The notes beneath the pieces are model-generated. The model was not told the origin of the DNA. It saw only the letters and a list, made by a program, of their open reading frames with translations, and ran no database searches. Of a stretch of DNA of 56,973 nucleotides, positions 1-56,973 are shown in pieces. Where the stretch lies: IMG/VR virus record IMGVR_UViG_3300025120_000061, positions 1-56,973 of that record; one strand, written 5' to 3'. Every line of letters begins with the position of its first letter. Position 1 is the first letter of the stretch. Both the position numbers and the translations under genes were made by a program. This DNA comes from a virus. Its lineage: Duplodnaviria; Caudoviricetes.

Positions 1-570
1 ATCCCAGGTTAAAACGTGGTTAGTTGTTGGTGTGCCTGTGTAGTCTACATTGCCTAAATCATTTAAAGGAGCGGCAGCAATACGAGCATCTGCTCTTGCA
101 TCTGTATAATACAAGTTTGTTTGTTCCGGCAAGTCTGCTGTGCTAACTTGATTTGAACCAGTACCAAAGTCAATCATTGTGTCTTTGATTTGGTCGTTAC
201 CAATACTAATCGCTCCACTTGAAACTGTAATACCAGCACCTGCGCTAATATGAGCTCTTACTTCTGCTGCACTCGGACCAGTGTATGTAATTACACCTGT
301 ACTACTATTGTATGCTAGGCTTCCATCGCCACCAGCATCAGTTACACTAATACTAGCTCTAGCTCTTGCATCTGTATAATACAAGTTAGTATTCTCCGTA
401 ATATTTGCAGTTGTAATTGTTACTGCATTACTAGTTGGACTAACTCCATTAACTGTTTTTACATAGGCGCCTTCAATTGTAGTGGTACGTCCATCTAGGT
501 CGGTAAAGTTGCCGTCCAATTGGGTATGTGTGAGTGCAGTACTTTTACTTGCTCTTAGTGTAATTGTCAT
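1..570 (-). CDS. Fibre-like virion protein, partial (3' end runs off the window); not in the ORF track
   Basis: Manual translation from the ATG at 570 (MTITLRASKSTALTHTQLDGNFTDLDGR...) is open for 190 codons to position 1. GGAG SD and TAAATA (596-601) lie upstream. Two NLYYTDARA repeats; GSLAYNSSTGVITYTGP motif shared with 37451..38212. Confidence 0.75.
   Translation of the reverse strand, partial: MTITLRASKSTALTHTQLDGNFTDLDGRTTTIEGAYVKTVNGVSPTSNAVTITTANITENTNLYYTDARARASISVTDAGGDGSLAYNSSTGVITYTGPSAAEVRAHISAGAGITVSSGAISIGNDQIKDTMIDFGTGSNQVSTADLPEQTNLYYTDARADARIAAAPLNDLGNVDYTGTPTTNHVLTWD
92..387. repeat. 26-bp exact direct repeat (92-117 and 362-387) encoding NLYYTDARA
   Basis: gctcttgcatctgtataatacaagtt is present at both positions. 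Confidence 0.9.
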
Positions 571-608
571 TCTTTAAACTCCGCGCCTGTTACAATATTT
601 ATCAACCA

Positions 609-3600
609 TTAAAACAGTCTCTCGACATAGTCATCGTCGACGTAGTTATCTTCCACGTATTCTGCTGCATTTAGTTCTGCTTTATAGTTTGGTACTTGTG
701 CTTGACATGCTTTCAAGAAGTTAGCATTTGTTGTTGAACTTTGTTGTAAACCAAGTCCATCTGCGGCTACTCCTGATCCTAAATCATACCATGTCTTTGT
801 ATGTGTATCTGCTGCAGGCAAATATTGATCTTTACCTCCATCTACTACTAAGAAGCCAGGGACAACACGATTTAGTATTGGTGTACCGCCTGTTCCTCTG
901 CGCAAGCCAGTTATATAGTTGTCTGTTGTGTTAATTTCCCAGTAAGTTACACGTTCTGCACCCACAAACACAACACCCGGGTACTCACTATTAACATCTA
1001 CTTGAGGTAGAACGCTTGCATCTTTGACATAAATCTTTGTGTCTGTTAAAAGAACATCTGTGGCAATTTCTGTAGTAGCATCTTTACACATTCTCAAATA
1101 TTCAACAGTGCCATTCATGTCTTGGAAGATTCTAAATCCAGTGCTTGGCTGTATTTGATTCTCAATAATATGTGTAATTACAACAACACTTGTACCACTA
1201 ATAGTTGCTTGTATTTGAGTACTCATTACTATTTCTGCACCATTAGTAATATAATCACCTGGATGTAGTCTTACGCCATTTACTGTTACCCAGAAGTTGT
1301 TAACATTAGTTACAGTTCTATCTAGGTCGTATGTACCAACTGTGCCTGAAACTACACTACGATCAAATCCAGCAGTGTCAAAATTAACTTCGTCAAATTC
1401 GTCAATGACTGTGGTTGAGCCTGTGCCTTGTCCAACATGTACTTTTGTTTGTATACGCAATGGATCATGATTAGCAAACGTGTTGACACGCATTGTGCTT
1501 GAACTTGAAAAACTTACACTGCCATCAATAGTAATCTCTTGCCCGTCACCACTGATGCTATACTCTGCACTTGCACGGTTGTATACAATAACTGTATCAC
1601 CATCAGCCGGTGCTGTGGTCATTGTAATAAATGCAACGCCTGCTGTTGCAGTGTAATCAATATTACGAACTGCATTAAGTGTTGTATTTGTGCTTTGTTG
1701 TATAACTGCAACACCAATATCGCCTGGATTAACAATTGTTGTTTCACCAGCAGTTGTTGAAATATTAAACTGCGTAGTTGATCCATCACCTGAATGATAC
1801 TTGCTGTTTGCCGGACGCAATCTTACGCCATCGATTTCAACAATTGTATTTGCATCTAGTGGCTGTGCATAGTTTACAGTGTTAGTTAAACTGTAGGTAT
1901 AAGTGCCTGCTGAGAGTGTTGTTGTTTGCAGTTTGTATTTGCTTGGTGCATCTCTACTTGTTGCTTGATTAAATGTAAACACATGAATTTGCGCATCTGC
2001 TGCTGGTGCAGTAGCAAATGTCATAGTAGTTTTTCCATCTGACGCTGCAAATACTGGACTAGTTTCTACACCATTAACAAACACAAGACTTTGTAAAACG
2101 TTACTAGGATCGTTAGCAAGGATGAATATCTCTTGTATTCCATCGCCCTCAAAAGTAAACTCGCCTACCATTTTTTCACCAGTTTGTCCGTATGCATAAA
2201 CATGTAATATGTCTGTTACACTAAGCGGACTACTAAGCGTGATAGTTTTTGTTTTAAAGTTTGTTGTGAAATTGTATTCACGCACTGCGTTTCTGTAAAC
2301 AATTAATGTATTGTAATCATCTGCACTCTTGTCTGTTCTTCCATAATTAAAATCTGTAACCACCCCAGTTGCATCAGTAAAACTGACATAGCGAATTTCC
2401 ATTGCATTGCCATCACCTTCATAATCATGACTTGCGTGACTGTATACTTCCATGTCAAGTGTGTCATATACTCTGCCTGGTACTAGTTCTTCTGGAGCAT
2501 GACTGTTATAGGTATCAACAAATCCAGCACCATCAATATTAATATCTTCTGGGCGTGTGCCTAGTGCTAGGTCTGTAAACAAACTAGTAATAGTAGTGTC
2601 AAGTCCTGCTAGAACTGCAAGTCCGTCACTGTCAATCTCAAAGTTATCAAACGCAATAACATCAAAGTTGCCACTGTCAAAGCCAGGGTCTTGGTCAAAG
2701 TTAGGACCATCAATTTTAGTACCTAAATATCCTGTTCCTTTTTGTAGTTGCTCTAAATCATCACCAATCATTCCATCGACTGGGTAGTAGTAAGCAGCAA
2801 TTCTGTCTGCAGTATTTGTAAAATCCGCATCATCTTTAACTGTTAATACAGGAGTACCACTAGCGTTTTCTACACTGAATGTTGCACCACTTGTAAATGA
2901 TACTACACAATCATATACTTCTTGTTTACCAATTACAGTATTTTGATAAGAAATTACATCTCCTGCTGTATATGCAGTGCTTGCTGCCCAATCTTTAACG
3001 CTACTTGTGTATGTAATACGGTCAAACTTAATAGTTGTATCAAAACTTCTTACTGTTGTGTTTACAAGTCTTGGACTTACTAGTATACCTGTTCCGCTGC
3101 CTGTGATAGTGATAGTTGGCTCCGCGGTATACCCGCTGCCTTTGTTTGTCATTGTAATACTAATAATAGAACTACCATTTGTCTTAGCGACTGCAACTGC
3201 TTGTACTCCACCTGCTAGTTGCGGTGCACTAATTGTTACTGTTGGATCAGTAATATACCCAGTGCCTGCACTTACAACCTGGATGCTGTTCAGAATATAA
3301 CCATAGTTCTCACTCCAAGGCTTGTTAAGGCCTTGTGTTTGTAATATTTCATCTCCACTACGCTCGCCGCTTGGCTTACGGAAGTAGCGCAAACTTTCAT
3401 CATAATAAGTATGCACATCAAAGTCTGTGGTATCACTTCCATATGTGTCCACCTTATCATACTTGCTTACATACTCACGAATCTTAGTTTTGTATGGTTT
3501 TACTTCGTTAATAAAGTCTTCAATGAAGTTTGTGTTATCAAACTTAAATGTATTGTACTGATCTAAACTACGAATCTTATGTGCAACTGTAATAAATGAT

Positions 3601-6600
3601 GTCTTAAACAACCAGTCTTGACTAAAATTATTTTCGTTAAGTGCATACTCCATCAAGCGGAAGAACAGTTCGTTCATGTTAATTTCGTAATCACCAACAA
3701 ATACATCTGTTTTTAATGCTTCAACAATCTGTCTTATCTCTTGTGCAGGCACTTTGTCAAATGCAGTAAAGTCAAATCCGTCATTATCAAAACCTGTTGC
3801 TTCAAAGTTGCTATTTGTTGTTGCAAAACTATACAGACTTGCGTTCAACTGCAGTGTGCCGCGTTCAATAATAACTTCATCCCAGCCTGTGTCGGTCTTA
3901 GCAAACATACTGAAGTTGCCTTCATCATTGCTGGTTACTTTAGCAATGTCGCCTGTCACTGCACTGGTAAGTGTAAGCAGGTCTGCTTCCAGTGTGACTT
4001 GATAAGCAGGCACTGTAGTTGCATCATAACCTGTTGCAAAATATGTTGCATAGTCCCAATAGTCTGATGTATTATAACCCTGAATATTTGATAACAGCCA
4101 ACTCTTGTCTGCCTGCAATGTATAAATGGTCCAGTAATCACTTTGGTTTTCATCTTCTAGAACTAGTACTTTATATCCTGTGCTTAAGATAGCAGTGTTA
4201 AGGAAATCTCTTTCCTGACTTGAATCAACAGTGATGTTATATTCACCACTGTTAACTGTAGGAATATTCTCACTGCTTAGTAGTTTTGTCAGGCTTGAGT
4301 TTCTAGCAAATGGTGCTTTTACGAGAACACTGTTTGTATACTGTGTTAGAACTTTAAGTGCTGCGGCACGGTTAACAAACATGCCTTGACGCGGTTGTGT
4401 AAGTACTCCGTACTTTTCAACTTCACTTAGGAATGGATCCGGGACAGGATTTCCTACACTGTCACTACCTGCTAAACTGTCAACAAGTTTTGTATACATT
4501 CTTGCTGGGATATCCTGATCAGTATTACCTCTGCCATATAGCTCAAACTCGCTATGCAGTATGCCCTCGTTTTTAACAACGTCATAGTTAATGCTTAATA
4601 CAACATCTTTGTCTGCAAAGTATTGTTTACAGTTAAAGAGCGCAACTGCATCTGTGTCTAAGAACGCAACGTGCGGTAAGCCTGCTGCTTTAGGATCTTC
4701 TATAAGACTACGCACACTGTCTGCACTGATAGTTCTAAACTCTGCATCACTAGGAACACTTGTAATGTCCTTAACCCAGAAGTAGTAGCGAGGCTGTGTG
4801 CTGTCTGTTTTACTTTCATATACATTTGCTATGTTAAACTGTGTAATATCTTTAACTGTGCCTTCGCCAGTATACTGACTTGGAGGAGTTGTGCTTTCAA
4901 TCCATTCGTAAACATCAATGCTGCTTCCAGGAAATGCTTGCGCCCAATAGTTTGTGCGGAAATTAATATTACCCTGTTCTGCATTTAGATAATGCACAGT
5001 GCTTGTATCCCACCAGAGTCTATTTTTGTATTTGTAGTTCCAAAGATTGTTGTACATTGCAGGATCTGCATGACTTACATAACTAAGTTCTGCACTTGCT
5101 ACCCCTGCAATCTTGCCTTTTGCTGGATCAATATAATCAAGGAAAACTTTAACTTCGCCGTCACGTTTGTTATAAAGTGCAACACGGTTAATTTGACTTA
5201 CGTCAACTCTTGTGCCTTCACTGCGTAGTACATTCCAACTGCCTGCTCTTGTATTGTTGTTAAACTCATATACACTTCCACTATTGTTATAAGTTGTAGT
5301 GCCGCTGGTTGTTGTATCGTTAGGCGCACCGACAAATATTCTGTTGTCATTGTATACAACTGCGCTGCCAAATTGATCTAATTCAAGAATGTTTGTGCTT
5401 TTAAGTTGCTGACCGAACACCATCTTACTTGGGTCTACGATGGTTGGAGCATTTGGATTTAGTAATTCGTAGGCATATACTGCGCCACTTTGTGTACGTC
5501 TATCAGTAAATGTTGTACCGCTTTGATCAAACGTTGTTGTTGCACTAAGATAGTTTTCACTGTTTGTATTTGTTTCGATGTCAAAACCTGTTGCAAGCAT
5601 TGTACTTGCTTTATCACTGGCAATAACAAGATTGCGTGTATCCGAATATGCGCTTGCACTATTATGAACATGTTTGTCAAATGCAACTTTTTCACCAAAG
5701 TTTTCATTTTCAAATGCCTGCGGATGACTAATTTTTTGTGTTAGTTTAAACGGATCAACAACTGCTCCACTTTGGAAACTTGTTCCCGTGCCTGGCATAA
5801 CGCTTAGTTTATTGTAAAGTTCTGTATTGGTTGTTGTAATAACAAGTTGATCAGCACTGTTTTTACTTGCAGTTACACCTGGGATATTTGCTGCAATAAT
5901 ATCTGCTGCTAGGTCTGCAGGATCTGTGCTTGAACTACTTGCTGTTACTTCACGATCATCAATGAACAATGTGTGTCCGCTTGTAATGCTATAAGTACCA
6001 CCTTGTTTACTAGTCACACTAGCATAGTTTTTGCCTGCGTCCTGTAGAATGAATACGCTGCCTGTGTTAGGATTTGTTTCATCTTCGCCAGGACTACCGA
6101 TAGCAATAACACTGCCTTTAGTATCAATACCGACACTAATGCCAAACTGCTCTTCGCCATTGGTCTCATCATCCAGATCCAACTGATCAATCTGCTGCAT
6201 CTGCGTAAATGTACCTGTGTACACTTGAATTATGTCACCTGCTGCAGGTGTAGTTTTGAAAGTTATAGTTTTACTTGCACGAGTATAAAATCCATCAGTT
6301 GATCCATCATTGTCCACTGGAACATCAGTATTATTTGTTTCAATTTGTAATACACCGTTTATTTCAACGTAAATTTTTGTTTGCAATGTGTTAGTTGTTG
6401 TAAATGCTTTTGCTGTGCCATCCGCAATAAACTTCTCAACATACTGCGCATAAAGATATGCTTCACCACTGTTTGCTTTGGCACTAATAGTTGCATTTGG
6501 CGCACCAACAATTACTCGTTTACCTGTGTAATCACAATCAATGCTGTGTCCAAAGGCACCACTGCCTGCTGTGTAATTACCAATTTCTCTGAAGTAATCC

Positions 6601-9600
6601 TGTTGTCTTACAACAACTTGTAGTGTGTTTGCTGGCGCACTACCAAATGTTATTACAGCACCACTTAGTGTAAAGTCTTTTGTTGGCAAATATACTTTGC
6701 CATTGCCATCCACAACATTAAGTGCAGAAATATTGACTGGTGTAAAGTCTAGTGTAAACCCAGTAGCACTTCCATTTCCAGTAAGAGTAAATGTTCTTTC
6801 ATTTGCAGCAACTAGATCAATAAGCGTATATACATATATTTTATTATCGCCTGGTGCACCAATAAACAAATATCTGCCATTGCCGCTCATTGCCATACTA
6901 AAACCAAATTTGTGACTAGAACCTAGTCCGCTTGGACGTATTGCTGGTCTGCGGTTAAATGTTCCTATGCTGTCTATGTAATAAGGGAACGCAGCACCTT
7001 TGCCACTCTCTGTATCAGGAGCACCTACGATTGCATAGTCTGTAGCAATTGCTAGACTAGCACCAAAACTATCCAAACTGTCGCCGATTGTTGCTGCACT
7101 TATGTTATTACCTTCAAGAAGTATGCCGCTTTCACTGCGCACATAGGGCACAATAGTGCCGCTTCCGTTTGCAGGAGCACCTACAAGTGCTAGTGTACTT
7201 GCACTATTAATAGCAATGCTGTTACCATATAGGTCATCTGCATTAATAGGACTTGCTTCTTTAACACCAGTTGTTGTCCACGGGCGAGCATTTTGTAGCA
7301 CTTGCCAATCGCCGTCATTATCCTTGTCTATCCAAACTAGTTCTTTACTGTCCCATCCACTTACAGGTGTGTATGTACTAAGATCACTTGGTTGTGCAAA
7401 ACGTACACTACTAAGTTTATACATTGGAATACGCACATCCTGTATGTCTACTTCTGTATTTGCATCTACAACTGTAAACTTGTTTGGACTACTAACTTCA
7501 TAAATTTTAGCAACTTTGCCAATTGGTTGTGCTGCGCGGACAATAACATAGTCGTCTGCTACAAGTCCATGATTACGATCTGTGGTGTATATTAAGTAGC
7601 CGTTTCCTGTGCTTTCAACACTGATCACTGTGCTTAGTGTTTCATCAATTCTACGCATACCCCAGGTATTTGTAGCATCAGTTGCAACCCAAATCTTTTT
7701 ACCTTTACCAAGTTCGTCAATGCGTGAACTTAGTGCTTCCAGATCATCATTGCTAAACACTGTAAAGTCAACATCATCTAATCTTGCGTAACCTGCACTG
7801 TCTAAATCATTCAGTGTTAAACTGCTTGAATTTCTTGTAGCAAATACACTGCCAGTATAGTTGTTAGGTGTTTTATAAAGATCTTTTTCCTGCACATGGT
7901 AATGACCAAGAGTGTCTGGTTTTGACTCTCCATCAGCATGATAGTGCAAAACAAACGGATTGTTTGTTGCTTGATCTTCTGGTATGATTGTTTCAATAAT
8001 TTGATTACTATCAATACTGCCAAACTCTCCAACACGGAAAGCCCACTCTTCAAAGTAGTCAATGCTTTGATCCAAATTGGAAAGTTCTGCATCAATAAGT
8101 TTGTTAATTGCTGCACCAGTGCCTTTTTGCTTTAGCATGCCCTGGTAGAATTTTACTTGACTAACATCGTCCAGCCCCAATCCTTGCAAATAATCTTTGT
8201 TATTAAATCCAATAGTACCTTTGCCTAGTTTGTCAACTCCATCTTCTAGATTTAAGTTGTCAATTTCAAAGAAGTTTTTGAAACTGTTTGCTTTGTTAGT
8301 TAAATTCTTAACAAGTCCAGTTGTAATATTATCTGCAACTGTCCAGTCGTTGTAGTCAAATATTGCACTAGCATCAACACTATATTTTGCTACATAGTTT
8401 TTACCTTGATAACTTACAATGTCACCTTTTTTGTAATCTGTATAGGTAAGCCAAATATTAATCTTATCTTCATTAATAAAGAAGCCTGGTGCATGCAGTG
8501 TACCATTCCAATCTCCGCTCTTTGCGCCAATTAGTTTTAGTCTGCTATGTCTGTTGCCAAGCTCTGGCTGAAAGATGACATCATTAAAGATTGTTGTATT
8601 ATTAAACACAAGAACATGTTCGTATTGAATAGGATCAATTTGCACACTATATAGTTGCGTATTATCTGTGTCAACTCTAATTTCCGTCACATTATCGATT
8701 CTACTCACATCGTAATATTTTGGATTAATGATACTACCGTTTGCATCTTTTAGTGCGCCGCCATTCGTTAGATCATCTGCAGTCGCATACGCTCTATTAA
8801 CTGTTAGCAGATCACTGAACGGGCTTACCACAATTACACTATCAACTGTCCATTTTTGATTTGTCCAGAATGCAAATTCTTTCCCTGAACTTACAAAATC
8901 GTTCTTTTCACCTGTACCAGTTGTTCCATCAAATACAAAGCCTCGACTCTGCAAATATCTTTGATAACTTACTAGGAAATCAAACACCTGTTGTTTGTTT
9001 GTGATAACTGTGCCGTACGGAATGTTTACTATCTTATTGTCAAAGTCGGTGTATTCAAAGTAAACGTCTTCGCCTACAACAACACGATTAGGTTCTGTAC
9101 CAGTTGAACTTGGAACAATCTTAAAGAATGGATTTTCAATATCATAACCCTGTATTTCATAACCGTCACTGCGCTGAATAATCTGCACACCACTGTATAC
9201 TACACGCTCTAGTGGCAAACTCTTTTTAGTATAGACACTTAAATCTTCATCAGGTATGAAGATGTTTTCACTTTGGCTGCTAGGTGTTACACTTTCTGCA
9301 ACAACTTTGAGAAACTTTTTATCAGTGAAGCCAGCCATACCGTAGCACAAGTTAAGCTCTAGGTTATTAATCTTTGTAATTTCATCATCAATACTATAGC
9401 CATTGAACCTAATGAACTCACTGATAAACTGGTTATAACCTTCAACTCTAAGTATGTCACTGTTGCCATTACTTTGTCCGTGCATTTTATAGTCAGCAAT
9501 GCTAGGTCTATAACTCTTATTCTTTTGCAATATCTGATCGTATTGTGTATTGTTTTCATACATGTTTGTATCAAACATTAGTGTACCATACATTGCAGGT

Positions 9601-12600
9601 TTAATTGTACTAGCTAGAATTTGTAACACAAACGGATATTCGCTACTGCGTCTCCATGCTGTTTCTGCTGGGCTACCATCACTGTATACCCAGTCGTCGT
9701 CTACATTTGTTTGGTATGCATCTTGCACCAAGAAATCTTTTGGTGCTTTCAAGTTTCCTTGTTCATCAACTGGAATAATGCTTAGTAGAGCTGGACGTTG
9801 ACGTCTTGTTTCAGTAGTGTATGTTGTACTTGATGTATCACTATATAACTTGCCGTCTCGAAGATCTTCCCAAAGCACAGTGTTACCCGCTGTATAAGGT
9901 GCTACACCATAACGTGCATCCCACCAGTTTGGCTTATCACTAAGTCCTAGCATTTCCCAAGGTGTAGTATGAGGTGTATCTGTATCATAGAACCAACGAT
10001 ATATATTACGCCAGTATCCAGGAAGTCTTGTCTTAGTTATTTTTTCAACGCTATTACGATAATTCCATGTAAAGCCATTGTTAGCATCAACAGTTGTGTT
10101 AGGTGCTGTCTTTACTTTATTGCGCAGTGCCCACTCGCCGTAGTAACTGCGACTAATGTTATTTGATTCGCTGAGATCAGAAAGTGTGCTACGGAAGTAA
10201 CCTGGAACAACATCTGCATAATCAAACAAATCTTTGCTGTACTGTGTCTTAATGTTATTGTAGATGCGTTTTTCTAGTTCTAGTAAAACATTGTCTCTTA
10301 TATCGCCCCAGCCAACCCAAATGCTGCCGTCATGTCCTTCTACAACTGTTTTAGGTGTAGCGTATGTCGAGTCTGTGAAGATAGCAGGTGTAAACTTGTA
10401 CCACAATCCCATTTTACTTGGCGTTGGTGGAACAAAACTGCCGTTAGTTTCTGTGTATTCTACAATAGTAACTTTGTCATCTACGTTCAATCCAACTGTT
10501 GCGACACCAAGATTAGTTGTTGTAAGTGTTACTTTTGCTTCTACTGTATCGAATGCATAGTCTTTGCCTTCAACAAGAAGATCAGCAACACCAGTACTAA
10601 CAGGTGTGTGATAAACTAGCACTCCTTGGTTACTGATTGCAGTTAAGTCAAACTGTGTGTTAAATTCAAATTCTGTTTCTGTAGCGTCATCAATGGTATA
10701 AACCAGCTGTGACTTTTGTGTGCCCCATGGTAGCATATCACTGTAGTAGAAAGGAAACGCACTGGTTTTCTTTCCTGCCATGTGTGTTAAAATATCATCT
10801 ACACATTTACTAGGATTTGTTAAATCTAAATCTAGTTTATTAATGTTGTCAATGAACTTGTTTTTAAACTTTGTATATTCATTTTTAACATACTTGATAC
10901 TATCAATTGTATTTGCTGTTTTATTAGTTAGTGCATACATAGGCAGTATCATGCCTGCACTGTGCTGCAAAATATTACCATGATATGCTCTGTAGTTCAC
11001 ATCACGAATATTACTCTTACCAGGAGCAACGCCTGCAAATGTCTTAATTTGCTGACTTATGTCAAGAGTGTGATTACGCATTTGTCCCAGTGTAAGTGTA
11101 TCAAATGTTGCATTACCTGCATTACGTTCTAGATTATCTGGAACTTCATAGAAACTATCTATTGCTTTAGTATTACTAACAAACTTGATAGTTACAACAT
11201 CATTTACAGCCAGTGCAGTTGTGAATACAACATACTCTCTTTCATACTGAACAAGATGTGTATATTCACTAGGATATTTAAACTTGCCATTTACAAATAC
11301 TTGCAAGGGTTGCCTAACTTTAGTTGTATCAACACTTGCGCCAATTTCAAAACTATAAAGTTCATTTATTACATCATAACTTACAACTTGGTATTGTGTG
11401 CTATGTTCAACTGTTTTAGTCCAGCCGTTATATAGTACTCTGTTACCCGCGATGTCAAATTGGTGTGCATGTCCACTGCGCACAATAACATTGGTATTGC
11501 CTGTGCTTTTTGTATACTGGAACTTGTCACTATCAAAATTATTGTCAAAAACAATATCACCCAGTGTGTTAAAGTTTCTATAGGTTAGTCCGAAGTTTAA
11601 AACTGTGTCCGGATTTGCGTTATTATTGCGCTTGTAACTGAATAACTTACTTCCAACAAAATTACTACTTGGATACTTTGTTGTATCACTAAAACTTGTA
11701 TGATCCGGATCAAAGACGTCAAACAATGGGTCTTGGTTAAGTGCTGTCTTCTGCTGTGCTTGTGTCCATGTAGTGCCGTTTAGCCAATATTGTTTACCTT
11801 GATTGTTTGAACCTAGTGTACTTAACACGCAGTTGCCATCAACTACTGTGCCTATAGCAACTAGATTGATAATTTCACTAGTTGTTGCGTCACTGTCTTG
11901 GTCAATTATGTCTACACGATAAATTTTATTTCTAGTATCTGCATCTGTGTCTGCGCTAAAAATAACTGTGTTATCTTGTTGTAAATCAATACCATCAGCA
12001 AAGTAACCCAATGTGCCATTAACATTGCTTAGTGCATCTACTTGTGTTGTATCCACTACTGTTACTGGAGTAACACTGCTTGTTCCCATGTTGAACAGTT
12101 CTAGTCCACTGTGGAATTCTACGATAGGACGCTTTGCTCTTGCAGCATCATCAATATCTGCAGTGAAGCTGTTATACGTTGCAGTTGCTTCAATAACTTC
12201 TCTGTGGAACCAACGGTTGCCGCGACTCCACGCATTTCTGTCTGAACTACTGCGATTAACAACAATATAATCCTGATCTATAGGAGCATTTAGTGTGCCA
12301 TCCCAGCCGCCTGCATCGTATGCTACAGTATCGAATCCATCACTAGTACTGTTAGTATAAGTTTCCGGAGTAAGCATTTCATCTACAGGTGTAAGTGTAA
12401 TACCCTGAGGTTGACCTACACCTTCAACAAAATATTCTCTGTCTGCATAGGTGCTTGGTGTGATGTCGCTGTTGAATTCAACTTTTAAACCGTTAGTAAA
12501 CTTAACGCTGTTAGCACTAGTAAAAGTTTGTTTACCTAGTATATCATTTTCAACATCAATTGCTGGAACCACGTCAACATCTACAAGTTGAATTTTGCCA

Positions 12601-13832
12601 AACTGCGTTGCGTTTGTGCCGTCTTGATAATAAAGTGTGTCTAGTCCAGCAGTGTAAGGTTGGATTAGTTCAGGCAATCCGCTTGCATCTTTGTAGAACT
12701 CTCTGTTACCGTATGCATCGCCTTGCTTAATTTTTACTTTTTGTCCTGTGGGCCAGTCTGTGCTGCGAGTAAGTTGAATTGTATCTACGCCGCCAATATT
12801 ATTGACTGCAATGTCATATACATCATAGCGTGTTGCGACAGGAAGTGTAGTTGTCTCATCCCAAGGATTGTCAGGATCATCAAATCCGTATCCATCAAAT
12901 GGCTGACCTGCATCCCAGGCTGTTTCGTCTGTAGTTGTATTCACAAATACTAAACTCTTGCCAGCAATTATTGTTTGCACATCAATGCCGCCATGCTCTG
13001 CAATGAATGCACTATAAGGAACATTGTGTATTTGTTTGTAGGTCAGCGTTGTAGCAAAGTCTGGATTTGCTGCTTGGGTTGTATTAATCTTATCATTTTG
13101 CGCATCTGTTTCTGGAACATTAAATGTAATGGTACCATTATCGTCACCATTATTTGTGACGCCAAGTACTTCACGAGTACTTACGTTGCTACCATAATTG
13201 CTTATGCCACTAGTGCCCGTTTCAGTTTGTATCCAGAAAGGCGTGCCTGTTTGCTGCACAGCAAATGTATAACTGCCGCCTCTTGCAAGAGTAATAGTTG
13301 GGTTAGCATTGTCACTACCATCGACGCTGTATTCATCTACTGCGGCGACTGTGCGGCGTGTTATTGTGAAATCACGTTCAGTGTCTACTGTGCTATTAAA
13401 CACCTGCACACTGTCAGGACCTGCAGGCAACCAAAAGTATTCACCATAGTTTACAAGTTTATCTAAATCAACAAATCCACTGTAGTTGTAGTACTCTTGA
13501 TCAAACAAATCACTGTGTGTGTCGACACTAACGTTGTTATAGCGTAATTGATTTATAAAATCAGTATAACCAGTTAGACTTTCAATTTGCTTGCTAGGAC
13601 TACGATATACTACTGCAGGCTCTAGCTGATAATTTTGTCTATCTGCATCAATTTCTTGCACATAGCTATCGCCTACTGTAAAATTAGGAGCAAACTTACG
13701 TCCGATAAAACTGTTAACACGCTGTAAATTAGGTTCACTAACTAGTTGGTCAACCGTAGCGTTTAGAAACTTGTTGTTCTTTGTAGTTTGGAATATAGTA
13801 GGTAGTAGTACCTGACTTTTACGAAGTGCCAT
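609..13832 (-). CDS. Giant baseplate wedge/virion structural protein (gp7-like position), 4407 aa
   Basis: Follows gp6 with a TAATG overlap. FG-GAP-like propeller repeats (LVGAP, IVGAP, FIGAP, IGSP, FVGAP), repeated beta-sandwich modules (GNGSATGFTL...ITFGSAP), SAGTGY..PTVTI repeats and FDxxxFD motifs. Confidence 0.7.
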   Translation of the reverse strand: MALRKSQVLLPTIFQTTKNNKFLNATVDQLVSEPNLQRVNSFIGRKFAPNFTVGDSYVQEIDADRQNYQLEPAVVYRSPSKQIESLTGYTDFINQLRYNNVSVDTHSDLFDQEYYNYSGFVDLDKLVNYGEYFWLPAGPDSVQVFNSTVDTERDFTITRRTVAAVDEYSVDGSDNANPTITLARGGSYTFAVQQTGTPFWIQTETGTSGISNYGSNVSTREVLGVTNNGDDNGTITFNVPETDAQNDKINTTQAANPDFATTLTYKQIHNVPYSAFIAEHGGIDVQTIIAGKSLVFVNTTTDETAWDAGQPFDGYGFDDPDNPWDETTTLPVATRYDVYDIAVNNIGGVDTIQLTRSTDWPTGQKVKIKQGDAYGNREFYKDASGLPELIQPYTAGLDTLYYQDGTNATQFGKIQLVDVDVVPAIDVENDILGKQTFTSANSVKFTNGLKVEFNSDITPSTYADREYFVEGVGQPQGITLTPVDEMLTPETYTNSTSDGFDTVAYDAGGWDGTLNAPIDQDYIVVNRSSSDRNAWSRGNRWFHREVIEATATYNSFTADIDDAARAKRPIVEFHSGLELFNMGTSSVTPVTVVDTTQVDALSNVNGTLGYFADGIDLQQDNTVIFSADTDADTRNKIYRVDIIDQDSDATTSEIINLVAIGTVVDGNCVLSTLGSNNQGKQYWLNGTTWTQAQQKTALNQDPLFDVFDPDHTSFSDTTKYPSSNFVGSKLFSYKRNNNANPDTVLNFGLTYRNFNTLGDIVFDNNFDSDKFQYTKSTGNTNVIVRSGHAHQFDIAGNRVLYNGWTKTVEHSTQYQVVSYDVINELYSFEIGASVDTTKVRQPLQVFVNGKFKYPSEYTHLVQYEREYVVFTTALAVNDVVTIKFVSNTKAIDSFYEVPDNLERNAGNATFDTLTLGQMRNHTLDISQQIKTFAGVAPGKSNIRDVNYRAYHGNILQHSAGMILPMYALTNKTANTIDSIKYVKNEYTKFKNKFIDNINKLDLDLTNPSKCVDDILTHMAGKKTSAFPFYYSDMLPWGTQKSQLVYTIDDATETEFEFNTQFDLTAISNQGVLVYHTPVSTGVADLLVEGKDYAFDTVEAKVTLTTTNLGVATVGLNVDDKVTIVEYTETNGSFVPPTPSKMGLWYKFTPAIFTDSTYATPKTVVEGHDGSIWVGWGDIRDNVLLELEKRIYNNIKTQYSKDLFDYADVVPGYFRSTLSDLSESNNISRSYYGEWALRNKVKTAPNTTVDANNGFTWNYRNSVEKITKTRLPGYWRNIYRWFYDTDTPHTTPWEMLGLSDKPNWWDARYGVAPYTAGNTVLWEDLRDGKLYSDTSSTTYTTETRRQRPALLSIIPVDEQGNLKAPKDFLVQDAYQTNVDDDWVYSDGSPAETAWRRSSEYPFVLQILASTIKPAMYGTLMFDTNMYENNTQYDQILQKNKSYRPSIADYKMHGQSNGNSDILRVEGYNQFISEFIRFNGYSIDDEITKINNLELNLCYGMAGFTDKKFLKVVAESVTPSSQSENIFIPDEDLSVYTKKSLPLERVVYSGVQIIQRSDGYEIQGYDIENPFFKIVPSSTGTEPNRVVVGEDVYFEYTDFDNKIVNIPYGTVITNKQQVFDFLVSYQRYLQSRGFVFDGTTGTGEKNDFVSSGKEFAFWTNQKWTVDSVIVVSPFSDLLTVNRAYATADDLTNGGALKDANGSIINPKYYDVSRIDNVTEIRVDTDNTQLYSVQIDPIQYEHVLVFNNTTIFNDVIFQPELGNRHSRLKLIGAKSGDWNGTLHAPGFFINEDKINIWLTYTDYKKGDIVSYQGKNYVAKYSVDASAIFDYNDWTVADNITTGLVKNLTNKANSFKNFFEIDNLNLEDGVDKLGKGTIGFNNKDYLQGLGLDDVSQVKFYQGMLKQKGTGAAINKLIDAELSNLDQSIDYFEEWAFRVGEFGSIDSNQIIETIIPEDQATNNPFVLHYHADGESKPDTLGHYHVQEKDLYKTPNNYTGSVFATRNSSSLTLNDLDSAGYARLDDVDFTVFSNDDLEALSSRIDELGKGKKIWVATDATNTWGMRRIDETLSTVISVESTGNGYLIYTTDRNHGLVADDYVIVRAAQPIGKVAKIYEVSSPNKFTVVDANTEVDIQDVRIPMYKLSSVRFAQPSDLSTYTPVSGWDSKELVWIDKDNDGDWQVLQNARPWTTTGVKEASPINADDLYGNSIAINSASTLALVGAPANGSGTIVPYVRSESGILLEGNNISAATIGDSLDSFGASLAIATDYAIVGAPDTESGKGAAFPYYIDSIGTFNRRPAIRPSGLGSSHKFGFSMAMSGNGRYLFIGAPGDNKIYVYTLIDLVAANERTFTLTGNGSATGFTLDFTPVNISALNVVDGNGKVYLPTKDFTLSGAVITFGSAPANTLQVVVRQQDYFREIGNYTAGSGAFGHSIDCDYTGKRVIVGAPNATISAKANSGEAYLYAQYVEKFIADGTAKAFTTTNTLQTKIYVEINGVLQIETNNTDVPVDNDGSTDGFYTRASKTITFKTTPAAGDIIQVYTGTFTQMQQIDQLDLDDETNGEEQFGISVGIDTKGSVIAIGSPGEDETNPNTGSVFILQDAGKNYASVTSKQGGTYSITSGHTLFIDDREVTASSSSTDPADLAADIIAANIPGVTASKNSADQLVITTTNTELYNKLSVMPGTGTSFQSGAVVDPFKLTQKISHPQAFENENFGEKVAFDKHVHNSASAYSDTRNLVIASDKASTMLATGFDIETNTNSENYLSATTTFDQSGTTFTDRRTQSGAVYAYELLNPNAPTIVDPSKMVFGQQLKSTNILELDQFGSAVVYNDNRIFVGAPNDTTTSGTTTYNNSGSVYEFNNNTRAGSWNVLRSEGTRVDVSQINRVALYNKRDGEVKVFLDYIDPAKGKIAGVASAELSYVSHADPAMYNNLWNYKYKNRLWWDTSTVHYLNAEQGNINFRTNYWAQAFPGSSIDVYEWIESTTPPSQYTGEGTVKDITQFNIANVYESKTDSTQPRYYFWVKDITSVPSDAEFRTISADSVRSLIEDPKAAGLPHVAFLDTDAVALFNCKQYFADKDVVLSINYDVVKNEGILHSEFELYGRGNTDQDIPARMYTKLVDSLAGSDSVGNPVPDPFLSEVEKYGVLTQPRQGMFVNRAAALKVLTQYTNSVLVKAPFARNSSLTKLLSSENIPTVNSGEYNITVDSSQERDFLNTAILSTGYKVLVLEDENQSDYWTIYTLQADKSWLLSNIQGYNTSDYWDYATYFATGYDATTVPAYQVTLEADLLTLTSAVTGDIAKVTSNDEGNFSMFAKTDTGWDEVIIERGTLQLNASLYSFATTNSNFEATGFDNDGFDFTAFDKVPAQEIRQIVEALKTDVFVGDYEINMNELFFRLMEYALNENNFSQDWLFKTSFITVAHKIRSLDQYNTFKFDNTNFIEDFINEVKPYKTKIREYVSKYDKVDTYGSDTTDFDVHTYYDESLRYFRKPSGERSGDEILQTQGLNKPWSENYGYILNSIQVVSAGTGYITDPTVTISAPQLAGGVQAVAVAKTNGSSIISITMTNKGSGYTAEPTITITGSGTGILVSPRLVNTTVRSFDTTIKFDRITYTSSVKDWAASTAYTAGDVISYQNTVIGKQEVYDCVVSFTSGATFSVENASGTPVLTVKDDADFTNTADRIAAYYYPVDGMIGDDLEQLQKGTGYLGTKIDGPNFDQDPGFDSGNFDVIAFDNFEIDSDGLAVLAGLDTTITSLFTDLALGTRPEDINIDGAGFVDTYNSHAPEELVPGRVYDTLDMEVYSHASHDYEGDGNAMEIRYVSFTDATGVVTDFNYGRTDKSADDYNTLIVYRNAVREYNFTTNFKTKTITLSSPLSVTDILHVYAYGQTGEKMVGEFTFEGDGIQEIFILANDPSNVLQSLVFVNGVETSPVFAASDGKTTMTFATAPAADAQIHVFTFNQATSRDAPSKYKLQTTTLSAGTYTYSLTNTVNYAQPLDANTIVEIDGVRLRPANSKYHSGDGSTTQFNISTTAGETTIVNPGDIGVAVIQQSTNTTLNAVRNIDYTATAGVAFITMTTAPADGDTVIVYNRASAEYSISGDGQEITIDGSVSFSSSSTMRVNTFANHDPLRIQTKVHVGQGTGSTTVIDEFDEVNFDTAGFDRSVVSGTVGTYDLDRTVTNVNNFWVTVNGVRLHPGDYITNGAEIVMSTQIQATISGTSVVVITHIIENQIQPSTGFRIFQDMNGTVEYLRMCKDATTEIATDVLLTDTKIYVKDASVLPQVDVNSEYPGVVFVGAERVTYWEINTTDNYITGLRRGTGGTPILNRVVPGFLVVDGGKDQYLPAADTHTKTWYDLGSGVAADGLGLQQSSTTNANFLKACQAQVPNYKAELNAAEYVEDNYVDDDYVERLF

Positions 13833-16800
13833 TAGTATCCATATCCTCCGCCGCTACTGCCACTACTAGAGCTGCTGGAACTGCTTGAGCCACTGCTACT
13901 ACTTGAACCTGTAGTTGTAGATGTGACTGTGTTTGTTGCTGTATTTACTGTTGTGCTGGCACCGCTTGCACTTGCACTTTCTGCAGCGAGATTCGTTGAT
14001 GTAGTGTTAACAACATTACCGCTTGCTTGTAAACTGTTTGCTGTAATAACGTCGATAACTTCAATGTCATTCACTGTTGCTGCACTAATTAAAATTTCAT
14101 CTCGCTGACTCTGAATTTGGAATAAACTTCCAAAGTTGCTAGTTGCTAGTTTAGGAACAATAACAATACTAAGCACATCTGGACTAAGCATTGAGTACAA
14201 ATAAGCAGCAAGTTCACTAAAGAAGAAGCTATCACCAAAGTCCCAGTTTTCAATAGCAAAGTAATCATTGATGGCTGCAACTGTGCGCTCTTTTATTTCA
14301 CTATCACTAATAAGTGTGCTGGTGTTTTTAACTACTTTAAATGTTGCTTGCAATTCTTCATCTGCCTTGTCGCCAAATAGAGGTCTGTAACTGATACTGT
14401 TAAAAATAATAGTGTCACTTACACTTTTATACTGTTCTAAACTACCAAACTGATCACGCAGTTCGTTTGTAGTTGGCTTTACTGGTTTTGTTATGCTTCC
14501 AGTAATATCAGTTACATAGTTTCTATAATCATTGTTATACTGGCTTGTGAGCAAGAATAAATCTACAATGTTACTTGGACTTGGATCAATACGTCTATTG
14601 TTTGGACTGTTGTGTGTATACTGGAACAACAAGTCATCGCGTCCTGTGCGCTTGACATAATCAGTAGTTTGTGCTATACTTTTTATATTAGAACCACTTA
14701 CACTTAAAATGTAAAACTTGTCATCTGTGCTTGCATAGAATATTTGTCCACTAGAGAACTGTGCAATAACTTCATTGATTGCTGCTTGTGTTGCATAGCG
14801 TTGTTCGATAGTTGTAGTTGTAACAGGAGTATATGTTAAGTAGCCGCCGGCACTTGTACTGGTCTGATAAAACACAACTTTAGTTGCTGGGCTTGTAAGT
14901 GGTGCCACAACAATATCAAACACTTCTGGATTATCAACTACACCGTCACTGTCAACATCAGGGAATGTTACTTTAATTCTGTTTGTTAGTGTATAACCAT
15001 CTGTTTCTGTGATTACATCATCAATCTGCATTGCATAGTCAACTGCTAGACTGCTAACACTGTCAGGTAAACTATTTACTTTTAAGATATTAACTTTGTC
15101 TTTAATTGTTTTGCCTGTGCGAGGATCAAATATTTTTAGATCATTGTCAAAATAGAAACGTGTCTCTAGTTTACTTTCAAATATATAACTTGTGCTGCGG
15201 AAGTCAACAGTATATGTTGATCCATCATTAGTAAATTTAAAGAACCAACTGTTGTCCAAACTAACATTACTTGTGTTGCCTGCATATACTAAACTAAATG
15301 TAGTTGTCTGATCTAAATCCAAAGCATCAATAATTGTCCAGGCTTGTGTGTCTCTGTCATAGCGTAAACCAAAAGTCTTAAAATCGCCAATTGCTTGAAT
15401 AATGCTGTTTCTTACTGTGCTATCAATTGCAGTATTCCACGGTGCAATAACTTTATCCAACACTGCATCCTGAGGAATAACTTCACTGAGAGTAACTGGT
15501 CCAACACCTGTTTCTAAATTACCAACACCTTGGTTAGTACCATCAGTGACTACTGCACTTATACTAGCCCAGATATAATCTCTGGTATTAATTGTACCAC
15601 TTGTGCCTGTAATTAGATTGTTGTTAATGTCAAATACTTTACCACTTGGCGCAGTAAACTTTAGCAGTGCGCCTACTTTTACATATTTCAAATTACTGGT
15701 TGCAAAACTGCCGATTTTTAGAGGACTATTCACATCGTTTTTAAAGTAACCTGTTACTGTACCACTGCTAGTCGTTGCTAAATTCCAACTAGCAGTAAGT
15801 CCTGTCACATCAATACCTCCGTAGTTTTTAAGATAATAATGCAAACTTTCGTTTTTAAGAATATTCTTTTCTACTTGCTGGCTTAAAGTATTACTAATAT
15901 CGCTGTCTGTAATAAATGTGAATTGGAACTGTTGTAGATCTTCTGTACGATAGAAAATTCCATCTTCTGCAACAATGTTTGTGCTACTATACTTTCCTGT
16001 TGTATCACGCACATCCAAATATCGGCTAATGCCACTAGCAGTTCTGTTAATTGCTTTTGACTTGATAACATTGCTAAACTTTGTGTAAGGGAGGATTTGA
16101 TAATCCTCACCTGTAATCATACGATCCTGTGTGTAATACTGTTGCTGTGCTTTTAATTTAACGTCACGTAGATTTTCTCTGCCGCTTGCATTAGCAACAG
16201 TGCTTTGTAAACTTAGGTTTACTGTCAAATTTTCAATTTGATTACTGTGACTGATATACGGAATTACAATTTGCAAGTTTTGCATATCATCAGGACTGAT
16301 CTTATATGTTGTCCCAGCACCTGTACGGAAATACACACGGAAGTTACCAACTGGGATATTTGAGAAAACATCATCGCCAAACACCAAACTGATCTGATCG
16401 TTTGCACGGCTACGCACAGTGAACAAGTTCTTATTGTTTGCACTTAAACTGTTATAGATAACATTGTTACCACTGATTGCTGGTACTTTATCCCAGCGTG
16501 TAGTTTCTCTACCTTGATCGTCTACTTGATACAACCAAACATCATTGTTGTCAACATTATTAATGTCTAGTTCTACTGTGCGGTTAGGTAGTTTCTCAGC
16601 AATACTAAAGTCTGCACTTTGCAAGTTACCTTGTTTAAAGTAAAAGAAAAATCCGTTGTTAGCACTGTTAAAGCCTCTGTTATCATTACGATAGAGAATG
16701 TTTGTTGTGCTACTAGGTTGAGGTGCTACTTCATATAAAAAGTCTGTGCCACTATAGGTTCCTTTGACAAGTTCAAAGTCTAGATTCTGTGCTCCTACAT

Positions 16801-17410
16801 CGCTTCTAAAATCATAAATTGGAACAGTGCCAGGATTTAGTTTCAATTGATATTCTTCAATGTTTATACCACCGACTGTGGTTTTTAGACCTGGGTTGCC
16901 AAACTGTTGTGTGCTGACCATACTTGAGTTAAGAATTGTAGTAAACTGCTCTAAAAAGTCGCTGTTTGTTGGATCACCCCAACTAATTTCCGTGTCACGA
17001 AGGCTGTTTCCGTTGCTGTCAGTGATTGCTTCTGTTGTTTCTACGCTTACTACCTTAAGTAAACCACGTGCAATCTGCTGACGCTTTGGATAATAGTTAA
17101 GCATGCGAGCCAAGCGTAGTATGCTGTCTCTGCGTTCTGCTGTTTCTAGGAAGTTTTCTCTGGCATTTAAGTCTGCACGGAAACTAAGGCTTTGTCCTAG
17201 AAATGCAATCAAATCAATCAGTGCAACATATTCACTTGATTCGATAAAGTCGTTGAAATCTTCTGGGTAATATGTACGAAGGTAATCCACCATACTCTTA
17301 CGAATGGTTTCATAGTCGTAGCTCTGAAAATCTGCTTCACGGAAGGTCTCGTAGACTTTCTTCCAGTCTTCAGCAGCAAATAAATTTGATTGTCTTGTAC
17401 TAGCAGCCAT
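13832..17410 (-). CDS. gp6: Baseplate wedge subunit, T4 gp6-like
   Basis: N-terminal DFQSYDYETIRKSM..YL...FNDFIESS...LIDLIA...ARENFLETAERRDSILRLARMLNY; FGDD; Q.RMITGEDY; adjacent to gp25. Confidence 0.85.
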   Translation of the reverse strand: MAASTRQSNLFAAEDWKKVYETFREADFQSYDYETIRKSMVDYLRTYYPEDFNDFIESSEYVALIDLIAFLGQSLSFRADLNARENFLETAERRDSILRLARMLNYYPKRQQIARGLLKVVSVETTEAITDSNGNSLRDTEISWGDPTNSDFLEQFTTILNSSMVSTQQFGNPGLKTTVGGINIEEYQLKLNPGTVPIYDFRSDVGAQNLDFELVKGTYSGTDFLYEVAPQPSSTTNILYRNDNRGFNSANNGFFFYFKQGNLQSADFSIAEKLPNRTVELDINNVDNNDVWLYQVDDQGRETTRWDKVPAISGNNVIYNSLSANNKNLFTVRSRANDQISLVFGDDVFSNIPVGNFRVYFRTGAGTTYKISPDDMQNLQIVIPYISHSNQIENLTVNLSLQSTVANASGRENLRDVKLKAQQQYYTQDRMITGEDYQILPYTKFSNVIKSKAINRTASGISRYLDVRDTTGKYSSTNIVAEDGIFYRTEDLQQFQFTFITDSDISNTLSQQVEKNILKNESLHYYLKNYGGIDVTGLTASWNLATTSSGTVTGYFKNDVNSPLKIGSFATSNLKYVKVGALLKFTAPSGKVFDINNNLITGTSGTINTRDYIWASISAVVTDGTNQGVGNLETGVGPVTLSEVIPQDAVLDKVIAPWNTAIDSTVRNSIIQAIGDFKTFGLRYDRDTQAWTIIDALDLDQTTTFSLVYAGNTSNVSLDNSWFFKFTNDGSTYTVDFRSTSYIFESKLETRFYFDNDLKIFDPRTGKTIKDKVNILKVNSLPDSVSSLAVDYAMQIDDVITETDGYTLTNRIKVTFPDVDSDGVVDNPEVFDIVVAPLTSPATKVVFYQTSTSAGGYLTYTPVTTTTIEQRYATQAAINEVIAQFSSGQIFYASTDDKFYILSVSGSNIKSIAQTTDYVKRTGRDDLLFQYTHNSPNNRRIDPSPSNIVDLFLLTSQYNNDYRNYVTDITGSITKPVKPTTNELRDQFGSLEQYKSVSDTIIFNSISYRPLFGDKADEELQATFKVVKNTSTLISDSEIKERTVAAINDYFAIENWDFGDSFFFSELAAYLYSMLSPDVLSIVIVPKLATSNFGSLFQIQSQRDEILISAATVNDIEVIDVITANSLQASGNVVNTTSTNLAAESASASGASTTVNTATNTVTSTTTGSSSSSGSSSSSSSSSGSSGGGYGY

Positions 17411-17463
17411 GTTTTAATATTCCTATCTTATGCAGTATTTATTTGCGGAATAAAGTAGGTATA

Positions 17464-17841
17464 TTATATTGCAGCGTTGTCTGGTCTATCAAAGCGTACT
17501 ACAAGGTTTTCTACTTGATTGTCGAGTACATACCTAACAGACATTTCGATTTGTAGTCCGTTTTCATATTCGTCTAGTGTAATACCTTCGCTGCGCACTC
17601 TGGGATCATTTTCAATAACAGCATTTACTTCTTGTATCACAATCGCTTTGGTTTCTTCTGTCAGAGGATCCATGATTAAATCACGCAAACTAGTGCCAAA
17701 TTCGCCATTCATAAGTTTTTCACCTTTGCGAATAGCAAAGTGATTGAGTAAATCTCGTTTAATTAAATCAGTATCAGTTAACTTTGAACTACTAAAGTTA
17801 TTGTTTACTGTACTGAATCCTTTGTATGTTGCTATAGCCAT
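17464..17841 (-). CDS. gp25: Baseplate wedge subunit gp25-like (start revised to MAIATYKGF at 17841)
   Basis: IKRDLLNHFAIRKGEKLMNGEFGTSL...I.ENDPRV is the gp25/GPW signature. GGAG and TAAATA precede the ATG at 17841. Confidence 0.85.
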   Translation of the reverse strand: MAIATYKGFSTVNNNFSSSKLTDTDLIKRDLLNHFAIRKGEKLMNGEFGTSLRDLIMDPLTEETKAIVIQEVNAVIENDPRVRSEGITLDEYENGLQIEMSVRYVLDNQVENLVVRFDRPDNAAI

Positions 17842-17848
17842 AATGTAT

Positions 17849-20398
17849 TTACTCCGCAGGGTTCGCTTTATCAACACCTGCATATATCTGTAGTATTGAT
17901 TCGTTTAGTTGTTTTTGTTGGTCAGGTGAAAGTTGTGCTTGCTTACTGAACATTTCCAAGTGTTTTTGTGCGGCTTCGCTGTTAGACTGTGCCACTCCTT
18001 GTTTTGGTTCAACTTCACGCTTTACTGTGTCTGATCTAATTTGATCTACACGCCTCGCCGCGGCGGCGCCAGTCTGCATATTTTGTTTTACAATACTAGC
18101 AATGTCTTCACCACTTGGAATATTTGTAGTGTTAGGCAACACTCCTTCTATGCTACTAAATCCTTGTCTAACTTGTGCAACAATTTCAGGAGATGCCGAA
18201 TTACTTGCAGTTAACATACTCATAATTTCTTGTTTGCCGTCACCAAGTTTAATTGCACCGCTGTTTACCATTGTTTGGTAATCATCTGCTACCACTGCTT
18301 GCTGTAAACTTTCTTGTAATCCAGAGTTACCAAGGAATCTATTTAGGCTAGATGCACCTCCTTTGCCTGTCCATACACTACTATCACTTAGTTGATCGTT
18401 AAACACCGCTTCAGGGCGCACAAAGCCTTGCTTTTTTAATTGGTCAACATTGACACCAAATTTGCCAACACTTTTTGTTACACTGTCTATAAATGCTGGA
18501 TTATTCAAACTTCCTGCTTGCTGCACAACTGCAGCATTAAGTCCTTGTACATCAAAACTATCCAATGCTCCGACACTAAATCCTGTGTTTACTTGCTTGA
18601 CCATATCTGTAACAGGAAACTTATTGAGTGCAGGACTGCTTAACACTGATCCAAGTTGATCTTGTATCTGCGGAAGTACTTTATTAAACTCACCAACTGC
18701 ACCTGGCAGTTGTGCTTGTAGTTGACCTGCCATTCCTGTGATCTTTCCGCTAAAGTCTTTAGTAAAGCTATCTAAATCTGCACCAGCTAGTGGACCGGCT
18801 GCGCCTGCAAATTGACTAGTAAGATCACCCACTGGTAAGTTACTAGTGATGTTTTCAAAACTTCCAGTAACAGCTGGTAAAGCACCACCGAGAGCACCAG
18901 GACTTAACCCGGGTACAGAAATAGGCAGTGATACAGCCGAAGAAAGAATACTAAATCCGCCTGTAGGTGACCCGCCGCCGCCTGCAAGTCCCCCGCTGTA
19001 CGGAGTGGCAATGTTTGCAGAGCCGTGTCCTATAAAAGGTTCGTGCATAGTAAGTCTATCAATACTAGTACTAAGCATTTGTTCTTCGTCTAGTATAAAT
19101 TGGTTACTTGCAGGATCATATGTAGTATCTTCTTTTTGTCCAGCCGTAATTTTTTTTGCTTGCTTTGCTTGTGTTCTTGGTCCTTGAAGCAGTACCATTG
19201 CACCTGCTACACTGATATTGCCGCCGGCATTGTAATAACTTGCACCTGTGCTTGTAGCAAATATTTCACTGCTTGAATGCAAATGCAAATTCTTTTTTCC
19301 GTTTATACCAATTTCACCTTCACTAAATGCTGTAAGTTCTTGCTTGCCTTCAAGAGCAAGTTGTTTTTCACTTACTATTTGTGTGTAACCTTTGCTGTGA
19401 AATTTAATGTTTTGGTCAGCATGAAAGTTAATATTTGTGCTTCGAAAGTTAATACTATCTTGTGCATACACATCCATTGTGCCATTGTTGCTTAGTTCAA
19501 TCCAAACACTGCCTGTGCTATTGCCTACATAGATTACACCTTCACTGTCATTTAATAAAAGTTGATGTCCTGAGCTTGTACGCAAACGAACTTGATTGCT
19601 GTTTCCATCAATGTCCCCATCATCAAGTGTTACGCTATGCCCTTTACGTCTATTAGGACCTAATAGTCCATCAATTACATTTTTGTCTGCAGTGTCAGGA
19701 TTTTTTACCTGTTCGCTGTAGGTTGTTAAAAAGTCAGTGCCTTGTGCAGTAATGCGTCTGCCTTTTGAACTAATACCAATAAGTTCGCTAGGCGATTCTC
19801 TCATATATCCGCTGTTGTTTATACCTCTTACACTGTCAGCATCTAATCCTTGTTGTATCAAATATCCTTGTGTGAAAAAATCGGTAGGCCTTGGTTCTTT
19901 TCTAAAATTATCAACTTTTTTAGAACTGTGTTCTCCGTTAGGATTATCATTAAATTCACCGCCGGCTTCACCGTCAGCGTTTCTTGTTGATTCAGGAACT
20001 GCTTGCAGCATAAATGTGTCAGGCACACAAGCAAAATAATAACCTTCGGCATTCTTACCATCAGCAAAAACACATAGCACTGTGGTTCCTAGATCCGGCG
20101 GTGGAGTGATAATGCCACTACTAACTTTTGTGCTTAGGTATGTGTTAAGAGGTCCTTGGCTATCTGCTCTACTATAAAAAGGACTACAGTAGCGTACTGT
20201 GCGCCATTGCGACTTATCGTTTGGGTTTGTACTATATGTAGGAATCCAAACTTTAATTACACCCATGTGTGCACCGTGTACATTTGCTTTGACAATACCA
20301 GTAACAATACCGCGTTCTTCTCTAACGCCTGTTAGGTTAGCAGTGTTATAATTCGGATCGCCGCCTCTGGTTCCAGTTCTTGAAATATCTATTGCCAT
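17849..20398 (-). CDS. gp5: Baseplate central spike, gp5/VgrG-like, with a C-terminal lysozyme-like domain
   Basis: OB-fold-like N-terminus (GIVK..HMGVIKVWIP...PPDLGTTVLCVF); RLRTSSGHQLLLNDS..IYVGNSTGSVWIELSNNG beta-helix entry; position upstream of gp25. Confidence 0.7.
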   Translation of the reverse strand: MAIDISRTGTRGGDPNYNTANLTGVREERGIVTGIVKANVHGAHMGVIKVWIPTYSTNPNDKSQWRTVRYCSPFYSRADSQGPLNTYLSTKVSSGIITPPPDLGTTVLCVFADGKNAEGYYFACVPDTFMLQAVPESTRNADGEAGGEFNDNPNGEHSSKKVDNFRKEPRPTDFFTQGYLIQQGLDADSVRGINNSGYMRESPSELIGISSKGRRITAQGTDFLTTYSEQVKNPDTADKNVIDGLLGPNRRKGHSVTLDDGDIDGNSNQVRLRTSSGHQLLLNDSEGVIYVGNSTGSVWIELSNNGTMDVYAQDSINFRSTNINFHADQNIKFHSKGYTQIVSEKQLALEGKQELTAFSEGEIGINGKKNLHLHSSSEIFATSTGASYYNAGGNISVAGAMVLLQGPRTQAKQAKKITAGQKEDTTYDPASNQFILDEEQMLSTSIDRLTMHEPFIGHGSANIATPYSGGLAGGGGSPTGGFSILSSAVSLPISVPGLSPGALGGALPAVTGSFENITSNLPVGDLTSQFAGAAGPLAGADLDSFTKDFSGKITGMAGQLQAQLPGAVGEFNKVLPQIQDQLGSVLSSPALNKFPVTDMVKQVNTGFSVGALDSFDVQGLNAAVVQQAGSLNNPAFIDSVTKSVGKFGVNVDQLKKQGFVRPEAVFNDQLSDSSVWTGKGGASSLNRFLGNSGLQESLQQAVVADDYQTMVNSGAIKLGDGKQEIMSMLTASNSASPEIVAQVRQGFSSIEGVLPNTTNIPSGEDIASIVKQNMQTGAAAARRVDQIRSDTVKREVEPKQGVAQSNSEAAQKHLEMFSKQAQLSPDQQKQLNESILQIYAGVDKANPAE

Positions 20399-20401
20399 TG
20401 A

Positions 20402-23161
20402 TTATATTGCTCCATCTGGGTATGCTGTATATCTAGTTGCCCAAGCCTCACTTTGATCTGGGTTATTGTCTGTTATTGTGTCTACTGATCTATCCTGTTG
20501 ATCTCTTGCTATTTGTTGTGTTCTAGCGTTGTTAACAGTTGAGCTTGTATAAACTTCTTCATATTCGACGCCAGCGTTTCTATCCTCCTCAAATGGATTA
20601 ATAACTCTCGCAACACCACTGTCAGTCTTAGGCTTAGTATTAAACTCTCCTAGTAAATCGCCTCCGGCAAATGTATTTGCTGCTTCTTTTGCAAATCTGT
20701 TGCGCTCTAAACCAGCAGTTTGTGCCTCACTTCTAGCAACTCCGTTTGCTGTAGGCTGTAACATAGCACGAAATCCGTTTAGTCTTTGTTCAAATCTGCC
20801 GCCACTAAATGTGCTATCTACACTTGTCACTTGATACACACCACTAAAACTACTGTTTCCATATCTACTAGGATTAGCAAGTCCGCTGTTTTCATCATAA
20901 TCAACTGGTGTTCTGAGATTTACTCTAATAAAAGGAGGTGTTAAGTTATAATTTATAGTACCGTCGGGCATAAATGATTCTGTGTATTGCTGTCCTTGTC
21001 TTACTTTGTCTTGCCAAAATGCATCACTGGTAGGTATAAATGCAGGATCTCCTACAATTTGTAAATTTAAATCGATCATATCCACGCCATCACTCATTAC
21101 ACTACTAAACAAGTCTTTTGCTCTTGCTCTTTTTAAGTTGTCTTGAGTGTTAATAGTGTTTCCTTCAATACTTTGTGGCAGCTCTTTTACCACTCCTGCA
21201 AAGTTTTCGTCAGCAGTTTTATTTCCAAAAGGAGCACCGGTACCGGCAGTCATCACTTGTATGAATGCAGTTCTAAATTTAAGATCAAAATCTAACACTT
21301 CTGTGTTTGTTCCGCTAAAGAGATAATCGTAATTCTTATGTACTCCAACGCCAGTTGGCTTGCTCTTTTTAGCCCATGGAAAATCACTGTAATATATTTT
21401 GTTTTTTTCAACTGCATGTGTGATAAGATATTTGTATCTGCCATCTTTGTTATCCATGCCGCCGCCGACACTTTCTGCACTTTCAATCACAGGTCTAATC
21501 TTAAACCAGTTTATGCCTCCGCCTTCACTAACTTGCGAACTAGGATTTTCAACAATATTTGCATCCATATAATCACTGTGCAGTATAACAAGATTTAAAA
21601 GTTTTGTAATAGATGTGCCGGCATTAATCTTGAATGTTTGTGTTTCTTTGTCTAGTGTTATTCCTTGTCCTATACCTCTTACATAGGCATCAAATTGACG
21701 TTTATCACCTTTGGTTTTACTGTCATCTTTTTCTTTTGCTTCTTCTGTAGGTGCAGGAGTATTAAGTGCATCATACAACTCACTAAGATTTAGTTTAGCT
21801 TCTGCAATTTCACCTGCAATTAAAAATTTGTAACTATCATATTTTTCTGCAGCAGGCGGTACTGGTTTTTCAACTACTTCAAAGTTTTTCTCTGTTAATG
21901 CTGTGCTTTGTAGTGTGCGCTTACGCTGGTAGTTTGTTAAAATTTCACCTAAATTTTTTGCTTTGGATTTTTTCTTTTTCTTTACAATTCTTTCTTGAGT
22001 AGTAGTTTCCTGAGCTCTTACTCTTACAGTTTCAGTTGTCTGAACTGTTTCTTCTACTATTACACCTGCGCTAAAAATATCACCAACAGTGCTTGCTTGA
22101 AGTTCTATATTAAATGGTATAGTGCCCATTATGCTTCCCATTGCATGATTTGCAAAAGGTATTGCTTGACACTTATATTGTGTTCCGCTTGCATTTACAT
22201 CAAATTGCATGTCAATTAATCTAATTGGAATATACTTGGGTGTACTTGATGCTGGCATTGGTGTGCCATTTTCATCGTAACCTTTGAATGTTATTTCTAG
22301 CAGATACGGAGCATGGATGTATTTTTCTCTTGTACTTGCCATAACTGATCCTGCTACTCTTTGCAATCTTTCTAGCAATGTAACACCACGTGGCTCTGTG
22401 ATTGTAAATCTAATATCAGTCGCATTTGTGTTTGCTTTGAACTTGCTAGGACCAACTGCAACGTTAGATATCTCAAGATCATCTATGAAAAAATCATTAC
22501 TAAAATCTGTGCCGCCTCCATCAAATCCTACTCCGCCACTGCGCATCAACAAGTAACTGTTAGGAGGGCTTAGTGCATCTTGAGGAAGTCTAGGCTGTGT
22601 AAGCAAATTAACATAGCTCTTACTGTTCATCATGTATAGTGCAATATTATAAGTGACACTTGAAAAACGGTTAAGTTCGTTTTTGCGAGGATTGATTTGA
22701 ATCTTACTCAAATCTTCCATGAAAGGTCCTTGATTTATGGAAGTAGCAGGTTTAGAATCTGCAATTTTAGTTTTAGTTCTTGCACTTGCATTTAATCCAA
22801 TTGGCGGACCTGTTACACTGTCATCATCAGTTACATAGCTAGAGCCAGTTTCAAAGTCGCCTTCTTCGACATAGTCGTCCTCCGGGGCGTCTTGATTTAC
22901 ACTACTATTGTTACTACCTCTTTCCTGTAGATAAAGATTTTGTGTTCTGTTATATTCTGTACTGCCTGGTGTAAATTGTATTCTTTGAAGTTTTCCACTA
23001 GGACTAAGTTGAACATCAACGTCGCCCGGTGATATTGCAGGCACAGTAAGTGTCTCAGCGTTAGTAACACGAATAGGATCAGCCTGCAGCGGTTCGTAGA
23101 GTGAAAAATCCTCTGGTGATGGATTATTTTGTCTGTTTTTGAAATAATCTGGTGGCGGCAT
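20402..23161 (-). CDS. Probable baseplate hub protein (gp27/GPD-like)
   Basis: Lies between the LysM-like gene and gp5. C-terminal LQIVGDPAFI...FSGVYQVTSVDSTFSGGRFEQRL is typical of hub proteins. Confidence 0.55.
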   Translation of the reverse strand: MPPPDYFKNRQNNPSPEDFSLYEPLQADPIRVTNAETLTVPAISPGDVDVQLSPSGKLQRIQFTPGSTEYNRTQNLYLQERGSNNSSVNQDAPEDDYVEEGDFETGSSYVTDDDSVTGPPIGLNASARTKTKIADSKPATSINQGPFMEDLSKIQINPRKNELNRFSSVTYNIALYMMNSKSYVNLLTQPRLPQDALSPPNSYLLMRSGGVGFDGGGTDFSNDFFIDDLEISNVAVGPSKFKANTNATDIRFTITEPRGVTLLERLQRVAGSVMASTREKYIHAPYLLEITFKGYDENGTPMPASSTPKYIPIRLIDMQFDVNASGTQYKCQAIPFANHAMGSIMGTIPFNIELQASTVGDIFSAGVIVEETVQTTETVRVRAQETTTQERIVKKKKKSKAKNLGEILTNYQRKRTLQSTALTEKNFEVVEKPVPPAAEKYDSYKFLIAGEIAEAKLNLSELYDALNTPAPTEEAKEKDDSKTKGDKRQFDAYVRGIGQGITLDKETQTFKINAGTSITKLLNLVILHSDYMDANIVENPSSQVSEGGGINWFKIRPVIESAESVGGGMDNKDGRYKYLITHAVEKNKIYYSDFPWAKKSKPTGVGVHKNYDYLFSGTNTEVLDFDLKFRTAFIQVMTAGTGAPFGNKTADENFAGVVKELPQSIEGNTINTQDNLKRARAKDLFSSVMSDGVDMIDLNLQIVGDPAFIPTSDAFWQDKVRQGQQYTESFMPDGTINYNLTPPFIRVNLRTPVDYDENSGLANPSRYGNSSFSGVYQVTSVDSTFSGGRFEQRLNGFRAMLQPTANGVARSEAQTAGLERNRFAKEAANTFAGGDLLGEFNTKPKTDSGVARVINPFEEDRNAGVEYEEVYTSSTVNNARTQQIARDQQDRSVDTITDNNPDQSEAWATRYTAYPDGAI

Positions 23162-23162
23162 A

Positions 23163-23462
23163 TTAAATTCCTAATGCTGTTTCTACTATATCCTTTTTAG
23201 GAATGTAAAATTTTACACCTGCACGAAAATCCCAAACAGGATCTTCAAATGCATTTGGATTACGAGCTTGGAACACCCACCATAGATTACTGTTCCCGTA
23301 CAAATCAAACGCAAGTAGATCAGGTCTGTGTTGGTGCACCAGTGTTAATGTATGTAACACATCATCTCTGAATGCTGGCACACGCCTCGGAGTCAATACA
23401 TCTAAGTAATATCCATACTGTGATGTATTTGCATACGGGCTATCATTGCGATACTCTGCCAT
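23163..23462 (-). CDS. LysM-like/gp53-like small baseplate protein
   Basis: HRPDLLAFDLYGNSNLWWVF..RN...G.KFYIP motif. Confidence 0.7.
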   Translation of the reverse strand: MAEYRNDSPYANTSQYGYYLDVLTPRRVPAFRDDVLHTLTLVHQHRPDLLAFDLYGNSNLWWVFQARNPNAFEDPVWDFRAGVKFYIPKKDIVETALGI

Positions 23463-24304
23463 TATAGAAATCCTCCGCCTTTGCCTGGGTTACCAATTAA
23501 ATCGCCTCTGGCAAATCCTTGTAAACTAAAGTTACTAATTTGGTCCTTGCTGTATATTGGTAGCAACGACATTGTAACAGGCAAGTAAGTTGGGATCATT
23601 GTTTTTGTTGCTGCATCCGGAGATGACGCTAACGGCACTTCAATCATATCTCTGTCAGCTGGCATAATTTCTGTAAATTGTTGTAGTACAACAGGAACAC
23701 TGTTGTAATTATGTGGGCCATAACCGCTGAGTCTAAGAACTGGTGGAGGTGTGCCTCTTAGAGGATCAGCACCATAAAACATTTTGTAAGCACTGCGCAA
23801 AAAATGAAGCACTGCAAATACATATCGTGCTTCGTCTGCTGTGTTGGCTGTGAAATATCCATCAACAGTGATAGTATCTACACTGCTTGCATTATAACTA
23901 TGCTGCATATGATTACTGTGTGCAGGATGCACTGCAGAATATTGCGCACTGTGACTTACGCTGATTGATGGTGTATAAGGAAATAATATACCGTCTGTGT
24001 CAACTAATGGCCCGAGTAACTTATTGTTTGGGTCTTTGTAAAGCAAAGGGCCACTTGATGGGCTCATACTCAATCTAACACGGATATCCCCATCTCTAAA
24101 CACAGTAGCAGCGACATCGCTGAACCCTGGAATATTTGCACCTGCAAAATTTAGTCCTGCTTGAATAAGTCTATTGCCACTAGCGCCTAATACACTGCGT
24201 CCAATTTTACTCAATGGGTCATTGCCCGGAAGAGCCCTACCGGCAGCATCACTTACAAATTGTTGTGCTTTGCGAGTAAATTTGGTACCTAAATCAAATG
24301 CCAT
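23462..24304 (-). CDS. Tail tube initiator-like baseplate protein (gp48/gp54-like role)
   Basis: FPYTPSI...ITVDGYFT...LHFLRS...PPPVLRLSGYG...VPVV pattern of contractile-system tube initiators; first gene of the baseplate operon. Confidence 0.55.
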   Translation of the reverse strand: MAFDLGTKFTRKAQQFVSDAAGRALPGNDPLSKIGRSVLGASGNRLIQAGLNFAGANIPGFSDVAATVFRDGDIRVRLSMSPSSGPLLYKDPNNKLLGPLVDTDGILFPYTPSISVSHSAQYSAVHPAHSNHMQHSYNASSVDTITVDGYFTANTADEARYVFAVLHFLRSAYKMFYGADPLRGTPPPVLRLSGYGPHNYNSVPVVLQQFTEIMPADRDMIEVPLASSPDAATKTMIPTYLPVTMSLLPIYSKDQISNFSLQGFARGDLIGNPGKGGGFL

Positions 24305-24327
24305 TTATCAAATCCTTGTTTTTTTAC

Positions 24328-24356
24328 TTGATAAGTATATTTATAGGTTGTATAAT
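24328..24356 (+). promoter_or_regulatory. Host sigma70-type promoter for gp55
   Basis: TTGATA (24328-33), 17 nt, TATAAT (24351-56); AAGGAA SD before the ATG at 24384. Confidence 0.65.
24338..24345 (-). promoter_or_regulatory. T4-type late promoter TATAAATA for the baseplate operon
   Basis: Exact T4 late consensus on the minus strand, 33 nt upstream of the ATG at 24304. Confidence 0.7.
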
Positions 24357-24383
24357 ATACGCATATAAAAGGAATCACATTAC

Positions 24384-25196
24384 ATGATCAAAAGGAAAAA
24401 TTATCTCAACAATCGCGATTTGTTGAAAGAAATTCATTTATCTAAGAACACTTACAGTAGTTTTGTTGCAGATGGCGATGATGTTTATGACATTATCCTG
24501 CCAAATGTTGAAAAAATTAACATTCGTACTATTGCACAAGCCAAGCGTAATCAAGCAGATCGTTTGCAAAAGCAAGCATATGAAGCAGCTCGTGCAGAAG
24601 GACAGAAAGTTAAACAAGCAGACTTTGCTGTAGACTGGAAGAAAATTAACAAGCAAGATGTTATTTTTCGTGTCATGACACACGATCACATTCCACTGCA
24701 TCCCGGACGTAAAAAGAATCCTAAAACTGTTGCAGACCATCATGTGCAGTGCAACTTCCCTCCTTTTCAACACTTTAAACTAGACGACGACGATGTTGCA
24801 GTTTGTGTTGGTAAAAGTCACTGGGAAGGCGGACTAGAAAATGGCAACTTTAGTAAAGCACATGGGCGCACTACTAACAAACTTGCCCGCATGTATATGA
24901 AATTGTGCGAGCGTTACGGTACACGTTCAAACTGGCGTGGATACACATACAATGATGAAATGCGTAGCCAAGCACTGCTACAACTTACACAGATTGGTCT
25001 ACAGTTTGATGAAAGTAAAAGTGAGAATCCATTTGCATACTACACTGCAGCAATTACAAATAGTTTTACCCGTGTACTAAACTTGGAAAAGAAAAATCAA
25101 AGCATCCGTGATGATATCTTAGAAAATGCTGGTCTAAACCCAAGTTACACTAGACAAACAGAGAACGATCTAGCAAAAAGTTCAGATCCTATTTAA
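24384..25196 (+). CDS. gp55: Late-transcription sigma factor, T4 gp55-like
   Basis: NYLNNRDLL; NWRGYTYNDEM; FDESKSENPFAYYT..I.NSF.R...EKK match gp55 motifs; next to gp47/gp46 as in T4. Confidence 0.88.
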   Translation: MIKRKNYLNNRDLLKEIHLSKNTYSSFVADGDDVYDIILPNVEKINIRTIAQAKRNQADRLQKQAYEAARAEGQKVKQADFAVDWKKINKQDVIFRVMTHDHIPLHPGRKKNPKTVADHHVQCNFPPFQHFKLDDDDVAVCVGKSHWEGGLENGNFSKAHGRTTNKLARMYMKLCERYGTRSNWRGYTYNDEMRSQALLQLTQIGLQFDESKSENPFAYYTAAITNSFTRVLNLEKKNQSIRDDILENAGLNPSYTRQTENDLAKSSDPI

Positions 25197-26302
25197 TGAA
25201 ATATAACATTTGGAACAAGTGGGATCCTTTGAAGGTGTGCATGCTAGGAAATAACTATGCACCTGAATTCTTTAACGGCTGCGACCCAAAAGCAAGCGAT
25301 CCTCTTAAACGCATATGCGAAGAAACACTTGAGGACCTAGACGGGTACAAAAAAATATTACAGCAATTTGGTGTTAAAGTAATACAGCCCAAGTTAGATC
25401 CTAATGAAAGATTTGTAGATGATCCTGGTCGTTATCCACGTGGGCCGCTTCAGCCCAGAGATGATCAATTAGTGTTAGGCAATAAGTGTTTTTCACATCT
25501 CCGTGACCATCCTTCTATTAGTCAGTGCCTTGTTGATTACGGAGGTATAAGCAAGATGGCATCAGATGTTCCTATGATAATTTCTAAGCAAGATTATAAC
25601 ACACTTGCAGGAGACGATTGGCCAAGTTGGGAAAGTTACCTAGAAAATAGAAAAAATAAAGATTTTTTCATTGACTTTGTATGGGAGGAATTGTGCAAAG
25701 GTGGTTTTACTTTTACCAGTGCAAATGCTTTTATGTTAGGAAAAAAAATAATAATAGGTGCAGATACAGATGCAGCCGTTGATAAAAGTACATTGTCAGA
25801 CTTTGAAGATTGGGAAGTAATAATTAAACCTATACAAGGTCATAGTGACGGAAACTACCACCCAATTAAACCCGGCGCTATACTCAGTTTACATGATGTA
25901 CAAACATACAGCGAAACATTTCCTGGGTGGGATGTCTGTTATTTGCCTGATCAAAGTTGGGCAAAAGTTGGAGGTTTTTGGAAACTTAAACAGAAAAATG
26001 AAGGTAAGTGGTGGCTTGCAGGTGAAGAAGATAATGACGAGTTCACGCACTTTGTTGAAACTTGGTTAAGTGACTGGGTTGGATATGTAGAGGAGACAGT
26101 ATTTGACGTTAACGTTCTTATGCTCGATGCTAATCATTGTTGTGTTAGTAATCCTAACAACGAACAGGTAAATGCATTTTTGAAGAAACATAAAGTAGAA
26201 CCAGTATATGTGCCATGGCGTCATAGGTATTTTTGGGATGGTGGATTACACTGTATTACACTAGACCTTTATCGAGAAGGCACACAGCAAGACTATTTTT
26301 AA
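25196..26302 (+). CDS. Amidinotransferase (pentein fold; glycine/inosamine-phosphate amidinotransferase family)
   Basis: WNKWDPLK, QPRD, HSDG..HPIKPG, FDVN and the C-terminal catalytic GGLHCIT.DL.R.G motif. Confidence 0.85.
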   Translation: MKYNIWNKWDPLKVCMLGNNYAPEFFNGCDPKASDPLKRICEETLEDLDGYKKILQQFGVKVIQPKLDPNERFVDDPGRYPRGPLQPRDDQLVLGNKCFSHLRDHPSISQCLVDYGGISKMASDVPMIISKQDYNTLAGDDWPSWESYLENRKNKDFFIDFVWEELCKGGFTFTSANAFMLGKKIIIGADTDAAVDKSTLSDFEDWEVIIKPIQGHSDGNYHPIKPGAILSLHDVQTYSETFPGWDVCYLPDQSWAKVGGFWKLKQKNEGKWWLAGEEDNDEFTHFVETWLSDWVGYVEETVFDVNVLMLDANHCCVSNPNNEQVNAFLKKHKVEPVYVPWRHRYFWDGGLHCITLDLYREGTQQDYF

Positions 26303-26305
26303 TCA

Positions 26306-26333
26306 TTGACAATAACACATAAGGTGCTATAAT
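26306..26333 (+). promoter_or_regulatory. Sigma70-type promoter with extended -10 for gp47 (leaderless)
   Basis: TTGACA (26306-11), 16 nt, TATAAT (26328-33) preceded by TGC; ATG 6 nt downstream; no SD. Confidence 0.7.
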
Positions 26334-26339
26334 ACACAC

Positions 26340-27350
26340 ATGAGTTTGTTCAAACGGGCCGCCGTATTCACGGATATTCACTTTGGTAACAAAAGCAATA
26401 GCCAGACTTTCAACAAGGATTGTTTGGACTTTGTAACTTGGTTTTGTAAAGAGGCTAAAGCGCAAGGTGCCGATACCTGCATCTTTATGGGCGATTGGCA
26501 TCATCAACGAGCAAGCATAAATGTTGCTACACTGAACTACAGTATTGCCGCATTGGATTTGCTTAACGATTCGTTTGATACAATCCACTTTATCCCTGGC
26601 AACCATGATGAATACTACAGAGACAAGCGTGACTACAACAGCGTTGCTTTTATTAAAAAGTTTGAGAACATACAGTTTTACAATGACATTACTACTGTAG
26701 ACGGTGTTGCATTTATTCCATGGTTAGTAGGTGATGAACACAAGCAGATGCGCAAAGTAAATGCTGACTATGTTATTGGTCACTTTGAACTTCCTCACTT
26801 TTATATGAATGCTATGGTGCAAATGCCTGATCATGGTGAACTAAATGCAGATGACTTTGGTCGTTGTGGAACTGTGTTTACAGGACATTTTCACAAGCGG
26901 CAAGAAAAAGGCAATGTTGTATACACAGGCAATGCATTTCCTCACAACTACAGCGATGCTGGCGATGATGATCGTGGACTAATGATATTGGATTGGGATG
27001 GCACAAGAGAATTTATTGCTTGGCCCGATCAGCCAAAGTATCGCACATTGAAAATAAGTCAACTGCTAGAAGGTCCTGAAAAGTATCTAGGTCCAAAGAC
27101 CTATGCTCGTGTTAACTTGGATGTGGACATCAGTTACGAAGAAGCAAACTTTATTAAAGAAACTTTTATACAAGAATACCAACTGCGTGAAATGAGTTTG
27201 ATCCCTGTAAAAGTTGAAGACATGGACATGCAAATCTCAGGTGAGATCAACTTTGAAAGTGTTGACACTATTGTTACCAGTCAACTGCAACAAATTGACA
27301 GCGAACAATACGATACTAACCTAATGTTAGACATTTATAGGAATCTTTAA
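26340..27350 (+). CDS. gp47: Recombination endonuclease subunit, Mre11/SbcD-like
   Basis: Metallophosphoesterase motifs DIH, GDWHH, GNHD, GHF, GHFH. Confidence 0.92.
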   Translation: MSLFKRAAVFTDIHFGNKSNSQTFNKDCLDFVTWFCKEAKAQGADTCIFMGDWHHQRASINVATLNYSIAALDLLNDSFDTIHFIPGNHDEYYRDKRDYNSVAFIKKFENIQFYNDITTVDGVAFIPWLVGDEHKQMRKVNADYVIGHFELPHFYMNAMVQMPDHGELNADDFGRCGTVFTGHFHKRQEKGNVVYTGNAFPHNYSDAGDDDRGLMILDWDGTREFIAWPDQPKYRTLKISQLLEGPEKYLGPKTYARVNLDVDISYEEANFIKETFIQEYQLREMSLIPVKVEDMDMQISGEINFESVDTIVTSQLQQIDSEQYDTNLMLDIYRNL

Positions 27351-28159
27351 TGTATTACATACATTACCCAAGTGGTGGATTCGGGCATTTTATGCTACAA
27401 ATGCCAAGCATTTGTTTTGATGATGTTTTTTGTCCGCAAGAAACAAGCACATTCAGTAGCACCGGCAACAGCCACGACTATCCACTACATTGCAAAACTT
27501 GGCTTCTTAGTGCTCCGTTTATTAAAGAGAACTACTACGATTTTAAAAATAAGAAAAGTATTTGCTTAATAGATAGTGGTATACATGACGCAATACATAG
27601 AGGCACTGAAAATACTATAAGAATGTGTATTGATGAACACGCAAGAAGTATTGTGTTTCAGACTTGCAAAGAAAAAGCAGAACAGTTAAATTTTAATTTT
27701 GATCTAGAAGAATATCAAACAAGAGAACAGTTTAGTCTAGTATATCACCACTGTGATAAAAATCCAGATTTTTATCTCAACACTTGGAATCAAACTTCTA
27801 CAACAACTAATATTAACATTAGTGATTTATTTTTTAATCCAATCAGAGTGGTCACCTTATTAGAACCTCACTTTGGTAAATGCAATTGGGGTAAGTTTTG
27901 GAAGTTATGGAATGAATTTATTAATGCAAATCGCAAATACTACCAAGCACAGCATTTAGTAAATCGTGTAAAGTATGCGTTAGATACAGGGTTTGATTTT
28001 AAATTTAAAAAAGATTACAGTTTGCATGACCAAGGATACTTGAACTACTACATTGAAAAACGATATAAAATAAGCATTCCAGTTTATGATTATCAATATT
28101 GGTTCACAGGCACACAACACATTAGGCAGATGATCAATGAGATTACTAACGTTCAGTGA
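27350..28159 (+). CDS. Hypothetical protein, possibly P-loop/sulfotransferase-like
   Basis: 269-aa ORF coupled to gp47 by TAATG. N-terminal strand plus glycine loop IHYPSGGFGHF; fold assignment is weak. Confidence 0.4.
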   Translation: MYYIHYPSGGFGHFMLQMPSICFDDVFCPQETSTFSSTGNSHDYPLHCKTWLLSAPFIKENYYDFKNKKSICLIDSGIHDAIHRGTENTIRMCIDEHARSIVFQTCKEKAEQLNFNFDLEEYQTREQFSLVYHHCDKNPDFYLNTWNQTSTTTNINISDLFFNPIRVVTLLEPHFGKCNWGKFWKLWNEFINANRKYYQAQHLVNRVKYALDTGFDFKFKKDYSLHDQGYLNYYIEKRYKISIPVYDYQYWFTGTQHIRQMINEITNVQ

Positions 28160-28892
28160 CGGTTTCGGAGATACTACACATAGCCCACTTTGGTATCAGC
28201 AGTTCTACAAGTGGCCTGATATAATTAAACTGATGTGCAAAAACATTGAGCTAGTTAACCTTAGTAGGTATGGAGCAGGTAACGAGTACATCATAAACGC
28301 ACTTAAACAAAACTATGCCAATGCTGATTTTGTTATAGTACAATGGGCATATCCTGCTAGGTTAGATTTAGTTTTAGATCACCAAGATGATTGTTGGCAA
28401 GAGCAAATAGCACTAGATCCTGTGTACAGTGAGAATATTGTTGAAATTAACAATGATCAGTACTGGCTAAGCAGTGCAAGCACCAATCCTGCAGTTGCGC
28501 AGTATCACAGCACAATTGCACTACGGCAACATCAAATACGCAGTCAGAACTATGTGGACTATGCACATAGACTATTACAAGATACGCCTTATCGTTTTAT
28601 GCTATGCGAAGACAGTTTGTATTTGCGAGAAACAGATGTTAGTCCAAATAGTTGGTGCTGGCACGATGAATATTTGGGTATGACTAGTTTTAAAAAAATT
28701 AGTAGATACTATAAAGAAGATGCAAAGGCTGATGTAATTCAACCTATCAGCCTTGTACAGTTTGACTTTATAAGAAAATATGTGCAGCCTTGTGTGGATT
28801 TTCCATGGCGCAACGAACGAGAAATACTTGCAGTAGAAAATATGTTGTATAAAAAATATCATGATGCTATAATAAACAAATGTTCAAATTAG
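28137..28892 (+). CDS. SGNH/GDSL-like protein, atypical block I
   Basis: LLTFSDGFG...WP...VNLSRYGAGNEYI...DFVIVQW...RLD spacing resembles SGNH blocks I-III, but GDS is replaced by SDG. Confidence 0.5.
   Translation: MRLLTFSDGFGDTTHSPLWYQQFYKWPDIIKLMCKNIELVNLSRYGAGNEYIINALKQNYANADFVIVQWAYPARLDLVLDHQDDCWQEQIALDPVYSENIVEINNDQYWLSSASTNPAVAQYHSTIALRQHQIRSQNYVDYAHRLLQDTPYRFMLCEDSLYLRETDVSPNSWCWHDEYLGMTSFKKISRYYKEDAKADVIQPISLVQFDFIRKYVQPCVDFPWRNEREILAVENMLYKKYHDAIINKCSN
28845..28873 (+). promoter_or_regulatory. Sigma70-type promoter with extended -10 for gp46 (leaderless)
   Basis: TTGTAT (28845-50), 17 nt, TATAAT (28868-73) preceded by TGC; ATG 6 nt downstream, the same spacing to the ATG as at gp47. 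Confidence 0.65.
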
Positions 28893-30643
28893 ATACACTT
28901 ACAGTAAAAAACTTTATGAGCGTGGGTAACACCACACAAGCCATTGACTTTAACCGCAATGACCTTACACTGGTGCTAGGTGAAAACTTAGACACAGGAG
29001 GAGGAGATGCTGGCAGTAGAAATGGTACTGGCAAGACTACTATCATTAATGCGCTAAGTTACGCACTTTATGGTAATGCACTTACAAATATTCGCAAGGA
29101 CAACTTGATTAACAAAACCAATGGTAAGAACATGCTTACCACTGTGGAGTTTGAAAAAGATGGACTAGCATATCGTATTGAACGTGGACGTAAGCCAAAT
29201 GTGCTAAAGTTTTACATTAACAACAACGAGCAAGAAACAGAGGATAATGCACAAGGAGATAGCAGAGAAACACAAAAGGCTATCGAAGAACTGTTAGGTA
29301 TGTCACACGACATGTTTAAACATGTGCTTGCACTAAACACATACAGTGAACCTTTTCTAAGCATGCGCACCAACGATCAACGTGCTATCATTGAACAGTT
29401 GTTAGGTATTACTATTCTCAGTGAAAAAGCAGAAAATCTCAAAGAAATGGTGCGTGTAACTAAGAACAAGATTCAAGAAGAAGAGTTCCGTATCAAAGCA
29501 GTCGAAGATGCTAACGGCAAAATTGTAGAGCAAGTTGATGCACTAAAACGCAGACAGCGTATGTGGCAAGACAAAAAAGATCAGGACATTGCAAACTTTA
29601 AAACAGCAATAAACGACCTTAGTCATGTTGACATTGACGAAGAGCTTAGAGCGCACACTGAACTTGCAGACTGGAATACACTAAACAATGCACAAGTGCA
29701 ACTACAAAAAGACGTTGCTGCACTGCAAGCACAGGAAGGCAGAGCAGAGCGCGATGTTAAAAAAGCAAACAAAGCTCTAGTAGGATGGCAAGATGGAGTG
29801 TGTCATAGTTGCAATCAAAGCATTACACACTTAGATAGTCATAAACAAGAGATTGAAAAAGCGGAGAAGGAACATGACGAAGCAAATAATTTCCTTACAG
29901 AATTACAAACAGCAATTACAGAGCTCAGAGCTCAAGAAGAAACAGTCCCAAGCAAACCACGAACTTTCTATGATAGCGCCAATGATGCACACAACCATCG
30001 TTCAAGCCTATCCACACTGGAATCACAACTACAAAGTAAGCAAGATGAAAGTGACCCTTACACCGATCAAATAGCAGAAATGGAAACTACTGCAGTTCAG
30101 GAGGTTACCTGGGATAGTATAAATGAACTTACCCGGGTGCAGAATCATCAAGAGTTCTTGCTTAAACTGCTTACTAACAAAGACAGTTTTATCCGCAAAC
30201 GTATTATTGATCAGAACCTTGCATACTTAAATACAAGACTAGAAGGTTACCTGGGCGCAGTTGGACTACCACACACGGTGGTGTTCCAAAATGATCTAAC
30301 AGTAGAAATACAAGAACTAGGTAGAGACTTGGACTTTGACAACTTGAGCAGAGGTGAACGTAACAGACTTATACTAAGCCTAAGTTGGGCGTTCCGTGAT
30401 GTTTGGGAAAGCCTATATCAGCCAATCAACTTGTTGTTTATTGACGAACTAGTTGACAGTGGCATGGATAGTGCAGGTGTAGAAAACGCCATGGGTGTAC
30501 TAAAACGAATGAGCAGAGAGCGTAACAAAAGTGTATGGCTAGTAAGTCACAAAGATGAACTTATAGGGCGTGTCAACAATGTACTTAAAGTTATCAAAGA
30601 AAATGGCTTTACTAGTTATGATACTGATGTAGAACTAGTATGA
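28880..30643 (+). CDS. gp46: Recombination ATPase subunit, Rad50/SbcC-like
   Basis: KNFMSVGN, Walker A NGTGKTT, zinc hook CHSC within coiled coil, LSRGE signature, Walker B LLFIDE, SH switch. Confidence 0.93.
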   Translation: MFKLDTLTVKNFMSVGNTTQAIDFNRNDLTLVLGENLDTGGGDAGSRNGTGKTTIINALSYALYGNALTNIRKDNLINKTNGKNMLTTVEFEKDGLAYRIERGRKPNVLKFYINNNEQETEDNAQGDSRETQKAIEELLGMSHDMFKHVLALNTYSEPFLSMRTNDQRAIIEQLLGITILSEKAENLKEMVRVTKNKIQEEEFRIKAVEDANGKIVEQVDALKRRQRMWQDKKDQDIANFKTAINDLSHVDIDEELRAHTELADWNTLNNAQVQLQKDVAALQAQEGRAERDVKKANKALVGWQDGVCHSCNQSITHLDSHKQEIEKAEKEHDEANNFLTELQTAITELRAQEETVPSKPRTFYDSANDAHNHRSSLSTLESQLQSKQDESDPYTDQIAEMETTAVQEVTWDSINELTRVQNHQEFLLKLLTNKDSFIRKRIIDQNLAYLNTRLEGYLGAVGLPHTVVFQNDLTVEIQELGRDLDFDNLSRGERNRLILSLSWAFRDVWESLYQPINLLFIDELVDSGMDSAGVENAMGVLKRMSRERNKSVWLVSHKDELIGRVNNVLKVIKENGFTSYDTDVELV

Positions 30644-31539
30644 CCAAGATACTGCACTTTGAACCTACCAGCAGATGCAATGCTGCTTGCCCTATGTGTG
30701 CAAGAAATATAAACGGTAACGGGTGCGTTGTTAGCCTTGCAGATCTAAGTTTTGATAAATTTCAAGCACATGTCACCAGTAGGCTAATAAGTTTAGAGAA
30801 GATATTTTTCTGCGGGAGCCTAGGTGACCCATGTGCAGACAAAGACTTGCTTAAAAAAATTGCATGGGTGAAAGGTATTCGTCCTAGTATCGTTGTTGGT
30901 ATTAACACAAACGGTAGTATACGAAATCCTAAATGGTGGACAGAATGTGCTGAACTTCTTACTGGCATTTACGATTACGTTGTGTTTAGTATAGATGGAT
31001 TAGCTGATACTAATCATATATATAGAGTAGGTGTGCAGTTTGATAAAATTATGCAAAATGCACAAGCATACATAGAAGCAGGCGGCAGTGCGCATTGGGA
31101 CATGCTAGTATTTGATCATAATAAACATCAAATAGAAGATTGTAAGCAACTAGCTGATTCAATGAGATTTACTTGGTTTCGTAGCAAAGAAACAGATAGA
31201 TGGGATCAATTTACATTTGAAAACATTAAAGCAGCAAATGAACATAATTATATTGACTACACAGTTGTAAACAGTATAACATGTGAGAGGAATATAGAAT
31301 CTAGTACATACATAGATTACCAAGGACAAGAATTTCCTTGTTGTCACATTGGAGAAATGTATTACAGCCAAACACAAGAACACGATCATACAGATATAAA
31401 AGAATTTACACCAAAAGAATTAATGACGGAATATCAAACAAGACTAGTTAACAACAGTCCGTTTTATGTGTGTAAAAGAAGTTGCGGAAAGATTGTAAAT
31501 AAGCGGTCGCAATGGAAACAAGAAATTCAACTAAGATAG
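30640..31539 (+). CDS. Radical SAM enzyme with C-terminal Cys-rich (twitch/SPASM-like) region
   Basis: CNAACPMC (CxxxCxxC), G..GDP, TNGS, FSIDG, C-terminal PCC...CKRSC. Confidence 0.88.
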   Translation: MTKILHFEPTSRCNAACPMCARNINGNGCVVSLADLSFDKFQAHVTSRLISLEKIFFCGSLGDPCADKDLLKKIAWVKGIRPSIVVGINTNGSIRNPKWWTECAELLTGIYDYVVFSIDGLADTNHIYRVGVQFDKIMQNAQAYIEAGGSAHWDMLVFDHNKHQIEDCKQLADSMRFTWFRSKETDRWDQFTFENIKAANEHNYIDYTVVNSITCERNIESSTYIDYQGQEFPCCHIGEMYYSQTQEHDHTDIKEFTPKELMTEYQTRLVNNSPFYVCKRSCGKIVNKRSQWKQEIQLR

Positions 31540-31548
31540 GAGACAGAG

Positions 31549-31722
31549 ATGTCACACGAACAAATTACAGAACAGTACGAAGCATACTTGAAAGAGCATG
31601 CAGCATTTGAAGAAAAAGGCGTAAAAGCCGCAGCAACTCGCGCTCGTAAAGCACTAGGTGAACTGGGCAAACTTACTAAAGCACGCCGCGCTGAGATTCA
31701 GGAAAAGAAGAACAGCATGTAA
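31549..31722 (+). CDS. Histone H1-like (Hc1 family) small DNA-binding protein, 57 aa; not in the ORF track
   Basis: Manual translation MSHEQITEQYEAYLKEHAAFEEKGVKAAATRARKALGELGKLTKARRAEIQEKKNSM; AGGAG SD; KG.KAA.TRARKA..EL.KL.K..R motif. Confidence 0.8.
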   Translation: MSHEQITEQYEAYLKEHAAFEEKGVKAAATRARKALGELGKLTKARRAEIQEKKNSM

Positions 31723-31743
31723 TTCTGCATATATACAAAGCAC

Positions 31744-32172
31744 ATGGAACAACACTGGTACTATAATAACGAAATTATCGAAGAACTACCAGAAGGTTCT
31801 GTGGGCTTTGTTTATTTGATTACAAACTTGACTAACAATAGAAAATACATTGGCAAAAAACTGGCACAATTCAAAAGAACTAAACCACCCCTAAAAGGCA
31901 GAAAAAACAAAAGGCGTAGCACTGTTGAAAGTGACTGGCGCGAATATTACGGCTCATCCGACGAACTATCAGCAGACGTTGCTGAACTAGGCCCACAAAG
32001 TTTCAAACGTGAAATCCTGTTCTATTGCACTAGCAAAAGTGAACTAAGTTATGTTGAAGCGAGAGAACAATTCAATCACAAAGTATTAGAATCTGACGAA
32101 TGGTACAACGGGCACATTAGAGTGAGAGTACATCAAAAAGGTATTCTCAACAACAAACAATTAAATGGCTAG
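31744..32172 (+). CDS. Stand-alone GIY-YIG nuclease
   Basis: GFVYLITN...KYIGKK, YYGSS, FKREIL, conserved E and WYN; Lys/Arg-rich segment KRTKPPLKGRKNKRR. Confidence 0.85.
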   Translation: MEQHWYYNNEIIEELPEGSVGFVYLITNLTNNRKYIGKKLAQFKRTKPPLKGRKNKRRSTVESDWREYYGSSDELSADVAELGPQSFKREILFYCTSKSELSYVEAREQFNHKVLESDEWYNGHIRVRVHQKGILNNKQLNG

Positions 32173-32176
32173 ATAG

Positions 32177-32185
32177 TGTTACAAT
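32177..32185 (+). promoter_or_regulatory. Possible extended -10 promoter (TGtTACAAT) for the downstream RNA
   Basis: TGnTAnnnT lies about 10 nt before the first hairpin of the structured region; no -35. Confidence 0.4.
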
Positions 32186-32493
32186 AGAATTAATTTGGCG
32201 TTTACGGTCTACGCATTAAACCGTCGTTAACACAAGTAAAACCAACTTTAGGCACAAAAGATAGCGGCTCTGAGAAAAAGCAACCGCGACTGGACATGTA
32301 TTGCTGTTATGATATATGTAAGGTTCCGAAACTATCAGTGAAGGCTGAAGTAGGGGGTAAACGGGTTTCCGCCTCCGTGCAGCAATGCAATCTTCTTATA
32401 ACAGATGAGCGAGACACGCAGATGATGGCGTCTTTTTTCATGGCTTCGCCCGGCAACGGGTGAAGTATGAGTTCAACTTCGAGATGATAGCAC

Positions 32494-32551
32494 TTCACTT
32501 CGTTCATAATATAATGTGTTCTAATAAAAAAAAGTGATTGAACGAAGTGAA
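32494..32551. repeat. 13-bp perfect inverted repeat around a 32-nt AT-rich spacer
   Basis: ttcacttcgttca (32494-506) and tgaacgaagtgaa (32539-51). Confidence 0.9.
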
Positions 32552-32557
32552 AAGAAC

Positions 32558-32577
32558 GAATGAGCTTTAGCTCATTC
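32558..32577. terminator. Hairpin at the convergence of two transcription units, possible terminator
   Basis: gaatgagc-ttta-gctcattc abuts the gp51-like stop codon; U-tract is weak. Confidence 0.4.
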
Positions 32578-32817
32578 TTAAATTATCAATTGATTAGCTT
32601 TCTTACTCATTTCTAAATTCTCTTCGATAACTTCGTTAAAGAATTTAAAGTCTGACATAGGTAAATCTAAGAGTTCGCTGTAAGTAACTCCGCCTCGCAT
32701 ATACCAACATAACTGCGCAATGGTTTTCTTGATGCGAGCTATTTCTTTTTCGAATCCATTAAGTAGCCTCTCAATCTCAGGATTAGGTAATGCTAAGAGG
32801 CGAATACGAAAAAATTT
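32578..32817 (-). CDS. gp51: gp51-like frame, probably expressed by -1 frameshift from gp26; not in the ORF track
   Basis: Frame open 32823 to 32578: FFRIRLLALPNPEIERLLNGFEKEIARIKKTIAQLCWYMRGGVTYSELLDLPMSDFKFFNEVIEENLEMSKKANQLII. No ATG/GTG/TTG until 32700. Confidence 0.65.
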   Translation of the reverse strand, partial: KFFRIRLLALPNPEIERLLNGFEKEIARIKKTIAQLCWYMRGGVTYSELLDLPMSDFKFFNEVIEENLEMSKKANQLII

Positions 32818-33692
32818 GCTTGGTCAAACGTAAATGGGCTTTGATACTTGTGACTGCATTCATCACAGGTGTGTTCTACAGTTTTATCTGGAATGCCTGC
32901 ATTAATCTGATCTAGTTTTTTCTTTACGCTATCAAACAACTGTCTTTCACTGTTTGTTACATATTCTTCAATAAACTCTGGATCTGATACATGTTCACCA
33001 TCAGGTGTAACAATTTGAACAATTGTATTGCTAACATTTTTCACAGTATACTCTGTCATCTTTTTAAAGATCTTATAGAACCGTTCTTGTTTTTCTTCTT
33101 CACTGAGTGTACTGTCTCCAATAACACTTACCAGTCTTTGCTGTTCGAACCTTTCAATGTTTTGCATATTAATAGTATCATAGTCAATAGGCTTTAGATA
33201 TATTTGCATGCCTTTGTATTCAAATGGTTGTGCATATCCTGTCATATCTACTGGAATATCCATGAAAATACGCAGATCAATTTCGTATTCGTCAGTGTTT
33301 TCGCAACTTGGACAGCTACTGGTATATTCCATTTTTTCACCGTAACTAGCAATTCTAATGCCAATTAACACTGTATCTAAATCAGTAGCAGGTAATGCCC
33401 AAGCATTTTTAATGTTTGGTATACAACTGTGAATCATATCTACCACTGCTTGTCCGTTAAGCAACGCATCTGGAGTATTGAGTGCAATTTCGTCTCTGGT
33501 GCTCATGGGCATTACAGGTATTTCATTGCTAACGGGCATTTCTAGCGCACCTGCTAGCCAATACTGACCATTGCTGGGTAGTTTGATGTAAATTGCAGGC
33601 TGCCGCATAAATTTTTGTAGAGGATTTGTTCTGTTTTGCATATGTGCAACTTGCTCAGGATTCATTGAAAAGTTCTCGGGTACTTCGACCAT
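32793..33692 (-). CDS. gp26: Baseplate hub assembly protein/tail chaperone, T4 gp26-like (start revised to 33692, 299 aa)
   Basis: IKLPS.G, PM..RDE, DLD.VLI.IRIASYGE, CPSC, CDEC, terminal NFF; GGAGA SD before the ATG at 33692. Confidence 0.8.
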   Translation of the reverse strand: MVEVPENFSMNPEQVAHMQNRTNPLQKFMRQPAIYIKLPSNGQYWLAGALEMPVSNEIPVMPMSTRDEIALNTPDALLNGQAVVDMIHSCIPNIKNAWALPATDLDTVLIGIRIASYGEKMEYTSSCPSCENTDEYEIDLRIFMDIPVDMTGYAQPFEYKGMQIYLKPIDYDTINMQNIERFEQQRLVSVIGDSTLSEEEKQERFYKIFKKMTEYTVKNVSNTIVQIVTPDGEHVSDPEFIEEYVTNSERQLFDSVKKKLDQINAGIPDKTVEHTCDECSHKYQSPFTFDQANFFVFAS

Positions 33693-33705
33693 GTGTTTCT
33701 CCAGG

Positions 33706-33744
33706 TAAATACATAATAAATATGATACTGTGTGTATATTTATA
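33706..33744. promoter_or_regulatory. Face-to-face late promoters for the tape measure gene (+; TAAATA 33706-11 and 33717-22) and gp26 (-; TATAAATA 33737-44)
   Basis: Late consensus on both strands in the 78-nt gap between the divergent genes. Confidence 0.6.
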
Positions 33745-33770
33745 TACGCATATAATTGGAGATTTTTTCT

Positions 33771-35663
33771 TTGCCCGTAATTGACATTCCAGGATTTGGT
33801 GCTGTACAAGCAGATAACTTTGCAAGCGAGCAAACGCTAAACCGTTTGGTTGATGCTGTAAACAATCAAACCACAGGTGCAGGCGGCATTCAAAGTATCT
33901 TTGCTTCAGTTGCCGGTGATAGTAAGCGTACAGCAAGAGACTTGCAACAGTTGGGCCAGTCTGCTGACAATACTAAAAGCAGTATGCAAGCGCAAAGCAG
34001 TGCAGCCGAGACACTAACAAAACGTAATATGCAAGCAAGCAATAGTTTTGCTTCGTTCAGTCGCAAAATGAGTTCAATAAGTTTTGAAAGTCCGATAGCT
34101 ATGCTGTCAGCAGGTGTGGAGAAATTTACTGGGTTAGTTGGAGATAACGCAGGTGCAATTACAGCAGCAGGTGCTGCAGCAGGCGCAGCATTTGGCGGAC
34201 CAGCTGGATTGATGCTTGGCGGCGCTCTTGCTGGTTTAGCAGTTGGCATGACACAAGTGACAGGTGTCCTAGGCGGCGTATTGTTAGGTGATTTAGAAAA
34301 GATGGCTACACAATTTGGCAAAGCGCAACAAGCGGGTGCTGTTTTTGGAAATAGCATGCTTAACTTTAGAAACATTTCTAGTAATAGCGGGCTTACAATG
34401 GAACAGTTTGGTAATGTTGTTACTAAAAATACAGAAGCCGTTGCTATGTTTGGTGGTACTACTAGTCAAGGTGCACAAGAATTTGCAAGAGCAAATAGTT
34501 TACTCATAAGACAACACGGAAATGATTTACAGCGACTGGGCGTGAGCTATGAGGAAATGGGCATGCGCACAGCAGACTTTATGGCTTCATTAGTAGAAGC
34601 TGGTGTGCCCATTTATGAAAATGGTGTTGCAACACAGGATGTAGTCAGACGAACTAAAGAACTAGCAGTCCAGCAAAAAGCACTGGCAGCAATTAATGGT
34701 ACTACTATTGACCAAGAAAAAGAAAAGCAGCGTATGCAACGCAAAGATGCACAGATGAACGCAGTTCTAATGGGCCTAAACGAAAAAGAGCGTGAAGTTG
34801 TTCAACAACTATCAGCACAGTTTCCTCAGGCTACACAGTTTATTAAAGAGTTTGTAGCATTTGGTGGACCAGTTACCAAAGAAGGAAATTTGCAGGCTGC
34901 AATGATGGGCACTCTTACTAGTGAAATTGGCAATACTATTACTGCAGTGAAAAATGGACAAAGTGTACCAGGTGCGTTAGGAGCACTAGAAAATCTTGCA
35001 GAAAGCAGTCCACAAATAGCTGCAGAAACACGAGCAATGGCTGATATGGTTAAACTAAGTATCGCGGGTAGTACAAACAGTGTTGTACAGATGGCAGAAA
35101 AGAACTTTAATGCACAGTTTGAACTTATGAATAAAACACAAGCTGGTGTTGTGCAAAATGTATTGGATACTCTTACTCCAGACTTAAAAGGATTTAAAAA
35201 TGCAGTCGACCCGGCAACAGAAGCAGTGGTAAAATTTGGAGATGCATTTCAGAGAATACAAACAAGCATAAGCCAGTTAGCTGAGACAGCATACAGAAGT
35301 GACGTTGGAACAGGTGCGCTTGCAGCTGGTGCGAACGCAATAGGAATGGCTTCTCGTGTTGCACAAGCAGGCGCTGCACAATTTGGAAACACCACAGCGG
35401 CAACAGGCGCTGCTGGCCCTTCTATTGATATTACTCGTCAAGGATTTGCAGGAATGCAAGAAGGTGGTCCAATAGACACAATGATAGCTGCGTTGCCAGA
35501 TAGTATAGAAAAAGCAGTTAATAAAGCAATGTCGGGTATCAGCGATGCTATTACAGGCGGAAATGTAGTAGCGAGTTCTCAACTTACTGATTTGGTTGCA
35601 GAACAAAAGAAAACCACAGATGCAATGAATCGTCTTACTGATGCTACAAAGATGACACAATAA
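33771..35663 (+). CDS. Probable tape measure protein (TTG start at 33771)
   Basis: Ala/Gln/Gly-rich helical protein with a hydrophobic GA-rich segment, adjacent to the chaperone pair. GGAG lies 9 nt before the TTG. Confidence 0.6.
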   Translation: MPVIDIPGFGAVQADNFASEQTLNRLVDAVNNQTTGAGGIQSIFASVAGDSKRTARDLQQLGQSADNTKSSMQAQSSAAETLTKRNMQASNSFASFSRKMSSISFESPIAMLSAGVEKFTGLVGDNAGAITAAGAAAGAAFGGPAGLMLGGALAGLAVGMTQVTGVLGGVLLGDLEKMATQFGKAQQAGAVFGNSMLNFRNISSNSGLTMEQFGNVVTKNTEAVAMFGGTTSQGAQEFARANSLLIRQHGNDLQRLGVSYEEMGMRTADFMASLVEAGVPIYENGVATQDVVRRTKELAVQQKALAAINGTTIDQEKEKQRMQRKDAQMNAVLMGLNEKEREVVQQLSAQFPQATQFIKEFVAFGGPVTKEGNLQAAMMGTLTSEIGNTITAVKNGQSVPGALGALENLAESSPQIAAETRAMADMVKLSIAGSTNSVVQMAEKNFNAQFELMNKTQAGVVQNVLDTLTPDLKGFKNAVDPATEAVVKFGDAFQRIQTSISQLAETAYRSDVGTGALAAGANAIGMASRVAQAGAAQFGNTTAATGAAGPSIDITRQGFAGMQEGGPIDTMIAALPDSIEKAVNKAMSGISDAITGGNVVASSQLTDLVAEQKKTTDAMNRLTDATKMTQ

Positions 35664-35699
35664 ATTAGGTAAATACGCAACAAGGTAATATAATAAGTT

Positions 35700-37427
35700 A
35701 TGAGCTGGAAAAAACATTTCACATTAGTAAAAGACGTTAGTCCTTTTACAAACACAAATCAAGGAGGCACTGACGGTACCAAGTACAGTCACTATGCCAG
35801 TCACTTGCCTGAAGTTTATAGTGGTCATCCTAACCGTACTGAACGTTATAGTCAGTACGAAACCATGGATATTGACAGTGAGATCAATGCTGCACTGGAT
35901 ATCCTTGCTGAATTTTGTACACAAACTAACACAGAAAACGGTACAGGCTTTGATATTCACTTTCACGAAACACCAACTGAGAGTGAAATTGATATTATCA
36001 AAAAGCAGCTCACTAACTGGAGCAATCTCAACGATTTTAATATGAGATTGTTTAAGATGTTTCGCAATACATTAAAGTACGGTGATCAAGTATTCATTAG
36101 AGATCCAGAAACATTCCAGTTGTATTGGAGTGAAATGAACAAAGTCACAAAGATTATTGTGAATGAAAGTGAAGGCAAAAAGCCGGAACAGTATATTATC
36201 AAAGACATCAATCCTAACTTTGAAAATCTTACAGTAACAGCAAGTACATTTAGTGATCATGGAGGTCAAGGCGATCTCAATAAAAACAGAGGTTACATTC
36301 AGCCTAGTACATTGTATGATGGCGGCGGCGGAAGCAGTGCGCAAGGACGTTTTGATCGTGCGCTAAATGAAAAAGCAATTGAAGCAGAGCATATTGTACA
36401 TGCTAGTTTAACAGAAGGACTGGATCCTAACTGGCCCTTTGGTAACAGTATTTTAGAACAGGTGTTTAAAGTATACAAGCAAAAAGAACTGCTTGAAGAT
36501 GCTATTATTATCTACCGTATTCAACGTGCTCCAGAGCGCAGAGTATTCTATATTGATGTAGGCAACATGCCAAGTCATATGGCTATGAGCTTTGTTGAGC
36601 GTGTGAAAAACGAAATTCATCAGCGTCGTATCCCAAGTAAAACTGGCGGCGGCACTAACATCATGGATACAACATACAATCCACTATCAACCAACGAAGA
36701 CTACTTCTTCCCGCAAACAGCAGAAGGCAGAGGTAGTAAAGTTGATACACTGCCAGGTGGCACAAATCTTGGTGAGATTGATGACTTGAAATTCTTTACT
36801 AACAAACTGTTCCGTGGCTTGCGTATTCCTAGCAGTTATTTGCCAACTGGATTTGAAGACAGTCCTAGTTCATACAATGACGGTCGTGTTGGCACAGCAA
36901 TGATCCAGGAAAAGCGTTTTAACGAATACTGCATGAGACTACAGCGTCTTATTGCTGCTACATTTGACAGAGAATTTAAAATGTTCTTGAAGTGGCGCGG
37001 TGTTGAAATTGACAACAGTACATTTGAACTACGCTTTAATGAGCCGCAAAACTTTGCCAGTTACCGCGAAACTGAAATGGATGCTGCTAGAATCAACACA
37101 TTCCAAGCACTTGAAGGTTATCCATATATGAGCAAACGTTTTCTAATGCAGCGTTACTTGGGCATGAGTGAAGAAGAAATGTCAGAGAACAACAAACTAT
37201 GGCGTGAAGAAAATGCTGATGTTACTGTTGAAAGTGAACTACCTAGCATGCGCAGTGTTGGTGTAACCACAGGCGGTATACAAGCAGACATGGATAACTT
37301 TGAAATGCCTAGTGAAGAACCAGCAGCAGAAGCCGGCGGCGGCGAAGAAGGCGGCGCAGGTGAAGCAGGTGCAACTGGTGATGTAAGTCCAGTAGGATCA
37401 GCACCACCAGCAGGAACAGAAGCCTAA
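35700..37427 (+). CDS. gp20: Portal protein
   Basis: LLEDAIIIYRIQRAPERRVFYIDVGNMP, EDYFFP..EGRGSKVDTLPGG.NLGEIDD, L.IPSS.L. Confidence 0.95.
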   Translation: MSWKKHFTLVKDVSPFTNTNQGGTDGTKYSHYASHLPEVYSGHPNRTERYSQYETMDIDSEINAALDILAEFCTQTNTENGTGFDIHFHETPTESEIDIIKKQLTNWSNLNDFNMRLFKMFRNTLKYGDQVFIRDPETFQLYWSEMNKVTKIIVNESEGKKPEQYIIKDINPNFENLTVTASTFSDHGGQGDLNKNRGYIQPSTLYDGGGGSSAQGRFDRALNEKAIEAEHIVHASLTEGLDPNWPFGNSILEQVFKVYKQKELLEDAIIIYRIQRAPERRVFYIDVGNMPSHMAMSFVERVKNEIHQRRIPSKTGGGTNIMDTTYNPLSTNEDYFFPQTAEGRGSKVDTLPGGTNLGEIDDLKFFTNKLFRGLRIPSSYLPTGFEDSPSSYNDGRVGTAMIQEKRFNEYCMRLQRLIAATFDREFKMFLKWRGVEIDNSTFELRFNEPQNFASYRETEMDAARINTFQALEGYPYMSKRFLMQRYLGMSEEEMSENNKLWREENADVTVESELPSMRSVGVTTGGIQADMDNFEMPSEEPAAEAGGGEEGGAGEAGATGDVSPVGSAPPAGTEA

Positions 37428-37450
37428 TAAATACGCTATAGGAGACTTCC

Positions 37451-38212
37451 ATGGCGTTTAGAAAACTTTTCTTTAAAAGAGTACAAGGTATTCGCGACAA
37501 TTATTTGTTGCAAGAAGGTGATATTGCGCTTGATGAAGATGATTTCAAACTATATCGTGGTGATGGATCAACAACAGGCGGTATTGTAATTGCAGGTGCA
37601 GGCGGCGGCAGTGGCATAGCACTTACAGACATAAGTGTTACACAAGCCAGTGCCAGCGGTGCAGGTACACTAGCATACAACAATACAACAGGCGTGTTTA
37701 CATACACCCCTCCAACTATACCTGCAGCAATTACAGATTTAAGTATTAGTGATGGCACTAACGGACAAGTACTTACTACAAATGGTTCAGGTGGTTTTAC
37801 ATTTGAAGACGCAAGTGGTGGAGGCAGTAGTCTACAAAGCAGAGCTACAAAAGCAGGTACCACAGGCAGTTTAGCAGATGCAGCACAGGAAAACCTAGAC
37901 ATCACAGGATTTAAAGGCTATGCACTGCTCAAAGTACAAACAGACAGAGCTGCTAGAGTGCGTATATACACAGATGCCGCCAGTAGAACAGCAGACGCTA
38001 GTAGAGCAGAAGGCACAGATCCTACAGCAGATGCAGGAGTAATAGCAGAAGTAATCACAACAGGTGCTGCAACTGTGCTGATATCACCGGGTGCTTTTGG
38101 TTTCAACAACGAAAGCACACCCACAACAACTATTCCTTGTAGAATCACAAACAAAAGTGGCGGAACAAGCACTGTTGTTGTAACACTTCATGTACTACAA
38201 CTGGAATCATAA
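37451..38212 (+). CDS. Short fibre-like virion protein
   Basis: N-terminal EGDIALDED..KLYRGDGSTTGG (Mtd-N/hyaluronidase-N-like); GTNGQVLTTNGSG fibre motif; own TAAATA (37428-33) and AGGAG. Confidence 0.55.
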   Translation: MAFRKLFFKRVQGIRDNYLLQEGDIALDEDDFKLYRGDGSTTGGIVIAGAGGGSGIALTDISVTQASASGAGTLAYNNTTGVFTYTPPTIPAAITDLSISDGTNGQVLTTNGSGGFTFEDASGGGSSLQSRATKAGTTGSLADAAQENLDITGFKGYALLKVQTDRAARVRIYTDAASRTADASRAEGTDPTADAGVIAEVITTGAATVLISPGAFGFNNESTPTTTIPCRITNKSGGTSTVVVTLHVLQLES

Positions 38213-39978
38213 TGGAACTGTTCCAAGTTACACTAAAACGTGGTGTAGACATTGATGCTTTCTATGATGATATGGAAACACCAGGCGGTGCTATAACTAT
38301 TCCAGATAGAAAAGTAGATTGCGGAGAACGCAGACCAACTTCAAGAACTACAGGCTACATGCTTACCTTGGAAGAAGCAAAAGAAGTAAGTTATGATGAC
38401 AGAGTAGAAGTTGTTGTTCCACAGAGTGTATTGGACAGACAGACCGTAGTTAACAATGCTACATACACAGGTAGATTTACCAAAAGCACAAGTCCAACTG
38501 GATCATTATTTACAAAAGCCAACGGTAGTAGCGGAGTTACATACACCAATAATGATCACCACGCTTGGGGAATACTAAGACACATTGAAACAGCCAACAG
38601 ATCAGGTTGGGGCGGCGATGCTGGAAGTTCGTCTGGCAGGCGTGTTGATACCACTGTAACATATTCAGCAAGTGGCAAGAATGTAGATATCATTATTGTA
38701 GAAAACCACACAGGTAGTGATCATGCAGAATATTCAAGCAGATTAGTAGATTATAATTGGGGACAACACTACAACACAATAACAGGTGGCACAAACTATA
38801 CATACAGCAACGCAGATGCTCGTGACAACTATAATCAAGAAAATAACCATCCAACAGCAAGTGCCTCCTATGCGGCAGGTGAAAGATTTGGACTTGCTAA
38901 AGATGCTAATGTATATATGTTTGATGGGACCTACGAGCAAAGCAAATCAGGTGGTGGTAGCACTAACAGAACCTTTGCCTACATCAGAGAATTCCACAGA
39001 ACCAAATCAATCAACCCAGCAACAGGTAGAAAGAATCCTACCATTGTAAATGCAAGTTTGGGATCAATCAACATCTATTCAGGTGCCAGTATAGCACACT
39101 TCCAAGGTGTGACATTAGACAAGGGCGACGGCAGTACATTCCTCAGTGATGCTGAACTGTTGGCTCGTGGAGTGTACAAGAACGCTGGTAAATCGTGGAC
39201 TAATTTTACCAGCAACACCAACTTTCAAGTAAACAGTTCTGCACCTAACAGTGATTTGGTAGATGCCATAGCAGAAGGTATCATTGTGGTCTCTGCGGCT
39301 GGCAACGATAACGCTTACACTGATGTATCAGGCGGCAACAACTACGACAACTACTTGGTTGCTGGCGCCGCATATGCGAATAGGAACTACTTCTTCAATG
39401 GCTACTATCCATTCAGAGATTATTATCATCGTGGCGACAACTTCTCATTCAACGGAGCAATAAACGTAGGTGCATTGAGCAACCGCATAGATGAAGGCAA
39501 ATCAGACTTCAGCAACTGGGGTCCGGGCATAGATGTATATGCCGCTGGAGAGAATGTAATGGGTGCTATGATGAAAGATGAAATTGCCTACGGTAATCCC
39601 TATTACGGACAGGAAAACAATACACCAAAATGGGATACAATGGGCTCGCAAAACGGCACAAGTTACGCCTCACCTTTTATAGCAGGTTTGCTGGCTTGTT
39701 TAGCAGAAGTATATCCTACACTGACACAGGCACAAGCAAGAACATATTTACAAAACAATGCTGTTACAGGATTGATGGCGGACACTGCAAACGCAATAGA
39801 CGTAGATGTAAGCACAAGAGTGAGCATAGACGGTTCAAACATTGATAGAATAGCACTGTGGAAGAATCACAGAGCAACGTCAGGTAACATGGCGTTTAAC
39901 ACATACAACAAAGACGTAAACACTAAGCCTACAACAGGAACAATATATCCTAGAACTAGGATTAGACGCAGAGGATAG
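38212..39978 (+). CDS. Subtilisin-like S8 peptidase, probably virion-associated
   Basis: IVNASLG, AAGND (oxyanion Asn), FSNWGPGIDVYAAG, NGTSYASP (catalytic Ser), HPTASAS.AAG (His). Confidence 0.85.
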   Translation: MELFQVTLKRGVDIDAFYDDMETPGGAITIPDRKVDCGERRPTSRTTGYMLTLEEAKEVSYDDRVEVVVPQSVLDRQTVVNNATYTGRFTKSTSPTGSLFTKANGSSGVTYTNNDHHAWGILRHIETANRSGWGGDAGSSSGRRVDTTVTYSASGKNVDIIIVENHTGSDHAEYSSRLVDYNWGQHYNTITGGTNYTYSNADARDNYNQENNHPTASASYAAGERFGLAKDANVYMFDGTYEQSKSGGGSTNRTFAYIREFHRTKSINPATGRKNPTIVNASLGSINIYSGASIAHFQGVTLDKGDGSTFLSDAELLARGVYKNAGKSWTNFTSNTNFQVNSSAPNSDLVDAIAEGIIVVSAAGNDNAYTDVSGGNNYDNYLVAGAAYANRNYFFNGYYPFRDYYHRGDNFSFNGAINVGALSNRIDEGKSDFSNWGPGIDVYAAGENVMGAMMKDEIAYGNPYYGQENNTPKWDTMGSQNGTSYASPFIAGLLACLAEVYPTLTQAQARTYLQNNAVTGLMADTANAIDVDVSTRVSIDGSNIDRIALWKNHRATSGNMAFNTYNKDVNTKPTTGTIYPRTRIRRRG

Positions 39979-39991
39979 GATAAATAATTAC

Positions 39992-40300
39992 ATGTTATTA
40001 TTTGAATTAGAAGCACCAGCATTTACACAAGTATCAGCAAAAGTTGATATGTTTAGTAAAAATCCTGACGTTCCTACACGAGAAGTAGGCAATGCATCGC
40101 CTGTTGAAGCACATGCTGAGGATAAAGACGAACCAGAATATCAAGATAGCACAGCGGCTATGAAAACTGATACCCGTAAGACACGTCTTACACTGGAACA
40201 GTTAAGCAAACTTCGTAAACTTTCAGATCTAAAAGCAGCAGAATACCAAGAGTCTATTAAAGAGATTCGCAAGCAATTTGCACCTGCACCAGCAGCATAA
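39992..40300 (+). CDS. Small hypothetical head-module protein
   Basis: 102-aa ORF preceded by TAAATA; helical C-terminus DTRKTRLTLEQLSKLRK; position between portal and core genes. Confidence 0.55.
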   Translation: MLLFELEAPAFTQVSAKVDMFSKNPDVPTREVGNASPVEAHAEDKDEPEYQDSTAAMKTDTRKTRLTLEQLSKLRKLSDLKAAEYQESIKEIRKQFAPAPAA

Positions 40301-40415
40301 TCCCAAAAAAATCCTATAGTCTACTTTTTGGCTCAAAAAGTACGCATTTAATCCTGTATCATTCATAAACACTAAATAAAACTACAAATGCCTTATGAAT
40401 ATAGGAGTTATACAA

Positions 40416-41126
40416 ATGACAAACAAATTTGAGCAATTGATTGAACTGTTTATCGCAGAAGATGAGCAGGGCGCAAAAGATTTGTTCCATGAGATCGTGG
40501 TTGAAAAATCACGTGACATCTATGAGGGTCTCACAGATGAGGATCAAGTTGAAGAAACTGCAGAAGTAGAAGAAGATGCAGTTGAAGAAAGTGAAGAAGA
40601 AATTGAAGAGTCAGATTTTGACGAAGCAGAACTAGGCGGCGATGCTGCTGATGATATGATTGACGACATCGAAGCTGATGAAGAAGGTCTATCAATGGAA
40701 GATGACGATGCGGACGAAGATATGGAAGACCGTGTTGTAGACCTAGAAGATGCACTAGACGAATTGAAAGCAGAATTTGAAGCACTAATGGGTGCAGACG
40801 ATGCTGCTGACGACGACGCAATGGACATGGAGCCAGAAATGGACATGGACATGGGCGACGAAGAAGGTGAAGAAGAAGGTGAAGAAATGGATATGGAATC
40901 AGTAGAAGAAGAGACTGAGGAAATGGTTCGCGAATACACCGAGAAAGCTCCTGCACCAGTAACTAGCGAAGAAGGTGATGGATCAGCAGGTCCAGTAGCT
41001 GGCAAAAACGACATGGGCGGCAAAGCAGTCGATCCAACAGGCGAAGAGTCAGGTGCACCAACACCAAAATCAACAGTACAAACAGATGCGTCAGACACAC
41101 GTGGCGCAACAATGAGTAAAGCATAA
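40416..41126 (+). CDS. Highly acidic prohead core protein (gp67-like position; start revised to 40416)
   Basis: AGGAG precedes MTNKFEQ; extreme Asp/Glu content; upstream of the prohead protease. Confidence 0.6.
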   Translation: MTNKFEQLIELFIAEDEQGAKDLFHEIVVEKSRDIYEGLTDEDQVEETAEVEEDAVEESEEEIEESDFDEAELGGDAADDMIDDIEADEEGLSMEDDDADEDMEDRVVDLEDALDELKAEFEALMGADDAADDDAMDMEPEMDMDMGDEEGEEEGEEMDMESVEEETEEMVREYTEKAPAPVTSEEGDGSAGPVAGKNDMGGKAVDPTGEESGAPTPKSTVQTDASDTRGATMSKA

Positions 41127-41131
41127 TTTCT

Positions 41132-41764
41132 ATGTTATACTTGAGAGAAAACCTAACGTTTAAAGATGCAAATGTTGTTTATGAAGCAACAGAAAATTCT
41201 AATGGCGGCAAGGATCTCTACATGAAAGGCATTTGTATCCAGGGCGGGGTAGAGAACGCAAACAAGCGTGTTTACCCTGTCTCTGAAATTACTAATGCTG
41301 TAACTACCATCAACGAGCAAATAAAAGAAGGCAATAGCGTTCTTGGCGAAGTTGACCATCCAGATGATCTCAAAATTAACCTTGATCGAGTATCACATAT
41401 GATTGAAAGTATGTGGATGGATGGACCTAACGGATATGGTAAATTGAAGATTCTTGAAACACCTATGGGTCAACTTGTGAAAACAATGATCGAGGGTGGA
41501 GTAAAATTAGGAGTTAGTAGCAGAGGCAGTGGAAACGTAAATGAATCCAGTGGTCAAGTTGCTGATTTTGAAATTGTCACAGTTGATGTTGTGGCACAAC
41601 CCAGTGCACCAAATGCATACCCAGTAGCGATTTACGAAGGACTACTTAATATGCGTGAGGGGCATAAAGTGCTTGACATGGCTCGCGAAGCAAGCGGCGA
41701 TGCTAAAGTACAAAAATACCTGAAAGAGGAAATGATTCGTCTTATCAGGGACTTAAAGATCTAG
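41132..41764 (+). CDS. gp21: Prohead protease
   Basis: N.N.RVYP, LGEVDHP, LGVSSRGSG, DVVAQPSAPNAYP. Confidence 0.95.
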   Translation: MLYLRENLTFKDANVVYEATENSNGGKDLYMKGICIQGGVENANKRVYPVSEITNAVTTINEQIKEGNSVLGEVDHPDDLKINLDRVSHMIESMWMDGPNGYGKLKILETPMGQLVKTMIEGGVKLGVSSRGSGNVNESSGQVADFEIVTVDVVAQPSAPNAYPVAIYEGLLNMREGHKVLDMAREASGDAKVQKYLKEEMIRLIRDLKI

Positions 41765-41773
41765 GAGATCAAA

Positions 41774-42877
41774 ATGCTAGATGCTATCAAACCACTTTTG
41801 GATAGCGACCTTGTGAATGAGGAAACTCGCTCTGCTATTGCTGAACAATGGGAAGCAAAGATGAACGAAACTCGTACACAGGTTACTGCAGAACTTCGCG
41901 AGGAGTTTGCACAACGCTATGAGCATGATAAATCTACTATGGTTGAAGCCTTAGATCGTATGGTTACTGAAGGTCTTACTACAGAGATAGAGCAGATCGC
42001 TGAAGAGCGTAAAGCAATCTCTGAAGACCGTGCTAAGTTTGTTGCAAAAATGCAAGAAGCAAGCGGCACATTTGACCAATTTTTAGTTAAAACACTTAGT
42101 GAAGAAATCAAGGAACTAAAGTCAGAAAGAGCAGATCAGCAAGCACTGGTTGGCAAACTCGAAGAGTTTGTTACCGCACAGCTTTCTGAGGAAATTTCAG
42201 ACTTCCAGAAAGATCGTCAAGATGTTGTTGAAACTAAAGTAAGATTGGTTAAAGAAGCTCGTGAGCAGTTTGCAAACCTCAAAGAGAAGTTTGTAAAGCA
42301 CACAAGTCAAGCCGTTAATGAAGCAGTAACTGGCTATCTAAAAGGTGAAATGACTCAACTTAAAGAAGATATTCAAATCGCAAAAGAGAACTCATTCGGA
42401 CGTAAAATATTCGAAACTTTTGCTACAGAATTTTCATCAAGTCACTTAAACGAAAATCAAAAAATTAAGGAACTAGAAGCAGCAGTCCAAGCGGCTACTG
42501 AAGAAGTTTCACAAATCAATGAAAGTCTTGAAGAAAAATCTAAGATCGTTGAGAGCAAAGAGCAAGAAATTGCTTTAATTAATGAGGGTGTAGAGCGTAA
42601 AGAAACACTAAACACACTTCTTAAGCCACTCAACAAAGATAAGGCAGCGATTATGACTGACCTACTAGAAAGCGTACAGACTGCAAAGTTGCAGACTGCT
42701 TTCGACCGTTACCTACCAGCAGTACTAGATGGTAAATCGATGATTAAAGAATCAAAGAAAGAAACTATCACAGAAAGCCGTACTGAAGTAACAGGTAATA
42801 AAGAACAAAAAACAGTCCAGGTTGAAGAAGGAAACGATAACATCGTTGATATCCGCAAACTTGCTGGCTTAAAATAA
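41774..42877 (+). CDS. gp22: Prohead scaffold/core protein
   Basis: Long Glu/Lys coiled coil between protease and major capsid genes. Confidence 0.8.
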   Translation: MLDAIKPLLDSDLVNEETRSAIAEQWEAKMNETRTQVTAELREEFAQRYEHDKSTMVEALDRMVTEGLTTEIEQIAEERKAISEDRAKFVAKMQEASGTFDQFLVKTLSEEIKELKSERADQQALVGKLEEFVTAQLSEEISDFQKDRQDVVETKVRLVKEAREQFANLKEKFVKHTSQAVNEAVTGYLKGEMTQLKEDIQIAKENSFGRKIFETFATEFSSSHLNENQKIKELEAAVQAATEEVSQINESLEEKSKIVESKEQEIALINEGVERKETLNTLLKPLNKDKAAIMTDLLESVQTAKLQTAFDRYLPAVLDGKSMIKESKKETITESRTEVTGNKEQKTVQVEEGNDNIVDIRKLAGLK

Positions 42878-42898
42878 AGTACAACAGAGGAGACTTAA

Positions 42899-44077
42899 AT
42901 GTCAGACGTACTACTAGAAAGCCGTTGGGACGATACCAAAGATGCACTTCTTGAAGGTCTAGAAGGTAATCGCCGTAACAGCATGGGTGTTGTTTTAGAA
43001 AACACTCGCAAATACTTGAAAGAGGCAGCTACAGCAGGTGCTTCAGCAGCAGGCAACGTAGCGACACTTAACCGTGTAATTCTACCAGTTATCCGTCGTG
43101 TAATGCCTACAGTTATCGCTAACGAAATCGTTGGTGTACAGCCAATGCAAGGTCCAGTTGGTCAGATTCATACACTTCGTGTACGTTATGCTGAAACAAC
43201 AAACGATGCATCAGCAACTAACACAGACACAGTAGCAGGTGACGAAGCATTGTCACCATTCAAAATTGCTAACGCATATTCTGGTTCACTTACAACAGGT
43301 AAAGCAGACAGCACAGCAGCAAAAGAAGGTAATGGCGGTCGTGCATTATCAATCCAGATCCTAAAGCAAGCAGTTGAAGCAAAAACTCGTAAGCTACAGG
43401 CACGCTGGACATTTGAAGCAGCTCAAGACGCACAGTCAATGCATGGCATTGATGTCGAAGCTGAAATCATGGCAGCACTTGCACAAGAAATCACTGCAGA
43501 AATTGATCAGGAAGTACTAGCGTCATTACGTTCACTAGCCGCTACTGAAGAAACATTCAACCAAGCAGCAGTTTCTGGTACAGCAACATACGTTGGTGAC
43601 GAGCATGCAGCACTTGCAGTTCTAATCAACCGCACAGCAAACAAGATTGCACAGCGCACACGTCGTGGTGCAGGTAACTTTGCAGTTGTTTCACCTGAGT
43701 CACTAACAGTGCTTCAGTCAGCATCAACTTCAGCGTTTGCTCGCACAACAGAAGGCACATTTGAGGCACCAACAAACACTAAGTTTGTAGGTACACTTAA
43801 CGGTGCAATGCGTGTATATGTTGATTCATATGCAGCAGACGCAACAGCAGTACTTGTTGGCTACAAAGGCTCAAGTGAAACAGATGCGGCAGCATTCTAT
43901 TGCCCATACGTTCCGCTAATGTCAAGTGGCACAGTGCTTGATCCAGACACATTTGAGCCAGTCGTATCATTCATGACACGTTATGGTTATGTCGAGCTAT
44001 CAAACACAGCAAGTTCACTAGGCAACGCAGGCGATTATGTCGGCGAAGTTGCAATGTCAAACATCTCATTCTCATAA
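42899..44077 (+). CDS. gp23: Major capsid protein
   Basis: IVGVQPMQGPVGQI..LR.RY, VEAKTRKLQARWT.E.AQD, EIT.EID.E, FYCPYVPL, FMTRYG. Confidence 0.97.
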   Translation: MSDVLLESRWDDTKDALLEGLEGNRRNSMGVVLENTRKYLKEAATAGASAAGNVATLNRVILPVIRRVMPTVIANEIVGVQPMQGPVGQIHTLRVRYAETTNDASATNTDTVAGDEALSPFKIANAYSGSLTTGKADSTAAKEGNGGRALSIQILKQAVEAKTRKLQARWTFEAAQDAQSMHGIDVEAEIMAALAQEITAEIDQEVLASLRSLAATEETFNQAAVSGTATYVGDEHAALAVLINRTANKIAQRTRRGAGNFAVVSPESLTVLQSASTSAFARTTEGTFEAPTNTKFVGTLNGAMRVYVDSYAADATAVLVGYKGSSETDAAAFYCPYVPLMSSGTVLDPDTFEPVVSFMTRYGYVELSNTASSLGNAGDYVGEVAMSNISFS

Positions 44078-44103
44078 GTCTAACTTATAGAATAGGAACA
44101 CAG

Positions 44104-44130
44104 AAACAGGCTCTTCGGAGCCTGTTTTTT
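44104..44130 (+). terminator. Rho-independent terminator after gp23
   Basis: aaacaggctc-TTCG-gagcctgttt followed by a T-run; c(UUCG)g loop. Confidence 0.92.
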
Positions 44131-44142
44131 GTTAAATACAGT

Positions 44143-44205
44143 ATCAGCAAAGTCTGATTTATGCGGTATACCAACCGCGTAGTGGGCTAAAACCCGCATA
44201 AGGAG
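44143..44205 (+). promoter_or_regulatory. Structured, potentially bistable 5' leader
   Basis: Follows TAAATA at 44133-38. Hairpins 44143-58, 44160-81 and 44182-97, or the alternative helix 44159-66 with 44194-201 next to AGGAG. Confidence 0.55.
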
Positions 44206-44212
44206 AAACAAA

Positions 44213-44647
44213 ATGGGAAGACCAATTAAAAGCGCCGAAACAGTAGGCGGAACATCAAAACTTGCTAGTGTAAACACAGTATTGCCAATTGGTGCAAGTG
44301 GACTAGGCGGCAATCAGATGATTATGAAAGGCTTTGTAACTGGTGGTAGTGCTCAAGACACAACAGTTATCATTCAAAAGGGTACAAAACGTTTTCGTTG
44401 TACAACTGCAACTGGTACAGAAACACTAACTCTTGTGCCAGTAGTACATGGTTCAATTGCTGCAGGCCAGTGCCAGATTACTGGTACAGACAGTGCAGGC
44501 GGAACTTACTTTGCTAGTAAGATCACAGGACGTCACTTTGTAGTTGGTGCTCAAGGCACAGGCTCGCAGTTTGCAGTAGGCGATAAAGCAAATATCGTAG
44601 CATCAAGCCCAGTTGAAGACGTAAGTGTAAGTATTCCTAACGGCTAA
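44213..44647 (+). CDS. Small virion protein, possible capsid decoration
   Basis: 144-aa beta-rich Gly/Thr protein right after gp23, with a late promoter and strong SD. Confidence 0.5.
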   Translation: MGRPIKSAETVGGTSKLASVNTVLPIGASGLGGNQMIMKGFVTGGSAQDTTVIIQKGTKRFRCTTATGTETLTLVPVVHGSIAAGQCQITGTDSAGGTYFASKITGRHFVVGAQGTGSQFAVGDKANIVASSPVEDVSVSIPNG

Positions 44648-44654
44648 TAGTTAC

Positions 44655-44700
44655 TTGACTAAAATAAAGGGTTACAGTATAATACACTGTAACCTTTTTT
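44655..44700 (+). promoter_or_regulatory. Sigma70-type promoter overlapping a terminator hairpin
   Basis: TTGACT (44655-60), 17 nt, TATAAT (44678-83); stem ggttacagt/actgtaacc followed by T6. Confidence 0.7.
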
Positions 44701-44706
44701 ATTGAC

Positions 44707-45291
44707 ATGATTGAATTTGCATTTATATTGGGTAATGGCGTAACACGTTTAGAAGTAGTTCCAGAAGAATTACTCCTGCGAGGCAAAGTCTATGGCTGTA
44801 ATAGAATATATGAGGAGTTTGAACCCACTATACTAGTAAGCACAGATCGTGGTATGGCAGAAGAAATACAACTGAGTGGTTATAGTAAACGGCGCCAGCA
44901 CTATACACGCAAACAACATGTAATAGAACATAGCGGTGCTAGAATATTGCCACAGCAAATACATAATTTTAGCAGTGGGCCTGCTGCATGCGGACTTGCT
45001 TGTTTAACTGATGCAGAGTATATATTTTTAATAGGATTCGATCTCAAAGGACAGCATAACTTTATAAACAATATATACGCTGGTACTAAAAATTATAAGA
45101 GTAAAGACAGCGCACCAACACCTTGGAGTCTTTGGGAAACACAGATTAGCACATTGCTTACAAAATTTCCTAGTAAAAACATAGTGCATGTTAATCCATT
45201 GCATGGATTTACTAGTGTTTCTTGGTTGAAACACACAAACTTTAAAACAATGTATTTGACTGAGTTCCAACAAGTGATAAATAATCTATAA
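44707..45291 (+). CDS. Rossmann-like protein of the MptE/Maf (DUF115)/GT29-like type
   Basis: AFILGNG.TR, VYGCN..Y, LVSTD, SSGPAA, IFLIGFD motifs. Confidence 0.55.
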   Translation: MIEFAFILGNGVTRLEVVPEELLLRGKVYGCNRIYEEFEPTILVSTDRGMAEEIQLSGYSKRRQHYTRKQHVIEHSGARILPQQIHNFSSGPAACGLACLTDAEYIFLIGFDLKGQHNFINNIYAGTKNYKSKDSAPTPWSLWETQISTLLTKFPSKNIVHVNPLHGFTSVSWLKHTNFKTMYLTEFQQVINNL

Positions 45292-45306
45292 GCAGGAATT
45301 TAAACA

Positions 45307-45954
45307 ATGAGTCAAACAAAAAGAATCGGCGGAGCATATACAATCACTGCCAGCGGTGGTACTACCATCGACAGTGCATTAGTTGTTACTGGTAACTTAA
45401 CAGTAAGCGGCACAACCACAACTGTATCAACAACCAATGCGGCTATTAAAGATAACATTGTTGTTTACAACGATGGTGAGTCAGGTGCAGGTGTTAGTGG
45501 CGGTGCAGGCAAATCTGGTATTGAAATTGATCGTGGTAGCGTTGCAAATGCACAGTTTGTTTTTGATGAAGCAGATGATAAATTTAAAATAAGTTTAGAT
45601 GCAGGCTCTTCATTCTCAAACATAATGGTTACTAGTAGTTCAGGATCAACAGTAGTTGTAGATGATACGTCACCTCAACTAGGTGGCGATTTAGAAACTA
45701 ACGGATTTAATATTGTAAGTGCAATTAGCAATGAAGATATTCAGTTGGTACCAAGTGGAACTGGCAAAGTAACAGTTGCAAGTGCGCTTAAATTAAATGA
45801 TCAGTCAGTTGTTCCTAGCAGTGTAACAGGTGCAACATTGCTGTATGCAGACACAGCGGCAGGTGGTGGCACAGGCGTGTACTTTGTAGATGGCAGTACT
45901 AGTGACGAACTTGTAAGTAAATCTAAAGCCATCGTATACGGATTAATTTTTTAA
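45307..45954 (+). CDS. Virion structural/fibre protein
   Basis: GNLTVSGTTTTV, GIEIDRG, DDTSPQLGGDL fibre modules; TAAATA at 45278-83. Confidence 0.65.
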   Translation: MSQTKRIGGAYTITASGGTTIDSALVVTGNLTVSGTTTTVSTTNAAIKDNIVVYNDGESGAGVSGGAGKSGIEIDRGSVANAQFVFDEADDKFKISLDAGSSFSNIMVTSSSGSTVVVDDTSPQLGGDLETNGFNIVSAISNEDIQLVPSGTGKVTVASALKLNDQSVVPSSVTGATLLYADTAAGGGTGVYFVDGSTSDELVSKSKAIVYGLIF

Positions 45955-45966
45955 AGGAACTAACAA

Positions 45967-46278
45967 ATGGCGATTACACAAGCAGGTGCAGTAGGCACAA
46001 GTGCAACAACAGTATACACAAGCAGTGGTACAACCGCTATTACTTGTATGTTTTTTATGAATGACAACGCTAGTGCAAGAACAATGGATGTTCATGTTGT
46101 ACAAAGCGGTGCTAGTTTAGCAACAACAAATAAGATTGTTAAAACAATTACCATTGATCCAGCAGATACTTATGTCGTTAACCTAGAAAAATTAGTACTA
46201 TCCAACGGCGATATGATTCAATGTGTTGCTAGTGCAGCATCTAGTATTATGCCAACAGTTAGTTCGGTAACAATCTAA
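45967..46278 (+). CDS. Small virion structural protein
   Basis: 103-aa beta-sandwich-like ORF (TTVYT...EKLVLSNGD) in a late operon. Confidence 0.55.
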   Translation: MAITQAGAVGTSATTVYTSSGTTAITCMFFMNDNASARTMDVHVVQSGASLATTNKIVKTITIDPADTYVVNLEKLVLSNGDMIQCVASAASSIMPTVSSVTI

Positions 46279-46715
46279 TGGCTGGCTTTGTAAAAACAAA
46301 AGGCAGAGCTGATGGTGGTGATACTATTAAAGCAACAGATGAAGGCGGTTTAGAGATTCCAGCAGGAACAACTGCACTTAGGCCCTCAGCCGCAAAAAAA
46401 GGCGACTTAAGATTTAACACTAGTATTGATAAAATGGAATACTTTGACGGCAGTGCTTTTGTTCAGTTTAGTAAAGAAGGCAATGTTGCTGTTACGCAAG
46501 ATAGTTTTACTGGTAATGGATCAACAACTGCATTTACAATGAGTCAAGCAGTCACAAGCAATCAGCCCCAACGTGTTATTGTTGCTGTAGGTAACGTTTT
46601 CCAAAATCCAGCCACTGCTTATACACTAAGTGGTACAACTATTACATTCACAAGTGCTCCTGGTGGCAGTGAGAGTGTAGTTGTTATTCATGGAATCGAC
46701 AGTACAACTCACTAA
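46278..46715 (+). CDS. Virion structural protein
   Basis: IPAGTTALRP..GDLRFN module plus FTGNGSTTAFT...TITFTSAP module. Confidence 0.6.
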   Translation: MAGFVKTKGRADGGDTIKATDEGGLEIPAGTTALRPSAAKKGDLRFNTSIDKMEYFDGSAFVQFSKEGNVAVTQDSFTGNGSTTAFTMSQAVTSNQPQRVIVAVGNVFQNPATAYTLSGTTITFTSAPGGSESVVVIHGIDSTTH

Positions 46716-46716
46716 G

Positions 46717-46780
46717 TATAAATACACTTAATAAACCCTGTCACCTCGGACGTTAGTAGGTGATCGCAGGATAGCGGAGT
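46717..46780 (+). promoter_or_regulatory. Late promoter TATAAATA (46717-24) and pseudoknot-capable leader
   Basis: Stem cctg-tcacct/aggtga-tcg-cagg (46737-70); loop cgtta can pair with tagcg (46772-76), which overlaps GGAG. Confidence 0.55.
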
Positions 46781-46786
46781 GTAGGT

Positions 46787-49636
46787 ATGGCTATAAGTCG
46801 TATTGGGGGCAGAGCTCTCAAAGCAAATTTAGAACGTGATAGCAATTTAGCGTTTAATACTACAACTCTCGTAGTAGACTACTCCAATGGTCGCATTGGT
46901 ATAGGAACAGCAAGTCCTTCAAGCACATTAAATGTCGTAGGCAATACTGCTATTAGTAGCGGTACGCTTGCTCTCGATCAAATTACTATTGCAGGTAATA
47001 AGATTGAAAGCACAGCAAGTAATGCTAACCTTACACTGGATGCTAACGGCACTGGTACTGTTGATATTAGAGCAAACACTACTATTGATGGCAGTATTAC
47101 ACTACAAAGTGGTGTAGCAATAAGCAGCATACTTGACGAAGACAACCTGGGCAGCGATAGTGCAACTGCACTTGCTACACAACAGAGTATTAAGGCATAT
47201 GTGGATGCACAAGCAGCCGCAAGCACTGGTATGCAACTTACACTAGGAACTCCTGCAGATAGCAGTCTCACAACAGACGCAATGTTTAAAGGACTAACTG
47301 GTAGTTCAAAGATAACAGATGCTATCGACAGTATTAATGAAAGTTTACAAAATGTTCTTAATAGTACCGCAGTAAGTAACGTTGCATTTACTAGTGATGT
47401 CACAGCAGGTGGCGCAGGTTCAGCAGCAACCCTTACAATTACTGCAGACGGTAATCCAAACAGGTACACAGTCAACTGGGGTGATGGTACAACAGATAGC
47501 AGTCTAACAGATAGCACACCTACACATACATATAGCAGCAACACCGGTAGTCCATTTGATGTTAGTGTTACAGCATTTAATGCAAGTGGTAGTGGCGATG
47601 GTAGCACTGAAACACTTGTTAAAACAGATTTCATAACAATCTTCACAGCAAATCCTGTTGCACAGTTTGACTTGTTTAGAGCAAGTTCGGGCGGTAGTGC
47701 ATTGACTGGTAATGACTTATACGTCATTGAAGGTCAGAGTTTGTATATGGCAAACACAACTACTAACATGGGCAGTGCTACAGCAAACTGGACTATGAAC
47801 TGGGGTGACGGAACCAGTGCAGATACTATAGCAAACATTAGTGCAGCAGGCGGTACAGGCGGCGCAAGATTGCAGCATACTTGGGGAAGCAGTACAGATA
47901 GTGGCACAGGCAGAGATACGTTTACACTTACACTTGCAGGACATCAAACAGCAAATCCTGCGATACTTCCTGTAACAGGTACACAACTTGTAAAAGTATA
48001 CGATAGTGCAATTGGTGCACCGGATGCACTAAGCACTAAAACATTGCCTAACGTAACAAGCACAGGCACAAGTCCTAAACTTGCACACGGATTTACTGAT
48101 CGCACTGGCGGTGCAGTACTAGCAGCAGGCGCGGATGTAAATCGTGTAACAAGTGGAACTGCAGTAGCAGGACCTATAACAACGTTTGCTTATAGAGCAG
48201 ACAGTGGTACACTCACTGCAAATATTAACGGCAGTGCAGATGGAGCAAAAGCATTTTCAGCAAGTGACGATAGTGGTACTTACACAAGCCTAATTATTGA
48301 TAGCGAAAGTGATTATAATTTACTTAACGCAGGCGGTAGTACTGTTAGTTTCTCAAGCAGTATATATCATCCTGCACTGTACACAGGATTCAAAGCAAGA
48401 ATTAGTAAAGCAGTAAGCGGACTTAGTGTAGGCTTAAACAGCATGCAACTTATTCATAGCACCACAGGCAATAGCAGTAAAGTAGAATTTGTAAAAGATG
48501 ATCTTACTGCAGTCCCGGCTGTTAGTGCAGCAGGCACACTAAGTGAAAGCACTGCTGGATCAAAGCGTTTTGTATCAGGTATACCTTATTACAATACTGG
48601 TAGTCCGGCACTTACACTAACTGGTGCTCAGTTTACAAATCTTGTAGGACAAGCATATACAAACCAAAGTAATATTGTTGAAATTGACAGCGACAGTAAT
48701 CAAGAAGGCACAAGCAGTGCAGCGTTTACCGGGCAAAATTATACCTATGCTAATATTGATGGAAGCACTACTATGTTATCAAGTGGAGTACCAAAAGCAA
48801 GTACTGGCACAAGCAGTGCATATGCAATTGGTAACTTGGTTATACCTATTACTAGTAGCAGTGTGCGCACAGTTGATACAGCACATATCCGTGCAAGAAA
48901 CGTTAACGGTGCAAGCGGGTATACTGATATTACAGGCAAAATACAAGTGCATACAGCGGCACAGAGTGGCATAAGTGAAATTGCAATTGCAGTAGCAGAT
49001 GCACTTGGTGCAACATATGATGATGATGGAAAACGTATTTTTGATCTAAGTGCAGCAACTACAAACACTCCTGCGTACTCAGGCAGTGCAAACTTTTATA
49101 CAAACAGTTTGTATACAGAACAAAGTGATCCTGGCGTAGCAGGCACAAAAGAAGCAACTGTGAGACTTGGTGTAATCAAGCATGATGTTACAGACTACTC
49201 AAGCGGTTACTTGCCAACTGGTCCAGATAGAAGCGGTGACACAGGTACACAGTACTTTACTTTTGCATTCCGTAGAACAGGTGTTGCTAACTTTGATATT
49301 AATATAACAAGTAACGGAGTTACAGGTGTGTTTATTGCAGCACCGGGCACAGGCATAGATAACAGTAGTGGACTGAACGGCTGGTTAGATTGCAGTACAA
49401 CTTACGGCGGTAGTGGACAGCCAGGCAGTGATACAGGCAATGGTGGTAACGGCAGTAATGGTTGCGCATTTACATCAGGAGATAGAATAGCAGCAAGCAC
49501 TGCACTAAGCGGTGGCTATACAATGACACTGGGATCAGAAAACATGAGTAATGCTAGAAATAATGTTGTACTAGTTCGTATTGCACTAGCAAGTGGTCAA
49601 AGTGTTAGTGCATTGAGTATAGGAGAGGCTGCGTAA
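46787..49636 (+). CDS. Large virion structural protein with PKD-like domains
   Basis: YTVNWGDGT..PTHTY and WTMNWGDGT PKD signatures; GRIGIGTASP and ATQQSIKAYVD fibre motifs. Confidence 0.7.
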   Translation: MAISRIGGRALKANLERDSNLAFNTTTLVVDYSNGRIGIGTASPSSTLNVVGNTAISSGTLALDQITIAGNKIESTASNANLTLDANGTGTVDIRANTTIDGSITLQSGVAISSILDEDNLGSDSATALATQQSIKAYVDAQAAASTGMQLTLGTPADSSLTTDAMFKGLTGSSKITDAIDSINESLQNVLNSTAVSNVAFTSDVTAGGAGSAATLTITADGNPNRYTVNWGDGTTDSSLTDSTPTHTYSSNTGSPFDVSVTAFNASGSGDGSTETLVKTDFITIFTANPVAQFDLFRASSGGSALTGNDLYVIEGQSLYMANTTTNMGSATANWTMNWGDGTSADTIANISAAGGTGGARLQHTWGSSTDSGTGRDTFTLTLAGHQTANPAILPVTGTQLVKVYDSAIGAPDALSTKTLPNVTSTGTSPKLAHGFTDRTGGAVLAAGADVNRVTSGTAVAGPITTFAYRADSGTLTANINGSADGAKAFSASDDSGTYTSLIIDSESDYNLLNAGGSTVSFSSSIYHPALYTGFKARISKAVSGLSVGLNSMQLIHSTTGNSSKVEFVKDDLTAVPAVSAAGTLSESTAGSKRFVSGIPYYNTGSPALTLTGAQFTNLVGQAYTNQSNIVEIDSDSNQEGTSSAAFTGQNYTYANIDGSTTMLSSGVPKASTGTSSAYAIGNLVIPITSSSVRTVDTAHIRARNVNGASGYTDITGKIQVHTAAQSGISEIAIAVADALGATYDDDGKRIFDLSAATTNTPAYSGSANFYTNSLYTEQSDPGVAGTKEATVRLGVIKHDVTDYSSGYLPTGPDRSGDTGTQYFTFAFRRTGVANFDINITSNGVTGVFIAAPGTGIDNSSGLNGWLDCSTTYGGSGQPGSDTGNGGNGSNGCAFTSGDRIAASTALSGGYTMTLGSENMSNARNNVVLVRIALASGQSVSALSIGEAA

Positions 49637-50769
49637 TGGCTATTTCAGATACCCAAAAAGTTGACTACCTTTGGAAAAAACTAGGTTATGCTGCAACTAA
49701 AACTGACACCAACTCTGCAAAGAAAGCACCTAACGAAGCAATTGCATCACCCCTTGTTCTTCGTGGCGATAAAGTTTTAAAACAAGCAAGTAGTATACCT
49801 GCTACATTGCCAGCGAGCAGTACAGGTGTACTGACAGTTTATCCAACTTCTGCACCAATAGAAACCACTAATGATGCAACTGCCGCTGCAAATAGAACTT
49901 GGAAAACAGGACAAACAGATTGGGTTAGTCCAGAGTTTGGCAGTACATATCAAGTTAAAGTTTATATCCACACTAGCAGTAACGCAGGATCTGCAGCCAG
50001 TGGCGGAAGTCAAGTGTTTGCTACAGGCAGTGGCAATGATGATGAATGGTTCTTTGACTATCAAAGTGGTGTGCTACACTTTATTGGTACTAACCTGCCC
50101 AATGGTATTAGTTTTAGTGGCAAAAGTGTTTACATTGCTGGTGCAAGATACACAGGAGATTTTGGTGTAGGCGGCGACCTAGGCGCATTTACGTTTACAG
50201 ACAATAGATTACAAACTACAACTACAAATGAAGAAATAATTATTGAACCTGCAGGCACAGGTTATGTTGCTATTGATGCTAACAGTGGACTTATTATTCC
50301 TGTAGGCACAACAAGTGAACGCCCAACAGGGCAAACTGGTATGTTACGTTTTAATAGCAGTACTAGCCAAACAGAAGTCTATAACGGAAGTGCATGGGCA
50401 TCAGTTTCCGCTACTAATACTATTACTAAAAATGATTTTAGTGGAAACGATAGCACAACAGCATTTACACTTGGTGCAAGTACAACTACAAACGCAGTGC
50501 TAGTAACACTAAACGGTACAGTACAAGAAGCATCTAATGCATACAGTGTAAGTGGCACTACATTGACTTTTACTAATGCTCCTGCTACTGGTGATGTGAT
50601 ACAAGTTAGAAGTTTTCACAGTGGAACCGCACAACCAGCGCAGAAGTTTCAGAGTTTTACTACTACACAAAGAAATGCACTTACAAGTGCAAATGGTGAT
50701 GTTATATATAACACAACCACACATAAATTCCAAGGCTATGCTAACGGCAGTTGGGTAGACTTCCACTAA
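49636..50769 (+). CDS. Virion structural protein
   Basis: Modular: IPVGTTSERP..GMLRFN, FSGNDSTTAFTL..TLTFTNAP, TTTQRNAL..NGDVIYNTT. Confidence 0.65.
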   Translation: MAISDTQKVDYLWKKLGYAATKTDTNSAKKAPNEAIASPLVLRGDKVLKQASSIPATLPASSTGVLTVYPTSAPIETTNDATAAANRTWKTGQTDWVSPEFGSTYQVKVYIHTSSNAGSAASGGSQVFATGSGNDDEWFFDYQSGVLHFIGTNLPNGISFSGKSVYIAGARYTGDFGVGGDLGAFTFTDNRLQTTTTNEEIIIEPAGTGYVAIDANSGLIIPVGTTSERPTGQTGMLRFNSSTSQTEVYNGSAWASVSATNTITKNDFSGNDSTTAFTLGASTTTNAVLVTLNGTVQEASNAYSVSGTTLTFTNAPATGDVIQVRSFHSGTAQPAQKFQSFTTTQRNALTSANGDVIYNTTTHKFQGYANGSWVDFH

Positions 50770-50879
50770 TATATTGTTGAGAATTATAAATTTTTAGCAT
50801 TGTACCTCTACGACTAGATTATATTTCCCCATACCAACTAAATACACTTATAATTTACGCGATTGGATGGAGAACCAAA

Positions 50880-53800
50880 ATGGCATTGACCAGAATTAAA
50901 ACTAACCAGATCACTGATGCCGCAGTAACCACAGCAAAAATTGCTGATGCAAATGTTACTGCAGGCAAACTGGCAAACAATCTAACTTACGGTAGTAACC
51001 TTACAGTCAGTGGAAACCTTACAGTCAGTGGTACAACAACAAGTGTTAGTACAACAAACACTCGTGTTGAAGATGCAATCATTGCACTTAGCGCAGAAGC
51101 AACTGGCTCAGCCAGTGTAGACAGTGGTCTACTTATTAACCGTGGTTCGGATGACAACCAAGCATTCCTTTGGGATGAAAGTGCAGATCAATTTATTGTT
51201 GCTAACGTAGGCGCAGAAGATGGTGATACAGCAGGCAACGTTACTGTTAGCAGTTACGCTGGATTACAAGCAGGTGCTGTAATATATGGATCATTGAATG
51301 ATGGTACAACAACACTAACGACAACTGTAGCAGAACTTAACTTAATTGACGGTGGTGCAAGTGTAGGAACTACCGCAGTAGCGACAGGTGATGGTATCGT
51401 CACTAATGATGGCGGAACAATGAGAGTAACAAATGTTGATACATTTGATACATATCTATCTGCGACAACAAAAACATTGTCAAACAAAACACTCACTGCA
51501 CCAAAAATTGCAAATGGTGGCTTTATTGCTGATGCAAACGGTAACGAACTTGTTATCTTTACAACAACAGGAAGTGCAGTAAATGAAATAACTTTTGCAA
51601 ATGCAGCCACAGGTGGACATCCAACTCTTACTACAACGGGTGGTGACACAAACATTAACCTAGTACTAAGTCCAAAAGGTTCTGGTACAATTAATGTTTC
51701 ATCAAGTCAGATTATAAATGTTACAGATCCAACTGCTAACCAACATGCCGCTACCAAAGCATATGTTGATACACAAGTTAGTTCAGGTAGTTCATTAACT
51801 ATTGCTGCTGACAGTGGATCAAATGACGTAGTTACAATTGGTACAAACACACTTACATTTGCAGGTACAGCAAACGAAGTTAACACAACAGTTAGTGATA
51901 ACCAAATACAAATTGGTCTTCCGGATAACGTAACAGTTGGTGGTGCATTAACAGTTACTGGTAACTTAACAGTAAACGGTACAACTACAACACTTTCAAC
52001 AACTAACAGTTTAGTAGAAGATTCATTAATTGAATTAAACAGTGGTGCAAGTTCAAACGCTAATGACTTAGGATTTATTTTTGAACGTGGATCAACAGGA
52101 AACAATGCGGCTTTTATCTGGGATGAAAGTGCAGACACATTCCAAGTTGGTACAACTACTGCTACAGGAAGTGCAACTGGTAACTTGACTGTAGCAGATG
52201 CAGCACTTAAAACAGCGGCAATTACTGCAAGTGGTGACGTTACAACAACAGGTTCATTTGTAATTGGTTCAGCAAGTATGAACGAAACAGACTTAGAAAA
52301 GTTAGATGGTATTACAAATGGTACTGTAGCCGCTAATAAAGCATTAGTAGCAGATGCTAACTTAGACATCGGAACACTAAGAAATATTACTGGTAATGGT
52401 AACATTGATATTAGTTCAGGGTCGGGTACAATTACAACAAACGTAGGCAACACACAATTACTTTTCAGTAGTAGTGGTGTAATTGCTGGTAATGCTGCAA
52501 TGGTATTTGATGGCACTGATGTAACATTTACAGGCGCTGGAAATGTAAACAGTCTTACAGTAGCAACAAACAAAGCAACAATTACTGCCGCAGGTATTAT
52601 TACAACTGTAGAAGATATAAGACTAGCCGCAGATAATAAGCAACTAGAAATTGGTGCTGGTACAGACTTTACAATAGGACACGATGGTACAGATACTACT
52701 ATAACTAACGCGACTGGTATACTTAAAGTTGATGGTGTAGCAGGTAGTTCAATTAGAATTAACGAAGCAGGTGCTAACGTTGACACAATTATCGAAGGTG
52801 ATAGTAATGCTTCACTAGTTGTTGTTGATGCAAGTGGCGATAATGTTGGTATTGGTGGAGCACCAAATGCAAACGCTATTTTAGATATTAACGACACAGG
52901 CGCAATGCTACTTGCTCGTGGTACAACAGGACAGCGTCCAAGTACTGCCGTAACTGGTATGTTCCGTTATAACACAACCACTAATAGTATCGAATACTAT
53001 GACAACGACAGTTGGGAAAGTGTTAGTTCATCATTTACTGTTGCTAGTTCACAGACATTTAACGGTGATGGATCTACAACTGCATTTACATTAGCAACAC
53101 TAACTGGTTCAGATAGTTATGTTGTTGCTGGCGTGCTTGTTATGCTAAACGGTGTGGTACAAGAGCCAACAACTGTTTATGGTATAAGTGGAGTAACAAT
53201 GACATTTACTTCAGCTCCTGCATCAGGTGACTTGATTGAGGTTCGTAAGTTTACAACAACCACAACTGTTACTGGACTAAGTGATTTGGATGGCGACACA
53301 CAAATTCAACTAGAAGAGTCAAGTGATGAAGACATCATAAGATTTGATATTGCCGGCAACGAAGTTATCACTATGGCAGCCGCTGGTCAAACTATCAACA
53401 ACGAACTAGCACTACGTTTTGCAGAAGCAAGTGGAAACGGTAGTAACTATATTGGACTAAAAGCACCAGCCGCTGTTTCTTCAAATGTAACATTTACACT
53501 ACCGGCTGCAGATGGTTCTGCAGGACAAGCAATGGTTACAAATGCAAGTGGTGTCTTATCATTTGCGGCAGCAGGCGCAACAATTAGTGCTGATACTAGT
53601 ACAGACACTGACTTCTTACTTTACTTTGCAGCCACAACCAGTGGCGCTTTGACTGCAGTAAAACAAGACAGTGGATTGTTATATAATCCAAGTAGTGGCA
53701 CATTAACAAGTGCAGCTTTTGCTGGTGTCGCTTCCAGCGCAAAATATGCTGACTTGGCTGAGATGTATGCAGCAGACGAGGCGATTGAGCCAGGTACTGT

Positions 53801-54110
53801 TGTTATGTTTGGCGGAGAAGGTAAAGTTGCAGTATGTGATACAGTAAACTGTCGTGCAGTTGCAGGTATCGTATCAACTGATCCAGCATACTTGATGAAC
53901 AGTGACCAGGAAGGTGCAGCACTAGCACTGGCTGGTCGTGTTCCATGTAAAGTAACTGGCCCTGTAGCACCAGGCGACATGATGGTATCAGCAGGCAACG
54001 GTATGGCAATGGCTAACAACGAAGCAGCAATGGGTACAGTAATTGGTAAAGCAATCGAAGCAAATGAAGGCGGCGAAGGCGTTATTGAAGTACTAGCACT
54101 TATGATGTAA
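50880..54110 (+). CDS. Tail fibre/spike with C-terminal autocleaving intramolecular chaperone (peptidase G2-like)
   Basis: Fibre repeats, then YADLAEMY...PGTVV..G.VSTDPAYLMN..ALAGRVPCKV.G...GD...IGKAIE. Confidence 0.8.
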   Translation: MALTRIKTNQITDAAVTTAKIADANVTAGKLANNLTYGSNLTVSGNLTVSGTTTSVSTTNTRVEDAIIALSAEATGSASVDSGLLINRGSDDNQAFLWDESADQFIVANVGAEDGDTAGNVTVSSYAGLQAGAVIYGSLNDGTTTLTTTVAELNLIDGGASVGTTAVATGDGIVTNDGGTMRVTNVDTFDTYLSATTKTLSNKTLTAPKIANGGFIADANGNELVIFTTTGSAVNEITFANAATGGHPTLTTTGGDTNINLVLSPKGSGTINVSSSQIINVTDPTANQHAATKAYVDTQVSSGSSLTIAADSGSNDVVTIGTNTLTFAGTANEVNTTVSDNQIQIGLPDNVTVGGALTVTGNLTVNGTTTTLSTTNSLVEDSLIELNSGASSNANDLGFIFERGSTGNNAAFIWDESADTFQVGTTTATGSATGNLTVADAALKTAAITASGDVTTTGSFVIGSASMNETDLEKLDGITNGTVAANKALVADANLDIGTLRNITGNGNIDISSGSGTITTNVGNTQLLFSSSGVIAGNAAMVFDGTDVTFTGAGNVNSLTVATNKATITAAGIITTVEDIRLAADNKQLEIGAGTDFTIGHDGTDTTITNATGILKVDGVAGSSIRINEAGANVDTIIEGDSNASLVVVDASGDNVGIGGAPNANAILDINDTGAMLLARGTTGQRPSTAVTGMFRYNTTTNSIEYYDNDSWESVSSSFTVASSQTFNGDGSTTAFTLATLTGSDSYVVAGVLVMLNGVVQEPTTVYGISGVTMTFTSAPASGDLIEVRKFTTTTTVTGLSDLDGDTQIQLEESSDEDIIRFDIAGNEVITMAAAGQTINNELALRFAEASGNGSNYIGLKAPAAVSSNVTFTLPAADGSAGQAMVTNASGVLSFAAAGATISADTSTDTDFLLYFAATTSGALTAVKQDSGLLYNPSSGTLTSAAFAGVASSAKYADLAEMYAADEAIEPGTVVMFGGEGKVAVCDTVNCRAVAGIVSTDPAYLMNSDQEGAALALAGRVPCKVTGPVAPGDMMVSAGNGMAMANNEAAMGTVIGKAIEANEGGEGVIEVLALMM
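50997..51031. repeat. 18-nt period tandem repeat (NLTVSG x2)
   Basis: aaccttacagtcagtgg-a-aaccttacagtcagtgg. Confidence 0.85.
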
Positions 54111-54129
54111 TCATAAAATTAAATAAAAG

Positions 54130-54156
54130 AATAGCACCTTTGGGTGCTATTTTTTT
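54130..54156 (+). terminator. Rho-independent terminator
   Basis: aatagcacc-tttg-ggtgctatt followed by a T-run. Confidence 0.88.
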
Positions 54157-54204
54157 GACTATAGCCAACGGATAAATACAAGCAGTTAATAAAGGAATGT
54201 ATAT

Positions 54205-56973
54205 ATGGCGTTTACAAGACCTAAAGCCAGTCAAATTGATTTTGACATTACAAATATTACAGATCCACTTATTCGTTTGAACAGTGGTGAAAGTGGTAGT
54301 GCTGACAAAGACGTAGGTATTGTAATCGAAAGAGGCAGTGATACAAATGCGGCTATTATATATGATGAAAGTGCAAACCAATTTGCAGTAATCAATACAG
54401 ATGAAACTGGTACTACTGCAGGTAATGTTACTATTTCTAGTTACGCTGATGTTAAAGCAAATGCATTTATTGGTGCATTAACAGGTAATGCGTCCACTGC
54501 TACTGCTCTTGCTACAGCAAGAAACATTGGCGGTGTAAGTTTTGATGGTAGTGCAGCAATTAATCTTCCTGGTGTTAATACTGCTGGTAACCAGAACACT
54601 TCAGGTACTGCGGCAATTGCAACCGCTGTTACAGTTACAGACAATGAGGCTACAAATGAGAATAATGTAATCCTCTTTGGTGCTGGTGCAGCAGGATCTG
54701 GTAATATTGGTGTTGAAGCCGACGGTAATATGACTTACAATCCAAGTACTGGTAAGATTACTGCTACTGGATTTGTTGGTGCATTAACAGGTGATGCGTC
54801 TGGTAATGCAGGATCCGCAACTATATTAGCAACTGCAAGAAACATTGCTGGACAATCATTTGATGGTAGTGCTGATATTACTATTGCTAGTACTGATCTA
54901 AGTAACACTAGCGCAATAACCTTACTTACATCATCACAAACTCTAACAAATAAAAGTTTAACAGCGCCTATACTAACAGGCAGTAGCAGTGCAGCAGGTA
55001 GTATTTTATTCAAAGAGGACACTGATAACGGAACTAATTCAGTAACACTAATTGGTCCAGCAGCAACCGCTGATGTAACCATTACGCTTCCGGCAAGTGC
55101 TGGCACTGTTGCACTAACTAGTGACATTGCAAGTGCAGGTATTAGCAGTGGTAACGTTGCTACATTTGGCTCAGGTGCAGCAGATGATGACTTCTTACGC
55201 ATCAATGGAACTGCCATTGAAGGTCGCAGTGCAAGTGAAGTACTAAGTGATATAGGTGGGCAAGCAAGTTTAACATTTGGTATTAGTAATACAAATGCAG
55301 TAAAAGTTGATAGTACAAGCGTGGCAGATGACGAATACGCTCGCTTTACAGCAAGTGGACTAGAAAGTAGAAGCGTTTCAGAGGTTGCTAGTGATATAGG
55401 TGCAGTTACACTAACAGGGACAGCAACACTAACTAACAAAAGTTTAACAGACGCAGTTTTAATACCAACTGCTACTACTGCTGGAAAGTTGTTGTTCAAA
55501 GAAGGAACAAACAACGGTACTAATGCAGTAACACTTATTGGACCGGCAAGTACAGCAGACGTTACTGTAACACTTCCAGCAGCCGCAGATACATTGGTAG
55601 GTAAAGCAACTACAGATACATTGACTAATAAAAGTATTGACCTAGCAAATAATACGCTAACTGGTAGTGTTGCAGAATTTAACAGTGCGCTTCAAAGTGA
55701 CAGTTTTGCTACACTTGCAAACAGTGTAACACTTACAAACAAAACACTTACAAATCCAACTATTAATGCATTCACTGGTACTGGCAATGGCAGTATTACT
55801 GGTACACTAAGCATTGTTACCACAACAACAGGTGACAGTTTATTAATAACCACCACTGAAGATTCAAGCAGTGCAGCACCTGTGATTACTCTGAAAAGAA
55901 ATAGTAGCAGTGTTGCAGATGCAGATTACTTAGGACAAATAAAGTTTGCAGGCGAAAATGACGCTGACCAAGAAGTTATCTATGCTAAAATTACTGGTAA
56001 AATTTTAGATGCAAGTGATGGTACTGAAGATGGTATTATAGAAATTACACATAAGAAAGCAGGCAGTAATAACATTAGTGCAAGATTTAGAAGTGATAGT
56101 TTACAACTTATTAACGGAACCCAACTTACTGTCGATGGAACATCAACATTTAATGGAGTTACAGTTAATAGTTCACAAACTATCAATATGGGATCTAATC
56201 GTATTACAACTGTGGCAGATCCAACCTCTGCACAAGACGCTGCTACAAAAGCATATGTCGATGCAGAAGTTGCTGGCGCCGGTGGCGATAGTGTGTTTTC
56301 TTCAGCTGCTGACTTTGCCGCTATAACAACCACTGCCACTGTTACTGAAGATCTCTCTGTAGTTACATCTTCAGCAACTAGTTCTTTGGATTTAGGTACT
56401 ATTAGTGTTCAAGGTATTGTTACTTCAACGGCTATTGTTGATGCTAATGTAACTTCAGCAAAAATAGCAAGTAGTGCAGTTACAACTGCTAAGATTGCAG
56501 ATGATGCAGTTACAACTGCTAAGATTCCAGATGATGCAATCACAAGTGTTAAACTAAGTGGCCTTACAAATTCAAGCAGTGGAGTAGTTTCAGCAGATGG
56601 TGATGGAACATTCAGTGTCAGTGCCGGTGGCGGTATGAGCAATATTGTTGAGGATACAACTCCACAACTTGGTGGAGACTTGGCATCAAACGGAAATGAT
56701 ATATTATTCGCCGACAACGACAGTGCTAAATTTGGTGCTGGGTCTGACTTAACCATCAACCACGATGGTAGTAACTCATTCATCACAGATTCTGGTACTG
56801 GGTCACTTTATATTCAAGGAACTAGCGGAGTGTTTATTCGCTCTGCGGATGGTGGTGAAAACCTTGCTGCATTTACAGATGATGGTGCAGTAGAACTATA
56901 TCATGATAATGCTAAGAAAGTAGAAACAACATCCGGGGGCTTAACAGTCACTGGTAGTATTCTTCCAGAAGCA
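54205..56973 (+). CDS. Long tail fibre-like protein, partial (runs off the window); not in the ORF track
   Basis: ATG at 54205 after TAAATA (54173-78) and AAGGAA; MAFTRPKASQIDFDITNITDPLIRLNSG...; appears open for 923 codons. Duplicated modules GNASTATALATAR.I.G.SFDGS, FKE.T.NGTN.VTLIGPA.TADVT.TLP, ADD...R.....E.RS.SEV.SDIG. Confidence 0.8.
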   Translation, partial: MAFTRPKASQIDFDITNITDPLIRLNSGESGSADKDVGIVIERGSDTNAAIIYDESANQFAVINTDETGTTAGNVTISSYADVKANAFIGALTGNASTATALATARNIGGVSFDGSAAINLPGVNTAGNQNTSGTAAIATAVTVTDNEATNENNVILFGAGAAGSGNIGVEADGNMTYNPSTGKITATGFVGALTGDASGNAGSATILATARNIAGQSFDGSADITIASTDLSNTSAITLLTSSQTLTNKSLTAPILTGSSSAAGSILFKEDTDNGTNSVTLIGPAATADVTITLPASAGTVALTSDIASAGISSGNVATFGSGAADDDFLRINGTAIEGRSASEVLSDIGGQASLTFGISNTNAVKVDSTSVADDEYARFTASGLESRSVSEVASDIGAVTLTGTATLTNKSLTDAVLIPTATTAGKLLFKEGTNNGTNAVTLIGPASTADVTVTLPAAADTLVGKATTDTLTNKSIDLANNTLTGSVAEFNSALQSDSFATLANSVTLTNKTLTNPTINAFTGTGNGSITGTLSIVTTTTGDSLLITTTEDSSSAAPVITLKRNSSSVADADYLGQIKFAGENDADQEVIYAKITGKILDASDGTEDGIIEITHKKAGSNNISARFRSDSLQLINGTQLTVDGTSTFNGVTVNSSQTINMGSNRITTVADPTSAQDAATKAYVDAEVAGAGGDSVFSSAADFAAITTTATVTEDLSVVTSSATSSLDLGTISVQGIVTSTAIVDANVTSAKIASSAVTTAKIADDAVTTAKIPDDAITSVKLSGLTNSSSGVVSADGDGTFSVSAGGGMSNIVEDTTPQLGGDLASNGNDILFADNDSAKFGAGSDLTINHDGSNSFITDSGTGSLYIQGTSGVFIRSADGGENLAAFTDDGAVELYHDNAKKVETTSGGLTVTGSILPEA
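56475..56538. repeat. 30-nt tandem repeat (AVTTAKIADD / AVTTAKIPDD)
   Basis: tgcagttacaactgctaagatt(g/c)cagatga twice with one mismatch. Confidence 0.9.

What the first reader, a model, noticed from the sequence alone, without database searches (positions are those of the whole stretch)
32177..32490. Unclassified pseudoknotted structured RNA directly downstream of a GIY-YIG nuclease
Seen: the largest non-coding gap of the window folds by hand into a multi-domain structure. There is a 5' hairpin (acggt 32204-08/accgt 32220-24). gatag 32260-64/ctatc 32332-36 closes a junction holding the acatgtat/atatatgt hairpin (32294-319). The loop of that hairpin (ctgttat 32304-10) pairs perfectly with ataacag 32398-404, forming a pseudoknot. 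gaag/cttc closes a three-way junction with gggggt/gcctcc and tgca-GCAA-tgca. A 14-bp GCAA-capped hairpin spans 32438-70, and AGATGA occurs three times. GNRA loops and G-U pairs point to a + strand RNA, and an extended -10 (TGtTACAAT) sits just 5' of it. I cannot match it to tmRNA, RNase P, group I/II intron or riboswitch cores. Inference: it could be a new phage ncRNA or ribozyme; an RNA partner or guide scaffold for the upstream compact GIY-YIG nuclease, which has a very basic KRTKPPLKGRKNKRR segment and no obvious separate DNA-recognition domain; or a structured primer RNA for an R-loop origin.
Basis: partly seen in the sequence, partly recalled or inferred. Interest (0 to 1): 0.85.

Follow-up and report, generated by a model that had tools for sequence, protein, structure and literature searches.

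The report
New pseudoknotted RNA in marine phages
A folded RNA of about 400 bases, conserved in more than a hundred uncultured marine T4-like phages and matching no catalogued RNA family, sits beside a nuclease gene without appearing to need that nuclease, and looks like a two-state switch in front of a tiny reading frame.

Summary
Window 32176-32577 (+) encodes a real structured RNA. A 20-base motif from it occurs in 116 IMG/VR stretches and at least 120 metagenome stretches. On 79 distinct sequences, 91.7% of cells pair, against 41-50% in slid controls, and 33 of 45 pairs show compensatory changes.

I add three features:
- a second pseudoknot, 32328-32/32365-69, paired in every cell;
- an alternative pairing of 32444-49 with either 32338-43 or 32460-65, with triple covariation;
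- a frame-conserved ORF of 5-7 codons at the invariant ATG 32467, in 78 of 83 sequences.

Rfam 15 gives no match.

The guide or RNP idea is not supported. The RNA occurs without the GIY-YIG gene, with a PDDEXK_15 nuclease in the same slot. Of 117 loci, 96 have GIY, 14 have PDDEXK, none has both, and 7 are cut. The GIY family also occurs in cultured phages that lack the RNA.

Best reading: a new phage RNA family at the boundary between the nuclease and baseplate modules, probably a conformational switch that gates a mini-ORF. Its function and signal are unknown.

The parts
31744..32172 (+). Stand-alone GIY-YIG nuclease gene of 142 aa (SegE-like domain only). It is a neighbour of the RNA, not a shown partner.
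   Evidence: Pfam PF19835 E 3.8e-37, covering residues 5-125; phrog_447 E 3.2e-41; 632 phage records by tblastn; no PDB sequence match.
32167..32175 (+). Conserved motif GGC-W-N-ATA (here GGCTAGATA) directly 5' of helix P1. It overlaps the GIY-YIG stop codon at 32170-72.
   Evidence: Seen in all 29 representatives printed. Homology between the GIY-less locus L139 and the GIY loci L171, L192 and L156 begins here, at -285 from the 20-base motif.
32176..32233 (+). 5' domain closed by helix P1 (GTGTTA 32176-81 / TAACAC 32228-33).
   Evidence: P1 is complementary in 29 of 29 representatives, with 12 different sequence versions (read by eye). The inner hairpin is invariant in close relatives and differently built in others.
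32264..32287 (+). Helix Ha (GCGG 32264-67 / CCGC 32284-87) around the conserved loop CUCUG..GCAA.
   Evidence: helix 1: pairs 34/87 and 35/86 show four pair types each with 0 unpaired cells. These are the top mutual-information pairs.
32294..32319 (+). Hairpin Hb (32294-301 / 32312-19). Its loop carries the 5' strand of pseudoknot 1.
   Evidence: helix 2: all 8 pairs have changes on both sides; 89.1% paired.
32304..32404 (+). Pseudoknot 1: CUGUUAU 32304-10 pairs with AUAACAG 32398-404.
   Evidence: Not in the model. 82.9% paired, and 6 of 7 pairs are compensatory. Examples: CTTAACA/TGTTAAG, CTTGATA/TATCAAG, CCAATTC/GAATTGG.
32328..32369 (+). Pseudoknot 2 (new here): GAAAC 32328-32 pairs with GUUUC 32365-69, the apical loop of He.
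   Evidence: all 5 pairs are 100% paired (77, 77, 51, 51 and 51 cells), with UA<->AU and other exchanges. Both slid controls fail. The L082 type has GTTGG/CCAAC (by eye).
32338..32343 (+). Upstream copy of GYGAAG, the alternative partner of 32444-49.
   Evidence: 63, 87, 95, 93, 100 and 97% paired with 32449-44; it changes together with the Hg 3' strand in four divergent lineages (CAAG, AAAG, AGAAT, TAAG).
32347..32395 (+). Three-way junction: Hd (32347-50/32392-95), He (32353-57/32372-76 plus 32362-64/32369-71) and Hf (32378-81/32386-89, GCAA loop).
   Evidence: helices 4-7: 93.2, 93.2, 89.6 and 95.7% paired. Hd has all 4 pairs compensatory. Hf is absent in the L082/L103/L144/L155 type.
32405..32432 (+). 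Unit 1: RUGR after pseudoknot 1, then hairpin Hx (32413-19/32428-32) with loop X (AGAUGAUG 32420-27).
   Evidence: The X repeat is found at a fixed offset. The Hx pairing itself is poorly supported on the MAFFT alignment (25.6% paired). Unit 1 is not a consistent ORF: 32 short, 30 long, 17 without ATG.
32444..32465 (+). Hairpin Hg: 9 bp with a GNRA loop (GCAA 32453-56). It is the most conserved element, and its 3' strand carries a Shine-Dalgarno-like GGUGA.
   Evidence: helix 8: 98.9% paired, 5 pairs compensatory. It is the core of the 20-base motif found in 116 viral stretches.
32467..32487 (+). Mini-ORF ATG AGT TCA ACT TCG AGA TGA (MSSTSR*). Repeat X' lies at 32482-91.
   Evidence: 78 of 83 distinct sequences have a 5-7 codon ORF at this ATG. 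Length changes come in whole codons. GTG replaces ATG in divergent lineages.
32494..32551 (+). 13-bp hairpin T1 (32494-506 / 32539-51). ACUUCAC 32492-98 can also pair with GUGAAGU 32460-66.
   Evidence: MFE folds. A downstream CUUCRC-like element occurs in 8 of 18 representatives folded (by eye).
32558..32577 (.). G+C-rich hairpin GAATGAGC-TTTA-GCTCATTC at the point where the convergent units meet. It marks the likely 3' end of the RNA unit.
   Evidence: Scored as terminator-like on the - strand only. Conserved in position across relatives.
32793..33833 (-). gp26-like baseplate hub gene. It is the conserved neighbour on the other side of the RNA.
   Evidence: PF12322 E 3.7e-16; phrog_150; same family next to the RNA in L144.

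Best explanation
Window 32176-32577 (+ strand) is a gene for a previously unclassified structured RNA of about 400 nt, found in uncultured marine T4-like myoviruses. It sits at the boundary between the DNA-metabolism or nuclease module and the baseplate module.

Shown:
- a 5' domain closed by P1;
- a core with helices Ha and Hb, a three-way junction and two pseudoknots;
- an invariant GNRA-capped hairpin Hg;
- a 5-7 codon ORF that starts one base after Hg;
- 3' hairpins.

Also shown: the strand 32444-49 is complementary, with covariation, both to the Hg 3' strand (32460-65) and to an upstream copy (32338-43).

Inferred (about 40% likely): the RNA is a two-state switch. In one state Hg hides the GGUGA and abuts the AUG. 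In the other state 32444-49 pairs with the core and frees them. The folded core, possibly bound by an unknown ligand or factor, would thus gate translation of the mini-ORF. Through that it would gate the downstream hairpins, and so read-through or stability at the junction of convergent transcription units.

The GIY-YIG gene is a swappable neighbour rather than a partner (about 80%). A PDDEXK_15 nuclease occupies the same slot in other phages. This fits either mobile or competing nuclease cassettes that use the conserved RNA gene as a homology flank, or non-orthologous replacement at a syntenic slot.
For: Real RNA:
- 91.7% paired against 41-50% slid; covariation 0.482 against 0.06-0.10; 33 of 45 pairs compensatory; 0 of 500 shuffles as high.
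- Pseudoknot 1, outside the model: 82.9% paired, 6 of 7 pairs compensatory.
- Pseudoknot 2, outside the model: 5 of 5 pairs 100% paired with exchanges, and slid controls fail.
- P1: 29 of 29 representatives complementary, 12 sequence versions.

Spread:
- 116 viral stretches and at least 120 metagenome stretches.
- Only 2 of 25 pattern hits in 185,579 species genomes score with the model. One is a 23-kb MAG contig at 205 bits; the other is a weak 28-bit hit in L210.

New: no Rfam match and no tRNA or tmRNA.

Not coding: relatives carry 1-nt and 5-nt gaps inside the 55-aa ORF.

Switch:
- The alternative helix is 63-100% paired per position.
- The upstream copy and the Hg 3' strand change together with 32444-49 in four divergent lineages. 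Identical-letter covariation is seen for 32339/32461 and 32340/32462.

Mini-ORF: 78 of 83 sequences, with lengths of 5, 6 or 7 codons; synonymous third-position changes and TAA/TGA/TAG exchange; ATG to GTG.

Independence from GIY-YIG:
- 96 GIY, 14 PDDEXK, 0 both, 7 cut contigs, of 117 loci.
- L155 and L164 share both flanks but hold PDDEXK_15 or GIY-YIG respectively.
- Homology between L139 and L171 starts at the RNA's 5' end.
- GIY-type and PDDEXK-type contigs of up to 108 kb hold only one of the two families.
- The GIY family occurs without the RNA in Melnitz, P-SSM2 and S-SRM01.
- An own sigma-70-like promoter stands upstream of the RNA in a GIY-less locus.

RNA libraries from 4 studies hold contigs across the region.
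Against: - No ligand, factor or regulated gene is identified. In the window nothing co-directional follows the RNA.
- Hg (9 bp plus GNRA) is far more stable than the 6-bp alternative, so switching is an inference from covariation only.
- The sequences are related, so part of the triple covariation could be shared ancestry.
- The nested helices were counted on an alignment fitted to the model. The pseudoknots and the alternative helix were not in the model.
- The Shine-Dalgarno-like element is weak and varies. Translation of the mini-ORF is not shown. 5 of 83 sequences have longer ORFs.
- The direct repeats X and X', and the unit-1 copy, are not explained by the model.
- The metatranscriptome data are contigs. 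They show neither ends, strand nor level, and could include DNA.
- No + strand promoter or terminator passes the simple scan in the window.
- Every informative locus has a nuclease next to the RNA, which could mean a functional tie that I rate too low.
Confidence: 0.55

Rival explanations
1. The RNA is a trans-acting stable ncRNA (ribozyme, decoy or anti-defence RNA, or protein scaffold). The alternative pairing and the mini-ORF are by-products of RNA-level constraints, not a switch.
For: It has its own promoter in GIY-less loci, and its orientation relative to neighbours varies. It has many conserved unpaired bases and two pseudoknots. The unit-1 copy of the 'ORF' is not an ORF, so the repeated sequence has an RNA-level meaning. 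The mini-ORF nucleotides are identical in 36 otherwise different sequences.
Against: The mini-ORF keeps its frame in 78 of 83 sequences, with whole-codon length changes and ATG/GTG exchange. Triple covariation of 32338-43, 32444-49 and 32460-65 is what an alternative pairing predicts.
Confidence: 0.2
2. The RNA and the adjacent nuclease form a functional module, whichever fold the nuclease has. The RNA would regulate, inhibit or time the nuclease, or be needed for its safe expression.
For: All 110 loci with enough flanking DNA have exactly one of GIY-YIG or PDDEXK_15 within 3.5 kb of the RNA, in at least five different arrangements. The two families are mutually exclusive on contigs of up to 108 kb and in five other phage records (with the positive control).
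Against: The order baseplate hub, RNA, nuclease is constant, so plain synteny at a module boundary explains the adjacency. Two unrelated folds are unlikely to bind one RNA. The GIY family works without the RNA in cultured phages. There is no consistent cis arrangement: the RNA is upstream, downstream or divergent.
Confidence: 0.1
3. One reading: the RNA is a guide or scaffold that gives the compact GIY-YIG nuclease its target specificity.
For: 96 of 117 loci have the GIY-YIG gene next to the RNA. The protein has only the catalytic domain. The loop X varies between lineages.
Against: The RNA occurs without GIY-YIG in 14 loci. GIY-YIG with the same basic segment occurs without the RNA. X has a direct copy 60 nt downstream in the same molecule and no complement in the loci. 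X and X' differ in the same way in GIY and GIY-less loci.
Confidence: 0.05
4. It is a diverged member of a known family that the models miss: two-piece tmRNA, group I intron, RNase P or a known riboswitch.
For: A phage related through the GIY-YIG protein (Melnitz) carries a two-piece tmRNA (PMC9004378, passages read). The RNA has pseudoknots plus a short ORF. A homing-type nuclease gene lies beside it, as in group I introns.
Against: ARAGORN finds no tmRNA. The Melnitz ssrA is gene 86, elsewhere in that genome, and the model finds nothing in Melnitz. The ORF starts with ATG and has no tRNA-like domain. Rfam gives nothing at E<=10 on the gap or at E<=1 on six relatives. The RNA lies between genes, not inside one, and exists without the nuclease gene.
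Confidence: 0.03
5. It is DNA-level or origin-related: the transcript is a primer for an R-loop origin, and the repeats are protein-binding sites.
For: GIY-less loci have 3-4 AGGCA boxes about 12 nt apart upstream of the RNA. The site is at a module boundary.
Against: Compensatory base-pair changes, including G-U pairs, show selection on RNA folding. No A+T-rich unwinding element or skew change stands out.
Confidence: 0.03

Closest known systems
Riboswitch-type or leader-type RNA switches (large pseudoknotted aptamers with an expression platform; riboswitches that control non-coding or antisense transcripts). This comparison is recalled knowledge, not tested by a call.
   Same: A conserved folded core with many invariant unpaired bases and pseudoknots. 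A strand that can pair with two alternative partners, one of which hides the ribosome-binding region. A short ORF and hairpins follow.
   Different: It matches no known class and no ligand is known. In the window and most loci no co-directional gene follows. What is gated is a 5-7 codon ORF.
T4 SegB, a free-standing GIY-YIG homing endonuclease inside the tRNA gene cluster (PMC2330249; search listing and start of abstract only).
   Same: A GIY-YIG nuclease gene sits beside conserved RNA genes of a T4-like phage. Its presence is patchy between close relatives.
   Different: The nuclease here has no DNA-binding domain. It belongs to a family present in most cyanomyovirus records. Cleavage of the RNA gene has not been tested.
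Nuclease genes at boundaries of genetic exchange between phages (PMC10448857; search listing and start of abstract only).
   Same: Homology between the nuclease-swapped loci breaks at the RNA's 5' end (L139 against L171) or around the nuclease slot (L155 against L164), which holds alternative nucleases.
   Different: The conserved flank here is an RNA gene. No empty slot was seen among the 110 informative loci.
Large ornate RNAs of phages and bacteria, GOLLD and ROOL (bioRxiv 10.1101/2024.12.08.627333; listing and start of abstract only).
   Same: A long, intricately folded, phage-associated RNA of unknown function, found by comparative analysis.
   Different: This RNA is smaller (about 400 nt) and gives no Rfam match to those families. 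It carries a mini-ORF and a bistable 3' part.
Candidate structured RNAs mined from IMG/VR (PMC10690425; passages read).
   Same: Same data source. Pieces of this RNA may be among the 8,495 'DNAVirus_X' candidates.
   Different: Those candidates are 29-151 bases long, so none can be the whole RNA.
OMEGA or guide RNAs of IscB and TnpB, also known as HEARO RNA (recalled; PMC13565253 seen in listing only).
   Same: A structured, pseudoknotted RNA encoded next to a small nuclease gene.
   Different: There is no obligate pairing with one nuclease family, no guide with a target, and no transposon ends. Rfam's HEARO model does not match.

Membership tests
Any Rfam 15 family (4227 models) | Score at or above the family's gathering threshold | tested here: not met
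   The whole window gives only freshwater-2, at 44142-44215. The gap at E<=10 gives only chance snoRNA and miRNA hits 25-50 bits below threshold. Six diverse relatives at E<=1 give nothing on the RNA.
tmRNA (one-piece or two-piece) | tRNA-like acceptor and T-arm domain, and a tag frame without a start codon | tested here: not met
   ARAGORN finds none in the window. There are no Rfam tmRNA hits. The short frame starts with ATG or GTG.
Group I intron | Interrupts a host gene; conserved P3-P9 core | tested here: not met
   The RNA lies between genes, 3 nt after the GIY-YIG stop codon and before convergent genes. It is present without any nuclease ORF inside or upstream. There is no Rfam intron hit.
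Riboswitch or leader switch (as a kind) | Conserved folded sensor with covariation | tested here: met
Riboswitch or leader switch (as a kind) | Mutually exclusive alternative pairing that covers a ribosome-binding or terminator element | tested here: inconclusive
   Both pairings are supported by covariation. No experiment shows that both form.
Riboswitch or leader switch (as a kind) | Sits upstream of the gene it controls; known ligand | tested here: not met
   A co-directional gene (PDDEXK_15) follows at about +200 in only 5 of the 117 loci (L082, L111, L124, L125, L166), and at about +915 to +960 in 6 more (L103, L138, L158, L159, L184, L188). In the window the next genes are convergent. 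A ligand is not testable here.
Guide or scaffold RNA of an RNA-guided nuclease | Obligate co-occurrence with one nuclease family | tested here: not met
   14 of 117 loci lack GIY-YIG. The GIY family occurs without the RNA.
Guide or scaffold RNA of an RNA-guided nuclease | Variable guide segment matching a target | tested here: inconclusive
   Loop X varies between lineages, but its only match is a direct copy 60 nt downstream. No complement was found in 14 loci checked.
GIY-YIG nuclease, SegE-like (PF19835) | Domain match above the curated cut-off | tested here: met
   127.7 bits against a cut-off of 25; profile positions 1-123 of 123.
Free-standing homing endonuclease | Patchy presence between close relatives at one site | tested here: met
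   L139 against L171, L192 and L156, and L155 against L164.
Free-standing homing endonuclease | Separate DNA-binding domain; cleavage of the nuclease-less allele | tested here: not met
   The 142-aa protein is filled by the catalytic domain. Cleavage is not testable with these tools.
Translated mini-ORF (leader peptide or minigene) | Conserved start codon and frame-preserving length variation | tested here: met
   78 of 83 sequences have 5, 6 or 7 codons. ATG to GTG in divergent lineages.
Translated mini-ORF (leader peptide or minigene) | Ribosome occupancy or a peptide product | not testable with these tools
   Only assembled contigs of RNA libraries were available.

The most novel reading that the evidence does not exclude
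The RNA is the control element of an interchangeable nuclease module. A folded, two-state phage RNA would license, inhibit or direct whichever nuclease (GIY-YIG or PDDEXK_15) sits beside it. That would make this a new kind of RNA-controlled nuclease system in T4-like phages.
Probability: 0.1. Interest if true: 0.9.

Novelty: new variant of a known kind. Interest (0 to 1): 0.66.

Why it matters
Long RNAs with this much conserved tertiary structure, here two pseudoknots, a three-way junction and many invariant unpaired bases, have nearly always turned out to be ribozymes, riboswitches or RNP cores. This one is common in ocean viral metagenomes and is absent from Rfam.

It comes with testable features:
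- two alternative pairings backed by covariation;
- a frame-conserved ORF of 5-7 codons;
- a fixed place at the junction of the nuclease and baseplate modules, beside a slot that holds either of two unrelated nucleases.

If it is a sensor, it would show what signal a marine T4-like phage measures during infection. If it is tied to the nuclease, it would be a new mode of nuclease control. It also gives a clean example of nuclease-cassette exchange anchored on a conserved RNA gene.

Tried and rejected
- **Known families.** Rejected by Rfam and ARAGORN. The two-piece tmRNA lead from the Melnitz paper was rejected: that gene lies elsewhere, and model R1 finds nothing in Melnitz.
- **Protein-coding reading of the gap.** The ORFs 32296-32463 (+) and 32307-32507 (-) were rejected, because relatives carry 1-nt and 5-nt gaps.
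- **Degenerate C-terminal domain of the nuclease.** Rejected, because the RNA occurs without the gene.
Rejected.
Rejected, because it lies inside P1 and no + strand promoter passes the scan.
- **Hx hairpin 32413-32.** Only 25.6% paired on alignment A3, so it was left out of the model.
- **Automatic searches for P1.** These were uninformative. One search picked other helices. One search found a 6-bp helix in 31 of 82 sequences, but also in 34 of 82 with the 3' window shuffled. P1 therefore rests on reading 29 representatives by eye.
- **Internal complement of repeat X'.** None within the RNA in 14 loci. A 10-mer complement at about 29382 in the window is near chance expectation and was not pursued.
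- **Unit 1 as a second mini-ORF.** Not consistent: 32 short, 30 long, 17 without ATG, of 79.
- **DNA search of the phage collection.** Only a 169-base match in the Hc1 gene.
- **Pattern scan of species genomes.** 25 hits, about the number expected by chance by my own estimate. Only L217 is clearly real, and L210 is weak.
- **Model R1 on other phages.** Nothing on P-SSM2, S-SRM01 and AG-345-E15. AG-345-L05 gave 13.8 bits, which is not convincing.
- **PDB sequence search with the nuclease.** No relative found.
- **Metatranscriptome contigs.** They cover the region but cannot show ends, strand or level. Uncovered parts are no evidence.
- **Literature.** Searches with 'GIY-YIG / structured RNA / phage / covariation' and 'pelagimyophage / noncoding RNA' found no description of this RNA. 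The supplements of PMC10690425, which could list fragments of it, are closed.
- **Not attempted.** Structure prediction of the nuclease and complex prediction. Neither would separate the readings.
Full report
**Context.** The window is a 57-kb fragment of an uncultured T4-like myovirus (IMG/VR record, CheckV completeness 16%).
- It carries gp47-like and gp46-like genes, a radical-SAM gene and an Hc1-like 57-aa gene. The 142-aa GIY-YIG gene lies at 31744-32172 on the + strand.
- On the - strand a 40-aa ORF and a gp26-like baseplate hub converge on it. Portal and gp23 genes lie further on.
- The portal protein is only about 52% identical to that of any cultured phage.
- The stretch 32173-32792 is the largest interval free of ORFs of at least 90 aa.

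- Folding of the single sequence is only mildly better than shuffles, and equally so on both strands (z -2.92 and -2.81). The test therefore had to come from relatives.
- The GIY-YIG protein has 595 confirmed relatives among 599 candidate stretches in IMG/VR, of which the best 80 were fetched. The 408-base gap is alignable downstream of the gene in the closest of these, and in pieces in more distant ones.
- A 20-base motif from the most conserved hairpin (window 32450-69) occurs in 116 viral stretches, which give 90 distinct extracts (83 of full length) in 31 clusters below 88% identity.
- In one genome each of 185,579 prokaryote species the motif hits 25 times, which I estimate is about chance. 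Only a 23-kb MAG contig (205 bits) and one weak hit score with the model.

**Covariation.**
- I built a covariance model of the core (R1: 240 positions, 38 pairs, from 28 sequences).
- R1 aligned 98 matches from 100 sources, 79 of them distinct.
- On that alignment 91.7% of cells pair, against 41-50% when the 3' partners are slid by 1-3 columns. The covariation score is 0.482 against 0.06-0.10. 33 of 45 pairs have changes on both sides. None of 500 shuffles reaches the observed values.
- The nested helices lean on the model.
- Frequent G-U pairs place the RNA on the + strand.
- Relatives carry 1-nt and 5-nt gaps inside the only sizeable + strand ORF of the gap, so it is not coding.

- *5' boundary.* Helix P1 (32176-81 with 32228-33) closes the 5' domain. 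In 29 of 29 representatives the two strands are complementary, in 12 different sequence versions (by eye). My automatic searches for P1 were uninformative.
- *Second pseudoknot.* Mutual information over the alignment recovered the known helices. It also pointed to GAAAC 32328-32 pairing with GUUUC 32365-69, the apical loop of the GGGGG/CCUCC arm. All five pairs are 100% paired (77, 77, 51, 51 and 51 cells), with UA/AU and other exchanges, and both slid controls fail.
- *The GNRA hairpin.* Hg (32444-52/32457-65) is 98.9% paired. Only its 9 inner pairs are conserved, not 14.
- *Alternative pairing.* The 5' strand of Hg (32444-49) is also complementary to an upstream copy of GYGAAG at 32338-43, at 63-100% paired per position. 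In four divergent lineages the upstream copy and the Hg 3' strand change in the same way (to CAAG, AAAG, AGAAT, TAAG) together with the shared partner. That is the signature of two mutually exclusive pairings.
- *Mini-ORF.* One base after Hg stands an invariant ATG at 32467, which is GTG in the most divergent lineages. It opens a 5-7 codon ORF in 78 of 83 distinct sequences. Length differences come in whole codons, with several synonymous third-position changes and exchange of stop codons. Five sequences have 14-44 codons.
- *Unexplained direct repeat.* The last codons and stop of this ORF (X', 32482-91) are repeated as a direct copy (X, 32420-29) in a hairpin loop about 60 nt upstream. The two copies change together between lineages: mean match score 8.1 against 6.4 for mismatched pairs. 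The stretch after pseudoknot 1 (RUGR...X) thus mimics the stretch after Hg (AUGR...X'), but it is not itself a consistent ORF. No complement of X was found in the loci.
- *3' hairpins.* Downstream lie a 13-bp hairpin (32494-506/32539-51) and a G+C-rich hairpin (32558-77) at the meeting point of the convergent units.

**Known families.** Rfam 15 gives nothing: whole window at gathering score, the gap at E<=10, and six diverse relatives at E<=1. ARAGORN finds no tRNA or tmRNA. The Melnitz phage, the closest cultured carrier of the nuclease family, has a two-piece tmRNA, but as gene 86 elsewhere in the genome (PMC9004378, passages). The model finds nothing in that genome. A 2023 catalogue of 8,495 candidate RNAs from IMG/VR spans only 29-151 bases per candidate, and its lists could not be opened (PMC10690425, passages). 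Two text searches found no description of this RNA.

**Relation to the nuclease.**
- The protein is a bare SegE-type GIY-YIG domain (PF19835, 3.8e-37, residues 5-125).
- Its family (phrog_447) is found in 632 phage records, 339 of them Synechococcus phages. The best cultured match is 64% identical, in Melnitz, where the gene follows nrdA/nrdB.
Family members also occur in phages in which the RNA model finds nothing: Melnitz, P-SSM2, S-SRM01 and AG-345-L05 (the last giving only 13.8 bits).
- Among the 80 fetched GIY loci the model finds the RNA in 35. Some of the rest are cut short.
- Conversely, among 117 RNA loci (116 plus the window), 96 have the GIY-YIG gene within 3.5 kb. 14 have a PDDEXK_15 nuclease instead (PF24608, E about 1e-23 to 1e-25). 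None has both. The 7 with neither are cut by contig ends: 6 have under 1,200 bases upstream and one has 628 bases downstream.
- The arrangements differ. GIY can be upstream in tandem, with its stop codon abutting P1 or 60-110 nt away, or divergent. PDDEXK can be downstream, upstream or divergent.
- L155 and L164 share both flanks but hold PDDEXK_15 or GIY-YIG in the slot. L139 (PDDEXK) and L171, L192 and L156 (GIY) become homologous at -285 from the motif, at the RNA's 5' end.
- Contigs of up to 108 kb hold only one of the two families. Five other GIY-carrying phage records have no PDDEXK_15 (with the positive control).
- The gene order baseplate hub, RNA, nuclease is constant.
- A GIY-less locus has a sigma-70-like promoter about 30 nt upstream of P1, with AGGCA boxes between. 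The window has no + strand promoter by the same scan, so there the RNA is probably made as the tail of the nuclease transcript.
- Contigs from RNA libraries of four studies span the 3' part of the nuclease gene and the RNA (for example 31927-32733, 31834-32287, 32362-32533). Being contigs, they show no ends or strand.

**Reading.**
- That this is a genuine, widespread and uncatalogued RNA family I hold at about 0.95.
- That the GIY-YIG protein is not its obligate partner I hold at about 0.8. The RNA lives with an unrelated nuclease, and the nuclease family lives without the RNA.
- The adjacency is best explained by position: the RNA gene is the conserved flank of a nuclease slot at a module boundary. 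Cassettes are exchanged there either by homing-like spread or by non-orthologous replacement. I cannot tell which. The lack of a DNA-binding domain and the near-universal presence of the family in cyanomyoviruses speak against a classical homing enzyme. The patchiness between close relatives speaks for mobility.
- That all 110 informative loci have one nuclease next to the RNA keeps a functional tie alive (about 0.1, plus 0.05 for the guide idea).
- For the RNA itself, the mechanism I think most likely (about 0.4) is a two-state switch. The folded core competes with Hg for the strand 32444-49. When Hg forms, the GGUGA and the AUG are held at a stable helix. When the core takes the strand, they are free and the mini-ORF is translated. 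That in turn would affect the hairpins that end the unit. What shifts the balance is unknown.
- The main rival (0.2) is a trans-acting RNA whose repeats serve an RNA-level purpose.

**What remains unexplained.** Four things: the direct repeat X/X' and the unit-1 mimic; the AGGCA boxes; the strict either-or of the two nucleases; and the role of a 5-7 residue peptide, or of merely translating it.

Noticed in passing
window 44142-44215 (+); also L127:9915-9991: A freshwater-2 RNA (RF02980; 52 bits against a gathering score of 49.9) lies directly after the gp23 major capsid gene (42899-44077) and ends 2 bases into the next ORF (44213-44647). A relative's locus has it at 49.1 bits.
   Followed up: partly
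loci L082-L197 and the window, within 3.5 kb of the RNA: A strict either-or: 96 loci have a GIY-YIG gene (PF19835), 14 have a PDDEXK_15 gene (PF24608), none has both, and the 7 with neither are cut by contig ends. This also holds on contigs of up to 108 kb.
   Followed up: yes
window 32420-32429 and 32482-32491; same offsets in relatives: Two direct copies of a 7-13-base word flank the GNRA hairpin and change together between lineages. Often the first copy has G where the second has A. No complementary partner was found.
   Followed up: partly
L155:1372-1400, L164, L144, L103 (upstream of the RNA); weaker in window 32120-32170: Three or four AGGCA (or GGCW) boxes about 12 nt apart lie between a sigma-70-like promoter and helix P1 in GIY-less loci. 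The last box and an ATA triplet are kept in all lineages, even where they overlap the end of the nuclease ORF.
   Followed up: partly
window 31549-31722 (+): A 57-aa ORF matches the chlamydial histone H1-like protein Hc1 family (PF07432, E 4e-12). This is the only part of the region with a DNA match in the phage collection (70% identity to a marine single-cell virus record).
   Followed up: no
window 609-13832 (-): A single 4,407-aa ORF, followed by ORFs of 1,192, 849 and 919 aa on the same strand. These are presumably giant fibre or structural proteins.
   Followed up: no
L217 (contig PBLX01000043.1, 23 kb, labelled a Legionellales MAG): It carries a full-scoring copy of the RNA (205 bits). 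The contig is probably a phage fragment binned into a bacterial MAG.
   Followed up: no
window 30640-31539 (+); L139:7479-8939: Radical-SAM genes of different lengths (299 and 487 aa) lie upstream of the nuclease slot in the window and in a PDDEXK-type locus.
   Followed up: no
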